DNA from: Candidatus Latescibacterota bacterium
Lineage (GTDB): Bacteria > Latescibacterota > CBDEFO01
DNA length: 64,000 bases
Assembly (NCBI GenBank): GCA_965237525.1
Contig: CBDEFO010000007.1
Coordinates: forward strand, 806,786 to 870,785
Reading direction: 5' to 3'
The notes under the pieces are model-generated. The model worked only from the letters and a program-made list of their open reading frames with translations. It was not told the DNA's origin and made no database searches. Every line of letters starts with the position of its first letter. The stretch's first letter is position 1. This document shows positions 1 through 64,000 of this stretch, piece by piece. The position numbers and the translations under genes were made by a program.

Positions 1-265
1 GTTCCAGTCACTGCTTGTCAGCGCATCAACGGTGTCACCCGCATCCGCAATAAGAAGGACTGTATCGCCCGAATTTGCCAGACCGTTTCCTATCCTCCCA
101 TCGTCTGTAAAGACCTGTGCCGCGAACCCCGAAGGGGATCCCCCACCGAACAGGACTATCCGTTCGCCCGGAGCTATGGTCGTTCCCTCTGGAAATACGA
201 ACTTTCCTCCCCCAGACACATCGCCCAGAGTCCAATCTCCTATGTCAACTATAAAATCCCCTATA

Positions 266-288
266 TCCCCGATTGAATCTATCGGGGA
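266..288. repeat. 23-bp hairpin element TCCCCGATTGAATCTATCGGGGA with TATA direct repeats
   Basis: Stem TCCCCGAT/ATCGGGGA; TATA at 262-265 and 289-292; adds 27 bp in frame to the LTD. Confidence 0.8.
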
Positions 289-864
289 TATATTCAGAAT
301 CTCAATAAACTCATCCTCAAAGCGATCTCTCACACCGTCCCGATTTGCATCTCCTTCCAAGCTGTCAGAATGAGGATCAGCCAAGACCTCGTTTATGACT
401 ACAATATCGAAGATCGGGACAATTACAATGGCTCCGTCTACACCCACAGTCGGAATCTGATTAGCGTCCGCATCTCCCACGGTGATCTGTACAAGTCTGA
501 GATCAGACCTCCCCGATGGAGCATCGTTAGCTATGTTAAAGAACAGTATAAGGATAGCTCCATCTCCCGGAGCTATCCTTATACTTCTACTCAAGTCCGA
601 CCACAATATACGTACTCTATTTTCTTCTCGAAGTCCAGCCGTTACACCTGCACCTTCAGCCCTCCCCATCTCGATCACCTTTTTAGGTGTCAGGACTTGA
701 GGATCAAACTCTATCTCTATATCTACCACAGCCACTTCGCTGCGATTTGTGAGAAAGATATCCAAAGTTACCACTGTGTCCCCTGGAACAACCCGTGCCT
801 CGCCCACTCTCAGCGTATCCTCACTCTGAGCCCAGCAGTCGCTGGAATATAGGAACAAAACTAA

Positions 865-2317
865 AAGCCTTGTGAAATAGTTATGTCCCAGGCAGCGTCT
901 GAAGCGCCGATTATGGGTCAAAGAGTAGCATATCGTATCGTTTTGCTGTGGAATAAGCAAAATAGTCTTATCAGAGTTCTGGTCAGCAAGGAACAGGAGC
1001 TGTTTGAAGAACAGGATGCACTGTCTTTGACAGACAGGGCACACATAGACGCTTTCCCCCTTCTTATGAAAGATACAAGCCTCTTGAGATTCTGTACTGT
1101 TGCAACAAGATTCAACTGTTCATTCAGTGAGGCTAGTTCTCTGTAACGGGCTCGTCCCATACCGTGTTGTTGCCTGGCTTCAGCAAAGATATGTTCACTG
1201 CGTTTACGGAGTCTCCGGGAGAGTTTGTAGTCAGCTGTTAATGAGATAGACCGTGCATGATTTCTGGCTTTCGCCTCTCGCACTTTTCTATCCCGTTCGG
1301 CCTGAATATGTGCTGAATTTGTCTTGTTTTTCCATGTAGGAATCGGTTCAATCTTCTCATCGGCTCGCAGAGGAATATGGGGTATGATTCCCCGGTCAAG
1401 TACATCAGCGATAAAATTACCAGAACCGTAACCGGTATCGGCACTAAGTGTCTGAATGTCTTTGGGCATGGTGTATGTTTCAAGGTCATCTACCATCTTA
1501 AGGGCACTTTCGGGCTCTGCTGTCCCTGTCGCCTGCGTGCCCTGAGTCTCAAGGATTACTCTGCTTTTTGTGTCGATCAGATCATGGCCCATAAACGAGA
1601 GAAAAGCCCCTTTGCCCTTCGATTTGCTGTATAAGCGCGCGTCGGGGTCTGTAGTCGAACGGTGTGTTTGGTTCGTCCACTTTTCACCATGAAAGTCTTT
1701 ATCCTGAGGATGCCCGGACCTACCCTTTGTCTTATCACCTTCAAAACCGATTCCCTTGAGATAATCATCAAGAGAAACAGGGGGTTCTATCGGCTCAATA
1801 CTTTTCACTGAAGCATCAGCTTGTATCTGAGTGCCGTCGACACTAAGGTGTTTACCGCTCACAAGACCGACATCTATGCAACACTGGACTACCTGACGCA
1901 TTATCCGTTCAAACAACCCACTGGATGCCCACTTGTGATTGCGAAGCTTGTTGATCGTGCTCCTATCCGGAACCGCATCATCAAATGTCTGATGACAAAA
2001 CAACCGATATGCCGCATGCATCCCCACTTCCTGACAGAGCCGATTCTCACTCAAATTATACAGATAGCCAATAAGGATCATTCGAACAACTAATTCAGGA
2101 TCAATACCGGGTCTGCCATTGTCAGGGCAATAACAATCTGATACAACGTCTCGTACAAATGAAAAATCAACTGCCTCATCAATCTGACGAAGGATATGAT
2201 CCTCGGGAACTAAATCCTCCATCTGAAAATAGTGAAACATCGGATTTGTCTGTTCCTGCTTTTGTGGGGTCATTGTTTCCTCCATGTATAATACTATCAA
2301 TAACATAATATAATACA
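865..2317 (-). mobile_element. IS1182-family element, copy 1 (left inverted repeat deleted)
   Basis: Near-identical to 14409-15861; terminal IR AAGCCTTGTGAAA at 865; homology stops at 2317, 66 bp short of the left end seen in copy 2. Confidence 0.85.
918..2273 (-). CDS. IS1182-family DDE transposase
   Basis: VPEDHILRQID, GRPGIDP, VDGTQIQADAS, ADTGY, RKRSEHIFAE motifs; GGAGG RBS before ATG at 2273. Confidence 0.9.
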   Translation of the reverse strand: MTPQKQEQTNPMFHYFQMEDLVPEDHILRQIDEAVDFSFVRDVVSDCYCPDNGRPGIDPELVVRMILIGYLYNLSENRLCQEVGMHAAYRLFCHQTFDDAVPDRSTINKLRNHKWASSGLFERIMRQVVQCCIDVGLVSGKHLSVDGTQIQADASVKSIEPIEPPVSLDDYLKGIGFEGDKTKGRSGHPQDKDFHGEKWTNQTHRSTTDPDARLYSKSKGKGAFLSFMGHDLIDTKSRVILETQGTQATGTAEPESALKMVDDLETYTMPKDIQTLSADTGYGSGNFIADVLDRGIIPHIPLRADEKIEPIPTWKNKTNSAHIQAERDRKVREAKARNHARSISLTADYKLSRRLRKRSEHIFAEARQQHGMGRARYRELASLNEQLNLVATVQNLKRLVSFIRRGKASMCALSVKDSASCSSNSSCSLLTRTLIRLFCLFHSKTIRYATL

Positions 2318-2519
2318 GAGGGAGAACATTCTCCAAGGATTCAGCAGATTTCTTATCATTAAGTGTCTCTCCCAGGAAGGCGAGATTGCCTCGAGGTTTC
2401 ACCCGTCGCAATGACAGAAAATGTAAACGGGAACAGGGATAGAAGAAATTTAGCCCCCCACTCAAGAGACAGAATGGAGGGCTAAGATTTACACTTCTTT
2501 ATGATAACAGTGCTATGGA

Positions 2520-5500
2520 TTACTTTAACAGCAGCATCTTTCTCACCTTTACAAAGTGGCCCGCTTTTATCCTGTAGAAGTAGACGCCGCTTGAAACTCG
2601 ATTTCCGGACTCGTCTCTGCCATCCCAGGTTTCAGAATAGCGTCCGGTATCTCTGTGACCCTGAACCAGCGTCCTTATTTTCTGACCTATAACGCTGTGT
2701 ATCACTAACTTTACATCCCCCGCCGAAGGGAGCTCGAACTTTATCGTGGTCTCGGGGTTGAACGGATTCGGGAAGTTCTGGCTTAGAGAGTAAGAATCAG
2801 GTATCTGATTGACCTCAGAGGTGATGCCCTCAGCCAGAGCCGCCAAGCCTGCAGCATCTACTAATTTCAACTCCTCAATAGTGATACCCTTTAATTCGTC
2901 CGAATCGTTCAACAGACTGAACGGAATCTCAAGCATCGATCCTGATCCGGGTTCTATGCCACCGATAGTCGTGGAATACATCACTATTATAGCCTCGCCC
3001 TCCTTCACCTCGTTGTAGGCAAGGCCCATATTCCGGCTTCTGTCCGTAAGTATCACATCTGACAGCGACATAGACGATGGATCGTACTTGATCCTCATCT
3101 GAACCCCGTAGATCGGTGAGCTATTATCCAGAGATACTGGGAAGAGGGCTTGCCCATCTTCCAGAGATGCTCCAAGGAGGGATACCTCAGACGGCAGAAC
3201 TGCCAGTGGAGGAAGCGTCTTTAACGGAATTCCTATTATTTCCAATACGGCGCCTACAGCGTCGAATATATCGATCCCGCCACCTATTCTGAACTCCCCC
3301 GCCAAGAGTTCAAAGGCATTTGGAGCAGGAGGTATTCTGACTATTATGTTCACTATCCTGACCACATCTAAGCCTTCCAGACTGAAGCTGGCGTTTACGT
3401 CGCCCCTTTGAAATACACTCACAAGCGCAGAATCCACTAGTGCATTCTGCATGCCCTTGATATACGTCATTCCGGGTCCTACGCCTGTGGCCAAGCCCGT
3501 AGTGTCGACTGTCGCAACCGTGTCTTCAGCGCTCATCCACATCAGACCCGGAGCAGCCATCACCGCATCCCGACTCCCATCTGTGAAGGTCCTTTCTACC
3601 TGGAACTGCTTCTGCTCACCCACAAAGATAGAATCTTTCCCAATCTCGAACACATTTATATTGGCTAGCAAAGGAGCCGTGACGATCACCGTCGTCGTAT
3701 CTACAAGACCGAAGATGTCAGCCGTCACAAATGTTGTCCCCTCTTGGTTGGCTGTCACTTTTCCTGAGTCGTTAACGGCAGCTATGCTTTGATTGTCGCT
3801 CGACCAGGTCACCAGACCGGTGATATCGGTTGTATCAGCAAGGGAGATTCCTTTCGCACTGAGCTGAGCTGTCAATCCTGCTGCAATTTCTACCGAATTC
3901 GGTTGAGTTGCTATAGACGAAAGCTCAACTCTGGCCTCTCCAGGCGAGGCCTTTTGTATAGCGTTTGGGCTATCGTGATCAGCAAATGCACCTGTGCCCT
4001 CAGGAATCCTCACCAGTGATTTCCCTATGGGAGGAGATGGTGAGAACACAGAGTCAACCGTGTCGCCTCCTCCTGTCTTGAGCACGACTCCTTCTGGACC
4101 CCCTAGTCCGTTTCCGATAAGCCCATCAGGGTCTGAGAAGATCTGTCCTGCAAATCCTGTGGCCCCGGTCGTATCTCCGAACAGGACTATAAACTCACTC
4201 GGAGCTATGCTGGTACCACCAGGAAAGGCAAAAGCACTCGCCGCGCTGGTGTCGCTTAACGTCCATCCAGTTATGTCCACTGGATTCGTGCCGACGTTAT
4301 ATATCTCTATAAACTCATCTTCCACCTCGACAGTTGTACCGCTTCTATTGGCATCCAATGTCCCTGCTGGATTGAACAGAACCTCGTTGATCACAACCTG
4401 AAAGCTCGAAGAGCCGCTTAGAGGTATATTTAAAATAGGGTTCACAGTATCGTTGCTTGTAACGATCAGAGTGTCCAGGAAAGCACCGGCAGTGGTAGCA
4501 CTAAATTCTACAACGACATTTGTCGAGGAACCGGGCGGAAGCGTATCTGGCAGTGTGACCGACGATACGATGCTAAACGGCGGATCAATGCCTGAAAGCC
4601 CGCTAATATCGAGCGTATCTCCACCTACGCTCTTTAAAGTCACAGTATCCCTTTTAGAGCTTGCGACCTGCACAAGACCGAAATTCAGTGACGCAGGAGA
4701 GGCGTTAATTATAGGGATGTTTGGAGGAGACAATTGCAGGGTGGCTATATCAACGTTCAAATCCATGGTACCCGATGCAAGAGAAGCAGACGAAGCACTG
4801 TTGCCCTTGCCATCCTTGGCCTCAAGCACAACAGTTAGGAAGGTGCCCGACCCCGTGCCAAAATTCATCTTGACCAAACCGACTAATGGATTTGGATGCA
4901 CCCCTGCCACCAAATCCAAGGGGAGAGTGGCTCCTCCAGTTGGACCGGTGAGTCCGCATATAGGCAAAGACACAATAGAACTAAGAAGGTCTGTTACAGT
5001 TGCAGACACCAGAACTCCTACGGCATCTGTGCCATCCTCGTTAAGTACCTTCACAGTAGCGTTTTGTGGAAGTCCGGGAGTGCCCTCGGGCGGCGTATCG
5101 AATTCGCCAACGCTTGTAGCCCCTTCGGATATTATCTCAAACAAGTAGCCAGTGACATCAGGGATTAATCCGCTTAGGCCCACAAGGTGAGTGTTGAAAC
5201 CGATTCTGGACGCAGTGAATACAACGTTCAGAGAGATGGAAGGGTTAAGCACGCGCACACTATCTGTCAGAGTCGCCGGACGATCTGTTAGCCACGTGAT
5301 CGTCGCGCCAGTTGCTGTAAGATTGCAGACCTGAATGTCGCTGATTGAAGCAGGGGGTTGGGTTTCCCCTTTCAGCAAAACTGTAGTGTCAGGATGAACA
5401 GGATCGTTGCTCTGTACAGTCAACTCATCTAACCTTCCACCTGCGGCAGTGGGGGAAAACCTGATTGTTACCTTCAAACTGTCATCAGGAGGAACTAGCT

Positions 5501-8144
5501 TCGTCCCAGGTGAAGGTTCTACTATCCCGAAGTCGGGCGTCCCTGTAAAAAGACTGTCTACATTCAGAACTTCTTCGCCGACGTTGGAGATGAAGAATAT
5601 CCTCTGGTTGAACCGCAATCTCTTGACAGCTTCAAAATCCAATGTGTCCAACGGAGCAGGAAGGAGAGTTATAATCGGCCTTGGAGGACGGAGCCCGACA
5701 CCCACCAGAGCCACAGTAGTGTCGGGATTATCAGGATCGTTGCTTAAGATGTGAAGCGTGTCTTCTCTGAGCCCTGTAAACCAGGGCTTGAACTCAATCG
5801 TCACTCTCAGGCTATCGCCAGCCAGTATGGTATCTAAAGGAGCAGGCTCTATTGCAGGCTCTATTATTGTGAACTCACCTGTGTTGCCTACAAAAAGACT
5901 ATCAACGATCAAGTCTGTTCCGCGCTCGTTGATGATGTAGAGCGTCCTTTGAGAAGAACTGTCTATTCTAACGCTCCCAAAGCCCAAAAGGGTGTCCGAA
6001 AGAGCGAGAGAAGGCACCGACGGCTCGATAATCCTTATCTTTCCGTTCCTCACAGCAGGTATGATCCCCTCGTTCAACTCAGGGAGTCTGCCACCTCTTG
6101 TTCCACGAATAAACACGTCTGTTGAATCACCATCAGACCCGACAGCCGTGAACTTTATGAACACCAAAGGACCATCGCCGTTTATCGGATTCGCTGAAGC
6201 AAGGCCGATATTGATAACCCCATTTTCCACGTTGAACGCTAAACTTGGACTATCAGTGACTATTGTCCCGGCCAACGTCACGCTGTCAGCTCTTACAACA
6301 GCAGGATTGTAGGCAATACCCATCTCAGCCGAGAAGATGAAGCCCCCCGGATTGCCCTCTAATATCACAGGGACTAACTCCATCTCTCCTTCGTTTATCT
6401 CTATGTTATCAGGTATCACTAAAACTACGGGAGCTACTACCTTTACTAACCCGTCCACTGTCTCTACAGAGTCCTCGTTCAAAAGACCATTTTCTAGATC
6501 CAACACCGTAGAATCTCCCGGAGCACCCACAACCTCAAAATGCAGATCAACCAATACACCGTTGCCTAAAATCGGCGTAGGTCCTGCCAACGCCACATTC
6601 AGCGATCCGGGGGATATTTCATTTGCCACAATCCGCCATAGATTATCCACTACAGAACCTGTAGAGAACATGGAAGTATCTGCTCTCAGAACAACAGGAT
6701 CGTAGTGAACGCTAAACTGAGCCGAGATCACATCAGCTCCTGGGAACAAATTATCCACGAACACCGGAACCTTTGCCCACTCCCCGGGTGAAACTTCCAA
6801 AAATTCAGCCCTTAAAATCCCCGGCGGCACAACTGCTAAAAGTCCGTCAATTGCCTCTACAGGGGTCTCGTTCAAAAGACCATTCTCCAGATTCAACACC
6901 GTAGAATTGCCGACATTGCCTATGACCTTAGCGTGTACAACTGCCAGGACACCGCTTCCCAAAAGAGGGGGCTCTGCACCAGCCATAGCAACAGAGATCT
7001 TGCCAGGATTAGGCACATTGATAACGAACTGCCACGAGGTGTCGACGACGTCCCCCCTAAAGCTCACCGCAGGATCAGGCTCCATTACCGTTGGATCGTA
7101 GAAAAGATCGAACTCAGCGGATACAAAGCCATCTTCCCGAAAGATTCCGTCCACAAAGACAGGAATCTCCACCCACGACCCATTGACCGCCTTTAAAGTG
7201 TCTGCACGAATGGCAATTGGAGGAGCTACACCCTGTACAAGGAGTGATCCGTTATCCAGAATCCCTCCCAGCTCGGTCACAAAATTCTTCTCGTTGGCAA
7301 GAGCTCCTGGGTCGAATGCTATATCCGTAGAGTCCCCATCAGCTCCTACTACTCTAAATCCTACAAAAGCTAAAGTTGTGTTTCCAGCTAAAGGAGTGGA
7401 CCCCGCCAGCGCGACCTTTACAGTATCACTCTTGGTTATGTTGCCCACTATTTGCCATGTGGCATCAGGCAGAAACCCCGAAAGTACAGAGGCCGGCTTC
7501 AAGACGCTTCCCTTGAACACAAGCTCGAACTGAGCAGAAATAATGCTGTCAGAAGACGTAATGCCAGAAATATTTACAGGCACAACTATCAGATCGCCCG
7601 ACCTGGCTGATCTATCGGGTACACTTAAAGCCTTAACAGAAAGTGGCTCTCCTGACACCGTAAACGAACCGTCATCTGAGGACGAAAGCCCAGGGCTTTC
7701 GTCGAACACCGCTTTCTGAAAGGTTAAGGAGGAGGTCTGCCCTGGGGAACCTACAACGTTGAACGACACGACAGCCAGCGTCCCTGTGCCGCTGAAGGGC
7801 TCCTGGAAATCGGCTATGGCGAACCGGACTATGCCCGGATCGGAGATGTTTGAAAAAGGAGCAGTAGCTGTCAGGTCTCCCTTTTTTACCGCAGTAGCTT
7901 GAAGCACCGATGAATCGTATGTTATATCTATGCCCGCAGAAAAGACACCTGGCCCACCTGTCATCTCTGTCACTGTGACCGGAATGTCGATGCTTATACT
8001 CGGATCTGCTGATGTATCCGGTAAAGCCACACGAACTGATGTGCCATCGATGGCAAAAATATCAGAAGCGGGAAACACCAGGATACAGGCCGCTACAACC
8101 ACTGCTAATCGGAAGTTAAACAGAAACGTCGATTTCATAGTCAT
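2520..8144 (-). CDS. Scaffoldin-like secreted protein: five tandem cohesin-like domains, Ig/ASH-like repeats, LTD, two Big_2, dockerin-like, further cohesin-like domain, FlgD-Ig C-terminus
   Basis: Signal peptide after AAAGGAG RBS at 8144; repeated VPV..SAxFx(L/V)xYDP..G.G.L..(L/V).F.VVG..G.ST; LTD VVINEVLFNP; GDVN..DVVRIVNII; terminal QNFPNPFNPET..SSGVYFYRI. Confidence 0.75.
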   Translation of the reverse strand: MTMKSTFLFNFRLAVVVAACILVFPASDIFAIDGTSVRVALPDTSADPSISIDIPVTVTEMTGGPGVFSAGIDITYDSSVLQATAVKKGDLTATAPFSNISDPGIVRFAIADFQEPFSGTGTLAVVSFNVVGSPGQTSSLTFQKAVFDESPGLSSSDDGSFTVSGEPLSVKALSVPDRSARSGDLIVVPVNISGITSSDSIISAQFELVFKGSVLKPASVLSGFLPDATWQIVGNITKSDTVKVALAGSTPLAGNTTLAFVGFRVVGADGDSTDIAFDPGALANEKNFVTELGGILDNGSLLVQGVAPPIAIRADTLKAVNGSWVEIPVFVDGIFREDGFVSAEFDLFYDPTVMEPDPAVSFRGDVVDTSWQFVINVPNPGKISVAMAGAEPPLLGSGVLAVVHAKVIGNVGNSTVLNLENGLLNETPVEAIDGLLAVVPPGILRAEFLEVSPGEWAKVPVFVDNLFPGADVISAQFSVHYDPVVLRADTSMFSTGSVVDNLWRIVANEISPGSLNVALAGPTPILGNGVLVDLHFEVVGAPGDSTVLDLENGLLNEDSVETVDGLVKVVAPVVLVIPDNIEINEGEMELVPVILEGNPGGFIFSAEMGIAYNPAVVRADSVTLAGTIVTDSPSLAFNVENGVINIGLASANPINGDGPLVFIKFTAVGSDGDSTDVFIRGTRGGRLPELNEGIIPAVRNGKIRIIEPSVPSLALSDTLLGFGSVRIDSSSQRTLYIINERGTDLIVDSLFVGNTGEFTIIEPAIEPAPLDTILAGDSLRVTIEFKPWFTGLREDTLHILSNDPDNPDTTVALVGVGLRPPRPIITLLPAPLDTLDFEAVKRLRFNQRIFFISNVGEEVLNVDSLFTGTPDFGIVEPSPGTKLVPPDDSLKVTIRFSPTAAGGRLDELTVQSNDPVHPDTTVLLKGETQPPASISDIQVCNLTATGATITWLTDRPATLTDSVRVLNPSISLNVVFTASRIGFNTHLVGLSGLIPDVTGYLFEIISEGATSVGEFDTPPEGTPGLPQNATVKVLNEDGTDAVGVLVSATVTDLLSSIVSLPICGLTGPTGGATLPLDLVAGVHPNPLVGLVKMNFGTGSGTFLTVVLEAKDGKGNSASSASLASGTMDLNVDIATLQLSPPNIPIINASPASLNFGLVQVASSKRDTVTLKSVGGDTLDISGLSGIDPPFSIVSSVTLPDTLPPGSSTNVVVEFSATTAGAFLDTLIVTSNDTVNPILNIPLSGSSSFQVVINEVLFNPAGTLDANRSGTTVEVEDEFIEIYNVGTNPVDITGWTLSDTSAASAFAFPGGTSIAPSEFIVLFGDTTGATGFAGQIFSDPDGLIGNGLGGPEGVVLKTGGGDTVDSVFSPSPPIGKSLVRIPEGTGAFADHDSPNAIQKASPGEARVELSSIATQPNSVEIAAGLTAQLSAKGISLADTTDITGLVTWSSDNQSIAAVNDSGKVTANQEGTTFVTADIFGLVDTTTVIVTAPLLANINVFEIGKDSIFVGEQKQFQVERTFTDGSRDAVMAAPGLMWMSAEDTVATVDTTGLATGVGPGMTYIKGMQNALVDSALVSVFQRGDVNASFSLEGLDVVRIVNIIVRIPPAPNAFELLAGEFRIGGGIDIFDAVGAVLEIIGIPLKTLPPLAVLPSEVSLLGASLEDGQALFPVSLDNSSPIYGVQMRIKYDPSSMSLSDVILTDRSRNMGLAYNEVKEGEAIIVMYSTTIGGIEPGSGSMLEIPFSLLNDSDELKGITIEELKLVDAAGLAALAEGITSEVNQIPDSYSLSQNFPNPFNPETTIKFELPSAGDVKLVIHSVIGQKIRTLVQGHRDTGRYSETWDGRDESGNRVSSGVYFYRIKAGHFVKVRKMLLLK

Positions 8145-8513
8145 TCTGCACTCCTTTACAGGCAGACGCTGGCTCGCTCTACGGTTAACAAGCCACTCAA
8201 CACTCTTTGCCCCAGGGATCCGACATAAAGCCTGACCATCATCTGGAACCCAGCGTCTACTTTGCAGGAATTCAGAAACTGTATCGTATTGACCCCGCAA
8301 ATGTATAGCAAAATAGCACATTTGTCAAGCACAAATTCATAAAAACACAAAAAAATTTGACTATGCACCTTTTGTTGGAGCACCGCACCGGACGCCGGAA
8401 TGACAACAATTGACAGATTTATAGAAGATATACGTCTTAAATATATACTAAATGAATCTCTTAGTCTGTGACAATAATCACAATTTTGTGGAGAATTCAA
8501 AAAATTTTAGTCT

Positions 8514-9989
8514 TTAAATTTGGGATTTCTTAGAGTTTGTAATACGTTTTCTGTATTTAGCTGGGTTAATTCCCATCTGATCTCTGTATTTCGCTACGGT
8601 TCTTCGGGCGAGTTCTATCCCTTCCTTCCTAAGGAGGTCGGATATAACCTGATCGCTCAGCGGTGAAGAGGGGGTCTCCTCTTTAATCAATTCCCGTATC
8701 CTATCCTTAACCGCTTTTACGGACACATCCTCCCCCTTAGACGAGCTTACAGCCCCGTCGAAGAAGTAATCCAAAGGGAACACCCCATAAGGAGTCTGGA
8801 TATACTTTCCCTTTTTTACCCTGCTTATCGTCGAGATATGCATTCCTACAGCATCGGCTATCTCCTGGAGCACAAGGGGTTTTAGATGTGTCACTCCATG
8901 TTCTAAGAAGTTCCTCTGAACGTTAACTATAAGCTGTGTCACCTTCAGCATCGTCGATTTTCTCTGTTCTATAGCGTTGATCATCCACCTTGCGTCGTTC
9001 AGCTTCTTGAGCATGAACTCTTTGGTCTCTTGGTCCACCTCTCCGGAATTCTTTTTCAAAAGTAAACGATAGATCGAACTGATCCTCAAAGAAGGGATCG
9101 TCCCATCGTTCAAGGTCACCACGTAATTGTCATCTATCTTGTTGACTATAAGATCGGGATATACATAGTCTGCAGGGTCAGATTCGACGGCGTTCAGACC
9201 CGGCTTCGGGTTCAGTCCAGAGATGACCTCTGCAGCCTCTATAACTTCATCGTAAGCCACCTTCAATAACCCGGAGATCTCGCTGTACCGGACCTTTTGA
9301 AGGTCTTCCAGATGATCTTTCACAACCTTCATAGGTAGGCTGTCCTCCATTGCCCTTTCCCTTAGTTGGATCATAAGACATTCTCTTAGATCCCTTGCTC
9401 CTATTCCGGGAGGATCAAAAGTCTGCACTATCTGGAGCACTCTCTCAACATCTGGAGCCTGCACATCCAGAGCTTCTGCTATGTCTTCAACTGAACAGGT
9501 TAAGTAGCCTTCACTGTCAATGTTGCCTATAATGAACTCGCCTATTTTTCTATCCTCCTCAGAAGAGACAGCTAAATTCAACTGTGACGATAAAACTTCA
9601 ATCATTGAAGGCCGACTCCTGTCCCATAACGGATTTTCCCTTTCCTCCCCATCAGGCCCGTTCGGATCGTACTCGGAATGGTTGTACGACCCAACATCGT
9701 AGCCTTCATCTAAGAAACTATTCCAATCTGCTTCGTCAAAATCCGACACAAGTTCCTGCTCGGCAATATCGTTATTATCAGAAGATTTATCCTTTTCCTC
9801 CTCCGGGCCCTGCTCGGAATCCTCGTCCAGCTCCTGGACCTCTTCCAAAAGGGGATTCATCTCCAACTCTTGGGAGATCAGTTGCTCCAGTTCAAGCGTG
9901 GTTACCTGAAGCAGTTGAAGCGACTGAATCATCTGAGGGGTCAGTCGCTGTTCAATAGTTAATCCTACAGACTGTGTAAGTTTAGGCAT
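8514..9989 (-). CDS. rpoN: RNA polymerase sigma-54 factor
   Basis: Q/L-rich region I, HISTISR helix-turn-helix, RpoN box ARRTVAKYR. Confidence 0.97.
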   Translation of the reverse strand: MPKLTQSVGLTIEQRLTPQMIQSLQLLQVTTLELEQLISQELEMNPLLEEVQELDEDSEQGPEEEKDKSSDNNDIAEQELVSDFDEADWNSFLDEGYDVGSYNHSEYDPNGPDGEERENPLWDRSRPSMIEVLSSQLNLAVSSEEDRKIGEFIIGNIDSEGYLTCSVEDIAEALDVQAPDVERVLQIVQTFDPPGIGARDLRECLMIQLRERAMEDSLPMKVVKDHLEDLQKVRYSEISGLLKVAYDEVIEAAEVISGLNPKPGLNAVESDPADYVYPDLIVNKIDDNYVVTLNDGTIPSLRISSIYRLLLKKNSGEVDQETKEFMLKKLNDARWMINAIEQRKSTMLKVTQLIVNVQRNFLEHGVTHLKPLVLQEIADAVGMHISTISRVKKGKYIQTPYGVFPLDYFFDGAVSSSKGEDVSVKAVKDRIRELIKEETPSSPLSDQVISDLLRKEGIELARRTVAKYRDQMGINPAKYRKRITNSKKSQI

Positions 9990-10122
9990 ATTCTATAAGT
10001 TCAGTAAAAGGCAGCAATTATGATACAGGGTGCGTTAGCAATTATCGTACCAGTATTAAGATAATAAAAAGGTCTCGCTTACACAACCATTTTCTGATCG
10101 GTACTACACTCTAACGCATTTT

Positions 10123-10854
10123 TCAATGAAGTGTAAATCTCTCGCCCAGATATATCTTCTTTGCTTCAGCATCGTTTGCCAGAAACTCTGCCGTTCCTTC
10201 TATCAGTATTTCTCCTTCGCACATAATATAAGCGTAGTCCGTGATCTCCAAGGTTCCCCTTACATTGTGATCTGTTATCAAAACTCCCAATCCCTTGTCC
10301 TTCAGCCTCAACACGATATTCTGGATGTCTTCTACAGTGATGGGGTCCAGGCCTGCGAATGGCTCGTCCAGCAGCATAAACTTAGGTTCGATAGCAAGCG
10401 TTCTGGTTATCTCTACCCTTCTTCTTTCTCCCCCTGAGAGCGTACTGGCTCTGTTTCTGGCCAACTTGGAGATTCCGAGTTCATCCATAAGAAATGACGC
10501 CTTCTTTTTTCTTTCTCCTTTCGGTATGTCCATGGTCTCCAATATTGCCATGATATTCTGTTGGACGGTCAACTTCTGGAAGACTGATACCTCTTGAGGC
10601 AGATACCCTATACCTTTCTGAGCTCTTCTGTACATAGGAAGGGGCGTAATGTCCTCATCTTCTAAAATAATGCTCCCATAGTCTGGGCCGATCATCCCCA
10701 CGATCATATAGAAAGTCGTCGTCTTTCCTGCGCCGTTGGGGCCCAAAAGTCCTATTACCTGGCCCTTTTCCACCTTCAGGGATACACTGTCCACTACTTT
10801 TCGCTTCCCGTATATCTTAACTAGCCCCTCTGTCGCTAAGGACACAAACCTCAC
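10123..10854 (-). CDS. lptB: LPS export ABC transporter ATP-binding protein
   Basis: GPNGAGKTT, LSGGERRRVEI, LLDEPFAG, ITDHNV, terminal YLGERF; directly upstream of rpoN. Confidence 0.95.
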   Translation of the reverse strand: MRFVSLATEGLVKIYGKRKVVDSVSLKVEKGQVIGLLGPNGAGKTTTFYMIVGMIGPDYGSIILEDEDITPLPMYRRAQKGIGYLPQEVSVFQKLTVQQNIMAILETMDIPKGERKKKASFLMDELGISKLARNRASTLSGGERRRVEITRTLAIEPKFMLLDEPFAGLDPITVEDIQNIVLRLKDKGLGVLITDHNVRGTLEITDYAYIMCEGEILIEGTAEFLANDAEAKKIYLGERFTLH

Positions 10855-12197
10855 TGCCTCCTTTCAATCCCAGTTCCCCTGTCCCGATCGGGGCGATACA
10901 CGCCCAAAATCCCACCTTTGACCGATACTCGAGCTATCCTCCCATCCTCAAAGTAGAGCTTTATCCTGTCCCCACTAACTTCGTTCATAGCCCCTTGCGA
11001 AACTGAATCGTCAGGCAGGTAATAGTTGCTCGTGGCATTACCCTCAGCTATAAGCGTCTTTAATTCCTCATCCTCAAGTTCTATATCTATCTTTGTGGCG
11101 TCTATCTTGCTTGGCTTTGAGATCACATCGGGAGAATAGACACTCACAGCGTTGCCCTCCACAATCGCTTTGTGAAGCTTATTATCTTGTAACTTCAACA
11201 CTATAATATCTCCACTTAGATCTACACTTTGAAGAGTATCCCCGTAATCTCCCATGCGGATCGAGCGTTCTTTTGCATTCCCAGTTACGGTTATTTCCCC
11301 GACTGAATCACCTCTTAACAATATCTCTATACCTTCGCCCTCTATCCAACTTTCAACCCCTTCCTCTCCGTTGCGCGCAAGTCTGTGCGACGCCTTCGGT
11401 TCTCCTTTGAGCGTCAATTTCCCAACTTCATCCACATACCTTGCCTCGTGGGAGAAGGCCTCTACCTCGTGCCCTTTTATCCTCACATTCCCCACAACCG
11501 CAAGCTCTTCTGCCCCACCATATATCTCTATTTTATCCCCTGTGATCTGCATATAGTCCTTGCTTTTGTACCCGAAAAGACTTCCCTTGCCCCTTACTGC
11601 CCTTGGAGAATCTAAAAAGACGCCCTTGTTTTCCCGTAGATTATACTCAGCCCGTCCTCCTGAAACGACTATACCCCTTCGGGGCATCGCAACCTGCACA
11701 TCCTCATCTGCCGTAAGAGTTTCTGACTGCTCCTCATATATCACCCTCTGTGCGGTCAAGACCCATCCCTCTTCGTCCACGACCTCCACATCTCCGTATC
11801 CCTTTACCACCTTATCTTTCCTCAGGTAAACCACCCTTTTTGCTCTCACTTTTCTACCGTCTTCCTCTATAGACACATTTCCCAATGCTACAGCCCTATC
11901 TTCATCCGGGAAATAGGCGATCCGATCCGCCTTGAGCGACCTGGATGAGTCCACCATAGACGCTTTGCCCGTAAAAACTATCTCTTCAGGTTCCTCTTTA
12001 TAGATAACGCTATCTGCGGACAACTTCGTCCCATCGTAAGATGCCTCTACATTTCCCACATAATACTTCGTCAATTTCCCATCTCTGTGCACGCTCCTTG
12101 TGCTGTCAGCCCTCCCGATAAGGATTCTCTCCTTTTCTAAAGCAGGGGCTTCCCTGCTAAGCAACGCTAAAAGTAGTATTAACATTAATATTATCAT
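10851..12197 (-). CDS. Multi-OstA/LptA beta-jellyroll protein
   Basis: Signal peptide, repeated A.GNV / L.AD..Y jellyroll motifs; lies between lptC and lptB. Confidence 0.75.
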   Translation of the reverse strand: MIILMLILLLALLSREAPALEKERILIGRADSTRSVHRDGKLTKYYVGNVEASYDGTKLSADSVIYKEEPEEIVFTGKASMVDSSRSLKADRIAYFPDEDRAVALGNVSIEEDGRKVRAKRVVYLRKDKVVKGYGDVEVVDEEGWVLTAQRVIYEEQSETLTADEDVQVAMPRRGIVVSGGRAEYNLRENKGVFLDSPRAVRGKGSLFGYKSKDYMQITGDKIEIYGGAEELAVVGNVRIKGHEVEAFSHEARYVDEVGKLTLKGEPKASHRLARNGEEGVESWIEGEGIEILLRGDSVGEITVTGNAKERSIRMGDYGDTLQSVDLSGDIIVLKLQDNKLHKAIVEGNAVSVYSPDVISKPSKIDATKIDIELEDEELKTLIAEGNATSNYYLPDDSVSQGAMNEVSGDRIKLYFEDGRIARVSVKGGILGVYRPDRDRGTGIERRQ

Positions 12198-12241
12198 AAT
12201 TTTATATCAATAGGTCATCAGCAAAATGTCACTGTTACTTA

Positions 12242-12784
12242 TCAGTTACCTTCAGACTTTCGAGAACGCATGGTCACCTCTTTCATAGTCCAATCCTGCA
12301 AATCTGAATCGGACTTGAAGCCTCTGCCCTCTTCAACACCGTTCTTCGCAGATATTCTCACCCATTCATCTCCGTATATCTTCCCCTCCTTAGCGTTCCA
12401 CCTTAACTCCTCGGTCTCCAGCTTAGACTCCTTATCAGAGGATATCACAACCACATTGCCCATCACCTTCACATTCTTCGTGTTCTCATTTACATATCCC
12501 ATCTGAGCCGTCAAAGTAGAAGAACGATTCCCCTCTTTATCGCAGAAGTCTATCTGAATCCCCTCGTCTATCTCTAATTCCTTCTTTTCCTGGTACTTTT
12601 TAGTATGTCCGGCCTTTACGATAGCCTTTAACACTCCCAGATCTGACAGAATGATCTGGGAATCCCACGACTCGGAAGTTGGGACTTTTCCAGGTTCACC
12701 CTCGTATCCTCCCCGATCTGCATTTTCACATGCTATGTTAAGCAACACAATACATATAATTGTCAGACAATATCTTATAATCAT
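12242..12784 (-). CDS. lptC: LPS export periplasmic protein LptC
   Basis: N-terminal anchor; STLTA..G, GNVVV, LETEELRW, G.GF.SD motifs; operon position. Confidence 0.85.
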   Translation of the reverse strand: MIIRYCLTIICIVLLNIACENADRGGYEGEPGKVPTSESWDSQIILSDLGVLKAIVKAGHTKKYQEKKELEIDEGIQIDFCDKEGNRSSTLTAQMGYVNENTKNVKVMGNVVVISSDKESKLETEELRWNAKEGKIYGDEWVRISAKNGVEEGRGFKSDSDLQDWTMKEVTMRSRKSEGN

Positions 12785-12867
12785 ATTTATCCACTACAAG
12801 ATCGCCATATTCAGGCAGTATCATCTCTTTTTACACAGATGCTCGTGGTCAGAGTCGAAAGTCCAGA

Positions 12868-13749
12868 TTATGAAGCGTTAAAAGCAAACTTTCTCACAGC
12901 CCGGGCAAAACCGTCTTCGTCATAGGGCGGAGCCATGCGCACATTTGTCCCTCCCACAGCCCTTTTAACCTCATCGGCAGCGTTCTCCATCAAAATGCCC
13001 ATTCCCGCAGACAGTATCATAGGAAGATCGTTGTCCCCGTCCCCTATTGCCATCGCATCTTTCATCGAAAACCCGTTCCTTTGACATATGCTCTCCACTG
13101 CCGCTTTTTTGCTCACATCTGGATGCATAAGCTCCACTCTGTCTGTGTGCGTCTTGGCAATATAGAGTGAATCCTGGTACCTATCTTCAAGCTCTTCAAA
13201 AACTTTATCTCGATTCTTTTCCCCCGGAAGCACCATCATTTTGGGAGGAGGCCCTAGTTTTTTATTCATTATCCTATTTATAAGACCCTTGTCAAACTCG
13301 TACGTTGCCCCTGTCTGGATCTCGAGTATTCTCGTAGATTGGGAAGGACGAACGGCTATGAGTTTTTCATCCATCCGGCCGTTTCCGTCCATCTCAAACT
13401 GATAATAGACAAGATCATAGCCATTGTCTCGGACATAATCTGTAAGATCGAGCATCTTATCTTCCGGCATCCTCTGCACGTGAATCAACTCCCTTGAGTT
13501 CCTCTCCACAGGTTCCAGGACGACAGCCCCGTTGTAGGAGACCATATATATTCTCTCAAACAATTGAGGCTTATCGTGGAAAGGACTGCTGCTCCTGTCC
13601 ACATTTCTCCCGCTCACAGAAGCTATCAGAATACCTCTTTGGAGAGCTTCCTCTAAAACTTTTATTCCATCTTCGGAGAATCCCCTGTCCACTGCTAAAG
13701 CAGTATCGTCCAGATCAAAAGCGATTAACTTAGCCAATTTTCCTCCCAA
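12868..13749 (-). CDS. Cof-type HAD-IIB hydrolase
   Basis: FDLDDT, SGR, YNGA, K..A, GDGDNDLPMI motifs. Confidence 0.85.
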   Translation of the reverse strand: MGGKLAKLIAFDLDDTALAVDRGFSEDGIKVLEEALQRGILIASVSGRNVDRSSSPFHDKPQLFERIYMVSYNGAVVLEPVERNSRELIHVQRMPEDKMLDLTDYVRDNGYDLVYYQFEMDGNGRMDEKLIAVRPSQSTRILEIQTGATYEFDKGLINRIMNKKLGPPPKMMVLPGEKNRDKVFEELEDRYQDSLYIAKTHTDRVELMHPDVSKKAAVESICQRNGFSMKDAMAIGDGDNDLPMILSAGMGILMENAADEVKRAVGGTNVRMAPPYDEDGFARAVRKFAFNAS

Positions 13750-13775
13750 AAGTTTACCGAATTTAATTCACAATA

Positions 13776-14330
13776 ATCACGCACTGTCGTCCAGAATCTT
13801 TCCCAGACTTCCACCTGGATGGCACTCGTGGAAATCCTGATTTGTGAATTCCTTGGCGTCATTTAAAGACATCGCAAGGCTATCTTCAAGGACGTGGTGA
13901 CATGCTGTGCTTGGAGTAGGAGTCAACTCAAAAGATATCGCCTCTTTCTGCGCTGGACAGGCAGAAGCACATTGCTCAATTTCGCAAGATCAGATTTGTC
14001 ATCCTTAGTAATCCCTACAACGTAATCCCTACATCATAAGCTCATTTATGCTTGATCGTCCTGATGCCATCCAAGAGTTCCCTTTTGGCATCACCCTGAA
14101 AGATAGCTGTAACCACATCCCCTTCGATGACTTGACCGCTCTCACCGTGATTTACGTCAATGGGGTCGAGAAAATAGGCGGGAGTTCCCACACTCTGCAA
14201 CGCATGGGCGATCTTCTCGGTTAAAAGCCTCGGTTTACGCAAAACCGTCACGTAAATACGACCTCCCTTACTCTGAACGTTTCTTATCAACCCCATAGCT
14301 TCGCGATTATAATCCCCCCATTCCTAAATA
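13776..14330 (-). pseudogene. Degraded KdsD/GutQ-type SIS sugar-phosphate isomerase
   Basis: Fragments GRIYVT..KIAHALQSVGTPAYFLDP..HGESG and LTPTPSTA..DSLAMSL..FHECHPGGSLGK separated by stops/frameshifts. Confidence 0.75.
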
Positions 14331-14342
14331 GAGAGCCTCTAA

Positions 14343-15861
14343 AAGCCTTGTGAAAAACCCTTAGATTCAGAAAATAGTATAAAACAAGCATTGATAAAGC
14401 AGCTCCGATGTATTATATTATGTTATTGATAATATTATACATGGAGGAAACAATGACCCCACAAAAGCAGGAACAGACAAATCCGATGTTTCACTATTTT
14501 CAGATGGAGGATTTAGTTCCCGAGGATCATATCCTTCGCCAGATTGATGAGGCAGTTGATTTTTCATTTGTACGAGACGTTGTATCAGATTGTTATTGCC
14601 CTGACAATGGCAGACCCGGTATTGATCCTGAATTAGTTGTTCGAATGATCCTTATTGGCTATCTGTATAATTTGAGTGAGAATCGGCTCTGTCAGGAAGT
14701 GGGGATGCATGCGGCATATCGGTTGTTTTGTCATCAGACATTTGATGATGCGGTTCCGGATAGGAGCACGATCAACAAGCTTCGCAATCACAAGTGGGCA
14801 TCCAGTGGGTTGTTTGAACGGATAATGCGTCAGGTAGTCCAGTGTTGCATAGATGTCGGTCTTGTGAGCGGTAAACACCTTAGTGTCGACGGCACTCAGA
14901 TACAAGCTGATGCTTCAGTGAAAAGTATTGAGCCGATAGAACCCCCTGTTTCTCTTGATGATTATCTCAAGGGAATCGGTTTTGAAGGTGATAAGACAAA
15001 GGGTAGGTCCGGGCATCCTCAGGATAAAGACTTTCATGGTGAAAAGTGGACGAACCAAACACACCGTTCGACTACAGACCCCGACGCGCGCTTATACAGC
15101 AAATCGAAGGGCAAAGGGGCTTTTCTCTCGTTTATGGGCCATGATCTGATCGACACAAAAAGCAGAGTAATCCTTGAGACTCAGGGCACGCAGGCGACAG
15201 GGACAGCAGAGCCCGAAAGTGCCCTTAAGATGGTAGATGACCTTGAAACATACACCATGCCCAAAGACATTCAGACACTTAGTGCCGATACCGGTTACGG
15301 TTCTGGTAATTTTATCGCTGATGTACTTGACCGGGGAATCATACCCCATATTCCTCTGCGAGCCGATGAGAGGATTGAACCGATTCCTACATGGAAAAAC
15401 AAGACAAATCCAGCACATATTCAGGCCGAACGGGATAGAAAAGTGCGAGAGGCGAAAGCCAGAAATCATGCACGGTCTATCTCATTAACAGCTGACTACA
15501 AACTCTCCCGGAGACTCCGTAAACGCAGTGAACATATCTTTGCTGAAGCCAGGCAACAACACGGTATGGGACGAGCCCGTTACAGAGGACCAGCCTCACT
15601 GAATGAACAGTTGAATCTTGTTGCAACAGTACAGAATCTCAAGAGGCTTGTATCTTTCATAAGAAGGGGGAAAGCGTCTATGTGTGCCCTGTCTGTCAAA
15701 GACAGTGCATCCTGTTCTTCAAACAGCTCCTGTTCCTTGCTGACCAGAACTCTGATAAGACTATTTTGCTTATTCCACAGCAAAACGATACGATATGCTA
15801 CTCTTTGACCCATAATCGGCGCTTCAGACGCTGCCTGGGACATAACTATTTCACAAGGCTT
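14343..15861 (+). mobile_element. IS1182-family element, copy 2 (complete, 1519 bp)
   Basis: Terminal IRs AAGCCTTGTGAAA / TTTCACAAGGCTT; CTAA duplicated at 14339-14342 and 15862-15865. Confidence 0.9.
14453..15808 (+). CDS. IS1182-family DDE transposase
   Basis: Same protein as 918-2273 apart from a few substitutions. Confidence 0.9.
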   Translation: MTPQKQEQTNPMFHYFQMEDLVPEDHILRQIDEAVDFSFVRDVVSDCYCPDNGRPGIDPELVVRMILIGYLYNLSENRLCQEVGMHAAYRLFCHQTFDDAVPDRSTINKLRNHKWASSGLFERIMRQVVQCCIDVGLVSGKHLSVDGTQIQADASVKSIEPIEPPVSLDDYLKGIGFEGDKTKGRSGHPQDKDFHGEKWTNQTHRSTTDPDARLYSKSKGKGAFLSFMGHDLIDTKSRVILETQGTQATGTAEPESALKMVDDLETYTMPKDIQTLSADTGYGSGNFIADVLDRGIIPHIPLRADERIEPIPTWKNKTNPAHIQAERDRKVREAKARNHARSISLTADYKLSRRLRKRSEHIFAEARQQHGMGRARYRGPASLNEQLNLVATVQNLKRLVSFIRRGKASMCALSVKDSASCSSNSSCSLLTRTLIRLFCLFHSKTIRYATL

Positions 15862-16950
15862 CTAATGGTCTATCTGGTTCCTTACAGTATCCAGGCCTAC
15901 GTCAGTGTAATCGTTCACTCCTTCACTCTGGCCTATCAATATACCTTCAAGGGCATCTATCCTCTTTCCATCAAAGAGAGACGTTACATCTTTCAGACTC
16001 CCCCCCAAGACCGGAAAGGCCCCAGCCACAGTGCAGCACGCAGCCCCGCACGCATTTGCAAGCTTTCCTATATCCTCTAAAGACAAGCCGTAATATATCC
16101 CAGCGATCACGCCCCCCAAGAAAGCGTCTCCCGCTCCTGTCGTATCCCTCGCATCTACACTGTAGGACTTTACCCTCACTATAGAGCCCCCATCATAGAG
16201 AACGCTCCCTTCTGCGCCGTCCGTAACAGCTACTAACCTGGGGCTGTACTTCTGGAATATGTCCCTCGCCTTATCCTCAGATGTATCGCCTCCTACTATC
16301 TGGTCCGCAGCGGCCTTGGCAGGCTTGATAAGATCAGCCAGAGAAAGAGCTTTTTCAAACTCCTTTCTACTTCCCAAGCCAGCCAAATCCACAGCGAAGC
16401 TCGGGGGCACGTCCACATCTAAAACCGTCGGAACATCACTTTCCTTCGCTATACTCAGCACAGCTACAACCGCATCTAATGGGAGTTGCGAGATCTCAGT
16501 TGTCACCATCCCGGCGTTCGCAATGCACTCCGAGAACTCCCTTTTTATGTCCTCAGATGTTGTGGTCCCCGTCAGAGCCGACGCCATATATATGGCCCTT
16601 TCCGCATGGGTCTCCACGTTTATGATCGCAAAAGTGGACGATTTTCCCTCCTTAACCTTGACGTAACTCCTTTCGATCCCATGAACGTCCATAGTACCCC
16701 TTATGAACTTTCCGAATCTATCGTCCCCCTGAAATCCAAAGAGACCCGTACGGACGCCCAAGAGCCTGGCCCATGCAAGATGATTCAGTACAACTCCCCC
16801 TGCGACCTCCTTTACCATATTCCCTTCATCGTTAGGGAGGATATACGTCTTTTCATCTTTGCCCGCGATCCTGTTCACCCTGTAGATTACGTCCACCGCA
16901 TTGCTCCCGATGCCCATAATCAGTTTATGTCTATCTATCTTGATCTGCAT
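15862..16950 (-). CDS. PfkB-family carbohydrate kinase
   Basis: AGGVVLN, GDDRFG, VTDGAEGS, DTTGAGDAFLGG signature. Confidence 0.9.
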   Translation of the reverse strand: MQIKIDRHKLIMGIGSNAVDVIYRVNRIAGKDEKTYILPNDEGNMVKEVAGGVVLNHLAWARLLGVRTGLFGFQGDDRFGKFIRGTMDVHGIERSYVKVKEGKSSTFAIINVETHAERAIYMASALTGTTTSEDIKREFSECIANAGMVTTEISQLPLDAVVAVLSIAKESDVPTVLDVDVPPSFAVDLAGLGSRKEFEKALSLADLIKPAKAAADQIVGGDTSEDKARDIFQKYSPRLVAVTDGAEGSVLYDGGSIVRVKSYSVDARDTTGAGDAFLGGVIAGIYYGLSLEDIGKLANACGAACCTVAGAFPVLGGSLKDVTSLFDGKRIDALEGILIGQSEGVNDYTDVGLDTVRNQIDH

Positions 16951-16999
16951 TGTTAATGTCCCTAAACAATTAAATAGTAGCCCCCGACCCCCAATTGAA

Positions 17000-17021
17000 T
17001 CCCCGATAGACTCAATCGGGA
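17000..17021. repeat. Hairpin element copy TCCCCGATAGACTCAATCGGGA
   Basis: Matches the 23-bp family with one G missing; flanked by degenerate related sequence. Confidence 0.7.
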
Positions 17022-17250
17022 TCAAGGGTTCAATCGTGGATAGACACCATGCAGACACTTCCCGACTCTTCCCTAGAGGTGTTGTCTACTCTTTTGGAAA
17101 GCACTTCACATATCCTTAAAGTAGCATAGTTCAGCTTGACTGTCAATATAAAGCGATAAAAAGGAGAGGGGTTCAGTTAAGAAACCCCTCAATCAGAAAA
17201 TCTGAACTATCCGGCTCTTTATCCAGTTCGGTCACTTGATCTAAAACACG

Positions 17251-18012
17251 TTACTCATCTGTCCTGGGATGACCTACAATGGTCCATCCACCGTCAACTA
17301 CCAGACTTGTCCCCGTAATAAACGAGGCGTCATCAGGAGCTAAGAATATCACAGCCTTAGCTATATCCTCAGGCTGCCCCATACGCTTCATTGGGGTCAT
17401 CCGGGCCCAGTGGTCCATCTCCTCTTGATCAATCCCACTCCAGGCGGCAGTCAGAATAGCCCCCGGGAGCACTGCGTTCGCCCGGATCTGGGGTCCAAAA
17501 TCCAGTGCCAAAGAGCGTGTGAGTCCTATGACACCGGCTTTTGCAGCATCGTACGCAGCATGCTTGTGAAAGGAGACAAGACTGTGAACAGATGCCGTGT
17601 TAACGACAGTTCCTCCGCCCGTCTTCAGCATCTGGGGGATTGCAAGCTTACATCCCATGTATACAGCCTTGAGACAGACGTCCAGGGTATGATCCCAATC
17701 CTCCTCAGAGATAGTCACCGCCGTCCCTCCGGAATGCCAGTAGACGTTGTTGTGCAAAACGTCTATCTTCCCATAACTATCCACAGCCGCTGCTATCATG
17801 TCTTCAACTCCCTTTGCAGTCCCCACATCGGCGTAACAGGAGACGCCCTTCCCCCCTTTCGATTCAATCATAGAAACCGTCTCTCTTGCGCCCTCCTCAT
17901 CCACGTCTGCAATTATGACCTTTGCTCCCTCCTCTGCCATCAAGAGAGCTGTCCCCCGCCCTATCCCCGACGCTCCCCCAGTAACAATCGCAACTTTATC
18001 TTGAAGTCTCAC
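17251..18012 (-). CDS. Short-chain dehydrogenase/reductase
   Basis: TGGASGIG, YDAAK, PG, ITG..L.VDGG. Confidence 0.93.
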   Translation of the reverse strand: MRLQDKVAIVTGGASGIGRGTALLMAEEGAKVIIADVDEEGARETVSMIESKGGKGVSCYADVGTAKGVEDMIAAAVDSYGKIDVLHNNVYWHSGGTAVTISEEDWDHTLDVCLKAVYMGCKLAIPQMLKTGGGTVVNTASVHSLVSFHKHAAYDAAKAGVIGLTRSLALDFGPQIRANAVLPGAILTAAWSGIDQEEMDHWARMTPMKRMGQPEDIAKAVIFLAPDDASFITGTSLVVDGGWTIVGHPRTDE

Positions 18013-18170
18013 GGCTTAATTCCTTCTCCTACAAATAGATCTTGATATCTCCCACCATACACAACGGGGATTTTCAAAACCGCCGTCGAAATTGCTTCGG
18101 GGGATTTCATCTCTCTCGCCATGACTAAAGCTAAGCAATATCAATGCGAGCGACAGCGAAGCAATCTCAA

Positions 18171-20033
18171 TCAGAGTTTTCCGAGCGAAACTATCCTCTT
18201 TTTTTCTATCTTCAAAAGATAGACGTTCTCGTTCTGATGGCTCTGGCTTCCGAATGAGATCCTCCCTGAAACCCCCTCAAAGTTCCTTACCTTTTGAAGA
18301 GTATTCTTCAAATTTTCCCTGGTCCTGTGACCTATAATTAGTTCTTTCAGCACCAGCGACATGGCGTCGTAGCCGAAAGCGGCTGCCGTTGAAGGCGACC
18401 TTCCAAATTTACGTCTGAACGACCTTATAAACCGATTGATCGCGGGTGATCCTAAATCTTCAAAATACCCGGATACGAATAGGGCTCCCTCCACGTAGTT
18501 TCCGCTCATTCTGATTATGTCCTGAGAGTTCCACTGGCTTCCTCCCAAAAGTTGGGTCTCGATCCTCTTCAAAGCAATCTGAGGGGCTATCAATATCACA
18601 TCATCAGAAGCGCCCGCTATCAGAACGCCGTCAATAGTCCCCACAGGTTGCAATTCCTTTTCCTCGGGGAGGTCCTCCTCAAAAGCGGGAGTGTCCACCA
18701 TTGAGGTATCCGCTGCCAATAGTATATCCTGGAGCAAGAGCCCAGCGTTCCTTATCCTCTCCAATTGCTCTTTGAAATCCTTTGTTCCCGGAAAATACCT
18801 CTCCTCCTCCAGGACTCTTCCCCCCAATTCCTCCACCCTCGATCTGAAACTTTTGGACATCTCCTGTCCGTACATGTCCATAGAGGCGATTAGGGCAAAC
18901 GTCTCCAGGTTCAGTGTCCCCACAGCGTATTCGGCCATCCTCTTTCCTTGAACCTCTGGAGTTGAGTTGATCTGAAACACGTAAGGTCCAATTGAGGCTA
19001 TCGGGCCCTCTGAAGCCGTAGGAGCGATCAGTGGAACCGATTCGGAGTTTGCCACCGCTGCTGCCCCTATAGTCGTAGAACTGTACAGAGGTCCGACTAT
19101 AGCAAGGACTCTGTCCTTCTCTATCAACTTCTGGACCACCTTTACCGCAGTTATCGGATCGCTTCTTGAATCTTCAACTATTAATTGGATTGCCCCTCTA
19201 CGGGGAAGCGAGGAGTGTTCCAAGGCTAACTTTGCCCCGTCTCTTAGATCCTCTCCGTAGATTCTTCCCTCGCCGGAAAGTGGACATATGACACCTATCT
19301 TATCCGATGGCCAGCTTGTACGATAGCTTACTTGCACTCCCACCTCTATCTCCTCCCTTAAAGCTATCGCCTCTTTCAAGAATAGACCGTCTGGGAAGTT
19401 CCTAATGTAGCTGTCCACCTTCTCAGCCGCCAGCTGAGAATAGCCCCACCTGAAAACCCATCTTGCTTCGCCTAAAAGAAGTCCTTCCTCTACAACTCCT
19501 GGATCGAACTTCTCTTTTATATCCTCGATTTCGGATTTAGACAGATTTTTCAATCCCACGACCGACAGACGCTCAGCTGCTTTCAACTTTAAGTCTGTCT
19601 CCTGTGTCCCCACTAGCACAAGCGCGTATTTGAACACAGCCTCGACGAACCTTCCCTGACGAAAATAAGAATCGCCTGCCGCAAAATCGGCGTCCCAGAG
19701 GTACCGGCTCGACGGGAACTCACTTTTCAATTCCTCGGCGACAGAGATCGCCAGTTCGTAGTCGCTCAGCTTGTAGAGCGTCTTGGCTAACATCAACTTT
19801 GCTGCGGATGACTTCTGATTGATGGGTAATTTCTCTAATACCTCCTGAAATTCGAGCCGCGCTCTTTGAAAGTGTCCCTTCACATACCTTTCTATTCCTC
19901 TTTGGAAGACGTCCTCAGCCTCCTGATCGAAAAGGCGCGTCTCTTTATCTTCCGATTCTCCGAAAGCCTCTGTGGCAAAATAGAGAACCACTGCAAATAA
20001 TAGAAATATTCTATATTCTCTGACAGGCATCAC
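18171..20033 (-). CDS. TPR + periplasmic-binding-fold protein (LppC/LpoA-like)
   Basis: Signal peptide, N-terminal TPR-like helices, C-terminal PBP1 fold (IGVICPLSG, AIVGPLYS, GYDA, FEGVSGRISF). Confidence 0.75.
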   Translation of the reverse strand: MMPVREYRIFLLFAVVLYFATEAFGESEDKETRLFDQEAEDVFQRGIERYVKGHFQRARLEFQEVLEKLPINQKSSAAKLMLAKTLYKLSDYELAISVAEELKSEFPSSRYLWDADFAAGDSYFRQGRFVEAVFKYALVLVGTQETDLKLKAAERLSVVGLKNLSKSEIEDIKEKFDPGVVEEGLLLGEARWVFRWGYSQLAAEKVDSYIRNFPDGLFLKEAIALREEIEVGVQVSYRTSWPSDKIGVICPLSGEGRIYGEDLRDGAKLALEHSSLPRRGAIQLIVEDSRSDPITAVKVVQKLIEKDRVLAIVGPLYSSTTIGAAAVANSESVPLIAPTASEGPIASIGPYVFQINSTPEVQGKRMAEYAVGTLNLETFALIASMDMYGQEMSKSFRSRVEELGGRVLEEERYFPGTKDFKEQLERIRNAGLLLQDILLAADTSMVDTPAFEEDLPEEKELQPVGTIDGVLIAGASDDVILIAPQIALKRIETQLLGGSQWNSQDIIRMSGNYVEGALFVSGYFEDLGSPAINRFIRSFRRKFGRSPSTAAAFGYDAMSLVLKELIIGHRTRENLKNTLQKVRNFEGVSGRISFGSQSHQNENVYLLKIEKKRIVSLGKL

Positions 20034-20506
20034 AGCTTAAAATTCCCAAAATCTTCAGGATTAATCCTCTGTACTCTGTCCTTCAGACTTTCCCCACTTT
20101 CCTCTATATCTTCTATCTGGATGCCCTCAACTCGTTCTAGAAGCGCCCCGGCAACAAATATTGGAGCGTGAGTTTTTAAAGCCATAATTATGGAATCGCT
20201 TGGACGGGCATCCACCTTTACGATCCTATTTTCCCTTTGAAGATAGAGTTGAGCGTAGTAGGTACTGTCTACAAGATTGGACACTTCCACCTTGATTACC
20301 GTTGCCTCTAAAGTGTCAAGCAACATCTCCAGCAGGTCGTGAGATAGGGGACGCTTGTACTTCTGATCCTGGACCTCCCCAGCTATAGCCCTTGCCTCCG
20401 CCTCACCTATCCATATAGGAAGGACTCGATCCCCGCTCAACTCCTTCAACAAAACAATGTGTCCTGTCTGATCGATAAGAAGAGTGGCTATCTTTACCTC
20501 AACCAT
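20030..20506 (-). CDS. Bifunctional nuclease family protein (DUF151)
   Basis: LPIWIGEAEA, RPLSHDL, DARPSDSI. Confidence 0.9.
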   Translation of the reverse strand: MVEVKIATLLIDQTGHIVLLKELSGDRVLPIWIGEAEARAIAGEVQDQKYKRPLSHDLLEMLLDTLEATVIKVEVSNLVDSTYYAQLYLQRENRIVKVDARPSDSIIMALKTHAPIFVAGALLERVEGIQIEDIEESGESLKDRVQRINPEDFGNFKL

Positions 20507-20777
20507 TAGTACCTCCCGGAGTTAAACGCGACCGTGTACCAGAAATGAGACTATATATTCTGCCCGCCTTGGTTGCTTACCTCACCGTGAATATATCAAT
20601 TTGAGCCGAGTTGGTCAAGGAAAATATTCTTCCCGCACTTGCATATGCCTAATCTCTCACCTGTTCCCCCCATTTTTTGGGATGATCTCTGCGAATTCGG
20701 TTGACTTTTTGTTCAAATTCATTAATCTTGGAATTATAGACACCGCTGATAACGTACAGCATATGGAGATATGGAGA

Positions 20778-21734
20778 ATGGCTAAATTTAAGATACTTCT
20801 GTTTGAGGAGATGAACGAATCCGGAAAAAACTATCTTGTAGAAAACGGCGCTGAGATCGTCTGGTCGCCCGCCTGGGAATCTGGAGACGAAAGACTCCTT
20901 GAGGCCATACAGAATATCTCCGGCATAATATTCAGAGCCAAAGGGAGGGCTGATCGGTGGTTGATGGACCACGCTCCCAAACTCAAGGTCATAGCAAGAC
21001 ACGGTGTAGGTCTGGATAACGTGGACGTAGAGGAGGCCACCAAAAAGGGAATAAGGGTCGTCTACACACCTCTTGCTAATGCCGAAGCCGTCGCAGAACA
21101 CGCAGTTATGATGATGGCTCTTATATCCAGAAGAATCCTCAAGCTGGATCGCGCCCTACGGCAGGGGGCATGGGAGGTAAGAAATACTCATACAGGCCCG
21201 GAGTTATGGGAAAAGACCGTCGGAATAGTGGGATTCGGGAAGATCGGAAGGCGTGTTGGAGAAATATGCCGCAGATCCTACAATATGCAGATCCTCTACT
21301 ACGACATAGTAGACTATCCAGAGGAAGAAGAAAGACTCCAAGCCCGGAGGGTACCTGTTGAAGAACTCCTCGAACGGTCGGACTACGTATCCGTCAATGC
21401 ACCCCTTACCGAGGATACCTACCATCTTATAGGAGAGGAGGAGTTGCAAGTAATAAAAAAGGGTTCCTATCTGGTCAACACTTCACGGGGTGCCGTGATA
21501 GATGAGTCCGCGCTGGTGCGCGCCCTTGAAGATGGCAGAATAGCCGCCGCCGGCATAGATGTCTTTGAGGACGAACCGCCCACTCCTGATAACCCTCTCT
21601 TCAAGATAGACAACGCAGTGGTCACACCGCACATAGCTGGGCAGAGCAACGAATCTATGAAGAATATGTCTATGGTCGCTGTGGACATAATTAGAGTGCT
21701 CAACGACCAGGAACCTCAATTCCCAGCAAATTAA
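20778..21734 (+). CDS. D-2-hydroxyacid (phosphoglycerate-like) dehydrogenase
   Basis: RHGVGLDNVD, GFGKIG, NTSRG, DVFEDEP, TPHIAG. Confidence 0.9.
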   Translation: MAKFKILLFEEMNESGKNYLVENGAEIVWSPAWESGDERLLEAIQNISGIIFRAKGRADRWLMDHAPKLKVIARHGVGLDNVDVEEATKKGIRVVYTPLANAEAVAEHAVMMMALISRRILKLDRALRQGAWEVRNTHTGPELWEKTVGIVGFGKIGRRVGEICRRSYNMQILYYDIVDYPEEEERLQARRVPVEELLERSDYVSVNAPLTEDTYHLIGEEELQVIKKGSYLVNTSRGAVIDESALVRALEDGRIAAAGIDVFEDEPPTPDNPLFKIDNAVVTPHIAGQSNESMKNMSMVAVDIIRVLNDQEPQFPAN

Positions 21735-21756
21735 GCAAGTAGGGAAGAGCCCCCGA

Positions 21757-21779
21757 TCCCCAATTGACGCTATTGGGGA
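21757..21779. repeat. 23-bp hairpin variant TCCCCAATTGACGCTATTGGGGA
   Basis: Same length and layout as other copies, with a compensatory G-C to A-T stem change. Confidence 0.7.
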
Positions 21780-21859
21780 CTCAATCACGGATAGAAAGAG
21801 GCACCTGCTCTCCGCCTGTAAGGTGTCTACTAACCCGATTAATTCATAAACTTGGCGGA

Positions 21860-22000
21860 GTCATTGCGAGGAGCAAAGCGGTCCCCGATTGAGTCTATCG
21901 GGGAAGCAATCTCAAGGTTTTATAGTGGCCTCCTATGAGAGCCGGAGAGTATCACATCTACCACAGAATCGAGATTGCTTCGCCTTCGGCTCGCAATGAC
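21860..22000. repeat. REP/RPE-like inverted pair GTCATTGCGAG..AGCAATCTC / GAGATTGCTTCG..CTCGCAATGAC, containing a 23-bp hairpin at 21882-21904
   Basis: Related copies at about 2382-2416, 18089-18169, 43565-43671, 52300-52383 and (degenerate) 62927-63023. Confidence 0.75.
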
Positions 22001-22138
22001 ACCGAAGGTGGTTAAACGGCATAACTATAATATAATACAATGTCTTAATTAATACACGGCCTTTTTTTGTGAATTATTCGGGCTAATTTAAATAGCCATT
22101 AATTTAAAAGCCATAATCTTATCCAGACTGGAGAAGAT

Positions 22139-22606
22139 TTGATTCCGGGGACCTACATCCTGAACATAAAATTGTCCGATATCTTCGAAGCTGAGATAGG
22201 CAAGTTAGGTAAGTTTCACTTTCCCAAAGGAACCTACCTGTATGCAGGAAGCGCTCTCGGTGGACTTAAGAGCCGACTCTTGCGTCACCTAAGGGGCGGA
22301 TGTCTGCACTGGCATATAGACCATCTTTTGCTTTGCAGCCATGTAGATGGCGCATGGATTCTCGTATCCGAGCGGAGATTAGAATGCCTTGTAGCCGACA
22401 CTTTGTCGGAATACTTCTGGCAACCTGTTCGCTCCTTAGGCTCATCTGACTGCAACTTTTTTTCACATCTGTTCTATGCCCCAGTAAATTCTGATCTTAC
22501 CGATGAAGTCCCTCGACTGCTCAACTTAAGTTTCTCTGATGTTCCCTCTCTACACCTTGCCGCCGACAGATTCAACGACAATGTTCTTGTCGGCGATAAG
22601 ACGTGA
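22139..22606 (+). CDS. DUF123 / GIY-YIG-like nuclease
   Basis: GTYIL, YLYAGSA, RLLRH, HWHIDHL, GSSDC..SHLFY. Confidence 0.8.
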   Translation: MIPGTYILNIKLSDIFEAEIGKLGKFHFPKGTYLYAGSALGGLKSRLLRHLRGGCLHWHIDHLLLCSHVDGAWILVSERRLECLVADTLSEYFWQPVRSLGSSDCNFFSHLFYAPVNSDLTDEVPRLLNLSFSDVPSLHLAADRFNDNVLVGDKT

Positions 22607-22624
22607 TTGCTTCCATAGAAAAAA

Positions 22625-24547
22625 GTGACAGATCAACTACCATTACTTAAGAGGATACCCCTAATCTGTGGATTCGGTATCTTTCTATCTTACAGGCTCG
22701 TTGGCATTACATACGCTCAAATTACAGACCTTTCAGAGGACGTATTAGACGCAGACAGTCAATCGGGATACGAAGAGTTAGTTGAGGTCTTAAGCGGCGG
22801 ACGAATAGACCTCAACTTGGTACGGTCACAGGAACTTTCAATCGCACCTTTTCTGTCAGAGCAGGAGGCTCGGCTGATCCTGAGATTCCGCAGGACCAAC
22901 GGACCGTTTGAAAGCACAGATGACCTCTATAAAATAGAAGGTCTGGGAAGAGACACAGCCGAAGCACTCTCCAGATACGGATACGTTTCCGGTATCGCAG
23001 CGGACGTTCCGCCTCAATCGGTCAAAAAACATGGTAAACTAATATCTCGTGTCAGGTTGATCACAAAGGTTTCCGATGATGAATCAGGTTCTTTTTTCAA
23101 GTCGTCCAGATTCTACCAAAGGACGGAGCTTTCATCGGGACAGGACATAGATGTCCTCATACTTTCTGAGAAAGATCCCAAAGAAGACAGCCCCACGGAT
23201 TTTGCGGCAGGATACATAGAGATCAAAGACAAGTTCGATCTGGATAAAATTGTCTTGGGGAACTTGAGGCCTGGATTTGCTCAGGGACTGATATTTAGCC
23301 GATGGCAGTCGGTCTTGACGACTTCGGAGTCGGTCAAAAGGAAAGACTCCACATCCGTCGGCTATCGCTCCAGCTTTGAGAACGGAGCCTTAAGGGGCGT
23401 ATTCGCAAAGAAATCCCTCCCCAACTTCCAGGGAGCACTCTTTTTTTCATCCTCCAGAATGGACGCTGCTTTGGACAAAGAGGGAAACGTCACACGCATC
23501 GACGAAGACGGCGTTCACGTCTCCGACCTCCAGAAAGAAAGAAAAGACGCCCTTAAGGAAAAACTGACAGGCGCAAGGCTATCTTTTAAGGCAAATAAGG
23601 CGTTTAACTTAGGCACTACCTTCTCCTTCTCCTCCTTCGATCCGCCATTTCAAAGGGATAATATGGAGAAAAGACGCTTTGCTTTCGAAGGGGATAAACT
23701 CCTGCTTTTGGGATGGGATTTTGATTGGAGAGGAGAGAAACTGAACCTATTCGGAGAATTTGCACTATCGGATGAACCGAGCGCCGCCTACATTTTGGGG
23801 GCAGTGGCCGACCTGGGAGAAATAGACATCAGAGTGTTGGCCAGAAACTATGCTGCAGACTTCCACAGCTTTCACGGTTCGGCCTTCTCGTCCCTGGGCG
23901 GAGAAGTCAACAACGAAAAGGGCATATTCAGCGGGATAAGCTGGGATCTCAACAAAAGGACAAAGATAAGGGCTTTCCTGGATCAATACAGCCGTCCCTG
24001 GCGCACCTTTAGCGTGCCGCTTCCGACCCGGGGGACAAACTCAGGCGCTACAATTAAATATAACCTCTCCAGAACACTAAGATTAAGCTTGCGCTTCAGA
24101 TCAAAATCCAGCGAGAACTTTCAAGGAGAAATAGGCATCAGGGATAAAAGGAAGAACAATCTACGCGCAGACGCCGAATGGAGACTGCAGAAGAACTATC
24201 TTTTGAAGTGGAGAATCGAACTTTCGCGGGCTACGCTTAACGATGGGGAAAAGACCCCCAAAGGCATATCCGTCTTTGGAGAAATCCGCTTTAAGCCCTC
24301 GAAACTGCTCCGAATCAATACCAGACTCACACTCTTTGATACCGATTCCCGCGATTCGGAGATATATGAGTTCGAGCAGGATCTCCCGGGGCTCGGATTC
24401 CCAAGACAGTTGAACGGAAGGGGCATCAAGTGGTATCTGATAGGAAAACATAAGCTCAAATGGATGATCCTATCCGGGAAATACCGCATATTCAAACGAG
24501 AAACACCGGTCCGTGAATTTTCCTTTCAAACAGATATAGTCCTGTAG
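22625..24547 (+). CDS. Helix-hairpin-helix (ComEA-like) domain plus probable beta-barrel protein
   Basis: IDLN..EL, GPFESTDDLYKIEGLG, EKDPKE, amphipathic beta-strand C-terminus. Confidence 0.7.
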   Translation: MTDQLPLLKRIPLICGFGIFLSYRLVGITYAQITDLSEDVLDADSQSGYEELVEVLSGGRIDLNLVRSQELSIAPFLSEQEARLILRFRRTNGPFESTDDLYKIEGLGRDTAEALSRYGYVSGIAADVPPQSVKKHGKLISRVRLITKVSDDESGSFFKSSRFYQRTELSSGQDIDVLILSEKDPKEDSPTDFAAGYIEIKDKFDLDKIVLGNLRPGFAQGLIFSRWQSVLTTSESVKRKDSTSVGYRSSFENGALRGVFAKKSLPNFQGALFFSSSRMDAALDKEGNVTRIDEDGVHVSDLQKERKDALKEKLTGARLSFKANKAFNLGTTFSFSSFDPPFQRDNMEKRRFAFEGDKLLLLGWDFDWRGEKLNLFGEFALSDEPSAAYILGAVADLGEIDIRVLARNYAADFHSFHGSAFSSLGGEVNNEKGIFSGISWDLNKRTKIRAFLDQYSRPWRTFSVPLPTRGTNSGATIKYNLSRTLRLSLRFRSKSSENFQGEIGIRDKRKNNLRADAEWRLQKNYLLKWRIELSRATLNDGEKTPKGISVFGEIRFKPSKLLRINTRLTLFDTDSRDSEIYEFEQDLPGLGFPRQLNGRGIKWYLIGKHKLKWMILSGKYRIFKRETPVREFSFQTDIVL

Positions 24548-24732
24548 AACAATAAGAAGGGGGACATTCTGCCTGTTCCTGGTCTGGGGCAGACACGCAT
24601 GTCTTCACCTGTTGTCTACCTGTTTTTGTGCAACTTTAGTGAATATGTTCAGTCGTATTACCTAATGATGCATAAGAGTAGATCCTTCTGATTTCCCTAG
24701 GACGATTTCAAGGGCGAAACACCAGTTCAGTA

Positions 24733-27480
24733 ATGAAGACTCTTGCATTAACATTTCTCCTCTGCTCCTTTATTCAACCCTTAAAGTCCGATGTTTACCC
24801 CGAAGTTCTCTTCGAGTGTACCATTATTCCGAAGGAATATAGAGCAGGTAAGCTTCTAATAGAGGCGACAAATGCACAAAATGTTCTTATAATTTTTGGC
24901 AAGTTCGCCGGTGAAGCCCCTTTCGATAATACGGCTCCGTCCTACGCAGAAGATATTCTAGATCCAGACGTTCCGGGCAGCCTCAGCCACTTCTACTCCA
25001 CCATGTCCTCAGGGGCCTTTACGATCAAAGGCTCATTCCTGGGAAAGAGGTACTCCTCAAATTCGAAGGCCTCTGATTATGTTTCAGAGACCTCGGAGAC
25101 TGGTTTCGGAGATTTCGGACGTTTTGCGCTCGAAGTCCTCCAGAATGTAGATCAAGATCCATCAATCGATTTCGGAGATTACGATAATGATGGCCCCGAC
25201 GGGATACCTAATTCTGGAGACGACGACGGCTTTGTGGATTTCATCATCATCAGCTTGATGAGCAGACCGATAGGGTTTATATCAAAAACGGCCACAGGGG
25301 CGTTGTTTTTGGGCTTTTCCCATACCTTTACCACCGACGACGAATCGGCGTCAGGGGGCTTCATCAAGATCTTCCCGGATAATGGGGCAATTGCGCGCAC
25401 GTTTAACTTTAGCCACGCTGTGGGCACTATGGCGCACGAATACGGCCATAAGTTAGGTATTGGTGACTACTACGATACTTCTTTTCTAAGACCCAAAGAA
25501 CAGAGTCCCAAAGATGACTCTGCGGGGATAGGAGCGTGGGGCATCATGGGCACAGGCACCCTGGGCTGGAACGAGAATGATGGTCCCAATCCCTTCTGCG
25601 CCTATAGCTTAGAGCAGTTGGGATGGATAGGAAAAGACAACGACAGATTGATAGAATTAAACCAGGACATCTCAGGGATGGTAGTAGAGCCTTTCTGGAG
25701 CGGCGGCAATATCTACAAAATCAGGCTAAGCCAGACAGAATATCTTCTCCTTGCCAATAGGCGAAATTCCGTCAACTTTTACGACCGCAACATCCCCGGG
25801 AGTGGACTCTTGATATGGCACGTAAATACTGCCTTTAACGGCAACTCCGACGAAAGTAGAAAAGTGCTCGATTTAGAATGCGCTGATGGTCTCTACTTCG
25901 ATGCCGGATTCCCGTTGGGGAAAGATCCCGACCGGATAAACGGAAAGGATAATCTGGATTTCTGGGCGCATGATGAGGAATATGCCAAAAACAGAGGAGG
26001 CAATTTAGGAGATAGCACCGACCCGTTCGATGGCATCAGATTCACAACGTTTAGAGCCGATACGAATCCCTCCTCTCTTCAGTATGAGGAGGTGCCGGCG
26101 GTGGTTATGGATTTCAGGAAGAATTTAGTCGAACTGACAATAAGAAGAAGCGGAGCCAACATCCTTATAGATCTGTCAATAGAAAAAGACGTCTACTTCG
26201 GACACCTCTCCGGGTCATCCGTCCTCTCGACGGGAGAGGTGAAAGTGGGAGGCGACATTGAGATCGATCGGGAAACTTTGCTGCAGATAGAGCCGAAAAC
26301 AGAGATCAGATTTGCGCGGTCAGACGTGCTGGGCAGCGGGACAGACCCTCAAAGGTGCGAGATAATCGTAAGGGGAAAGATGAAAGCTGACAACGCTCTA
26401 TTCACATCTGAGGGACCTAATCCTGAAAAAGGCGATTGGTACGGGATAGTCGTCGGACGCCAGGGGACTGTGACTTTAAGAAGCTCGACTGTGGAGTACA
26501 GCCAATTCGGACTGACGGGACAATTTCCTTCCGGGCTGTCGTTCATCAGTTCCGTTGTGCGAAACACCTCAAGGTCTGGAATCGATCTGCAAAACAGCAG
26601 AAAAATTGTCGTAATTGTCGACTCCGTCGTAGAGGGCTCAGGAGGAAAAGGTGTCGTTATATCAGGCCCCAGCTATGTCTTGATAAACAGCACAACTATC
26701 TCGGGAAACGCCCAGGGAGGCACAATCTTGAGCGATTGCAGCTCTGAGATCCAAAATAGCACCTTTTCAAAAAATGGAGAGGGAGCCGAAATTAGTATCC
26801 AAAGGGGGAAAAACAGTATCATAGAGAGAAACAATATAAGCGGCAAAACAGGAGTAGAAGTCTCTCAAACCCCGCTGCTCTTGATAAGAAATAATACTTT
26901 CCAGAACAGCAATGTCGGAATCGCTTCGGCTTCGTCGTCGACTGTAATATCTAAGAACACTTTTCTGAACATTAAAGAGGCGATAGTAATAGAAAGCGGA
27001 AAAGTTTCTGTGGAACTTAACGCCTTTGTCGACAACGGGAAAAATGTGAGAAATCTATCTAAATCTCCGATAAGCGCAAATTTCAACTGGTGGGGGACAT
27101 CAGACCCTCATGACATAAGGGACAAACTAGAGGGTCCGGTGGACTGGAGCATATTTCTCATGTCAGATCCCACCGTGCTGGACATACCCTTTGCCTTAGA
27201 GCAAAACTTCCCGAATCCCTTCAATTCCACCACGATCATACGCTACCAGATTCCAGCCACAACCAGCATTACAAGGGGCGGTAGAGCACTGCTTGTCATC
27301 TATGACATCTTAGGGCAGAAGGTCAAAACACTTGTGGATGAGGATCCTCTTCCGGGGTTTCACTCTGTCTTCTGGGACGCCAGGGACGATAAAGGGAGAA
27401 AGGTATCCAGCGGGGTCTATTTCTACAGACTAACTGTGGCGCAATTTTTGGATACCAAGAAACTCCTACTGCTAAAATAA
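24733..27480 (+). CDS. M6-family (immune inhibitor A-like) metalloprotease with beta-helix and FlgD-Ig C-terminus
   Basis: HEYGHKLGIGDYYD, WGIMG, GLLIWHV, beta-helix repeats, QNFPNPFN..SSGVYFY. Confidence 0.85.
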   Translation: MKTLALTFLLCSFIQPLKSDVYPEVLFECTIIPKEYRAGKLLIEATNAQNVLIIFGKFAGEAPFDNTAPSYAEDILDPDVPGSLSHFYSTMSSGAFTIKGSFLGKRYSSNSKASDYVSETSETGFGDFGRFALEVLQNVDQDPSIDFGDYDNDGPDGIPNSGDDDGFVDFIIISLMSRPIGFISKTATGALFLGFSHTFTTDDESASGGFIKIFPDNGAIARTFNFSHAVGTMAHEYGHKLGIGDYYDTSFLRPKEQSPKDDSAGIGAWGIMGTGTLGWNENDGPNPFCAYSLEQLGWIGKDNDRLIELNQDISGMVVEPFWSGGNIYKIRLSQTEYLLLANRRNSVNFYDRNIPGSGLLIWHVNTAFNGNSDESRKVLDLECADGLYFDAGFPLGKDPDRINGKDNLDFWAHDEEYAKNRGGNLGDSTDPFDGIRFTTFRADTNPSSLQYEEVPAVVMDFRKNLVELTIRRSGANILIDLSIEKDVYFGHLSGSSVLSTGEVKVGGDIEIDRETLLQIEPKTEIRFARSDVLGSGTDPQRCEIIVRGKMKADNALFTSEGPNPEKGDWYGIVVGRQGTVTLRSSTVEYSQFGLTGQFPSGLSFISSVVRNTSRSGIDLQNSRKIVVIVDSVVEGSGGKGVVISGPSYVLINSTTISGNAQGGTILSDCSSEIQNSTFSKNGEGAEISIQRGKNSIIERNNISGKTGVEVSQTPLLLIRNNTFQNSNVGIASASSSTVISKNTFLNIKEAIVIESGKVSVELNAFVDNGKNVRNLSKSPISANFNWWGTSDPHDIRDKLEGPVDWSIFLMSDPTVLDIPFALEQNFPNPFNSTTIIRYQIPATTSITRGGRALLVIYDILGQKVKTLVDEDPLPGFHSVFWDARDDKGRKVSSGVYFYRLTVAQFLDTKKLLLLK

Positions 27481-27556
27481 GTCCCAAAAACGCTGTTGAC
27501 AAAAGGCCATTTTAATTTTATCTTACAGTTACGGAAAATCTGTGGTCTTTTTGTGT

Positions 27557-28018
27557 ATGGCCTCTATGCATGAAAAATGGATAAGATCGGCTCTGATATT
27601 GGCAGAAAGGGCGCTCAAGGAGGGCGAAATCCCGGTCGGTGCTGTCGTGGTTATGGACGACGAGATTATAGGCTCAGGCTACAATCAAACAGAACATAAG
27701 AACGACCCGACGGCCCACGCTGAGATATTAGCTATACGGTCGGCTTCAGGGCACCTGGGCTTTCAAAGGCTTTCAGGATGCTCTCTTTACGTTACCTTAG
27801 AGCCGTGCCCCATGTGCTCTGGTGCACTTGTGTTATCCCGAATAGACCGTTTAGTTTTCGGAGCGAAAGATCCCAAATCGGGAGCCTGCGGCTCTCTGTA
27901 CAACTTAGTTCAAGACAAAAGACTAAATCACAGACTCAAGGTCACATCAGGTATTTTAGAACAAGAGTGCAGCCAGCTTCTCAAGTCGTTCTTTAGGAGT
28001 ATAAGGGAAAACAGGTAA
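27557..28018 (+). CDS. tadA: tRNA adenosine(34) deaminase
   Basis: EIPVGAV, HAEILA, TLEPCPMC. Confidence 0.92.
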   Translation: MASMHEKWIRSALILAERALKEGEIPVGAVVVMDDEIIGSGYNQTEHKNDPTAHAEILAIRSASGHLGFQRLSGCSLYVTLEPCPMCSGALVLSRIDRLVFGAKDPKSGACGSLYNLVQDKRLNHRLKVTSGILEQECSQLLKSFFRSIRENR

Positions 28019-28022
28019 AGGT

Positions 28023-28112
28023 GGAGAGGTGCCTGAGCGGTTGAAAGGGGCGGTCTCGAAAACCGTTGTATCTTTGCGGATACCGGGGGTTCGAATCCCT
28101 CCCTCTCCGCCA
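28023..28112 (+). tRNA. tRNA-Ser(CGA)
   Basis: Cloverleaf with long variable arm, anticodon loop CT-CGA-AA, GTTCGAAT, GCCA end. Confidence 0.95.
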
Positions 28113-28122
28113 ACCTTATATC

Positions 28123-28216
28123 GGAGAGATGACCGAGTTGGTCGAAGGTGCACGACTGGAAATCGTGTGTGGGGTTAGAAACCTCACCGAGGGTTCGAAT
28201 CCCTCTCTCTCCGCCA
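28123..28216 (+). tRNA. tRNA-Ser(GGA)
   Basis: Cloverleaf with long variable arm, anticodon loop CT-GGA-AA, GCCA end. Confidence 0.95.
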
Positions 28217-28240
28217 TTGACCTCACGCGCCATTAAGGGT

Positions 28241-28615
28241 ATGTTCAATAACATAAAAATAAGAGTCGGAAATGTCGAATTAGCAGCAGAACTGAACGAT
28301 TCCGAGACAGCTAAAATGATCTGGGAAGCCCTCCCTATCTCATCCTCCTTCAGCACCTAGGGAGATGAGATATACTTCTCGATACCTGTGGAAGCGGGCG
28401 AGGAGAATGGAGCTGAAGTCGTCCAATTAGGAGATCTGGGTTACTGGCCCCCGGGTACTGCTTTCTGCATATTCTACGGCAGGACTCCGAATAGCGTAGG
28501 CGATGAAATTCGCCCCGCAAGCGCGGTTAATATCTTGGGCAAAGTTACGGACGATCCAACTGTTCTTAAGGATGCTGTAAAATCGGCTTCCAATATCTCT
28601 ATAGAAAGAGCTTAA
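28241..28615 (+). pseudogene. Cyclophilin-like (TM1367/DUF369) protein with in-frame TAG
   Basis: T*GDEIYF where the family has TWGDEIYF (TAG at 28358-28360); continues GDLGYWPPGTAFCIFYG. Confidence 0.8.
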
Positions 28616-28699
28616 GAGTGCAGTAGACAGTCAGGGAATATTTCTCGGCTTACCGCGTGATCATTTTAGGAAAAGCCCTAGTTAGAAAGCTGAAGAAAC

Positions 28700-29485
28700 A
28701 TGATCAAACAAGACGAGATTGCCGTTGCCAACCAACGGCTTTGGGAAGAAGAGGTAAAGAAGGGCTGTGGGTTCACGATCCCGTGGCTGGATATGGACGT
28801 CGCCCTCGCTCGCCAGTATGCGAAAGGTCAATTGGATCCTGACACGTACCCGTGGTGCGAAATGTACCCTCCCAGCGGGCTGCTTGACGTTGAGGGCAAG
28901 GACGTCCTCTGCCTTGCATCTGGAGGTGGCCAACAGTCAGCAGTCTTCGGGTTGCTTGGCGCACGGGTCACAGTGGTGGATTTCACCGAGGGGCAACTAG
29001 AGGGGGACAGGAAAGCGGCGGCGCACTACGGATATGAGGTGACCGCCATTCACGCTGACATGCGAGATCTATCGTGTATAGATGCTGAATCATTTGACCT
29101 CGTGCATCAGGCGGAGTCCCTCGGCTATGTCCCCGATGTTCGGCAGGTGTATTCCGAGGTCGCCAGGTTATTGAGAACCGGCGGAGTCTACCGAGTGGCT
29201 CACACACAACCGGCCGTACATTCCGCAGACTGGAATGGCGATTGCTATCGCATCACCAGGCCATATGCCGAGAGACTCCATCGCCGCGAGGACGATGGTA
29301 TTGAGTTTCACCATTATATGAGTAATATTTTCAATGGGCTTATCGCGCTGGGGTTTTCCATCGAACAGGTCCAGGAATCACCGTATCATCAGCGACGTGA
29401 CCTACTACAAGCCACCCCGGGAAGCTGGACGCATCAGCGGACGTACGTGGCGGGGTACTTCGCTATTGTGGCGAGGAAGGAGTAA
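28700..29485 (+). CDS. Class I SAM-dependent methyltransferase (cassette 1)
   Basis: VLCLASGGGQQ, VTVVD, ADM, SFDLV; flanked by GTTAGAAAGCT (28681) and its complement AGCTTTCTAAC (29488-29498). Confidence 0.88.
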   Translation: MIKQDEIAVANQRLWEEEVKKGCGFTIPWLDMDVALARQYAKGQLDPDTYPWCEMYPPSGLLDVEGKDVLCLASGGGQQSAVFGLLGARVTVVDFTEGQLEGDRKAAAHYGYEVTAIHADMRDLSCIDAESFDLVHQAESLGYVPDVRQVYSEVARLLRTGGVYRVAHTQPAVHSADWNGDCYRITRPYAERLHRREDDGIEFHHYMSNIFNGLIALGFSIEQVQESPYHQRRDLLQATPGSWTHQRTYVAGYFAIVARKE

Positions 29486-29522
29486 GGAGCTTTCTAACCT
29501 ACCTATGCAGCAGCCCCACAAA

Positions 29523-29760
29523 CTATACCGTGGTAGTAAGGGAGTGACAAGTCCTGCTGACAATTTGTAGGGAATGATATTGAATTGGTGTTTTATACAG
29601 TCCGTACATAATTCCTACAAAACTTATGATAATTATGACTTCACAGAATGCTATTTTTAATATTACAGGTTTTTTGTTAATATTTCAGTGGGGTCTTATA
29701 TAGCTCAAACAGCTGTATATAGGTTCTTAGCGTAGAAAACTGTATAAGCCCTGGTTATGT
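29523..29760 (+). repeat. Partial intI-tail + attI-like module
   Basis: Encodes RGSKGVTSPADNL* (stop 29570); GTATAAG-CCCTG-GTTATGT with G at 29754, 184 bp after the stop. Confidence 0.8.
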
Positions 29761-29783
29761 CCTATTAAGAAGGAGAATTTACC

Positions 29784-30190
29784 ATCAAGCTAAAAGTAGT
29801 AGTACACGAAGCAGAAGAAGGTGGTTATTGGGCGGAAGTGCCTTCTATTCCTGGCTGTGCAACTCAAGGAGATTCGTTTGACGAATTGTTAAACAATATT
29901 TATGAAGCCGTTGAAGGCTGTTTATCTGTAGATGTACAAGACATAGCGGTATCAGGAAAAGATAAGGTGATGGAGATTGCGGTCTAAAAGTTGTCAGTGG
30001 CAAAAGGTTGTCTCGGCTGCTTGAGCAAAAGGGCGGGGAATTGAAACGCATTAATGGGAGTCACCACATTTTTGCTAAAAGTGGCGGTAATGTACGCATT
30101 TCCGTTCCAATATATGGCAACAAGCCGTTGAAGGGTGGTTTGCAAAGGTATCTAATGAAACTTGGTGGAATTGATAAAGCTGAACTGTAA
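29784..30190 (+). pseudogene. hicB-hicA cassette copy 1 (hicB start ATC, hicA start CTA)
   Basis: Duplicate of 35156-35562; ACATAAC inverse core at 30197-30203. Confidence 0.8.
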
Positions 30191-30253
30191 ATACACACAT
30201 AACACATAATTGCACGAGACGCAAAACAGCGGGCTTTTTTGAATAAGTGATCT

Positions 30254-30388
30254 CATACCGCTCCCCTTTACAGAATGATATTTTTAATATTACAGGTTTT
30301 TTCTTAATATTTCGGTGGGGTCTTTATATAGCCTAAATAGCTGTATATAGGTTCATAGCCTAGAAGGCTGTGTAGGTCCTAGTCATGC
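30254..30388 (+). repeat. IS3 left-end remnant fused to truncated attI-like module
   Basis: CATACCGCTCCCC joined to ACAGAATGATATTTTT..; ends GTCCTA-GTCATGC (core site GTT changed to GTC at 30382). Confidence 0.75.
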
Positions 30389-30403
30389 CTCAGGGAGTAA
30401 TTA

Positions 30404-32077
30404 GTGAACCTAGATAGCTTAATCACCGTTGCCAGTTTATTCATCGGAGTTTATGCAATCCTTCCAAGGGCAAGACGATTGGAGATTTCTCTTCGTTTTG
30501 GCATGTTCGGATGGATGGTTGTACTGGCATCGTTTGTTGCAATCCTTTACCTTCAATTTTATCAAACATTCCACACGTTAGGCTTGACCCCTGGCCTCAA
30601 TCTTTCCAGATGGTCAATAACAACATCTAACGCGTCCTTTATCGTATTGTTGTGTATGGTTTTGGCTCTATATACCTATTTAGGAGTTAAAGGACTATCA
30701 AGATCTAATGTTACAAAGTTTCGTGAATTTGTCTTTGAGCTATCGAGGGAGAGGAGATACTCTGAGTTATTTTCGTTAATTGAAAGGCATCTTAATAAGA
30801 TTGAGCGCATATATTACGGTAATTTTATTGGCTCTCGACTTCGTGACTATTTTGAAAAGAACTCAAATGAGTTTTCTACACCATTGTCTCTTGCCGATAG
30901 TGCGGACGAAAGAAATAAATCTAAATCTTCGTTTATATTGAATAGAGCTGATAAATTAAAAAGGAATATATACAGACAATTGGCCGCCTACCTTCCTTCC
31001 TACGAAAGAAAAAAGGAGGTTGCGAAAGAGATAATTCATGAGGTTTTGGTAAATCGAAACACAGTAAACGCTATCGCGTCCATTAGGCCTTATTTCGCCT
31101 TACAAATTCTTGAGAAAAACTTTTACGAGAATAGCGAATTCGTTGACATCTATCTCAAATATTTAGCTGAAGATACCAAGAGTGTTTTATATCACGAGAT
31201 TCGCAACAACCAAAATCTCAAACTGCGTTATGAGTATGAGCTTCCAAAGAGAAATAGGCTTCTTAATTTCTTATTTGAAGATTGTCGTGTAGCGGAACGA
31301 TACGGACCGTACAAACCTATTGGTGAATTCGTTATAACCGAATTAGACAAGCTCTATGCACAAGCCACAGCACAAGCCACAGCACAAGCCACACCGGATC
31401 TGTACAACGAGCCTATCGGTGATTTCCAAGAAGATGGCCAATGGGAGTCCGAGTTACTCGTAGGTATACGATTCTTTGACATAATGGTGACTAGCGCCCT
31501 GTATCAAAATATAAAATATCATATGTGGCTTTATTACTATCCTCTTTTTGTAGAAAAAATCGTTAGAAATCTATCTCCAAACGAGAAACTTTCTGATCCG
31601 CATGACGAGTGGCCTACAAAATATCACTATGCCTTATACGAAATCACTTCATGTTTATGTAAATGGGTATCGTCTGTAGATCATATACCATTGAATCAAG
31701 AAAATGTTGTTTTAGGGACCACGTCTGCAGACCATGAGAACGGAAATATACCCAAAAGCAGTATGTTGGCTCTTGGGCGGATAACAGAGCACATACTAAC
31801 AAGTGTTATCATCACTGATAGATACAAGCAATATATTATGGGTATTGTTTATAAAAGATACTTTGATTTAAGACAGGTGGATAAAACACGGACGTACGCA
31901 GAAGCGCTGATAAATGCCATTCGGTGCGGTGGATCGATGATTCGTGTATCATCACTAGAATATAGCCAAACATTACTTGATACGTTCGAGGCCTTTGCCA
32001 GAGTGCCTTATGAAATGGAATTACCTAATGAATTGAGGAAGATTTTGACAGAAGATGTCAATCAAAAAGAGGCATAG
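30404..32077 (+). CDS. Hypothetical protein with N-terminal transmembrane helices (cassette 3)
   Basis: 557-aa ORF, about three hydrophobic helices then a soluble helical region; GTCATGCCTC / GAGGCATAGC boundaries. Confidence 0.75.
   Translation: MNLDSLITVASLFIGVYAILPRARRLEISLRFGMFGWMVVLASFVAILYLQFYQTFHTLGLTPGLNLSRWSITTSNASFIVLLCMVLALYTYLGVKGLSRSNVTKFREFVFELSRERRYSELFSLIERHLNKIERIYYGNFIGSRLRDYFEKNSNEFSTPLSLADSADERNKSKSSFILNRADKLKRNIYRQLAAYLPSYERKKEVAKEIIHEVLVNRNTVNAIASIRPYFALQILEKNFYENSEFVDIYLKYLAEDTKSVLYHEIRNNQNLKLRYEYELPKRNRLLNFLFEDCRVAERYGPYKPIGEFVITELDKLYAQATAQATAQATPDLYNEPIGDFQEDGQWESELLVGIRFFDIMVTSALYQNIKYHMWLYYYPLFVEKIVRNLSPNEKLSDPHDEWPTKYHYALYEITSCLCKWVSSVDHIPLNQENVVLGTTSADHENGNIPKSSMLALGRITEHILTSVIITDRYKQYIMGIVYKRYFDLRQVDKTRTYAEALINAIRCGGSMIRVSSLEYSQTLLDTFEAFARVPYEMELPNELRKILTEDVNQKEA
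31358..31393 (+). repeat. 12-bp tandem repeat x3 (GCACAAGCCACA; AQAT)
   Basis: Three perfect units, in frame. Confidence 0.9.
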
Positions 32078-32143
32078 CAAGTCGCTCCACTGGGCGGCAA
32101 TGGAGCGCAGCGGAATTGCCGCCCGTGAGCTTTATGGTTATGC
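32071..32143 (+). other. attC site
   Basis: GGCATAGC-5 bp-GCTCCAC, central stem GGGCGGCAAT/ATTGCCGCCC, GTGAGC, then GTTATGC. Confidence 0.88.
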
Positions 32144-32207
32144 CATACCGCTCCCCTTGACAGAGCGAAAATATTTTGCAAATTGGGGTTTGAGAAAGGA
32201 GGTCAAA

Positions 32208-32519
32208 GTGTCAAGCCCCGAAGTGAAAGATGGTAAGCGCTGGACGGTGACCCGTAAGGCAGAGGTCGTGTTGGCTCTTTTGAGAGGAGCGGATGTAGCA
32301 GAGGTGTGTCGGAAGAATGGAATTAGCCAGTCGCAGGCATATGCTTGGCGTGATAGTTTCTTAGAAGGAGGCCAGGAGAGTCTGAAGTCTCGGCGTGGTC
32401 GCAAGGATCCGAAGGAGCGGGAGGTCAGCCGTTTGGAGCGCAAGGTAGGGCAGTTGACGCTCCAGTTGGAGATACTCCAGGAAGTAGCCCGTCTAAAAAA
32501 AACGAAGCGATTGCCTTGA
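32208..32519 (+). CDS. IS3 OrfA (HTH + leucine zipper)
   Basis: VAEVCRKNGISQSQAYAWR, LERKVGQLTLQLEIL; AAGGAGG RBS. Confidence 0.85.
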   Translation: MSSPEVKDGKRWTVTRKAEVVLALLRGADVAEVCRKNGISQSQAYAWRDSFLEGGQESLKSRRGRKDPKEREVSRLERKVGQLTLQLEILQEVARLKKTKRLP

Positions 32520-33402
32520 GTGGACGGTTTTTGGGTCGAGGCTATTCGTACGGAAGGTGGTGGCCTATGGCTTTGGGTTTGCATCGTTCGGCTCTGTATA
32601 GGCTCAGGGATAGAGGTGTCAGTTCTTCTGTCAAAGAGCCTGTGATAGATGAAGAGCTTGCTTTTCGTATTTGAGGGATACTGGACAGAGAAGAAGCGTT
32701 TGGTCACAGGCGGGTTTGGGCGCATCTTCGTTTCAAGGAAGGGGCACGTGTCAACATCAAGAAGGTTCATAGGATAATGAAGCTTAAGGGGTGGCAGTGT
32801 AAGCTGTGGAATCCCCGATAGAATCAATCGGGGACCCCGGGAGAAAGGGGCCACGGGTTGTCCAGAAGCGTTCTGTAGTAGATCGTCCTGACAGTCTCTG
32901 GTCGGCTGACTTGACCAGGATCTATTGTGGGCAAGACGGTTGGTGTCCTCTTATTACGGTGGTGGACAACGGGAGTCGGGAGGTTCCCGGGTATCGTTTT
33001 AGTCGAAGAGGGAGGGCACTGGAGGCCACAGATGCCTTGGATCGGGCCGTGATCTCTCGATACACCTCCAAAGAGGCTGTCCCCCAGGGTCTCACTTTGC
33101 GCTCTGACAACGGCTCCATCTTTTTGTCTCGGACCTATTTGGCCAGTACCGAATATTGGGGAATTCGTCAGGAGTACATACCAAGTGGTAAGCCCGATTG
33201 GAACGGTGTTGTAGAGCGTTTTTTCAGGACCCTCAAGCAAGAGTGTGTTTGGCTTCACAATTTTGAATCTTTTGAACAGGCTGAGAAGATCATATCTCAG
33301 TGGATCGATAATTACAACAACAACAGGCTTCATTCATCCCTGGGATATAAGACCCCGGAAGAGTGGAGAAAACAATTTTATCTACTACCCCAGGTTGCTT
33401 AA
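32495..33402 (+). pseudogene. IS3 OrfB DDE transposase, disrupted
   Basis: WSADLT, RSDNGS, NGVVERFFRTLK, RLHSSLGY; in-frame TGA at 32672 and a frameshifting 23-bp insertion at 32812-32834. Confidence 0.85.
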
Positions 33403-33450
33403 TCGATGTCGCTTTCCAAGGGGGCAGTACAATGCGTCAGGAGGAAACGG

Positions 33451-33945
33451 ATGAGAACTCACATCATTTTAGCGATCTTTGTAGCGCTTTTGGCTGCATG
33501 TGCAACCGCTTATCAGAAGCAAGGTTTGATGGGAGGGTTTTCTGAAACGCAACTTGGAGAAAACGTCTTTAAAGTTACGTTCAAGGGTAATAGCTTTACG
33601 AGCCGTGAACGAGCATCAGATTTTACTCTATTGCGTTCTGCGGAATTGGCATTAGAGAAGGGATATAAATACTTCATTATAGTTGACTCAGAGAAATACA
33701 CAAAGACGGAAGCGTATACAACTCCAACAACCTCACACACAACTGGTAGCGCATACGGAACTAGGAATCGCGCATACGGTAGTGCAACAACTACAACAAG
33801 TGGAGGCAAGACATACTACTACTCAAAGCCACGGAGCACCAACACAATTGTTTGTTTCAAAGAAAAGCCAAATGTGGATGGGTTGGTTTATGACACGGCA
33901 TTCGTTACTAAATCCATCAAGAAAAAGTATGACATCAAGAAATGA
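33451..33945 (+). CDS. Lipoprotein (cassette 4)
   Basis: Lipobox LAAC; GGFSETQL, LLRSAELAL..GYKYF; GGAGG RBS. Confidence 0.8.
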   Translation: MRTHIILAIFVALLAACATAYQKQGLMGGFSETQLGENVFKVTFKGNSFTSRERASDFTLLRSAELALEKGYKYFIIVDSEKYTKTEAYTTPTTSHTTGSAYGTRNRAYGSATTTTSGGKTYYYSKPRSTNTIVCFKEKPNVDGLVYDTAFVTKSIKKKYDIKK

Positions 33946-33946
33946 T

Positions 33947-34009
33947 GCAAAACAATCGCTGTGACTAGGACGCGCAAGAAACGCGCGCCTGTTGAGCGAG
34001 CCGTTCGGC
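33947..34009 (+). other. attC site
   Basis: GCAAAAC, central stem AGG-CGCG / CGCG-CCT, GTTCGGC; TGATGCAAAAC pairs (2 mismatches) with pre-IS cassette start GTTATGCGTCA. Confidence 0.75.
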
Positions 34010-34538
34010 AACATAGTCGAAGATTCAAAGTACTATTTGCATAAGAAACAAGAAAATGTCTATTTTAACTTAGTTATTGTAATTGGTGAATATATTTGGA
34101 TAGATCCATAGATATTAAAAAAAGCTGACAAGTCGTTACAATCACACTTCTCTAATCCATGTGTGGGATTTGAAAGCTTTTCAGGCGTTGGTTCTGTCCT
34201 GTCTATTTGCCCAGTTTATGGTTGCGGAAATAACCCCTGTTGCCGTCTGGTTGTTTTGGTAGGCACTACGCTGACAATGATTTATACTCACGTTCTAAAC
34301 CTAAACCGTGGTGGAAAGGGAGTGATAAGTCCTGCTTACAATTTGTAGGAAATGATGTTTAATTGGAGTTTTATAGAGTCTCTATATAATTCCTACAAAA
34401 CTTATGATAATTATGACTCAACACAATGATATTTTTAATATTACAGGTTTTTCCTTAATATTTCAGTTGGGTCTTATATAGCTCAAATAGCAGTATATAG
34501 GTTCTTAGCAGAGAAAACTGTATAAGCCCTGGTTCGGC
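34003..34538 (+). repeat. Full-length (about 530 bp) integrase-deleted integron module, copy A
   Basis: Starts GTTCGGCAACATA; TMIYTHVLNLNRGGKGVISPAYNL* at 34274-34348; attI-like GTATAAG-CCCTG-GTT at 34532. Confidence 0.88.
34037..34066 (+). promoter_or_regulatory. Candidate sigma70 promoter TTGCAT-18 bp-TATTTT in module
   Basis: Consensus-like and retained in copies near 37857 and 40226 (last with -10 TATTTC); not tested. Confidence 0.35.
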
Positions 34539-34555
34539 AAAAACAATCTTAAAAC

Positions 34556-34792
34556 GTGAAAACTACCCAATATTTCAAATACACAAGGAAAAGACCTGAC
34601 CGTGCCTATATTAAGGATGACTGGATAGAATTTGTGATAAATAACCCTATTAAAGAAGTGATACAATCAGATGGAAGAATTAAAACGTGGGCAAAGATTA
34701 AGGAAGCTAACAAATATCTACGTGTTATATTATTGGAAGATGGTGAAACCGTCCATAATGCCTTTTTTGACAATTCATTTCGGAAGGAATAA
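34556..34792 (+). CDS. Putative RelE/BrnT-like toxin (DUF4258-like), cassette 5
   Basis: Small basic protein with YLRVILLEDGETVHNAFFD, paired with DUF2283 gene. Confidence 0.65.
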   Translation: MKTTQYFKYTRKRPDRAYIKDDWIEFVINNPIKEVIQSDGRIKTWAKIKEANKYLRVILLEDGETVHNAFFDNSFRKE

Positions 34793-34795
34793 AAA

Positions 34796-35002
34796 ATGAA
34801 AGTAAAATATTTTTCAGAGACTGATACTGCTCATATGGAATTTACGGACAAAGAGATATTTGAAACAAAAGAAATAAGTGAAAATGTATATGTCGATTTA
34901 GATCAAGAAGGAAATTTGGTGAATATGACAATAGAGCATGCAAAGGAAAATGCAAGGTTATCGGAGTTTTCATATCAAGAAGTATTGAGTGAGACAGCAT
35001 AA
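34796..35002 (+). CDS. DUF2283 putative antitoxin
   Basis: MKVKYFSETDTAHMEF..VYVDLDQEGNLVNMTIEHA; inverse core GCCGAAC at 35010 matches GTTCGGC at 34532. Confidence 0.75.
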   Translation: MKVKYFSETDTAHMEFTDKEIFETKEISENVYVDLDQEGNLVNMTIEHAKENARLSEFSYQEVLSETA

Positions 35003-35155
35003 CTTAAAAGCCGAACCAGGCACTTCACCGTACCGCCGAGCACGCCTGTTGAATGGTTTGGAGTTATGGCATCAAAGTCTCATACCGCTCCCCTCAACAG
35101 CAATGATATTTTTAATATTACAGGAGTTATGTGCTATTGAAAAGGAGAATTTACC

Positions 35156-35359
35156 ATGAAGCTAAAAGTAGTAGTACATGAAGCAGAAGAAGGTGGTTAT
35201 TGGGCGGAAGTACCCTCTATTCCTGGCTGTGCAACTCAAGGAGATTCGTTTGACGAATTGTTAAACAATATTTATGAAGCCGTTGAAGGCTGTTTATCTG
35301 TAGATGTACAAGACATAGCGGTATCAGGAAAAGATAAGGTGATGGAGATTGCGGTCTAA
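35156..35359 (+). CDS. hicB: HicB-family antitoxin (cassette 6)
   Basis: [38 protein letters not shown]. Confidence 0.88.
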
Positions 35360-35562
35360 AAGTTGTCAGTGGCAAAAGGTTGTCTCGGCTGCTTGAGCAA
35401 AAGGGCGGGGAATTGAAACGCATTAATGGGAGTCACCACATTTTTGCTAAAAGTGGCGGTAATGTACGCATTTCCGTTCCAATATATGGCAACAAGCCGT
35501 TGAAGGGTGGTTTGCAAAGGTATCTAATGAAACTTGGTGGAATTGATAAAGCTGAACTGTAA
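35356..35562 (+). pseudogene. hicA: HicA-family toxin with lost start codon
   Basis: (CTA)[22 protein letters not shown]; expected ATGA overlap with hicB stop reads CTAA. Confidence 0.7.
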
Positions 35563-35625
35563 ATACACACATAACACATAATTGCACGAGACGCAAAACA
35601 GCGGGCTTTTTTGAATAAGTGATCT

Positions 35626-35760
35626 CATACCGCTCCCCTTTACAGAATGATATTTTTAATATTACAGGTTTCTTCTTAATATTTCAGTGGGGTCATATAT
35701 AGCTCAAATAGCTGTATATAAGTTCTTAGCATAGAAAACTGAATAAGCCTAATTTAGACA
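35626..35760 (+). repeat. IS3 left-end remnant fused to truncated attI-like module
   Basis: Same layout as 30254; ends GCCTAA-TTTAGACA (core G changed to T at 35753). Confidence 0.75.
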
Positions 35761-35785
35761 GACAAGTTACTTGATAGGCATTTAT

Positions 35786-36670
35786 ATGAAGGAAAAATTG
35801 ATTCAAGAAATATGCGAACTACTCGATTCTTCTGCACGCCCAAGTATAGTCCCGATTGTACAGAAAGCTAGCCGACTAGCAGCTATCACAGATCAAGAAG
35901 AGTATCGCTATCTCTTCGACCTCCACCTGCACGGCATTGACTTGAAAATAAGCGAACCTGCACATAAGAAATGGCCAGACCGTTCGCGCCAGCCAAAATG
36001 GGATCCAGCAACTGCTTTCTCTCAGGACCGATGGTTTACTGGTGATAAGACTCAGGCATCCCCTTTAGCGCAGCTAGAAAAAACAGCCAATGCTTTGAGA
36101 GAAGGAATTGACACTTGTCCTTCGCACGACATCGAAAGTGCCTTCCATCAGCTTAAGGGAATCGAAGATATACTAGATCGTATCACAAATCGAGTTAACA
36201 CATTCATACAGGAAATTCTTTCGAGTGAAGGCTCTCACCCTCTAAAAGGGCACATAAAGACGAAAGTATTCATAGGACATGGAAAATCGAGGATATGGTT
36301 TGCACTTAAAGAGTTTCTTGAAGAAGCTTTGGGTCTTGAAACGGACGAGTTCAACCGTGAGCCTCCAGCTGGCAAGACTACGATTGAGCGACTAAATGAG
36401 ATGTTACATTCAGCCAAGTTCGCATTCTTAGTTTTTGCCGCAGAGGATAAGCATTCGGACAAGACGCTCCACGCTAGAGAGAACGTAATTCACGAAGCAG
36501 GTTTGTTTCAAGCCAAATTAGGTTTTCACCGTGCTATTATTTTACTTGAAGACGGTTGCCACGAGTTCAGTAACATCCATGGACTCGCTGAGATTCGATT
36601 TCCAAAAGGTTCAATCTTAGCAAAGTCCGAAGAAATTCGGCGAGTTCTAGAAAGGGAAGGGATTGTTTAA
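35786..36670 (+). CDS. TIR-like nucleotide-binding domain protein (CAP12/Pycsar-type TIR), cassette 7
   Basis: KVFIGHG, FAFLVFAAED, ARENVIHEAGLFQAKLG. Confidence 0.82.
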   Translation: MKEKLIQEICELLDSSARPSIVPIVQKASRLAAITDQEEYRYLFDLHLHGIDLKISEPAHKKWPDRSRQPKWDPATAFSQDRWFTGDKTQASPLAQLEKTANALREGIDTCPSHDIESAFHQLKGIEDILDRITNRVNTFIQEILSSEGSHPLKGHIKTKVFIGHGKSRIWFALKEFLEEALGLETDEFNREPPAGKTTIERLNEMLHSAKFAFLVFAAEDKHSDKTLHARENVIHEAGLFQAKLGFHRAIILLEDGCHEFSNIHGLAEIRFPKGSILAKSEEIRRVLEREGIV

Positions 36671-36684
36671 GATTTATGAGTCTT

Positions 36685-36814
36685 GTCTAACACTCGCTCA
36701 GTTGACGCGAGGGCTCCGACTTTGTGGGTTGCTTTTGTGCTCTCTCGAAGCTATTTTAGATTAGCAGGTTAGGCGCCCTGTCCTCCTTGGGTAAGGTGCT
36801 TGGGATAGTTAGGG
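36685..36814 (+). other. attC site (about 130 bp, degenerate stem)
   Basis: TGTCTAAC pairs with TTAGACA at the cassette start; ends at GTTAGGG (36808), validated by the next inverse core ATCACCCTCAC. Confidence 0.65.
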
Positions 36815-36854
36815 TGATTGTATAAAGACCAATAAATCAGAAGCTAATAATATA

Positions 36855-37748
36855 ATGAGTGGCAAAAAGAAAGTCCCAACACCAGAAGACTTTTTCAAAG
36901 TGGTTTCTCTCTATGATGTCTATATCTACTCTGGTATGGAGACATATGATTTAGCACGTATTATTTATTTCGATGGCACGCTAGATTCTTTCTGTGTTGA
37001 GTGCGGACGCAACGCAACCTTCCGCAGAAGAGCAGGAGACTTGCCATCCGAATTCCAAAGAAATGCCGTTCTAGATGAACTACGTATGCTTGGAGGAATC
37101 CAGCCTGATCCCCCACCTGATTTCGATACTGGTTCATACGAAATTACCCTAGAATGTACTCGGGATACCCTTCACGAACAACTCTTCTATGTTTTGATTT
37201 CGGATACACGCTACATTGAGCATAATAAACCTATAAAACAATTTACTTTTCAAAAAATCGGACAGCACCCTTCTGCTGGAGATTTGAATATTCCAGGTAT
37301 TGTAAAATATAAGGGGTTGCTAGGAAAACAACGCTTTCGTGAATTTGCCAGCGCTATAGGATTAGCATCGCACGATTTTGGAATAGGTGCCTATGCTTAT
37401 TTAAGAAGACTATTTGAGTCACTTATAGAGGAAGCTCATGAAAGTGCGAAAAGGGCGGAAAAGTGGGATGAGGAAGCATATAAAAATTGTCGAATGACAG
37501 AAAAGATAGCAATTCTACAAGGATCATTGCCAACATTTCTTGTCAATAATCCAAATATGTATTCAATTCTTAGCAAAGGAATTCATGATCTTTCTGAGGA
37601 TGAGTGTTTAAAACATTTTCCAGCACTAAGAATCTGTGTCGAGCTAATTTTAAATGAGAAATTAGAAGAAAAAGAGAAACAAAACAAAATTAAACAAGCC
37701 AACTCAGCGCTTAGTGCCACTAGTGGAGAACTATCCGGTGACAAATAG
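36855..37748 (+). CDS. Hypothetical protein, possible Zn-ribbon + HEPN/DUF4145-like C-terminus (cassette 8)
   Basis: CVEC near N-terminus; AYAYLRRLFESLI and ILSKGIH. Confidence 0.55.
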   Translation: MSGKKKVPTPEDFFKVVSLYDVYIYSGMETYDLARIIYFDGTLDSFCVECGRNATFRRRAGDLPSEFQRNAVLDELRMLGGIQPDPPPDFDTGSYEITLECTRDTLHEQLFYVLISDTRYIEHNKPIKQFTFQKIGQHPSAGDLNIPGIVKYKGLLGKQRFREFASAIGLASHDFGIGAYAYLRRLFESLIEEAHESAKRAEKWDEEAYKNCRMTEKIAILQGSLPTFLVNNPNMYSILSKGIHDLSEDECLKHFPALRICVELILNEKLEEKEKQNKIKQANSALSATSGELSGDK

Positions 37749-37753
37749 CATCA

Positions 37754-37829
37754 CCCTCACAATGCCTTCGAGTAGGACCTCAAAAAATGCTGGTGCTTTT
37801 TTCTCGGCCTTTCAAGGCCGCCGTTCGGC
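37754..37829 (+). other. attC site
   Basis: CCCTCAC, CCTTCGA / TCAAGG boxes with an extrahelical base, A6/T6 stem, GTTCGGC. Confidence 0.8.
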
Positions 37830-38355
37830 AACATAATCGGGGATTCAAAGTACTACTTGCATAAGAAGCAGGAAAATGTCTATTTTAACTTAGTTACTGT
37901 AATTGGTGAATATATTTGGATAGATCCATAGATATTAAAAAAAGCTGACAAGTCGTTACAATCATACTTCTCTAATCCAAGTGTGGGATTTGAAAGCTTT
38001 TCAGGCGTTGGTTCTGTCCTGTCTTTTTCCCAGTTTATGGTTGCGGAAATAACCCCTGTTGCTGTCTGGTTATTTTGGTAGGCACTACCGACAATGATTT
38101 ATACTCACGTTCTAAACCTAAACCGTGGTGGAAAGGGAGTGATAAGTCCTGCTGACAATTTGTAGGAAATGATGTTGAATTGGGGTTTTATACAGTCTGT
38201 ATATAATTCCTACAAAACTTATGATAATTATGACTTAACAGAATGATATTCTTAATTTTACAGGTTTTTCTTAATATCTCCGTGGGGTCTTATATAGCTC
38301 AAATAGCTGTCTATAGGTTCTTAAGCATAGAAAACTGTATAAGCCCTAGTTAGAC
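37823..38355 (+). repeat. Full-length integrase-deleted integron module, copy B
   Basis: Colinear with 34003-34538; TMIYTHVLNLNRGGKGVISPADNL* at 38091-38165; GTATAAG-CCCTA-GTTAGAC at 38349. Confidence 0.88.
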
Positions 38356-38480
38356 CTAATAGCTTTATTTAACACTCACTAAAATTTCATTTTGTTTTCC
38401 TGTTTGATTTGGTATTCTATTAATAGATTTTTGTTCAACCTTCTTTTATTGAAAAGCATATATTTCAGGAGGCAAATCGA

Positions 38481-39338
38481 ATGGAAATATCAGCCAATAT
38501 TTTATGTGGGGACTGCCTCGAAAAATTAAAAGAGCTTAAGAATAATTCGATAGACTTTATCTTTACCTCTCCGCCTTATGCTAATCAGCGGAAAAATACT
38601 TATGGCGGTATACATCCAGACAAATATGTTGAGTGGTTTTTGCCAATATCAAAAGAATTGCTCAGAGTTATGAAACCAACAGGTTCATTCATTCTAAATA
38701 TAAAAGAACGCGTAGTAAATGGAGAGAGACATACATATGTATTGGAACTAATATTAGCTATGCGTACACAAGGATGGTTGTGGACAGAAGAATTTATTTG
38801 GCACAAAAAGAATTGTTATCCGGGCAAATGGCCAAATCGGTTTAGAGATTCTTGGGAAAGGCTTATTCAGTTTAATAAAAATAAAAAGTTCAAGATGTTT
38901 CAGGAAACTGTCATGGTTCCTATTGGAGAATGGTCTAAAACTAGATTAAAGAATTTAAGTAAAACAGATAAAATCCGGGATGAATCTAAGGTTGGAAGTG
39001 GTTTTGGAAAAAACATTTCTAATTGGTTAAAAAGAGATATGGCTTATCCGACAAATGTAATACATATGTCAACAGAGTGTAATAATAAAAATCATAGCGC
39101 TGCTTTCCCTGAATCACTTCCTGAATGGTTTATTAAGCTTTTTACCGAAGAGAAAGATGTTGTTTTAGATCCATTTATGGGGTCTGGGGCAACTATTAAA
39201 ATGGCTCAACGTCTTAGACGAAATTCAATAGGAATTGAAATTCAAAAATCCTATTGCGATATGGTTTCTGAAAGGATCAAACCTAAAGAATATTTCTTAT
39301 TGGAAGAAAGCGACATTTATGAAGCTTCTAAGACTTAA
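38481..39338 (+). CDS. Beta-class N4-cytosine DNA methyltransferase (cassette 9)
   Basis: TSPPY before DPFMGSG; HSAAFP. Confidence 0.9.
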   Translation: MEISANILCGDCLEKLKELKNNSIDFIFTSPPYANQRKNTYGGIHPDKYVEWFLPISKELLRVMKPTGSFILNIKERVVNGERHTYVLELILAMRTQGWLWTEEFIWHKKNCYPGKWPNRFRDSWERLIQFNKNKKFKMFQETVMVPIGEWSKTRLKNLSKTDKIRDESKVGSGFGKNISNWLKRDMAYPTNVIHMSTECNNKNHSAAFPESLPEWFIKLFTEEKDVVLDPFMGSGATIKMAQRLRRNSIGIEIQKSYCDMVSERIKPKEYFLLEESDIYEASKT

Positions 39339-40056
39339 GGATGTTACAGCTTATGTCGAAAATAATATTCACCTCTTTCATTCAAAGCGTTTACAAAATC
39401 TCGAAAAGCTAAAATTAACCCAAATTCTAAAAAGAAAAAATCCTTACGTTTTTAAAGCAAAAAACATTTTAACAGCACAAGATTTAGTTAAAACTCTCCT
39501 CAATGCTCATTTATCATCCCAAGAAGAAACAATGTTTGGTGATTTTCTCGAAGGTTTAGCAATATACATTAATCAAAAAGTTTACAGTGGAAACAAATCT
39601 TCTGCGGAGGGGATAGATTTAGAGTTCGACAAAGATGGTATTCGGTATATTATTGGAATCAAGTCTGGCCCCAATTGGGGTAACAGTAGCCAAATTAACA
39701 AGCTGAGAGATAATTTCAAAAAAGCTAAAAAAATCTTAAGAACAAGCAATTCAAATCTTCAAATCATTGCTGTAAATGGATGTTGTTATGGGTGTGATAA
39801 TAAACCAGATAAGGGCGATTACTTTAAATACTGTGGACAAGAATTTTGGACATTCATTTCTGGGAATAAAGATCTGTATATTGAAATAGTTGAACCTTTA
39901 GGGCATGGAGCTAAGGAAAAGAACGAAAAAGTTTTAGAAGAATACTCCAAAATTATTAATAAGTTTACTTTTGAGTTTGGAGAAAAATATTGTGTGGACG
40001 GAAAAATAGATTGGAATGCTTTAGTAAAGTTTAATTCTTCTTTGAAAAGAAGTTAA
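39319..40056 (+). CDS. Type II restriction endonuclease (EcoO109I/PmeII-like)
   Basis: KRKNPY, SSQEETMFGDFLE, GIDLEF..IKSGPNWGNSSQ, GQEFWTFISG; overlaps the methyltransferase. Confidence 0.8.
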   Translation: MKLLRLKDVTAYVENNIHLFHSKRLQNLEKLKLTQILKRKNPYVFKAKNILTAQDLVKTLLNAHLSSQEETMFGDFLEGLAIYINQKVYSGNKSSAEGIDLEFDKDGIRYIIGIKSGPNWGNSSQINKLRDNFKKAKKILRTSNSNLQIIAVNGCCYGCDNKPDKGDYFKYCGQEFWTFISGNKDLYIEIVEPLGHGAKEKNEKVLEEYSKIINKFTFEFGEKYCVDGKIDWNALVKFNSSLKRS

Positions 40057-40067
40057 CTCCTAATCTG

Positions 40068-40197
40068 GTCTAACTTTCAAATCCACCTGACACAAAACAG
40101 CAAGCTTACATTCTAAAGTTTTCTTGCCAAGACAATTTTGCGCTTAATCTACGGTTTACTTCTATTTGTTTTGTGCTGGTGATTCAGGTCCTTCGGC
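40068..40197 (+). other. attC site
   Basis: GGTCTAAC pairs with GTTAGACC; ATCCACC / GGTGAT boxes; CACAAAACA/TGTTTTGTG stem; core site reads CTTCGGC. Confidence 0.8.
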
Positions 40198-40325
40198 AAC
40201 ATAATCAGGGATTCAAAGTACTATTTGCATAAGAAGCAAGAAAATGTCTATTTCAAGTTAGTTATTGTAATTGGTGAATATATTGGGATTAGGTAAATAC
40301 ATATCAAAATAACTGACAAGTCGTT
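40191..40325 (+). repeat. Left portion of the integron module, copy C
   Basis: TTCGGCAACATA..GATTCAAAGTACTATTTGCATAAG..CTGACAAGTCGTT matches starts of copies A and B. Confidence 0.8.
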
Positions 40326-40477
40326 GAATGAATCGTTACAAGCGTTGCACCGAAAGACTGGATTCAAGCCTTATCGAGTGCTGTTGGAGAAATTGCTGGA
40401 TGCCGGAAGTTTTTGATTTATTGACAGTAGACAGGGAGGAGCGGGGACGCCCTGTATGCTGTCTACTTACTCAGGGC

Positions 40478-40553
40478 GGGGCAGTAGCTCAGTTGGGAGA
40501 GCGCGTCCCTCGCACGGACGAGGCCAGGAGTTCGAATCTCCTCTGCTCCACCA
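40478..40553 (+). tRNA. tRNA-Ala(CGC)
   Basis: 76-nt cloverleaf, G3:U70 pair, anticodon loop CT-CGC-AC, ACCA end. Confidence 0.95.
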
Positions 40554-40564
40554 TATAATACGAC

Positions 40565-40838
40565 TGGTCGTGCTAGACGGGGAGATAGCGGTGCCCTGGT
40601 TCCCGCAATCCGCTACAGCGGGGTTTAATTCCCGAGCTGAGGCCCAACCGTTGTGAAAACGACCGGGGGAAAGCGGCGTTGAAGATCAGGTCCTGCGCAA
40701 CGGGAAGCCGTTGAATCCCGTCAGGACCGGAAGGTAGCAGCGGTAGACGGAACTTGTCGTGTGCCGCAGGGCAACCTGGTTGGAGCTGGCTACCCTTGGA
40801 ACGCTCAGGACGGGGGGTCGAAGGAGGGTGCACGACCA
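40565..40838 (+). ncRNA. ffs: Large (Alu-domain) bacterial SRP RNA
   Basis: Terminal helix TGGTCGTGC/GCACGACCA; helix 8 TCAGGACCGGAAGGTAGCAGC; upstream of dnaX. Confidence 0.92.
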
Positions 40839-40877
40839 TTCTTTACCTTTTGACTCGTAAACCGAGGCACTCGAGTT

Positions 40878-42533
40878 ATGTCCTACATTGTAATGGCAAG
40901 GAAGTGGCGCCCCTCCCTCTTTGAAGACGTGGTGTCCCAGGATCACGTGACAGCTACCCTCAAGAACGCTATAGTCTCTGAGAGAATAGCTCACTCTTAT
41001 CTTTTCTCAGGTCCAAGGGGAGTCGGCAAGACTACAACTGCCCGAATCCTTGCAAAAGCCGTAAACTGCGCAAGTGGGCCAACTCCTACTCCCTGTGACG
41101 AATGCACATCATGCAAAGAGATAAGGGACGGCAGAAATCTGGATGTCCTTGAGATCGACGGGGCATCGAACAGAGGCATAGACGAGATAAGGGAACTTCG
41201 GGAGACGGTGGGCTATGTCCCTATGCAGGGCAAGTACAAAGTCTACATCATAGACGAAGTCCACATGCTAACCCCCGAAGCGTTCAACGCCCTTTTAAAG
41301 ACCTTGGAAGAACCTCCTCCCCGCATAATGTTCATCTTTGCTACCACCGAACCCCATAAAGTCCCTGCTACTATCCTTTCAAGGTGTCAACGGTTCGATT
41401 TCAAAAGGATACCCACCGAGGATATAGTGGAAAAACTCAGGTCGATAGCCCAATCTGAAGGCATAAACACAGATGACGATGTGCTTTTTCTCATTGCAAG
41501 GAAAGCCGATGGCGCCCTGCGAGACGCCCAGAGCCTCTTCGACCAAATCATCTCCTTTGCTGGAAAGGATGTCTCCTTTGAATCTACAAGAGATATCCTG
41601 GGATTAATAGATAGAGATTTGCTGTTCCATCTAACAGACGCTATATCCTCAAAGGACGCCTCACAGGGACTCGGTTTAGTCTCCGCAGCCCTAGAGTCAG
41701 GGGCCAATATAGGAGAGCTTTTGACAGATCTGATAGAACACCTCAGGAATCTCCTCTTTGCCAAAATCGAGGGCGGGATGAGAAGTATTGAGGGGACAGA
41801 GTCCGAAAAAGAAAGATACCAGGAAGCCTCCCGGGACTTCTCCGAGGAAGACCTTTTGAGGATGATCAAGATACTATCTGATCTTGAACTTACGATAAGC
41901 AGGAGTTCACAACCCAGATTCAGGCTCGAAATGGCAATCGTTAAGCTTGTGCACCTGGAGTCCACGGTCCTCCTTAAGGACCTGCTGGAGAGACTGTCGA
42001 ACCTCGAATCGAGGCTCGTTTCAGATGGACTCCCACAAAGTGCTGAGCCGACATCTGTCTCTCCTCAAGGAGACTTCTTCGAAAGTGCTCCTCCGAAAGC
42101 CCAAGGGCAGCAGGAGATAACTGCCCAGGAGGAAAACCCCGAAGAACCAAAAGGAGATGTTGAGAGGGAGCCTATAGAGACAACCTTAGAAAATCTTCAG
42201 GACAATTGGGGCAAAGTTTTGGATAGAGTAAAAAAGAAGAGCATATCTCTTGGTACTTTTCTTTCTACCGACGGACGGCCAGAAAGTATAAGCGACGGTG
42301 TGTTGACCCTATGTTTCCAAAGTGACAACGCCTTTTGCGCAACTCAGGTCAAGAGAAACAAGAAGACTCTGGAAGCTGTGCTGTCTGAAATATTCAGGCA
42401 AAATCCCAAGGTCCATTGTGTAATCCTGGAAAACCAAGAGGCTAGGGTTAAAGAAGAAGCCGATAACGACAACGTAGCCCTTCAGGACGTTATGGAGATA
42501 TTTGACGGAGAGCTGATGAGCTACGATCAATAA
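40878..42533 (+). CDS. dnaX: DNA polymerase III subunit gamma/tau
   Basis: [15 protein letters not shown], Zn cluster, [12 protein letters not shown]. Confidence 0.97.
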
Positions 42534-42558
42534 ACTCAAAAATACAGAGGAGCACAAA

Positions 42559-42900
42559 ATGGCAAAGGGTCTTGCGGGACTGATGAAGCAGGCTCAGGAA
42601 CTTCAAGAAAAGATGATGAAGGTCCAGGATCAATTGGAAAACGTAACGGTAGAGGGGTCTTCAGGAGGAGGTATGGTCACAGTCGTGGCCAACGGCAAGC
42701 AGGAGGTTGTATCCATCAAGATAGACCCTGAGGTAGTTGACCCGGATGATATAGAGATGTTAGAAGATCTCATCGTAGCGGCCATCAAACAGGCAAAGGA
42801 CAAAGCCCAGGAACTCGCCGAAGAAGAGATGAAGAAAGTCACTGCTGGAATTACACCCCAGATGATGGGCGGCTTGAAGATTCCTGGCCTGGGATTTTAG
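42559..42900 (+). CDS. ybaB: YbaB/EbfC nucleoid-associated protein
   Basis: [23 protein letters not shown]. Confidence 0.95.
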
Positions 42901-42920
42901 CTTAATCAATTTGAGCGAAT

Positions 42921-43520
42921 ATGAACGCGGTGGACAGACTCATAGGAGAGCTTAGAAAGCTACCTGGTGTGGGAGAGCGCACAGCCCGGAGGATGACCTT
43001 CTTCATACTCAAACAGGATAGAGAAGAATCCATATCCCTGGCCAAAGCCATCGTAGTCTTAAAAGACAATGTAGGCTATTGTTCGATCTGCTTCAATGTG
43101 ACAGAACAAGACCCCTGCTCTATATGCTCAGATCCCCGCAGGGATCATAAAAAAATATGTGTCGTCGAAGAAGCCAGTGACGTGATAGCCCTCGAAAAAG
43201 CCAGCTTCAACGGGATCTATCACGTTTTGGGAGGAGCTCTGTCGCCTCTGGATGGGATAGGCCCTGAAGACCTCAAAATAGAGGAACTGATAGAAAGAGT
43301 TAAAGACAACGCAGAGGAAGTTATAATAGCCTGCAATCCCACAGTGGATGGTCAGGCAACAGCTATCCACCTGGCGGCCATACTGACTAAAATACTGGGC
43401 CTTAAAGTGTCCCAACTGTCTGTAGGACTACCCATGGGTGGAGCATTGGAGCTTTCAGATGAAGTTACCCTATCCAGGGCTTTAGAAGGACGCCAGAAGA
43501 TAGTAGACACTGGACAGTAG
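42921..43520 (+). CDS. recR: Recombination mediator RecR
   Basis: LPGVG, C4 zinc finger, ICVVE, YHVLGG.LSPLDGIGP. Confidence 0.96.
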   Translation: MNAVDRLIGELRKLPGVGERTARRMTFFILKQDREESISLAKAIVVLKDNVGYCSICFNVTEQDPCSICSDPRRDHKKICVVEEASDVIALEKASFNGIYHVLGGALSPLDGIGPEDLKIEELIERVKDNAEEVIIACNPTVDGQATAIHLAAILTKILGLKVSQLSVGLPMGGALELSDEVTLSRALEGRQKIVDTGQ

Positions 43521-43709
43521 ACAGCATACAGGGTATCCCCACTCCTACCCGACTACTGTCTTACAAGATTGCTTCGCTATCTCTTGCAATGACGGTTCAG
43601 TGGACTCAAAATGACGTTGCGAGGGCTTTGGCCTTCTGTCATTGCGAGGGGCCAAACCCCGAAGCAATCTCAAGGGAGAGGCAGGGGGTGTCCCTGTTTA
43701 CTGTCTACT
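43516..43709. repeat. Composite palindromic element: outer AGTAGACAG/CTGTCTACT around GTCATTGCGAG-type repeats
   Basis: Outer repeat overlaps the recR TAG; same outer pair at 40426-40467, single ends at 52267, 28622, about 63050. Confidence 0.65.
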
Positions 43710-43742
43710 TATTTGTGAGGGTCGTCAGAAAGTAGAATAAGT

Positions 43743-44330
43743 ATGAAAAATCTGATAAATCTACCCAATGCCTTGACCACATCCAGGATCATACTGACTC
43801 CGATATTCTTCAGCTTGGTCCTTTCTGAAAGTTGGCATTTTAAGGGTCTGGCGCTGGTGGTATTCGGCATCGCTTCACTTACGGACCTTTGTGATGGCTA
43901 TTTGGCCAGAAAGCGTGGAAACTCATCCAGATTCGGGCGATTCCTCGATCCCTTAGCTGATAAGATCCTCGTCTCATCTGCGCTGATCTCGTTTGTGCTT
44001 TTAAAGATTGTAGCAGTGTGGCTTGTGGCTGCTATTTTGATAAGAGACTTTGTGATAACGGCCTTGAGGATGTACGCTATCTATCGGGGCAGACAGATAG
44101 CTCCGTCCAGATTAGCCAAATGGAAGACAACCATACAGCTGGTCGCCATCTTTTTGATATTGGGCTTTATGAGCGCCCGCGCCACTCTGGACGAATTCAA
44201 ATTTAAGATGTGGTTTATTCCCGATTCCTGGTCGTACGATCTGATAGAAGGCCTTATGGTAATAGTAACATTGGTAACGGTGGTCTCAGGCGTGCGTTAT
44301 CTTACAAATAGCGGCAGGCAGAAGGCTTGA
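43743..44330 (+). CDS. pgsA: CDP-diacylglycerol--glycerol-3-phosphate 3-phosphatidyltransferase
   Basis: NLPNALT, DLCDGYLAR..GRFLDPLADK, KWKT. Confidence 0.93.
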   Translation: MKNLINLPNALTTSRIILTPIFFSLVLSESWHFKGLALVVFGIASLTDLCDGYLARKRGNSSRFGRFLDPLADKILVSSALISFVLLKIVAVWLVAAILIRDFVITALRMYAIYRGRQIAPSRLAKWKTTIQLVAIFLILGFMSARATLDEFKFKMWFIPDSWSYDLIEGLMVIVTLVTVVSGVRYLTNSGRQKA

Positions 44331-44785
44331 TAGCAGGGGAATCTAAACGCCTTATCGCTACAGGCTGTTATTCGGGGTATTTCCCCTTTGCACCGGGGAC
44401 AGCAGGAAGCGCCCTCGGAGTCATAATCTACTGGCTTGTCCCTGAGTTGAACTTTACGGAGTGGGCCATATCGTTGCCCCTCCTCTTTCTTTTAGGTGTA
44501 TATGTCTCCGGATGGGGCGAAACGCAATGGGGTTCCGATCCTCCAAGAGTCGTAATAGATGAGATCACAGGACTTTATGTTAGCTATGCCTTCCTGCCCA
44601 AAACGATGTGGGTAATCGCCCTGGGATTTTTGCTCTTTCGGGGATTCGACATCATCAAACCTCCGCCGGCAAGATGCGCTGAGTCCCTCCAAGGAGGATG
44701 GGGGATTATGACAGACGATGTAGTCGCGGGAATATACGCCAACTTAACGTTGAGAATTCTACTTGCTTTGGAGATACTTAAATGA
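44327..44785 (+). CDS. pgpA: Phosphatidylglycerophosphatase A
   Basis: APGTAGS, DP..VVIDE, FRGFDIIKP, GIMTDD. Confidence 0.93.
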   Translation: MIAGESKRLIATGCYSGYFPFAPGTAGSALGVIIYWLVPELNFTEWAISLPLLFLLGVYVSGWGETQWGSDPPRVVIDEITGLYVSYAFLPKTMWVIALGFLLFRGFDIIKPPPARCAESLQGGWGIMTDDVVAGIYANLTLRILLALEILK

Positions 44786-46011
44786 AAGCTGAGATAATAA
44801 CCATCGGGGACGAGATATTATACGGGCACACTATAGACACCAACTCAGCCTTCATAGGCCAGCGGCTATCGGAGATAGGAGTCTCCTTAGATTGGATCAC
44901 CTCCGTAGGAGACGATAGAGAGAAGATCAAAGAGGCCTTCAAGAACGCATACCAAAGGTCAGGCGCAGTAATCGTCACCGGCGGACTCGGTCCTACGCAC
45001 GACGATGTGACAAAACATGTATTCATAGACTTCTTCGACATGAGCCTCGTCTTAAACGAGGAGATTCTAGACAGCGTTAGACAGATGTTCCGTCAAAGAG
45101 GGCTAAAGATGCCCGAGAGCAACATAGATCAGGCGATGGTGCCTGACGCCGCTGAAGTCCTGGAAAACTCCGTAGGGACAGCCCCGGGTGTGCACCTTGA
45201 AAGAGCGGGAAAACACTTTTTCCTCGTCCCGGGCGTCCCACGCGAGATGGAGAGAATGGTGGAGGATAAAATAATCCCTATACTCCTTGTAGACACAAGA
45301 GGTAAGGTCACCCATCATCTCAACCTTAGAACTACAGGCATCAGCGAATCGGGCCTCTACAACAGACTCGAAGATTTAGACGGTCTTGAACACTTAGCCT
45401 TCCTTCCGAGCCTCTACGGCGTGGACCTAAGGATCACAATAAAGGGCGACAGTTTAAGGCTTTGCAAGGAGAGGTCAGAATCTCTAGCCCAAAAGATAGA
45501 CGAAAGGGCGGGAGAATACATATATACAAGGGATAGGAGAAGCTTGGAGGAGGTAGTAGGTGAGGAGCTGAAAAAGAAAGACTTAAGCGTCGCCCTTGCC
45601 GAATCCAGCACAGGTGGTCTGATAGCCTCCCGCCTAACGGACATGCCGGGTAGCTCTGAATATTTTGAGACGGGAATTGTTGCCTACAACTCCGAATCCA
45701 AGATCAAGCTGCTCGGCGTCCCTAAAGAGACTATCAAGAAATACAAGGCTGTCAGCCCTCAGATCGCACAGGCCATGGCGGAGGGTATTCGCAAACTTGC
45801 TAAAGTCGATATAGGACTTTCCGAAACGGGCATCCTGGGTCCCACAGGCGGGACAGAAGAAAGACCCGTAGGCTTGGTATATCTGGGACTTTCGACCGCT
45901 CAAGGCACTATCTCAGAAAAGATTCAATTAGGAACCGAAAGAGCGCCTAACAAAATAAGGAGTTCTCAGGCGGCAATGGAGATGCTTAGGAGATTTCTTA
46001 TTAAGCGTTAG
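44782..46011 (+). CDS. cinA: Competence/damage-inducible protein A
   Basis: IGDEIL.G..DTN, TGGLGPT.DD, PGVPREM, AESSTGG. Confidence 0.93.
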   Translation: MKAEIITIGDEILYGHTIDTNSAFIGQRLSEIGVSLDWITSVGDDREKIKEAFKNAYQRSGAVIVTGGLGPTHDDVTKHVFIDFFDMSLVLNEEILDSVRQMFRQRGLKMPESNIDQAMVPDAAEVLENSVGTAPGVHLERAGKHFFLVPGVPREMERMVEDKIIPILLVDTRGKVTHHLNLRTTGISESGLYNRLEDLDGLEHLAFLPSLYGVDLRITIKGDSLRLCKERSESLAQKIDERAGEYIYTRDRRSLEEVVGEELKKKDLSVALAESSTGGLIASRLTDMPGSSEYFETGIVAYNSESKIKLLGVPKETIKKYKAVSPQIAQAMAEGIRKLAKVDIGLSETGILGPTGGTEERPVGLVYLGLSTAQGTISEKIQLGTERAPNKIRSSQAAMEMLRRFLIKR

Positions 46012-46036
46012 ATAAAACCCCCGGTTCCTTTTTCTA

Positions 46037-47148
46037 ATGACAATTCTTCTATTTTCGGCCGCTTGTTTTCTGGCCTACTCGAACGGCTCCAACGATAATT
46101 TCAAAGGAGTAGCGACTCTCTTCGGAAGTTACACCACAACCTACAAAACCGCGATTGGGTGGGCAACCGCTACCACATTTTTCGGAGCTGTCTGTTCTAT
46201 CTTCTTTGCCAAGGCTCTTGCCCAGACTTTCTCCGGAGTAGGATTAGTTTCTCAAGATGTTGTGACATCTTTGGAGTTTCTCACCGCTGTTGCGATCGGT
46301 GCTGCACTCACAGTGATTTTGGCTACCGTTACAGGGTTCCCGATCTCCACCACTCACAGCCTTATGGGCGGTCTGGTAGGTGGTAGACTCGTAGCTGTTG
46401 GAAGGCAGGTTAATCTTGCTGCATTGGGATCCTCGTTTGTTCTCCCCCTTGTGTTCAGTCCCTTAATCGCTATTCTTCTGGCAGGAGCACTTTACGCATT
46501 ATTTCGTTGCATACGCATTGGGTTGAGTATCACAAAAGAGTGGTATGTTTGCATCGGCCAAAGGGAGGAAGTGATCCCCATACCTCAACCTACCTCTGCT
46601 CTTGCCTCAGCTGTGTCACAACAGTTGATGTCGCGCTGGACACAGAGGAGAACTGCAGGCAGAGGTACAGCGGAAAAATCTTTGGGTTGAACTGTCAAAA
46701 AGCACTGGACTTTGCTCACTTTGTCAGCGCAGGCATTGTGAGTTTTGCCCGTGGTTTAAACGATACACCCAAGATTGTGGCCTTAATGCTCTTGATCAAG
46801 GGATTGGGGATAGAATGGGGGACGCTTGCCGTAGCTTTCGGCATGGCAGCAGGCGGACTTTTGAACGCTCGTAAAGTGGCAGCGACTATGAGCAAGAAGA
46901 TCACGCCCTTGAACCACGGTCAGGGATTTACCACCAATATCATCACAGGAACTCTTGTTATCCTGGCGAGCCGGATGGGAATACCTGTCTCCACAACTCA
47001 CGTGTCTGTGGGTTCCCTCTTTGGAATCGGCCTTATTACGAAGACGGCAAATCCGCGCATTGTATATCAGATTCTGATGTCCTGGGTGTTGACATTGCCT
47101 GTAGCAGCTATATTAAGCGGATGCCTTTACTGGATATTAGCCGGATAG
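46037..47148 (+). pseudogene. PiT-family phosphate transporter, frameshifted near 46600-46620
   Basis: N-half NGSNDN..PISTTH and C-half GLNDTPK..PVSTTH in two overlapping frames. Confidence 0.8.
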
Positions 47149-47326
47149 CATGAGTGTAAAAGATATTGACAAAATCATACTCAGCATTTATTAATGAGAT
47201 GTAGAACAAGCATGTTTTGATCTTTGTCAGGTACAACAATTCTATCAAGAATTCAAAATATCCTTGACATTTATACACACGTGCACTATATTTATAGCCT
47301 GAGCGCTATAGCGTTACCTTCGGCGT

Positions 47327-47905
47327 ATGGAGACAATTCGAACCTTTATTGCTATAGAACTTACGCAAGAGATCAAAGACACTATCTCAAGAGTTATAGA
47401 TGCCCTCAAAAGAGAAGGCGGGAGCATCCGCTGGGTGGAGCCACGTAATCTCCATCTGACACTGAAGTTCCTGGGAAATATAGGTAGCAACAGGATAGAT
47501 GAAATCATGGAGTGTATCAAAACGTCCTGCAACGGGATACATCGTTTCTACATAACGGTAAGAGATGTTGGAACCTTCCCGAATCTGAAGCGACCGAAGG
47601 TTATTTGGATTGGAGCCGAGGAAGATGGAAATATGCTAAAGAGTCTATACGAAAGGATGGAGAATGAATTTGAAAAGATAGGAATTGAAAGAGAAAACAG
47701 GGGTTTTTCCCCTCACCTTACAGTAGGTAGAGTAAGGACTCCGAGGGGATTAGGGAGAGTTCTGGCCCGTATGGATAAAATAGAATTTGAAACGCGAAAG
47801 ATGGAGGTTGACCGCATCATCCTGATGAAGAGTGATCCTAGGCACCCAGGTCCTATCTATTCCCCCTTGGGATCTGTAGAATTGGAAGCGCAGCAAATTC
47901 ATTAA
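47327..47905 (+). CDS. thpR: RNA 2',3'-cyclic phosphodiesterase
   Basis: RTFIA, HLTLKFLG, PHLTVGR (2H motifs). Confidence 0.93.
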   Translation: METIRTFIAIELTQEIKDTISRVIDALKREGGSIRWVEPRNLHLTLKFLGNIGSNRIDEIMECIKTSCNGIHRFYITVRDVGTFPNLKRPKVIWIGAEEDGNMLKSLYERMENEFEKIGIERENRGFSPHLTVGRVRTPRGLGRVLARMDKIEFETRKMEVDRIILMKSDPRHPGPIYSPLGSVELEAQQIH

Positions 47906-47937
47906 TACACTACTGTTATTAGAGTTTCGGAGAGGCG

Positions 47938-49020
47938 GTGAGAAAATTGGCACCCAAGATAAGTGAAGACAAGAAAAAGATGATAGAGGTGGCAGTATCT
48001 CAGATCGAGAAGCAGTTCGGAAAAGGATCCATTATGCAGTTGGGTGAAAAGAGCGCAAAAGTGGTGACAGAAGTCATTCCGACGGGGTCCTTGGCTCTGG
48101 ATGCAGCCCTGGGGATAGGAGGAGTCCCAAGAGGAAGGGTCCTTGAGATCTTCGGGCCCGAGGCATCAGGAAAGACGACGCTCTGTCTGCACATAATAGC
48201 GCAGGCGCAGAAAAAAGGAGGCGTAGCTGCGTTTATAGATGCAGAACACGCCCTGGACGTAAACTTCGCCAAGGAGATCGGCGTCGATATGGACCACCTG
48301 TGGGTATCCCAGCCCGATACAGGTGAAGAAGCGCTCAACATCGCTGATACCCTGGTCAGGAGCGCCGCGGTAGACGTTGTGGTGGTAGACTCTGTAGCCT
48401 CCCTCGTTCCCAGAGCAGAACTTGAAGGTGAAATCGGCGATTCCCATGTGGGGATCCAGGCCAGACTCATGTCCCAGGCATTGAGATCCCTTGCAGGCTC
48501 AATAAATAAATCCAGAACCTGTATGATGTTCACAAATCAGATCAGGATAAACATAGGAGTTATGTTCGGCTCTCCCGAGACTACTTCTGGAGGAAAGGCC
48601 TTAAGATTCTATGCCAGCGTGAGGATGGACATAAGGAGAATCGGCTCAATAAAGGGGGCAGACCAGGGCATTATAGGGAACAGGACAAGGGTCAAAGTCG
48701 TTAAGAATAAGATGGCTCCCCCGTTCAGAGAGGCTGAGTTTGACATCATGTTTAACAGCGTAGAGACGGGAATCTCCAAGATGGGAGACATGCTGGACAT
48801 AGCTGTGGACAAGGAAATCGTAGAAAAGAGCGGGACGTGGTTTTCCTACAACAAAGAGAGGTTAGCTCAAGGGCGTGAAAATACCAAGCTCTTTTTGAAA
48901 GCGAACTCGGAAATATCAGACCAGATCGAAGCCAAAGTCAAAGAAGCCCTCTTTCCGTCAAAGCCTAAAGCTGAGACACCAGCTTCCGAAGTCGAAGTTG
49001 ATAAAGCTTCAACCTTATGA
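47938..49020 (+). CDS. recA: Recombinase A
   Basis: [36 protein letters not shown]. Confidence 0.98.
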
Positions 49021-49143
49021 TGAAGAGTCCTGAAATCTTCAGCTCATGTGGGCTTGTCCGGCTCGATTCTATTGACGCCATTTAAATCGTGTCAGCGCAA
49101 CCTACATGAGCCAAATCATATCGACACGTGGAGGCACCACAGT

Positions 49144-49647
49144 TTGAATGTAGAACTGCAAAAGAGTGAACTGACAAAAGCCAAGGAAAGATCCTTTAGA
49201 CTCCTTTCGTATCGGGCAAGGTCAGAAAAAGAGATTGTAGATAGGTTAAGAGAGAAAAGATTCAGCAGATCTGTGATAGATCAGACGATTCATGATCTTA
49301 AAGGCTCGGGGCTTATCGACGATTTAGAATTTGCCAGAATGTGGGCGAAAAGTCGCCTGATCGGAAAAAAGATGGGAAAAGGGAGGATTATGGGGGAACT
49401 TAGAGACAAAGGGGTCAAGAGCGACATCGTAGATACGGCGATAGACGAGTACTTCAAAGAGGTGGACGTTGAAGATGTAGCTTTAAGTCTGTTGAGGGGT
49501 AGGATAAACAGATACCGGAGCTTAGACAAGAATAAAGCCCTCAAAAGAATGTCAGATTTCCTCTTCAGACGAGGATTTGAAGGGGAAGTTATATGGAGCA
49601 CAGTCCAGAAGGTCTGGGATGAGATAGAAAAAGATGAGGAAAGATGA
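49144..49647 (+). CDS. recX: Regulatory protein RecX
   Basis: LLSYRARSEKEI, IDDLEFA, LFRRGF; follows recA; start codon uncertain. Confidence 0.9.
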   Translation: MNVELQKSELTKAKERSFRLLSYRARSEKEIVDRLREKRFSRSVIDQTIHDLKGSGLIDDLEFARMWAKSRLIGKKMGKGRIMGELRDKGVKSDIVDTAIDEYFKEVDVEDVALSLLRGRINRYRSLDKNKALKRMSDFLFRRGFEGEVIWSTVQKVWDEIEKDEER

Positions 49648-52271
49648 GATCGGCGGGAATAAGAGAAGAGTTCTTAAGATACTTTGAGAGCAAAGGCCAC
49701 AGGAGAATTCACAGCTCTCCTTTGATACCACACAACGATCCGACCCTGCTCTTTACAAACGCGGGCATGGTTCAGTTTAAGGATGTGTTGTTAGGGTCGG
49801 AAAAGAGGGACTATAAGCGGGCTGTTACCTCTCAAAAATGTATCCGCGCCGGAGGAAAACACAACGACCTTGAGAACGTGGGACGGACAGCCCGACATCA
49901 CACCTTCTTCGAGATGCTCGGCAACTTCTCCTTCGGCGACTACTTCAAGGAAGGGGCGATAGAATACGGCTGGGAACTTATGACCGATGTGATGGGGCTT
50001 CCCGAAGATAAGCTCTGGGTGTCCATATATAAAGACGACGACGACGCGGAGGAGATATGGATCCAAAAGATCGGGTTTCCGGCGGACAGGATCGTCAGGC
50101 TCGGCGACCTGGAGAAGGGCGATGAAGAAAACTTCTGGAGCATGGGCGACACAGGCCCATGCGGACCCTGCTCTGAGATCCTTATGGACCGCGGCGTCGA
50201 GTTCGGCTGCGGCAAACCTGACTGTCGGGTAGGATGCGACTGCGACAGGTACTATGAGCTCTGGAATCTGGTCTTTATGCAGTATACAAGAGACGAATCC
50301 GGGAAACTGACTGCCCTTCCCAAGCCGAGCATAGACACAGGCTTGGGACTGGAGAGGACATCAGCCGTGATGCAAAATGCGAACTCCGTCTTCGATACAG
50401 ACCTGTTCAGATCTATCATTTCGGCGATAGAGGAGATAACAGGCAAAGAGTACATTGCCGGCAATGGGAGCGTCCCGTTCAGAGTAATAGCCGATCACAT
50501 AAGAGCCCTCACGTTTGCCATCACAGACGCAGTCCTACCCTCCAACGAGGGGAGAGGCTATGTCTTGAGGCGGATATTGAGAAGAGCCGCACGATTCGGG
50601 CGGATGTTAGACATGCACGAGCCGTTCATATACAGGTTGGTCTCCACCACAGTGGACCTGATGGGAGGAGCCTATCCCGAAATCGTCGAAAAGGCTCAGC
50701 ATGTCTCCCTAGTGGTGAAATCCGAAGAGGAAAACTTTAGCAGGACGCTGGACAGAGGCATAAATAGGTTTGAGGAGATTGTAGGCAGGTTAAAGGAGGA
50801 GGGAAAAACGAGGATCTCCGGAGCCGATATCTTCAGACTCTACGATACATACGGTTTCCCTCCTGATCTTACACAGTTGATGGCAGAGGAAAAGGAGCTC
50901 TCCATAGACCTTGCTGGATTTGACAGAGAAATGCACTATCAAAGGGAAAGAGTCAAAAGCGCCTCCAGATTCCGGGCCGAAGATGAGGGAAACTGGATCA
51001 GCGTATCGGATAAAGAAAGCTCCAAATTCATAGGATATGACGAACTCCAGGCAGAGGCGGAGGCGATAAGATACAGGGTGGACGGCGATAAAGTCGATCT
51101 TATCCTGGATCTGACCTCCTTCTACGCCGAAGCAGGAGGTCAGATCGGAGACAGCGGCGTAATAAAGAACGAGGACATAACCATCCAAATAGACGACACC
51201 CTGCCGCAAGGGGGCGAAATAGTCCATAAGGGACATCTAATTGAGGGAGATATTGAGGCGATAAAAAAACAATTGACAGCCCAGGTCGATTCGGGTCACC
51301 GCCTCTCCACAGCCAGGAATCACACCGCCACGCACCTTCTCCACAGGGCTTTGAGACAAGTCCTCGGAGAGCATGTCCATCAGTCGGGATCTCTGGTAGC
51401 CCCCGACCGCCTGAGATTCGATTTTACACACTTTACGGGCCTGGACCCAGATCAGATCAGACACATTGAAGCGGTAGTTAACGGCAAGATAAGGGAGGAC
51501 ATTCAGCTGCAAGATTCTTACAGACCCTTAGATGAAGCGAAAAGTATGGGAGCTATGGCTCTCTTCGGAGAGAAGTACGACACTGTAGTCAGAGTCGTCG
51601 AAATAGGGGACTTCAGCATGGAACTGTGTGGAGGGACCCACGTCCGAAGGACTGGTGAATTGGGCCTGTTCAGAATCGTATCTGAGGGAGGCATAGCAGC
51701 GGGAGTCAGAAGAATCGAAGCCTTAAGCGGGGGTGAAGCGGAGCATCTGACCCATCAACAGAACAGGATACTATCGGAGATTGAGCATCTTCTAAACGTG
51801 CCTACAGAAGAAGTCGCAGATAGAGTGCAAAAGTTAATAGAGACAAACAGAGCCCTGGAAAGAGAGATTCAAAGGATCAAAGGCCGGTACGCCGTCTCCG
51901 AAGTGGACGAACTCGTAGAGAACGCTATAGACATAGACAACAGAAAAATAGTCTCCTCAAAGGTGGAAAGCAGAGATATGGACTCCTTCCGCAAGATGGC
52001 TGATTCTCTGAGAGATAAGCTCAAAAGCGGCGTTGGAGTCATAGGCATGATCTCAAACGGCAAAGTTTCCCTTTTGGCCGTCGTCACAGATGACCTTATA
52101 GAATCCGTGGGGCTAAAAGCGGGCGATCTAGTTAAAGACATCGCTGTGATAGTCGGCGGAGCTGGAGGTGGAAAGCCCCATTTAGCGCAGGCGGGCGGAA
52201 GAGATCCGGAGAAATTAGATGAGGCGTTAGGGAAAGTGGCGCAGATTGTCCAAGAGCGCCTTGAGCAGTAG
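49644..52271 (+). CDS. alaS: Alanine--tRNA ligase
   Basis: LFTNAGM, HHTFFEMLGNFS, HTATH, ELCGGTH, GGGK..AQAGG. Confidence 0.98.
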   Translation: MRSAGIREEFLRYFESKGHRRIHSSPLIPHNDPTLLFTNAGMVQFKDVLLGSEKRDYKRAVTSQKCIRAGGKHNDLENVGRTARHHTFFEMLGNFSFGDYFKEGAIEYGWELMTDVMGLPEDKLWVSIYKDDDDAEEIWIQKIGFPADRIVRLGDLEKGDEENFWSMGDTGPCGPCSEILMDRGVEFGCGKPDCRVGCDCDRYYELWNLVFMQYTRDESGKLTALPKPSIDTGLGLERTSAVMQNANSVFDTDLFRSIISAIEEITGKEYIAGNGSVPFRVIADHIRALTFAITDAVLPSNEGRGYVLRRILRRAARFGRMLDMHEPFIYRLVSTTVDLMGGAYPEIVEKAQHVSLVVKSEEENFSRTLDRGINRFEEIVGRLKEEGKTRISGADIFRLYDTYGFPPDLTQLMAEEKELSIDLAGFDREMHYQRERVKSASRFRAEDEGNWISVSDKESSKFIGYDELQAEAEAIRYRVDGDKVDLILDLTSFYAEAGGQIGDSGVIKNEDITIQIDDTLPQGGEIVHKGHLIEGDIEAIKKQLTAQVDSGHRLSTARNHTATHLLHRALRQVLGEHVHQSGSLVAPDRLRFDFTHFTGLDPDQIRHIEAVVNGKIREDIQLQDSYRPLDEAKSMGAMALFGEKYDTVVRVVEIGDFSMELCGGTHVRRTGELGLFRIVSEGGIAAGVRRIEALSGGEAEHLTHQQNRILSEIEHLLNVPTEEVADRVQKLIETNRALEREIQRIKGRYAVSEVDELVENAIDIDNRKIVSSKVESRDMDSFRKMADSLRDKLKSGVGVIGMISNGKVSLLAVVTDDLIESVGLKAGDLVKDIAVIVGGAGGGKPHLAQAGGRDPEKLDEALGKVAQIVQERLEQ

Positions 52272-52412
52272 ACAGGGTGCACCCTCCTCCCTTCCCTTCG
52301 AGATTGCTTCGCTTGGCTTGCAAATGAATAATTTGGCTTTCAACCCTCAGGCACTGCCAGAGCCAGAGTCCCGAAGCAATCTCCTGTATGATATGCCCTA
52401 AGAATTGGTGAA

Positions 52413-53162
52413 TTGATGTCCGTTTTTCAGTATCTACTCGATGTAAAACGTAAAAAAGGCGCGGGATTTTTAGTCCTGTTTGACCCGGGGTGTCTGGATG
52501 AGGCTAAGGTAGGGCAGATAGCTGCTGACTACCAGGACAGTGGAGCCGACGCGTTCTTAGTAGGGAGCAGTATTCTCCTTTCCGACAACTTCGGCAGAAC
52601 CATAAGAGAAATAAAGAAATCCTCAGATCTCCCTGTCATTATCTTCCCCAACGGTGTGGGACAGCTCTCTGACGATGCTGACGCCATCCTATTTATGTCA
52701 ATGATCAGCGGAAGAAACCCCGAACTTCTGATCGGTCAACAGGCAAAAGCTGCTCCTATCGTAAAGGACACCGGCCTGGAAGCTATATCTACAGGTTATA
52801 TGATAATAGAATCCGGCAGGACAACGTCAGTCGAGTATATGAGTGGGACAAAGCCTATTCCGAGAGATACGCCCGAAATAGCCATGGCGCACGCTCTGGC
52901 AGCAGAGTACCTGGGGATGAAGTGCGTCTATTTAGACGCTGGAAGCGGAGCCGCGATGCCTATCTCCGACGAGATGTTGACTTCTGTAGTAGAATATATC
53001 TCTCTGCCCCTTATTGCGGGAGGCGGTATAAGAGAGCCCGAAACCTCCAGAGGCAAAGTACAAGCCGGCGCCTCCTTTGTGGTCGTGGGCAGTGCGCTGG
53101 AAAAAGATACCACTGGACATCTGGCAGAAGAGTTCGCAGATGCTATTCATATTAAGGAGTAG
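52413..53162 (+). CDS. Geranylgeranylglyceryl/heptaprenylglyceryl phosphate synthase (group II-like)
   Basis: LFDP, VGSS, SMISGRNP, YLDAGSGA, GGGIR. Confidence 0.88.
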   Translation: MMSVFQYLLDVKRKKGAGFLVLFDPGCLDEAKVGQIAADYQDSGADAFLVGSSILLSDNFGRTIREIKKSSDLPVIIFPNGVGQLSDDADAILFMSMISGRNPELLIGQQAKAAPIVKDTGLEAISTGYMIIESGRTTSVEYMSGTKPIPRDTPEIAMAHALAAEYLGMKCVYLDAGSGAAMPISDEMLTSVVEYISLPLIAGGGIREPETSRGKVQAGASFVVVGSALEKDTTGHLAEEFADAIHIKE

Positions 53163-53168
53163 CCTACT

Positions 53169-53972
53169 TTGGTGGACATACACTCCCATATCTTGCCCTC
53201 TGTGGACGACGGCGCAAAAGATATAGACGAATCTATAGAAATGATAAAAACCGCTATTGACGACGGCATAGAGGCTGTAGTAGCTACGTCCCACGTTTTG
53301 AATAATCTGAACCGGGAGATAGATGAACTTTACAGGAGCAGATTTGATCAGCTATCCGAGAGGGTTCAAAAAGAAAACCTGCCCATAAAGGTGTTCCTGG
53401 GCTCGGAGATAATGTTTCAGTTTGGCCTGAAGGCGGCGAAAGACCTTGGAATTGCCACCTTAGATGGAAATGGCAAATATTTTCTCATAGAAGTTCCGAT
53501 GAGATCATTTCCGGATCAGTTCGAGGATGCGATGTTTAAAATGAGAGCTGCAGGCCTCACCTCCATTCTGGCGCATCCCGAGCGGAACGCTGTACTCGGA
53601 AACGATGAAGAGCTTGTATACCGACTTGCCAATCAGGGAGTCCTCCTTCAGATCAATGCTTCCAGTCTATCCCCAAGAGCCCGAAGCCGTATTAGAGAGG
53701 CAGCGTGGAACATGATCACAAAGGGCTTAGTGCACTTTATAGCCACAGATGCGCACGACCTAGCCTCACGTCCCTTGATATTAAGCAGAGCAAGAGACGC
53801 GGTAAGAGAAGAATTGGGAGAAGAAACAGCACAGAGACTATTCTACGAGAATCCCTGGAAGGCGATAAGAGGAGAACGCATCAAGGCAGAGCCTACATAC
53901 AGACCCCAGAAGCAGAAAAAGAGGGGAATTTTTGGCAATCTATGGAGAAACCTTGTGGGAACTCCTGATTAG
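53169..53972 (+). CDS. CpsB/CapC PHP-family tyrosine phosphatase
   Basis: DIHSHILP..DDG, ATSH, AHPERN, ATDAH. Confidence 0.9.
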   Translation: MVDIHSHILPSVDDGAKDIDESIEMIKTAIDDGIEAVVATSHVLNNLNREIDELYRSRFDQLSERVQKENLPIKVFLGSEIMFQFGLKAAKDLGIATLDGNGKYFLIEVPMRSFPDQFEDAMFKMRAAGLTSILAHPERNAVLGNDEELVYRLANQGVLLQINASSLSPRARSRIREAAWNMITKGLVHFIATDAHDLASRPLILSRARDAVREELGEETAQRLFYENPWKAIRGERIKAEPTYRPQKQKKRGIFGNLWRNLVGTPD

Positions 53973-53975
53973 GTT

Positions 53976-54431
53976 TCAAAGAGCATGTCTTTTCCTTCCC
54001 CACGCAAGCCATCCTGCATAGATAGCCATCGTCCCCGCTGGAAACGTGGCGATCCCAGCTAGAATTGACAAGATAGATCCTATCCTGTTGCTCCTTCCTT
54101 GAGAGAGTATTCCTCCGAGCATAACCGCAATCCCCGAAAGGATTGTAGCGTTTGCCCAAGAGCCCGAGTAAGTTGTGCAGTATCTCCAGCAGGCTATGGA
54201 GCAGTCGGGCTGCCATATATAAGTGTGATGCGGCTTATCCCACCAGAACATATAGTAGATCCCGCACGATGCGACCGCTATTCCTACTAATAAAGGCAGA
54301 ATTGTCATAAAGAGCCGATCGCAGCCCACTCCCTTCCGTCTCCTCCACATCTGAAAAAGAGTGATCGATAGAAGAGGCGTAAAGATAGTTAAGGCCCATT
54401 CACCCCAAGGATACCATTTCAACAGTTTCAC
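53976..54431 (-). CDS. Hypothetical membrane protein
   Basis: About four hydrophobic helices; GAGG RBS before TTG. Confidence 0.55.
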   Translation of the reverse strand: MKLLKWYPWGEWALTIFTPLLSITLFQMWRRRKGVGCDRLFMTILPLLVGIAVASCGIYYMFWWDKPHHTYIWQPDCSIACWRYCTTYSGSWANATILSGIAVMLGGILSQGRSNRIGSILSILAGIATFPAGTMAIYAGWLAWGRKRHAL

Positions 54432-54485
54432 CTCTTGACATTTTGTAGCTTGCTACTTAAATTGACTCTGCGGAGGTCGTAATTT

Positions 54486-54746
54486 ATGATATGTGAAAGA
54501 TGCGGCGTCAACCAAGTCTCCAAAGTGACCACAGAGATAGTAGACGGAGAAAAGGTAGCTATCTTCCTCTGCAAGCGATGTCGGGAATCGAGCAAAGATG
54601 AAGAAGGTGCTATCCCTGATCTCAACAGACCTTGTCCCTTGTGCCGTAGGAGAGAAGGGACGGTCAAGTTAACTCAATTGCAAGGAGACAACAGAAGAGT
54701 ACGGTTCCTGTGCGACGAATGTCCCAGATCTCTATCGGCGATTTGA
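54486..54746 (+). CDS. McsA-like double CxxC zinc-binding protein
   Basis: Two tandem CxxC..LCxxC units; GGAGG RBS. Confidence 0.6.
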   Translation: MICERCGVNQVSKVTTEIVDGEKVAIFLCKRCRESSKDEEGAIPDLNRPCPLCRRREGTVKLTQLQGDNRRVRFLCDECPRSLSAI

Positions 54747-54849
54747 CAAGTCAGCACAGTTAGGTCTTGGTAATACGTTGTGGAACAGTCGGATACCTCC
54801 TATAACCTAAAACACATTCACACACTATAGCAGGAGGAAAATTATCTAA

Positions 54850-55209
54850 ATGAACGCTTTGGAAAAGACGCCTGCGGATATGGACGCAGACCCTTCAAAA
54901 AAGACGATAACCATCGTGTGGAAGGACAGCCATACTAGTGTCTATCCTTACGACTACATAAGAAAGAACTGTCCGTGCGCGCATTGCAAGGACTCCAAGG
55001 AAAGTCAAAAACGTTCGCCAGGCGGAGGTCTGGTTGAACTGAAGCTCATCAATGAGGACGTAGTTGGAACGAGCAGCGACATCGTAGAAGTGGAGGACGT
55101 AGGACGATACGCACTCAAGTTCACCTGGGGAGACGGACACGATACAGGGATATACTCATTTGAGCATTTAAGGGAAATATGCCCTTGTGATAAATGCAAA
55201 GAGGCTTAG
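54850..55209 (+). CDS. DUF971 family protein
   Basis: WKDSH, CPCAHC, VGRYAL..W.DGH.TGIY. Confidence 0.88.
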   Translation: MNALEKTPADMDADPSKKTITIVWKDSHTSVYPYDYIRKNCPCAHCKDSKESQKRSPGGGLVELKLINEDVVGTSSDIVEVEDVGRYALKFTWGDGHDTGIYSFEHLREICPCDKCKEA

Positions 55210-55504
55210 ACCCAATTAGTCAGTAATCAGGGAAAGGCAGCGAGGCTTTGTATGTGTGGTTTATCCGTTCTATATAGGGGCGAGCCTTGGTGTTCGCCCA
55301 AGATTTCAGGGCCAATCCATGCGTCTTCCCCTACGGATGATCAAAGTAAAGACCTATTCTCCATCAGTCCTGGAACCCCGGCAGAGGTGGCAAAGCTGGG
55401 GCGTTAGACAAACGCGCCCTTATCAGATAGGCATCTTAACCTGCCCTCTTATTCTTCTCCTATCAGAAACAGTCCTTTGAGCTTCTCACGCTCTTTCTCC
55501 GAGA

Positions 55505-56548
55505 TTAGCAGTAGACTGGTACCGGCAAGTAATCGTCCGCAGACGGCGAACCTCCCAAAAGTCTGAGAGATATTCTTCTAAACTCCTTGAGTTCATCTTT
55601 CCCCCCAGCCTCTTTGAATAACAAGCACCTGGACACGGTATTATCCATGAACGCTTCGGCCTGAGAGGGACTCAAACCAAGTCTTTTGAAGAGCCATCCC
55701 GCTTTGCACCCGAATTTATAAGCCCTCTTGCCCTCTCCATACGTAGTTACTGGTTGCTCATCGTACCCTATCCTTTTGACTTCTCCTATTATTCCCCCTT
55801 GCAGAGCCACTTCGACTATGGGAGCTATCTCGGGGCCGTAGCGCAGTATGTCGAAGTCCGCCGACGATGCTTCACGGGTAGAAAGCGCTGCCACTATATA
55901 CTTTACGGCCGATAAGTTGTAGAGCTTATAACCACTCTGGAAGTCTGGGACATCTGCATACACGGCCGCATATCTGGTGTCCAATACCACTCCCCGACCC
56001 GCTAACTTGAACTTAATCCCGTCGAGCACGAGTTTGTTGATTATCAACTCGTATTCTCCCCTTTGAAATCCCAGTGGCCTGTGGAGTTCAGACCTTCTAC
56101 CTATCACTACGGATGGAACGTCTTCGTTTTCCCTTTCTATCTGCTTGGATATGCGAAATAAGTTCAAAAGATCGTTTATGAAGTGATCCCCATCCGCGTC
56201 CCTCACCGCGACGAAACCAACCCTTTCATCTTCAAGAAGAACCTTCATACCATCAAGAACAGCGGCTCCTTTTCCCCTATTTTCAGCGCTGTACATGACT
56301 TCAAACGGAGCCATCTCCTCCCGAAGTTTCTCGGCAATCTCAAGGCATCTGTCGCATCCGTCTATCACCACCTTAATCAGCTTCGGAGACACACATACCT
56401 CGCAGTCCTTGAGAGTCGTTGCAAGTATAAGTCTTATCCTGTCCTGTGGAACTTCGTCCGGGAACCAAACGGGGATCACCATGCCCATTTCCTCTTTCAT
56501 CTGGGCTATGGAGTAGTAGTTATCAAGCGACGGATAGTATTTACTCAT
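55505..56548 (-). CDS. Glycosyltransferase family 2-like protein
   Basis: VIPV, VIDG, NRGKGAA, DADGDH, DFQSGYK. Confidence 0.75.
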   Translation of the reverse strand: MSKYYPSLDNYYSIAQMKEEMGMVIPVWFPDEVPQDRIRLILATTLKDCEVCVSPKLIKVVIDGCDRCLEIAEKLREEMAPFEVMYSAENRGKGAAVLDGMKVLLEDERVGFVAVRDADGDHFINDLLNLFRISKQIERENEDVPSVVIGRRSELHRPLGFQRGEYELIINKLVLDGIKFKLAGRGVVLDTRYAAVYADVPDFQSGYKLYNLSAVKYIVAALSTREASSADFDILRYGPEIAPIVEVALQGGIIGEVKRIGYDEQPVTTYGEGKRAYKFGCKAGWLFKRLGLSPSQAEAFMDNTVSRCLLFKEAGGKDELKEFRRISLRLLGGSPSADDYLPVPVYC

Positions 56549-56559
56549 AATTCTTGATC

Positions 56560-57172
56560 CTACAACCTTCCTGAACGAAGTATTCCTATCACGAGCCATA
56601 TACCCAATACCCCCGCAAAACAGAGCCCAAGAATGCCAATGACAGAATATCCCAAAAACTCAGGCCCCTTATCCAAGACGTATGAAGATCCGACGATGAG
56701 TGCAGCTATCAAGAGGCTGAAAGAAAGGCGATTGGACGCCCTATCCATCCCAGTGATAAATCTGTTAATCTTCTGGTGCTGTATCTCCAACGTAAAATTG
56801 CCCCTATCTCTTTTCCCAGATATCGTTCTATCTCTGGCTTTATGACACTAAACTCCACCGGAGGCACTTCGTCTTGGAGTTTAGTCAACTCCTCGCAAGC
56901 TCCCTGGGGATCAGAAACGGACGCATACTGAGCGCCTGCCACAATTTGACGAAGGTAGGTCCCAACTCCTCTAATGCCAATCTGAGCCTGACAGCGTAGG
57001 ATTTGTCATCCCACTCCTTCGTAAGCCTGAAAAGCTTCCTGGCGAACCCGAAGCGATAGACAAGGTCCAGCCTGACCAGAATCTCGCTGAAGCCGTACCT
57101 AATCAACACCGCCACAATTTGACGGTATCTCTTCAGGTTCCTGTAGCTTCTCTCAATCCTCGGAATATGCAT
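56560..57172 (-). pseudogene. UbiB/AarF (ABC1) kinase remnant: frameshift plus large internal deletion
   Basis: RLRLALEELGPTFVKL.Q, ELTKLQDEVPP then direct jump to C-terminal NRLSFSLLIAALIVGSS; kinase core absent. Confidence 0.8.
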
Positions 57173-57419
57173 CGTCCAGATTTACTGATAGCAGCTTAGA
57201 CAACGGTCTATACGGATAACAAGAGTATGTGCGTGCACAACTAAAATACGAAAAATGCCTCTTAACTTCAAGGGAAATCTATCAGGTGTGCGCAGAAGAA
57301 CGATAAACTTTTCTCCAAAATCTGCACTCACTACTTACACTTGACGACAGAGCCTAAATACCGTATCTTTAAGAGAGAAATGTAAGTCCACAATGGGCTT
57401 CGAACAGGAGGCCACTGAA

Positions 57420-57917
57420 GTGAAGCGAACAATCTTAATCTTACATACTACTCTGATCCTACTAGTCACTTTAAATTCGCCTGCCTATGCACAGGATCTT
57501 TTCGGACTTCCAACTAATTATACTGCTGGGGATAATCCTGTATCAGTTTTCAGTGAGGATTTAGATGGGGACGGAGACAATGACTTAGCTGTAGCTAATG
57601 AGGTCAGCAGTAATGTATAAGTGTTGATGAATCTCTCTGGTATACTTACTGATATAAGCGCATATGTAGAACCATGATTAATTGTTACAATGATAAATTA
57701 CGATCTCCCTGTCCAAAGTCACATTAACATATCTGTCTATAATATTATGGGACAGAAAGTTGTAAGATTGGAAGACAAAGCAATGGATGCAGGAAGCCAT
57801 TCTATAGTCTGGGATGGAAAAGATGAAAGCGGCAGCAATGTCGCATGTGGGATCTACCTTTACAAGTTGAACCTTGAAGGCTTTGAATCGTTAAGAAAAA
57901 TTATGCTCCTCCGTTAA
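57420..57917 (+). pseudogene. Remnant of secreted FG-GAP + FlgD-Ig protein
   Basis: Signal peptide, one DLDGDGDNDLAVAN repeat, stop at 57618, then partial FlgD-Ig (YNIMGQKV..WDGKD..GIYLY). Confidence 0.7.
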
Positions 57918-57946
57918 AAGTGAAAAGAGCTTCAAAGGAGAACCCC

Positions 57947-59306
57947 ATGGATTCAACAGAAAACGATGTCCTTGCACCCGAATACCTCGAACGCATAGTC
58001 TTAGACTTAACACAGATGAGCGAGTTTGTACAGGATCCGCTCATCATGGCAAAAGCCGACGGAGTGTGTTACGAGGATGTGAACGGAAAACGCTATCTGG
58101 ACGGGATTTCGGGCATTTTCGTAGTCACAGTCGGGCACAACAATCGCAGGATCATAGAGGCTATCAGAGAACAGCTCGATACACTGGCATTTTCCCCTCC
58201 CATGCACTCTACGAATACCCGCGCTGTCCAGCTCGTGAAACTGATCTCCGAAATCACGCCCGGTGACCTGAACACCGTAAAACTTCTAAGCGGCGGCTCA
58301 GAAGCCACAGAAGGAGCGATGAAACTCGCCCGCCAGTATCATAATCAGACCGGCAATCCCACAAAGTACAAGATAATATCTCGATATCTTGGCTATCACG
58401 GGGCCACGTTTGGAGCGCTAAGCGCATCTGGAACACAGAGGCGAAAGAGGATGTTCGAACCCACACTCTCAGGATTTATACATGTATTCCCGCCAACCTG
58501 CTATCGCTGTCCCTTTGAAAAGGAATATCCATCCTGCGAAGTCCTGTGCGCCTCGATCATCGAAGATACGATAAAACTTGAGGGTCCCAGCACTGTCGCG
58601 GCCATCATAATGGAGCCGATAGGAAACACGGGAGGTATCGTTACGGCCGCCCCCTGAATACTTTCCTATGATACGAGAGATCTGCGATAAGTACGACATC
58701 CTTTTGATCTTTGACGAGATAATAACGGGCTTCGGCCGCACAGGAGAGATGTTCGCAGCACAGACATTTCACACCACGCCCGACATAATATGCATGGGGA
58801 AAGGGATGTCCAGCGGCTACGCTCCCCTTGCGGCTATTGCAATGAGCGACAAGGTGGCCTCAGCCTTCTGGGGAAAGCCCGAAGACGAGGTCGAGTTTTC
58901 ACATGGACATACGTACGGGGGGAATCCAGTCGCTTCCGCGGCGGGAATAGCCTGCATAAGCCAGATTATAGAAAAAGACCTCCCCAAAAGAGCGCGCGAA
59001 ATGGGTGCATACCTGTGGTCCAAACTTGAGGACTTAAGGGAGAAAACAGGAATCATAGGAGATATAAGGGGTAAGGGACTCTTTTTAGGAGTAGAATTCG
59101 TGGTGGACACAGCCACAAAAGAGCCGTTCTCAGACGATCTCAACTTCGGGACTCAGGTCGGAAAGCGGGCGATCAAGAACGGACTCCTCACGCGCTTCGA
59201 TCCTCACTGGATAGCCTTCGGACCGCCCCTTATAGTAACTGAACAGGAAATAGACTACATGATGGACGTATTCGAAAAGAGCATATACGAAGTCTTAGAT
59301 AGATGA
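57947..59306 (+). pseudogene. Class III aminotransferase, single frameshift near 58646
   Basis: GGSEA, YHG, EPIG..GG in one frame; IFDEIITGFGRTG..GKG, HGHTY in another. Confidence 0.85.
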
Positions 59307-59944
59307 GCATGATAGTAAACGAGATATTCTACAGCATTCAGGGAGAGTCCACGTACGCAGGGCGTCCGTGCGTCTTTGTAAGGCTCACCGGATGCAATTT
59401 AAGGTGCGTCTGGTGTGATACAACTTATTCCTTTTACGAGGGGACCAAGATGTCGGTTGATGAGATCATGGAAAAGGTCAAAAGCTACGGGTGTCCCCTT
59501 GTGGAGATCACAGGCGGAGAACCTCTGCTCCAGAAAGCGGTCAGGGATCTTATGGAGGCACTCCTTGAAGAGGACTTTGAGGTCCTGTTAGAGACCAGCG
59601 GGAGCCTCCCCGTAGATAAAGTGCCGGAGGAAGTGATAAGGATTATAGACCTGAAACCTCCTGACAGCGGAGAATCGGATAAAATATGCTGGGAGATACT
59701 GGATGACCTGCGACCGAGGGACCAGATAAAGTTCGTGATCTCGAGCCGAAAAGCCTATGAATGGTCAAAAGAAGTCATAGAAAGACACAAGCTATCCGAA
59801 AAGGTAACACTTTTGATGTCCCCGGCGTTCGAAGAAATCGAATACAGAGACATAGCAGGGTGGATCCTGCAAGACCGCCTCCCCGTAAGGATGCAGATTC
59901 AGATGCACAAGTTCATATTCGACCCGAACCAACGGGGAATATAA
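59303..59944 (+). CDS. queE: 7-carboxy-7-deazaguanine synthase (radical SAM)
   Basis: EIFYSIQGE, CNLRCVWCDT, ITGGEP, QMHK. Confidence 0.93.
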   Translation: MSMIVNEIFYSIQGESTYAGRPCVFVRLTGCNLRCVWCDTTYSFYEGTKMSVDEIMEKVKSYGCPLVEITGGEPLLQKAVRDLMEALLEEDFEVLLETSGSLPVDKVPEEVIRIIDLKPPDSGESDKICWEILDDLRPRDQIKFVISSRKAYEWSKEVIERHKLSEKVTLLMSPAFEEIEYRDIAGWILQDRLPVRMQIQMHKFIFDPNQRGI

Positions 59945-60615
59945 TGAACATAGCCTTAGTTCTCCTATCCGGCGGGATGGACTCGGCCACCTGCCTCTGG
60001 TGGTTCAAGGATAGAGGTATAGGACAATTATATACCCTTTCGTTCGATTACAACCAGCGGCACAAGATAGAGTTGGAATACAGCCGAAAACTTTCGCACA
60101 TCGCAGGAGCAGTCCGGCACAAAGTTATCGGTGCTGACCTGACTCAGATAGGCGGAAGTCCGCTGACCGATCCCAATATTGACGTCCCTGCGGCCTCCGA
60201 TGGTACGCAGATTCAGACAGTTGTGCCCTTCAGAAACACTATCTTTATGGCACTATCGGCCGCCTACGCGGAGACAGAAGGAATAGAAAACATTTGCATC
60301 GCTGCCGTAAAGGACGACTACGCAGCATACCGAGATTGCCGGAGAGAGTTCTACGACAGTCTTGAGCAGGCCCTGAGCCTGGGAGCTACCAGAGAACGCG
60401 CTATCTGCATCCATACTCCCCTGATCCACATGTGGAAGTCACAGGTCGTAGCCACAGGTTTGAAACTCGGCGTTCCGTACGAACACACCCATACTTGCTA
60501 TGAGGGAAAACGCCCCGCCTGCGGAGTCTGCGACGCTTGCGTCGAACGCATCCAAGCCTTTAAAGCCAACGGCGTGGATGACCCTCTGGAGTATGAATCC
60601 AAGAGCAAGCAATAA
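59944..60615 (+). CDS. queC: 7-cyano-7-deazaguanine synthase, paralogue 1
   Basis: SGGMDS, VPFRN, Y.DCR, TCY..CGVCDAC. Confidence 0.92.
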   Translation: MNIALVLLSGGMDSATCLWWFKDRGIGQLYTLSFDYNQRHKIELEYSRKLSHIAGAVRHKVIGADLTQIGGSPLTDPNIDVPAASDGTQIQTVVPFRNTIFMALSAAYAETEGIENICIAAVKDDYAAYRDCRREFYDSLEQALSLGATRERAICIHTPLIHMWKSQVVATGLKLGVPYEHTHTCYEGKRPACGVCDACVERIQAFKANGVDDPLEYESKSKQ

Positions 60616-60755
60616 GTGAAGGTCCAAGTTGAGAAATGTCGTTGTGAGGGATGAAACCTGGTGGATGAGACATTCCAGTCTGACAAAGCAATCGCACCTG
60701 TCTCTTGAACAGACAAGAATGTCTGTTCTACTGTCTGTGTTGAGATGAAAGGAAG

Positions 60756-61121
60756 ATGTCAACTAAACCGAGCAAAGATCTGAAGACATTTCCCAATCCC
60801 TACAAGGGTAGATACTACACTGTGGATATGAACTGTCCCGAATTCACAAGCGTGTGCCCCATAACAGGACAGCCTGACTTCGGGACGATCAAAATATCCT
60901 ATGTCCCCGCCGGATTGTGTATTGAACTTAAGTCCCTCAAGCTCTACATTTGGTCCTACAGAGATGAAGGAATATTTTACGAAGATGTGACAAATAAAAT
61001 ATTAGATGACCTGGTAAAAGCGTGCGATCCTGTATCTATGACCGTTAAAGGAGAGTTCAGCGTCAGAGGAGGGATAACGACATCGGTGACGGCGACTTAC
61101 AACAAAGAGGAAGAAGCATAG
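60756..61121 (+). CDS. queF: preQ1 synthase (type I QueF)
   Basis: PEFTSVCPITGQPDF, ELKSLKLY, RGG. Confidence 0.93.
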   Translation: MSTKPSKDLKTFPNPYKGRYYTVDMNCPEFTSVCPITGQPDFGTIKISYVPAGLCIELKSLKLYIWSYRDEGIFYEDVTNKILDDLVKACDPVSMTVKGEFSVRGGITTSVTATYNKEEEA

Positions 61122-61802
61122 ATGGAAAGAGATCACGCTGTGGTCTGCCTGAGCGGAGGACTCGACAGCTGTGTGACCGCGGCGATAGCTCACAGGAAAT
61201 ACGAATTAGCGCTCCTGCACGTCAACTACGGACAGAGGACGCAGAAAAGAGAACTTACGGCCTTCCACGATATTGCTCAGTTCTATACAGCACGAAGAAA
61301 ACTGATAGCCGACCTTAGTTATCTATCTATCGTAGGAGATTCCAGCCTTACAGATGCCTCTATCGAGGTTCCGAAAGCCGAACATGATCCCAGCAGAAGC
61401 GATGTTCCTTCCACGTATGTCCCCTTCAGAAACGCCAACATCCTTTGCGCCGCAGTATCCTGGGCTGAGGCAACAGGCGCAACTAAAGTCTTTATAGGCG
61501 CCGTCGAGCCAGACTCCAGATACCCCGATTGCCGAAGACCTTTCTACGAGGTGTTCAACAGACTCGTAGCAGAAGGCACAAAGCCGAAGACGAATATCGA
61601 AGTCTTGACCCCGTTGATAGGAATGAAAAAGTGGGAGATAATAAAAAGGGGCGTTCTATTGAACGCCCCCCTGCACCTGACGTGCTCCTGCTACGACAGA
61701 GAAGATATAGCCTGCGGAGAGTGTGAAAGCTGTGCCCAAAGGATCAGTGGGTTCAAATTGGCGGGATTGGAGGACCCTCTCAATTATAAAATAGAAAGAT
61801 GA
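61122..61802 (+). CDS. queC: 7-cyano-7-deazaguanine synthase, paralogue 2
   Basis: SGGLDS, YGQR, PSTYVPFRN, YPDCR, SCY..CGECESC. Confidence 0.92.
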   Translation: MERDHAVVCLSGGLDSCVTAAIAHRKYELALLHVNYGQRTQKRELTAFHDIAQFYTARRKLIADLSYLSIVGDSSLTDASIEVPKAEHDPSRSDVPSTYVPFRNANILCAAVSWAEATGATKVFIGAVEPDSRYPDCRRPFYEVFNRLVAEGTKPKTNIEVLTPLIGMKKWEIIKRGVLLNAPLHLTCSCYDREDIACGECESCAQRISGFKLAGLEDPLNYKIER

Positions 61803-61829
61803 ATGGTAGGCGAAAGGAGAAATGGAATT

Positions 61830-62741
61830 ATGAAAAGTCTTACGAAGTTATTCTTGATCGTAGTCCTTGGCCTAATAGCCGAATCACATGCAGGTAGTTT
61901 CGACAACAAGGGAATTTTGAAATACCCAGTTAAGCAGAAGGGAGAGACATCAGGTGAACCTGGACAAACGGTGCACTATATGCTTTCAGATTCAAGTCGA
62001 AGACACGGAGTATTTCCTCGAATAGATTTACAACTGAATGGAGAAATCTTAAGGAACATACCGAACTATCGTATTATTCCTTATGATTCCACATTCTCTA
62101 TGTCACGTGCATATCTACTTCTGCAACAAGAGGGACCTGTATGGAGTCACGATGTGCAAAAAGAGGTTAAATATCGGTATCTCTTAGCGAACAATATCCT
62201 GGAGGCCTTCCCTGCTCATCCCTTATACGAAGAGGTATTTGCTTTACTATGTGATTATGCAAAGAAATATGAGAGCCATAAGACTTATGGTATGACTCGC
62301 TACCGAGGGCCCATTGCATTGTTGAAGGCGTATCTTAGGCGATACCCAGATGGAACTCACAGAGATCGTCTCGAATGGAAACTCGTTCAATTACAACATC
62401 ATATATATGAATTTGAGGGAGTTGCAAAGGGACCTATGTCACAGGCACAAGCCTTTGAAAACTACCTATCTGCGAATCCGAAATCCAAGGTGGCAAACGA
62501 TATAAAGCTTATGATTGCCAAACTATATCGGATTGCTCATGAATGTGTAGAGTATGCTAAAGAACAAAATATAAGAGCAGGTTTTACGGAGGCTGATGGA
62601 GAAAGATTCCTGGAGAGGTCATTGGGAATATATGAAGAACTCTTAGAAAGCGAGGAAGTAGAAACTAGAGAGACTGCAAGAGTTGCACTCTATAACATAA
62701 GACACAATAGAAGGGTTTCTTTAAATTCAAATGAGTGGTAG
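61830..62741 (+). CDS. Hypothetical exported protein with TPR-like helices
   Basis: Signal peptide; repeated FP.HP / YP.G / NP.S motifs. Confidence 0.6.
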   Translation: MKSLTKLFLIVVLGLIAESHAGSFDNKGILKYPVKQKGETSGEPGQTVHYMLSDSSRRHGVFPRIDLQLNGEILRNIPNYRIIPYDSTFSMSRAYLLLQQEGPVWSHDVQKEVKYRYLLANNILEAFPAHPLYEEVFALLCDYAKKYESHKTYGMTRYRGPIALLKAYLRRYPDGTHRDRLEWKLVQLQHHIYEFEGVAKGPMSQAQAFENYLSANPKSKVANDIKLMIAKLYRIAHECVEYAKEQNIRAGFTEADGERFLERSLGIYEELLESEEVETRETARVALYNIRHNRRVSLNSNEW

Positions 62742-63058
62742 TGCCCGTCTCCGCTGGCAGAGCCAGGAGGGCTCCACCAAATACACAAGACCGTTAAGCC
62801 ACGGTAGAATAGACTTTCGAGTTGGAAGAGAAAGAATTGGATTTCGTAAAGGTCGGACTATACTACTCTACTTTAAGAAAGATGGGTAACAGCTTCCAAG
62901 ACAATGCTGTACCCATGAAGATGATATGAGATTACTTCACTGCCCAAGATTTAATCAGGCGTCGCAATCAGGTTGCTTGGCTTCAGCCGTGAGTCATGAC
63001 GAGATGTGAAACCCCGGAGCAATCGTAAGGGATAGGCAGGGATGCCCTGTCTACTGAT

Positions 63059-64000
63059 TTAATACCCTCTCTTTCTATCCACAACGTTGAGCAATTCCCT
63101 CCCTTGGGAGAACCTTTCTAGGTTCTGGCAGAAGATGTCCACAGACCGATCCATAAAGCGAGGCGAAACGCCCGCTGAATGAGGTGTGATGATCACGTTG
63201 TCAAGGCTGTAATATTCGTCATCGCTGTCGAGCGGCTCCACTTCAAAGACGTCTAAAGACGCCCCTCTTATCCATTTCTGCTTGAGAGCCTTGACAAGCG
63301 AGGGCTTATGGACTATGGATCCTCTTGCCACATTGATAAGAAAGGCGCTCCTTTTCATCTCTTTTAAGACGTTCTCATCTATCATTCCTTCTGTCTCCGG
63401 AATAAGAGGGAGAGTAAGTACAAGGAAGTCCGCCTGTCTGACCACCTCCATAAACTGATCCAGGGGATAGAGTTCGTCAACGTTTTCATCCCCTTCGGAT
63501 ACATCCCTTTTGACGGCCACCACCCTCATTCCCATCGCCTTTGCCCTTCTGGCTGTGGGCTTCCCCACGTTTCCCAAGCCCAATATCCCTATAGTTTTCC
63601 CGTATATTTCATCTATCAGTGGAGCAACCTGGTCTTTTGCCCATTCCCGACGCAGTTGATTTTCATAGCACCTGTAGAACTGATGCGCAAGCGCTATCAT
63701 CGTCCCGATGATGTGCTCAGGCGTCTGAACCCTGTGAGAGCCGCTGGCGGTGGTCAGTACGATATCCCTTTCCGTAATCTCATGATGGTGGAAACCATCC
63801 ACACCGGCAAATGTGGACTGTATCCACTTCAGATTAGAGGTCAAAGCCGCCGATTCCTTCGAGACGTGTATTGCGTAGAGTATCTCTGCGTCAGCGATTT
63901 CCCTTCTACATCCCTCCTCTGATTCCACGAAGACCACGTTGTATTCATCAGAAATACTCGTTACTTTTTTTCGATTCTCCGCTGAAACCTTCCAGAAGCC
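63059..64000 (-). CDS. D-2-hydroxyacid dehydrogenase (5' partial)
   Basis: AGVD, GLGNVG, NVARG, LDVFEVEPL, TPHSAG; frame open to window edge. Confidence 0.9.
   Translation of the reverse strand, partial: GFWKVSAENRKKVTSISDEYNVVFVESEEGCRREIADAEILYAIHVSKESAALTSNLKWIQSTFAGVDGFHHHEITERDIVLTTASGSHRVQTPEHIIGTMIALAHQFYRCYENQLRREWAKDQVAPLIDEIYGKTIGILGLGNVGKPTARRAKAMGMRVVAVKRDVSEGDENVDELYPLDQFMEVVRQADFLVLTLPLIPETEGMIDENVLKEMKRSAFLINVARGSIVHKPSLVKALKQKWIRGASLDVFEVEPLDSDDEYYSLDNVIITPHSAGVSPRFMDRSVDIFCQNLERFSQGRELLNVVDRKRGY

Follow-up and report, generated by a model that had tools for sequence, protein, structure and literature searches.

Integrons are usually described as having one attI each, on a platform lacking mobility of its own. 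Closest to the case reported here are attC-ORF-ΔattI cassettes that carry as much as 244 nt of attI2 and are excised by IntI1, and ΔattI cassettes inserted at attI1; the class is known from integrons of classes 1 and 2 (PMC12901181). Such cases in the literature consist of single fragments, for the most part 14-18 nt long, from clinical mobile integrons, with 96 in 1,685 class 1 integrons (PMC12901181). Duplication of cassettes by IntI in a copy-and-paste manner has also been described (PMC8024014). As for integrons with an inverted integrase, they have been called a paraphyletic group, and for most integrons the attI is unknown (PMC4889954).

We analysed a 64,000-nt stretch (the window) from the genome of a Candidatus Latescibacterota bacterium (G000, completeness 96.6%) together with its congener (G001). 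The window holds an array of attC-bounded cassettes, recognized by hairpins and R''/R' pairs, in which several attCs are degenerate or halved and copies of a non-coding module recur. We favor, with a probability of about 0.55, the reading that these repeats are the 3' tail of intI and the attI of a reverse integron fused to an unrelated non-coding cassette start, likely copied by the integrase before intI was lost.

Organization of the module and the array

Below, D denotes the left, non-coding part of the module, tail the 3' end of intI, and core the recombination core site. The array reads as follows.

28673..28687, +, attI head remnant, 9 bp plus core (G 28681); G001 has a full tail-attI platform at the same chromosomal junction
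28681..29519, +, methyltransferase cassette (Pfam), gene 28700-29485, left half of an attC only (R'' ~29492)
29520..29760, +, last intI codons and attI region, core G 29754, in place of the attC right half (BLAST, attI HMM)
29754..30253, +, first copy of the hicB-hicA cassette, half attC (R'' 30197), hicA apparently without its start codon (Pfam, R'' scoring)
30254..30388, +, IS left-end scar joined to the terminal ~120 bp of attI region, core 30382 degenerate
30382..32143, +, cassette, 557-aa product with no match in Pfam or NCBIfam, complete attC 32072-32143 (hairpin)
32144..33431, +, IS3-type element (HTH and rve; Pfam, BLAST), 7 bp past a cassette core, 14 near-full copies in G000
33432..34009, +, CC0125-family lipoprotein cassette with attC (profile match, hairpin)
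34003..34273, +, module 1, D, non-coding cassette start/array-terminus sequence (BLAST, alignment)
34274..34538, +, module 1, intI 3' tail (stop 34348) and attI region (core G 34532; attI HMM)
34532..35080, +, two-gene cassette (78 aa and DUF2283; Pfam), probably a toxin-antitoxin pair, half attC (R'' 35010)
35081..35132, +, IS-end scar and ~32 bp of attI region (BLAST), then the core of the next cassette (35126)
35126..35625, +, hicB-hicA cassette copy 2 (comparison with copy 1)
35626..35759, +, IS-end scar and terminal ~120 bp of attI region, core 35753 degenerate
35753..36807, +, TIR-domain (CAP12/Pycsar-type) cassette (Pfam), long attC
36808..37829, +, cassette, 297-aa product of unknown gene, decayed attC (ORF, hairpin)
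37823..38090, +, module 2, D (BLAST, alignment)
38091..38355, +, module 2, intI tail (stop 38165) and attI region (core G 38349; attI HMM, TIGR02249)
38349..40197, +, DNA methylase and EcoO109I-type restriction enzyme cassette (Pfam), long attC (R'' 40068)
40191..40325, +, end of the array, the first 135 bp of D followed by chromosome (tRNA-Ala, SRP RNA, dnaX); G001 has the same terminus

BLAST bore out the initial annotation of a ~530-bp module present in two complete and five partial copies, with slightly different boundaries for the partial ones. BLAST and alignment show 93.6% identity across 533 nt between the complete copies (34003-34538 and 37823-38355); the partial copies lie at 29520-29756, 30270-30383, 35093-35124, 35642-35749 and 40192-40325 (E 1e-6 to <1e-80), and the three shortest begin with the left end of the IS3-type element. 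The 184-bp spacing from stop to core recurs, as first described, in all three tail-bearing copies. The single tail peptide reported for the module is less uniform: the exact TMIYTHVLNLNRGGKGVISPADNL before the stop is encoded only by the copy at 37823, that at 34003 reads ...PAYNL before the stop, and that at 29523 retains only ...GSKGVTSPADNL. Left ends are indeed preceded by attC-like hairpins, as claimed, but the core at 40191, for which the same motif had been given, is CTTCGGC. Different cassettes follow the two complete modules, which have no common flanking base past their cores; the two hicBA-containing units, however, are a duplicate sharing a cassette.

The right end of the module was rightly taken not to be an attC. 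The best R'' partner for the module start matches at 5/7 positions (7/7 in correctly positioned cassettes), and the folding energy of its last 60-120 nt is -0.04 to -0.11 kcal/mol/nt, compared with -0.21 and -0.26 in the two best attCs, other attCs in the array also folding weakly (-0.08 to -0.14). Treated as a canonical attC cassette (R'' to its own start, bottom-strand hairpin at the right end), the module does not conform. The ΔattI-type architecture, i.e., a start at a core after attC or attI and an end in an attI fragment, is found in the modules and in the methyltransferase and hicBA units. The attC sites were sought with crude finders: strict hairpin settings gave none in the window, another scan was noisy, and a further finder reported none in the window and none at 118/158 loci. 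With at least two attCs and no nearby intI the array qualifies as a CALIN, yet it nonetheless keeps attI sites.

It is highly improbable that the repeats are an assembly artefact, even though they lie in a metagenome-type assembly rich in IS copies. The module copies are 85-94% identical, hence not identical, G001 shows the same architecture, and the module junctions were recovered in short-read contigs of public runs, some from other studies. These contigs span the attC/left-end junction at both 34003 and 37823; the fusion of left end and tail occurs with 0 differences in contig X1, possibly from the source sample, and with 14 and 13 differences in X4 and X5 from another study, and contig X2, also from another study, covers 34438-37197 in one piece.

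Integrase tail, attI and the left part D

The assignment of the 24-aa tail to IntI was confirmed by its match to TIGR02249 positions 294-315, the sole match among 18,950 models. The closest full IntIs, 79-82% identical to an 85-aa remnant and with the C-termini TTMIYTHVLNRGGKGVISPADNL, fall in a clade (support 100/99) with eight reverse-orientation loci. The window shows the same layout, its intI remnants preceding attI and cassettes on their strand. An HMM built solely from 28 foreign loci finds the three tail-bearing copies (E 0.0009-0.002), with matches ending at their cores, in agreement with the attI proposed at the right end; a conserved core lies 163-185 bp past intI at 28/145 full-IntI loci, among the matches listed. 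Judged by its sequence, the right end of the module is the attI of the same-strand ("reverse") integron clade. This conserved attI is usable on its own; a profile from foreign loci locates it. Candidate consensus sites for a cassette promoter (Pc) in the module number 4 vs. 2.3 ± 1.5 expected, only one of them on the + strand, in D.

Neither G000 nor G001 has a TIGR02249 match above the cut-off, and the array holds no more than remnants of intI. Taking the full IntI P0004 (MFC1651381.1) as the cognate type, we found no intact cognate intI in DNA context in G000, in 60 relatives or among 168 phylum genomes (best 69%), and collection scans over 12/64 and 24/64 parts gave at best ~76% identity among the matches listed. 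G047 carries an intI copy with a start codon and the same reverse layout; the full IntI of this genome shares just 46% identity with P0004. With a cognate integrase sequence (P0004-type) and natural substrates at hand, mobility can be tested directly.

D had been considered the promoter end of the platform, a view that finds no support in G047, where D is missing upstream of the cognate intI 5' region. It was found in only 3/168 phylum genomes, in one of them weakly, and likewise terminates arrays at two loci of the chromosome, in G000 and G001 alike. An attC precedes D in all eight start-bearing copies of both genomes. D is a cassette start, joined to the intI tail by deletion, and the module is thus a long ΔattI-type cassette. 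A coding role of D was rejected, as it has no long reading frame. D may still be a cassette with its own attC: an 11-bp inverted match to the D start is present in the G001 head, but the region around this match does not fold as attC. Metagenome contigs scanned with a D pattern and viral contigs scanned with an attI-region pattern gave 0 matches each, blastn against plasmids gave none, and an Rfam search returned nothing besides tRNAs and SRP RNA.

Origin of the repeats

Of the 16 attI cores in G000, five lie in this one chromosomal array and 11 elsewhere; G001 has 11, and intact intI is found in neither. The repeated tail-attI copies support the initial proposal that an intI-less platform multiplied within the array. 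The favored course would start from the orientation of intI, which in this clade reads toward attI, so that every piece ending at attI carries the intI tail. Microhomology- or IS-linked deletions, visible as junctions and placed second by deduction, would have joined a cassette start, a gene end or a half-attC to tail or attI, and so produced units that end in attI (ΔattI-type) and contain 90-270 bp of platform. IntI may then have excised and reinserted such units by copy-and-paste, using their own attI as the mobile site; alternatively, a unit may have been carried inside an ordinary attC-to-attC segment along with the next cassette. To judge from cassette differences, each copy would act as an extra entry site, with the integrase acting in trans: the first cassette is unlike at 4/6 attI loci common to G000 and G001. 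With no intact intI found in G000 and mutations in many cores and R'' boxes, the array has likely become frozen and is decaying.

Instead, stretches of the array may have been copied without any integrase-driven movement of the module, by duplication that was illegitimate or RecA-mediated (tandem, IS-assisted or from incoming DNA), with later cassette gain at attI and loss at attC erasing common flanks, which we hold to be rather unlikely. Many left junctions do lie at IS ends or microhomologies, and in L221 a microhomology joins tail and attI to the end of a gene. No difference separates the hicBA duplicates over 29874-30293, against 7 mismatches in the first 120 columns and 22 in the last 98; the limits of this conversion tract are not cores, a sign that homologous recombination is also at work in the array. 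A 3.1-kb segmental duplication (gene and attI) at C1:76623-79721 and C7:366326-369409 has unlike downstream cassettes. A 6-bp duplication in the tail is common to the modules of the window and the head of this locus in G001, occurs in 0/4 other G000 tails, and marks the window copies as being of local descent. Module 1 and the G001 module look orthologous (common downstream attC scar) with unlike upstream neighbors, so different flanks can arise without movement, and a rare variant common to the non-orthologous copies C6:278530 and G001 380k implies that cassette differences could stem from homologous replacement. Yet this explanation still requires IntI activity at the extra attI sites, and it accords poorly with complete modules that have no common flanking base and with the attC before D in 8/8 copies. 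A tree of 24 attI copies (3/27 left out as too short) is star-like, with 18/21 branches open. Fusion of truncated copies to upstream promoters was discarded: at 9/12 the scan gave 7/44 vs. a shuffle mean of 7.9, and at 10/12 a weak 5/44 vs. 1.5, with 5/200 shuffles reaching 5.

Under integrase-driven copying, as under any route, both module boundaries lie on cores, so they do not prove entry by attI x attC, nor do the unlike flanks of the modules. It is improbable, more so than duplication, that promoter-intI-attI is a dedicated attI-bounded mobile cassette with the fixed left end D, entering attC by attI x attC, and that the module is its non-autonomous derivative. The intact version predicted for relatives does exist, repeated platforms occurring in other phyla too, some with intact intI inside arrays and downstream of same-strand attC cassettes: in L232 intact intI-attI lies 230 bp past a strong attC, and in L123 after same-strand cassettes, while G168 has four intact intI at four loci. 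In addition, the G001 locus begins with D218-274 and ends with D1-135, as expected of an opened attI circle; its head comprises D218-274, ~190 bp and a longer tail, whose loss from the window copies took place at a GACAATG microhomology. Against this stand the scarcity of D among phylum genomes and its absence upstream of the cognate intI start in G047. Moreover, leaders before intact intI are unlike (230 bp of non-coding DNA in L232; a truncated ORF and a toxin-antitoxin pair in L123), homology of the platform in these two loci sets in at the -35 box and not at a core, and the crude finder detected no upstream attC within 3.5 kb for 3/4 intact G168 platforms. The loci in G047, L123, L232 and G168 do not bear out a left end that is fixed at a core and lies immediately upstream of the intI promoter. 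As to the proposed circle junction, contigs of four runs hold no direct attI-D joint, the sole such joint having unknown letters between, a point that also speaks against the favored reading.

A broader idea, possible though doubtful, is that a cross-phylum reverse-integron clade moves its whole promoter-intI-attI platform like a cassette by its own integrase, into arrays and new chromosomal sites, and then sheds intI, so that orphan attI sites remain genome-wide for docking, with service in trans. In that case the integron would be a self-propagating element and not a fixed platform.

Comparison with known integron systems

ΔattI-type cassettes (PMC12901181) resemble the units described here in their attC-(ORF)-ΔattI order inside arrays, with an attI fragment, assigned here from sequence, replacing attC. 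In contrast, the fragments in the window are 90-270 bp long and carry the tail of intI as well, one unit is without an ORF, and five cores occur in one chromosomal array with 11 elsewhere in the genome. The class is already known, so the novelty lies in the scale (16 and 11 attI cores, intact intI in neither genome), of which no description was found in the literature searched, most subscription papers being outside it.

Reverse integrons of Treponema, Chlorobium and Blastopirellula (PMC3607928, PMC6557892, PMC4889954) are alike in orientation, with intI toward attI and cassettes in the same direction. Yet these are described with one attI per integron (PMC3607928), whereas here attI is multiplied and intI lost.

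CALINs, SALINs and insertion at attG (PMC4889954; bioRxiv 10.1101/2022.09.11.507474) share with this genome integrase-less cassettes scattered over the chromosome and possibly served in trans. In contrast to them, each orphan locus here has its own putative attI and could take up cassettes through attI x attC. Arrays with several attI sites, along with over 10 orphan attI loci per genome, would alter the reading of CALINs, which may still acquire cassettes, and the orphan loci suggest one route to new chromosomal integrons.

Cassettes, module copies and assembly of the array

The array (window 28669..40325) lies between a cyclophilin-like pseudogene on one side and tRNA-Ala, SRP RNA and dnaX genes on the other, and its GC content is 40.6% versus about 48% in the flanks. 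Both complete copies of the repeated module (93.6% identical) and every partial copy listed in the initial annotation were recovered, as was the 184-bp spacing between the intI stop and GTT in the three tail-bearing copies; the peptide quoted for the tail is exact in the copy at 37823, but not in the others.

28241-28615, cyclophilin-like gene with an in-frame TAG (TGG in the equivalent gene of the congener G001)
29523, start of a partial, tail-bearing module copy
32144-33431, IS3-type element with 14 near-full genome copies (91-100%); several truncated attI copies lie next to its ends
34003-34538, complete module 1
35771-36670, TIR gene (CAP12/Pycsar-type)
37823-38355, complete module 2
38481-40056, EcoO109I-type restriction-modification pair
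40420-40467 and 43516-43560, REP-like repeat adjoining the array terminus, with further copies in the genome

The in-frame TAG and numerous mutated att boxes point to probable local decay. The TIR gene and the EcoO109I-type pair are likely anti-phage cargo, with which we also count a G001 cassette (L073) resembling a reverse transcriptase by eye. That the repeats arose by misassembly is very unlikely, since short-read contigs of public runs, other studies among them, span the attC|left-end junctions; such contigs also cross the left-end|tail fusion (one, X1, may represent the source sample) and bridge a 2.76-kb central stretch.

Origin of the two module parts

The 24-aa tail is, as first proposed, an integron integrase C-terminus: TIGR02249 is its sole profile match (E 3e-4), and an 85-aa remnant in G001 retrieves integron integrases of 331-338 aa with 79-82% identity and the same terminal tail, one of them named Ca. 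Latescibacterota. The right end was likewise correctly judged not to be an attC, its best R'' box reaching only 5/7 and an attC-like terminal hairpin being absent. Among the matches listed, 28 of the 145 loci fetched with full IntI and sufficient downstream DNA carry a conserved motif with a terminal GTT 163-185 bp 3' of intI, by a motif list chosen by eye that missed the Acidobacteria locus L232. An attI HMM trained on these 28 foreign regions alone matches the three tail-bearing window copies up to their cores (E 0.0009-0.002), does not match the two 120-bp window copies, and gives one weak match on the opposite strand. In a tree of 35 IntI proteins the cognate proteins group with 8 of 11 loci labelled reverse, i.e., with intI on the cassette strand reading toward attI (support 100/99). 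Profile match, HMM and tree thus identify the right part as the attI of a reverse-integron clade, an arrangement already known from Treponema and others (accessible text of PMC3607928, PMC6557892, PMC4889954).

Repeated GTGTTATA..GAAAC.ATAT-type boxes, with the core 163-185 bp past the intI stop, are seen in 28 loci (L031, L045, L111-L143, L153-L163, L212-L239) and at window 38166-38355. The architecture is conserved across reverse integrons of many phyla, and this attI is usable as a search profile. A CAGGTT inside the attI region (module position ~435-445; window 35118-35126; L048:12452 in G001) is a breakpoint of two independent deletions and possibly a secondary recombination site; some copies in family f6 carry a short palindromic insert in the attI region (L049:17927-17950 and 19590-19615 in the relative G043).

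The left end had been taken for the promoter end of intI, which it is not: the 270-bp left part, D, is also the last array element after the final attC, and forms the terminus of the window array (135 bp) and of a second locus past proS (101 bp) in the source genome and G001 alike. D is absent upstream of the cognate intI of another relative, G047, an internally deleted gene copy that retains its start codon and a TTGACA box; of 168 phylum genomes, three contain D, one of them only as a weak match. At the G001 head of the same locus, about 190 bp of intervening DNA separate D218-274 from a longer tail and attI; in the window modules this middle part is missing, at a GACAATG microhomology. Both window modules carry a 6-bp tail duplication that recurs at the G001 head and in none of four other tails of the source genome; the modules thus derive from the platform of their own locus.

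Other units follow the same fusion logic: a methyltransferase gene that keeps half of its attC is joined to 237 bp of platform, and the hicBA and DUF2283 cassettes, each with a halved attC, are linked to 120 or 32 bp of it through the left end of an IS3-type element. At window 35014-35124 and L048:13068-13176 (G001), two different two-gene cassettes have in common an attC remainder plus IS scar that begins exactly at the R'' box. At the G001 proS locus (L080:2090-2250), terminus D and ~60 bp of chromosomal flank are duplicated and joined to a hicBA cassette, a case of a cassette start capturing chromosomal DNA.

Spread in the lineage and in distant clade members

Multiplication of attI is genome-wide and lineage-wide. 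The source genome holds 16 attI cores (5 in the window, 11 elsewhere) and G001 11, with no IntI above the cut-off in either; module matches occur in 9 of 61 genomes, namely these two and 7 of the 13 in f6. The equivalent chromosomal slot of G001 contains four attI copies with other cassettes. At six attI loci with common upstream flanks the first cassette differs in four and is the same in two, and two additional G001 attI loci have no attI at the corresponding site of the source genome.

Distant clade members multiply the platform likewise, some with the integrase intact, and the anticipated version with intact intI inside a same-strand cassette array exists at two loci. In L123, an intI-deleted platform heads the array and intact intI+attI (6990-9166) follows four same-strand cassettes; in L232, two decayed platforms precede an intact one (4094-5662), 230 bp past a strong attC. 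At both loci the copies are homologous from the -35 box onward and do not start at a core. The Acidobacteria MAG carrying L232 (also L268-L279) has four IntIs above the cut-off and several tail remnants, its four intact reverse intI genes lying at separate loci and all sharing homology that sets in a short distance before the -35 box. In L221, tail+attI (97%) is joined to a gene end. Extra platform copies occur at 3 of 19 reverse loci versus 1 of 58 others (loci of at least 5 kb, among the matches listed; Fisher p 0.044, with non-independent loci and L232 placed in the reverse class by hand).

Mechanism and relation to known systems

The best reading, to which we give a probability of roughly 0.55, is that illegitimate fusions would create attI-terminated units, which IntI would copy via their own attI or together with the following cassette as one attC-to-attC segment; an integrase acting in trans would afterwards supply each copy with cassettes. 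The fusion junctions are seen in the sequence; that IntI moved the units is inferred. Against such movement we count that core-positioned boundaries are automatic because D is a cassette start, that module 1 is apparently orthologous to a G001 module with a different upstream neighbor, that the hicBA duplicate has a conversion tract whose ends lie away from cores, and that one gene+attI segment of 3.1 kb has clearly been duplicated. These points, with no direct circle junction seen in public-run contigs, lead us to entertain duplication plus turnover, which we hold to be rather unlikely, and a dedicated platform cassette, which is more improbable still. From the initial interpretation, the multiplied intI tail/attI platform stands as a real feature and the promoter end falls; a self-propagating platform is less likely than not.

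In the literature searched, which included few subscription journals, we found no published description of arrays with multiple attI copies or of orphan attI sites spread across a genome. The known kinds to which the feature relates are the ΔattI cassette, the reverse integron and the CALIN. Copy-and-paste cassette duplication by IntI (PMC8024014) and insertion and excision at chromosomal sites (attG preprint, bioRxiv 10.1101/2022.09.11.507474) are described in the accessible text of these sources. According to that of PMC12901181, whose Table S1 lists cases, ΔattI-type cassettes occur in class 1/2 integrons with up to 244 nt of attI2, are excised by IntI1 and insert at attI1 at rates like those of canonical cassettes. 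The module has the architecture of these cassettes and would work as they do.
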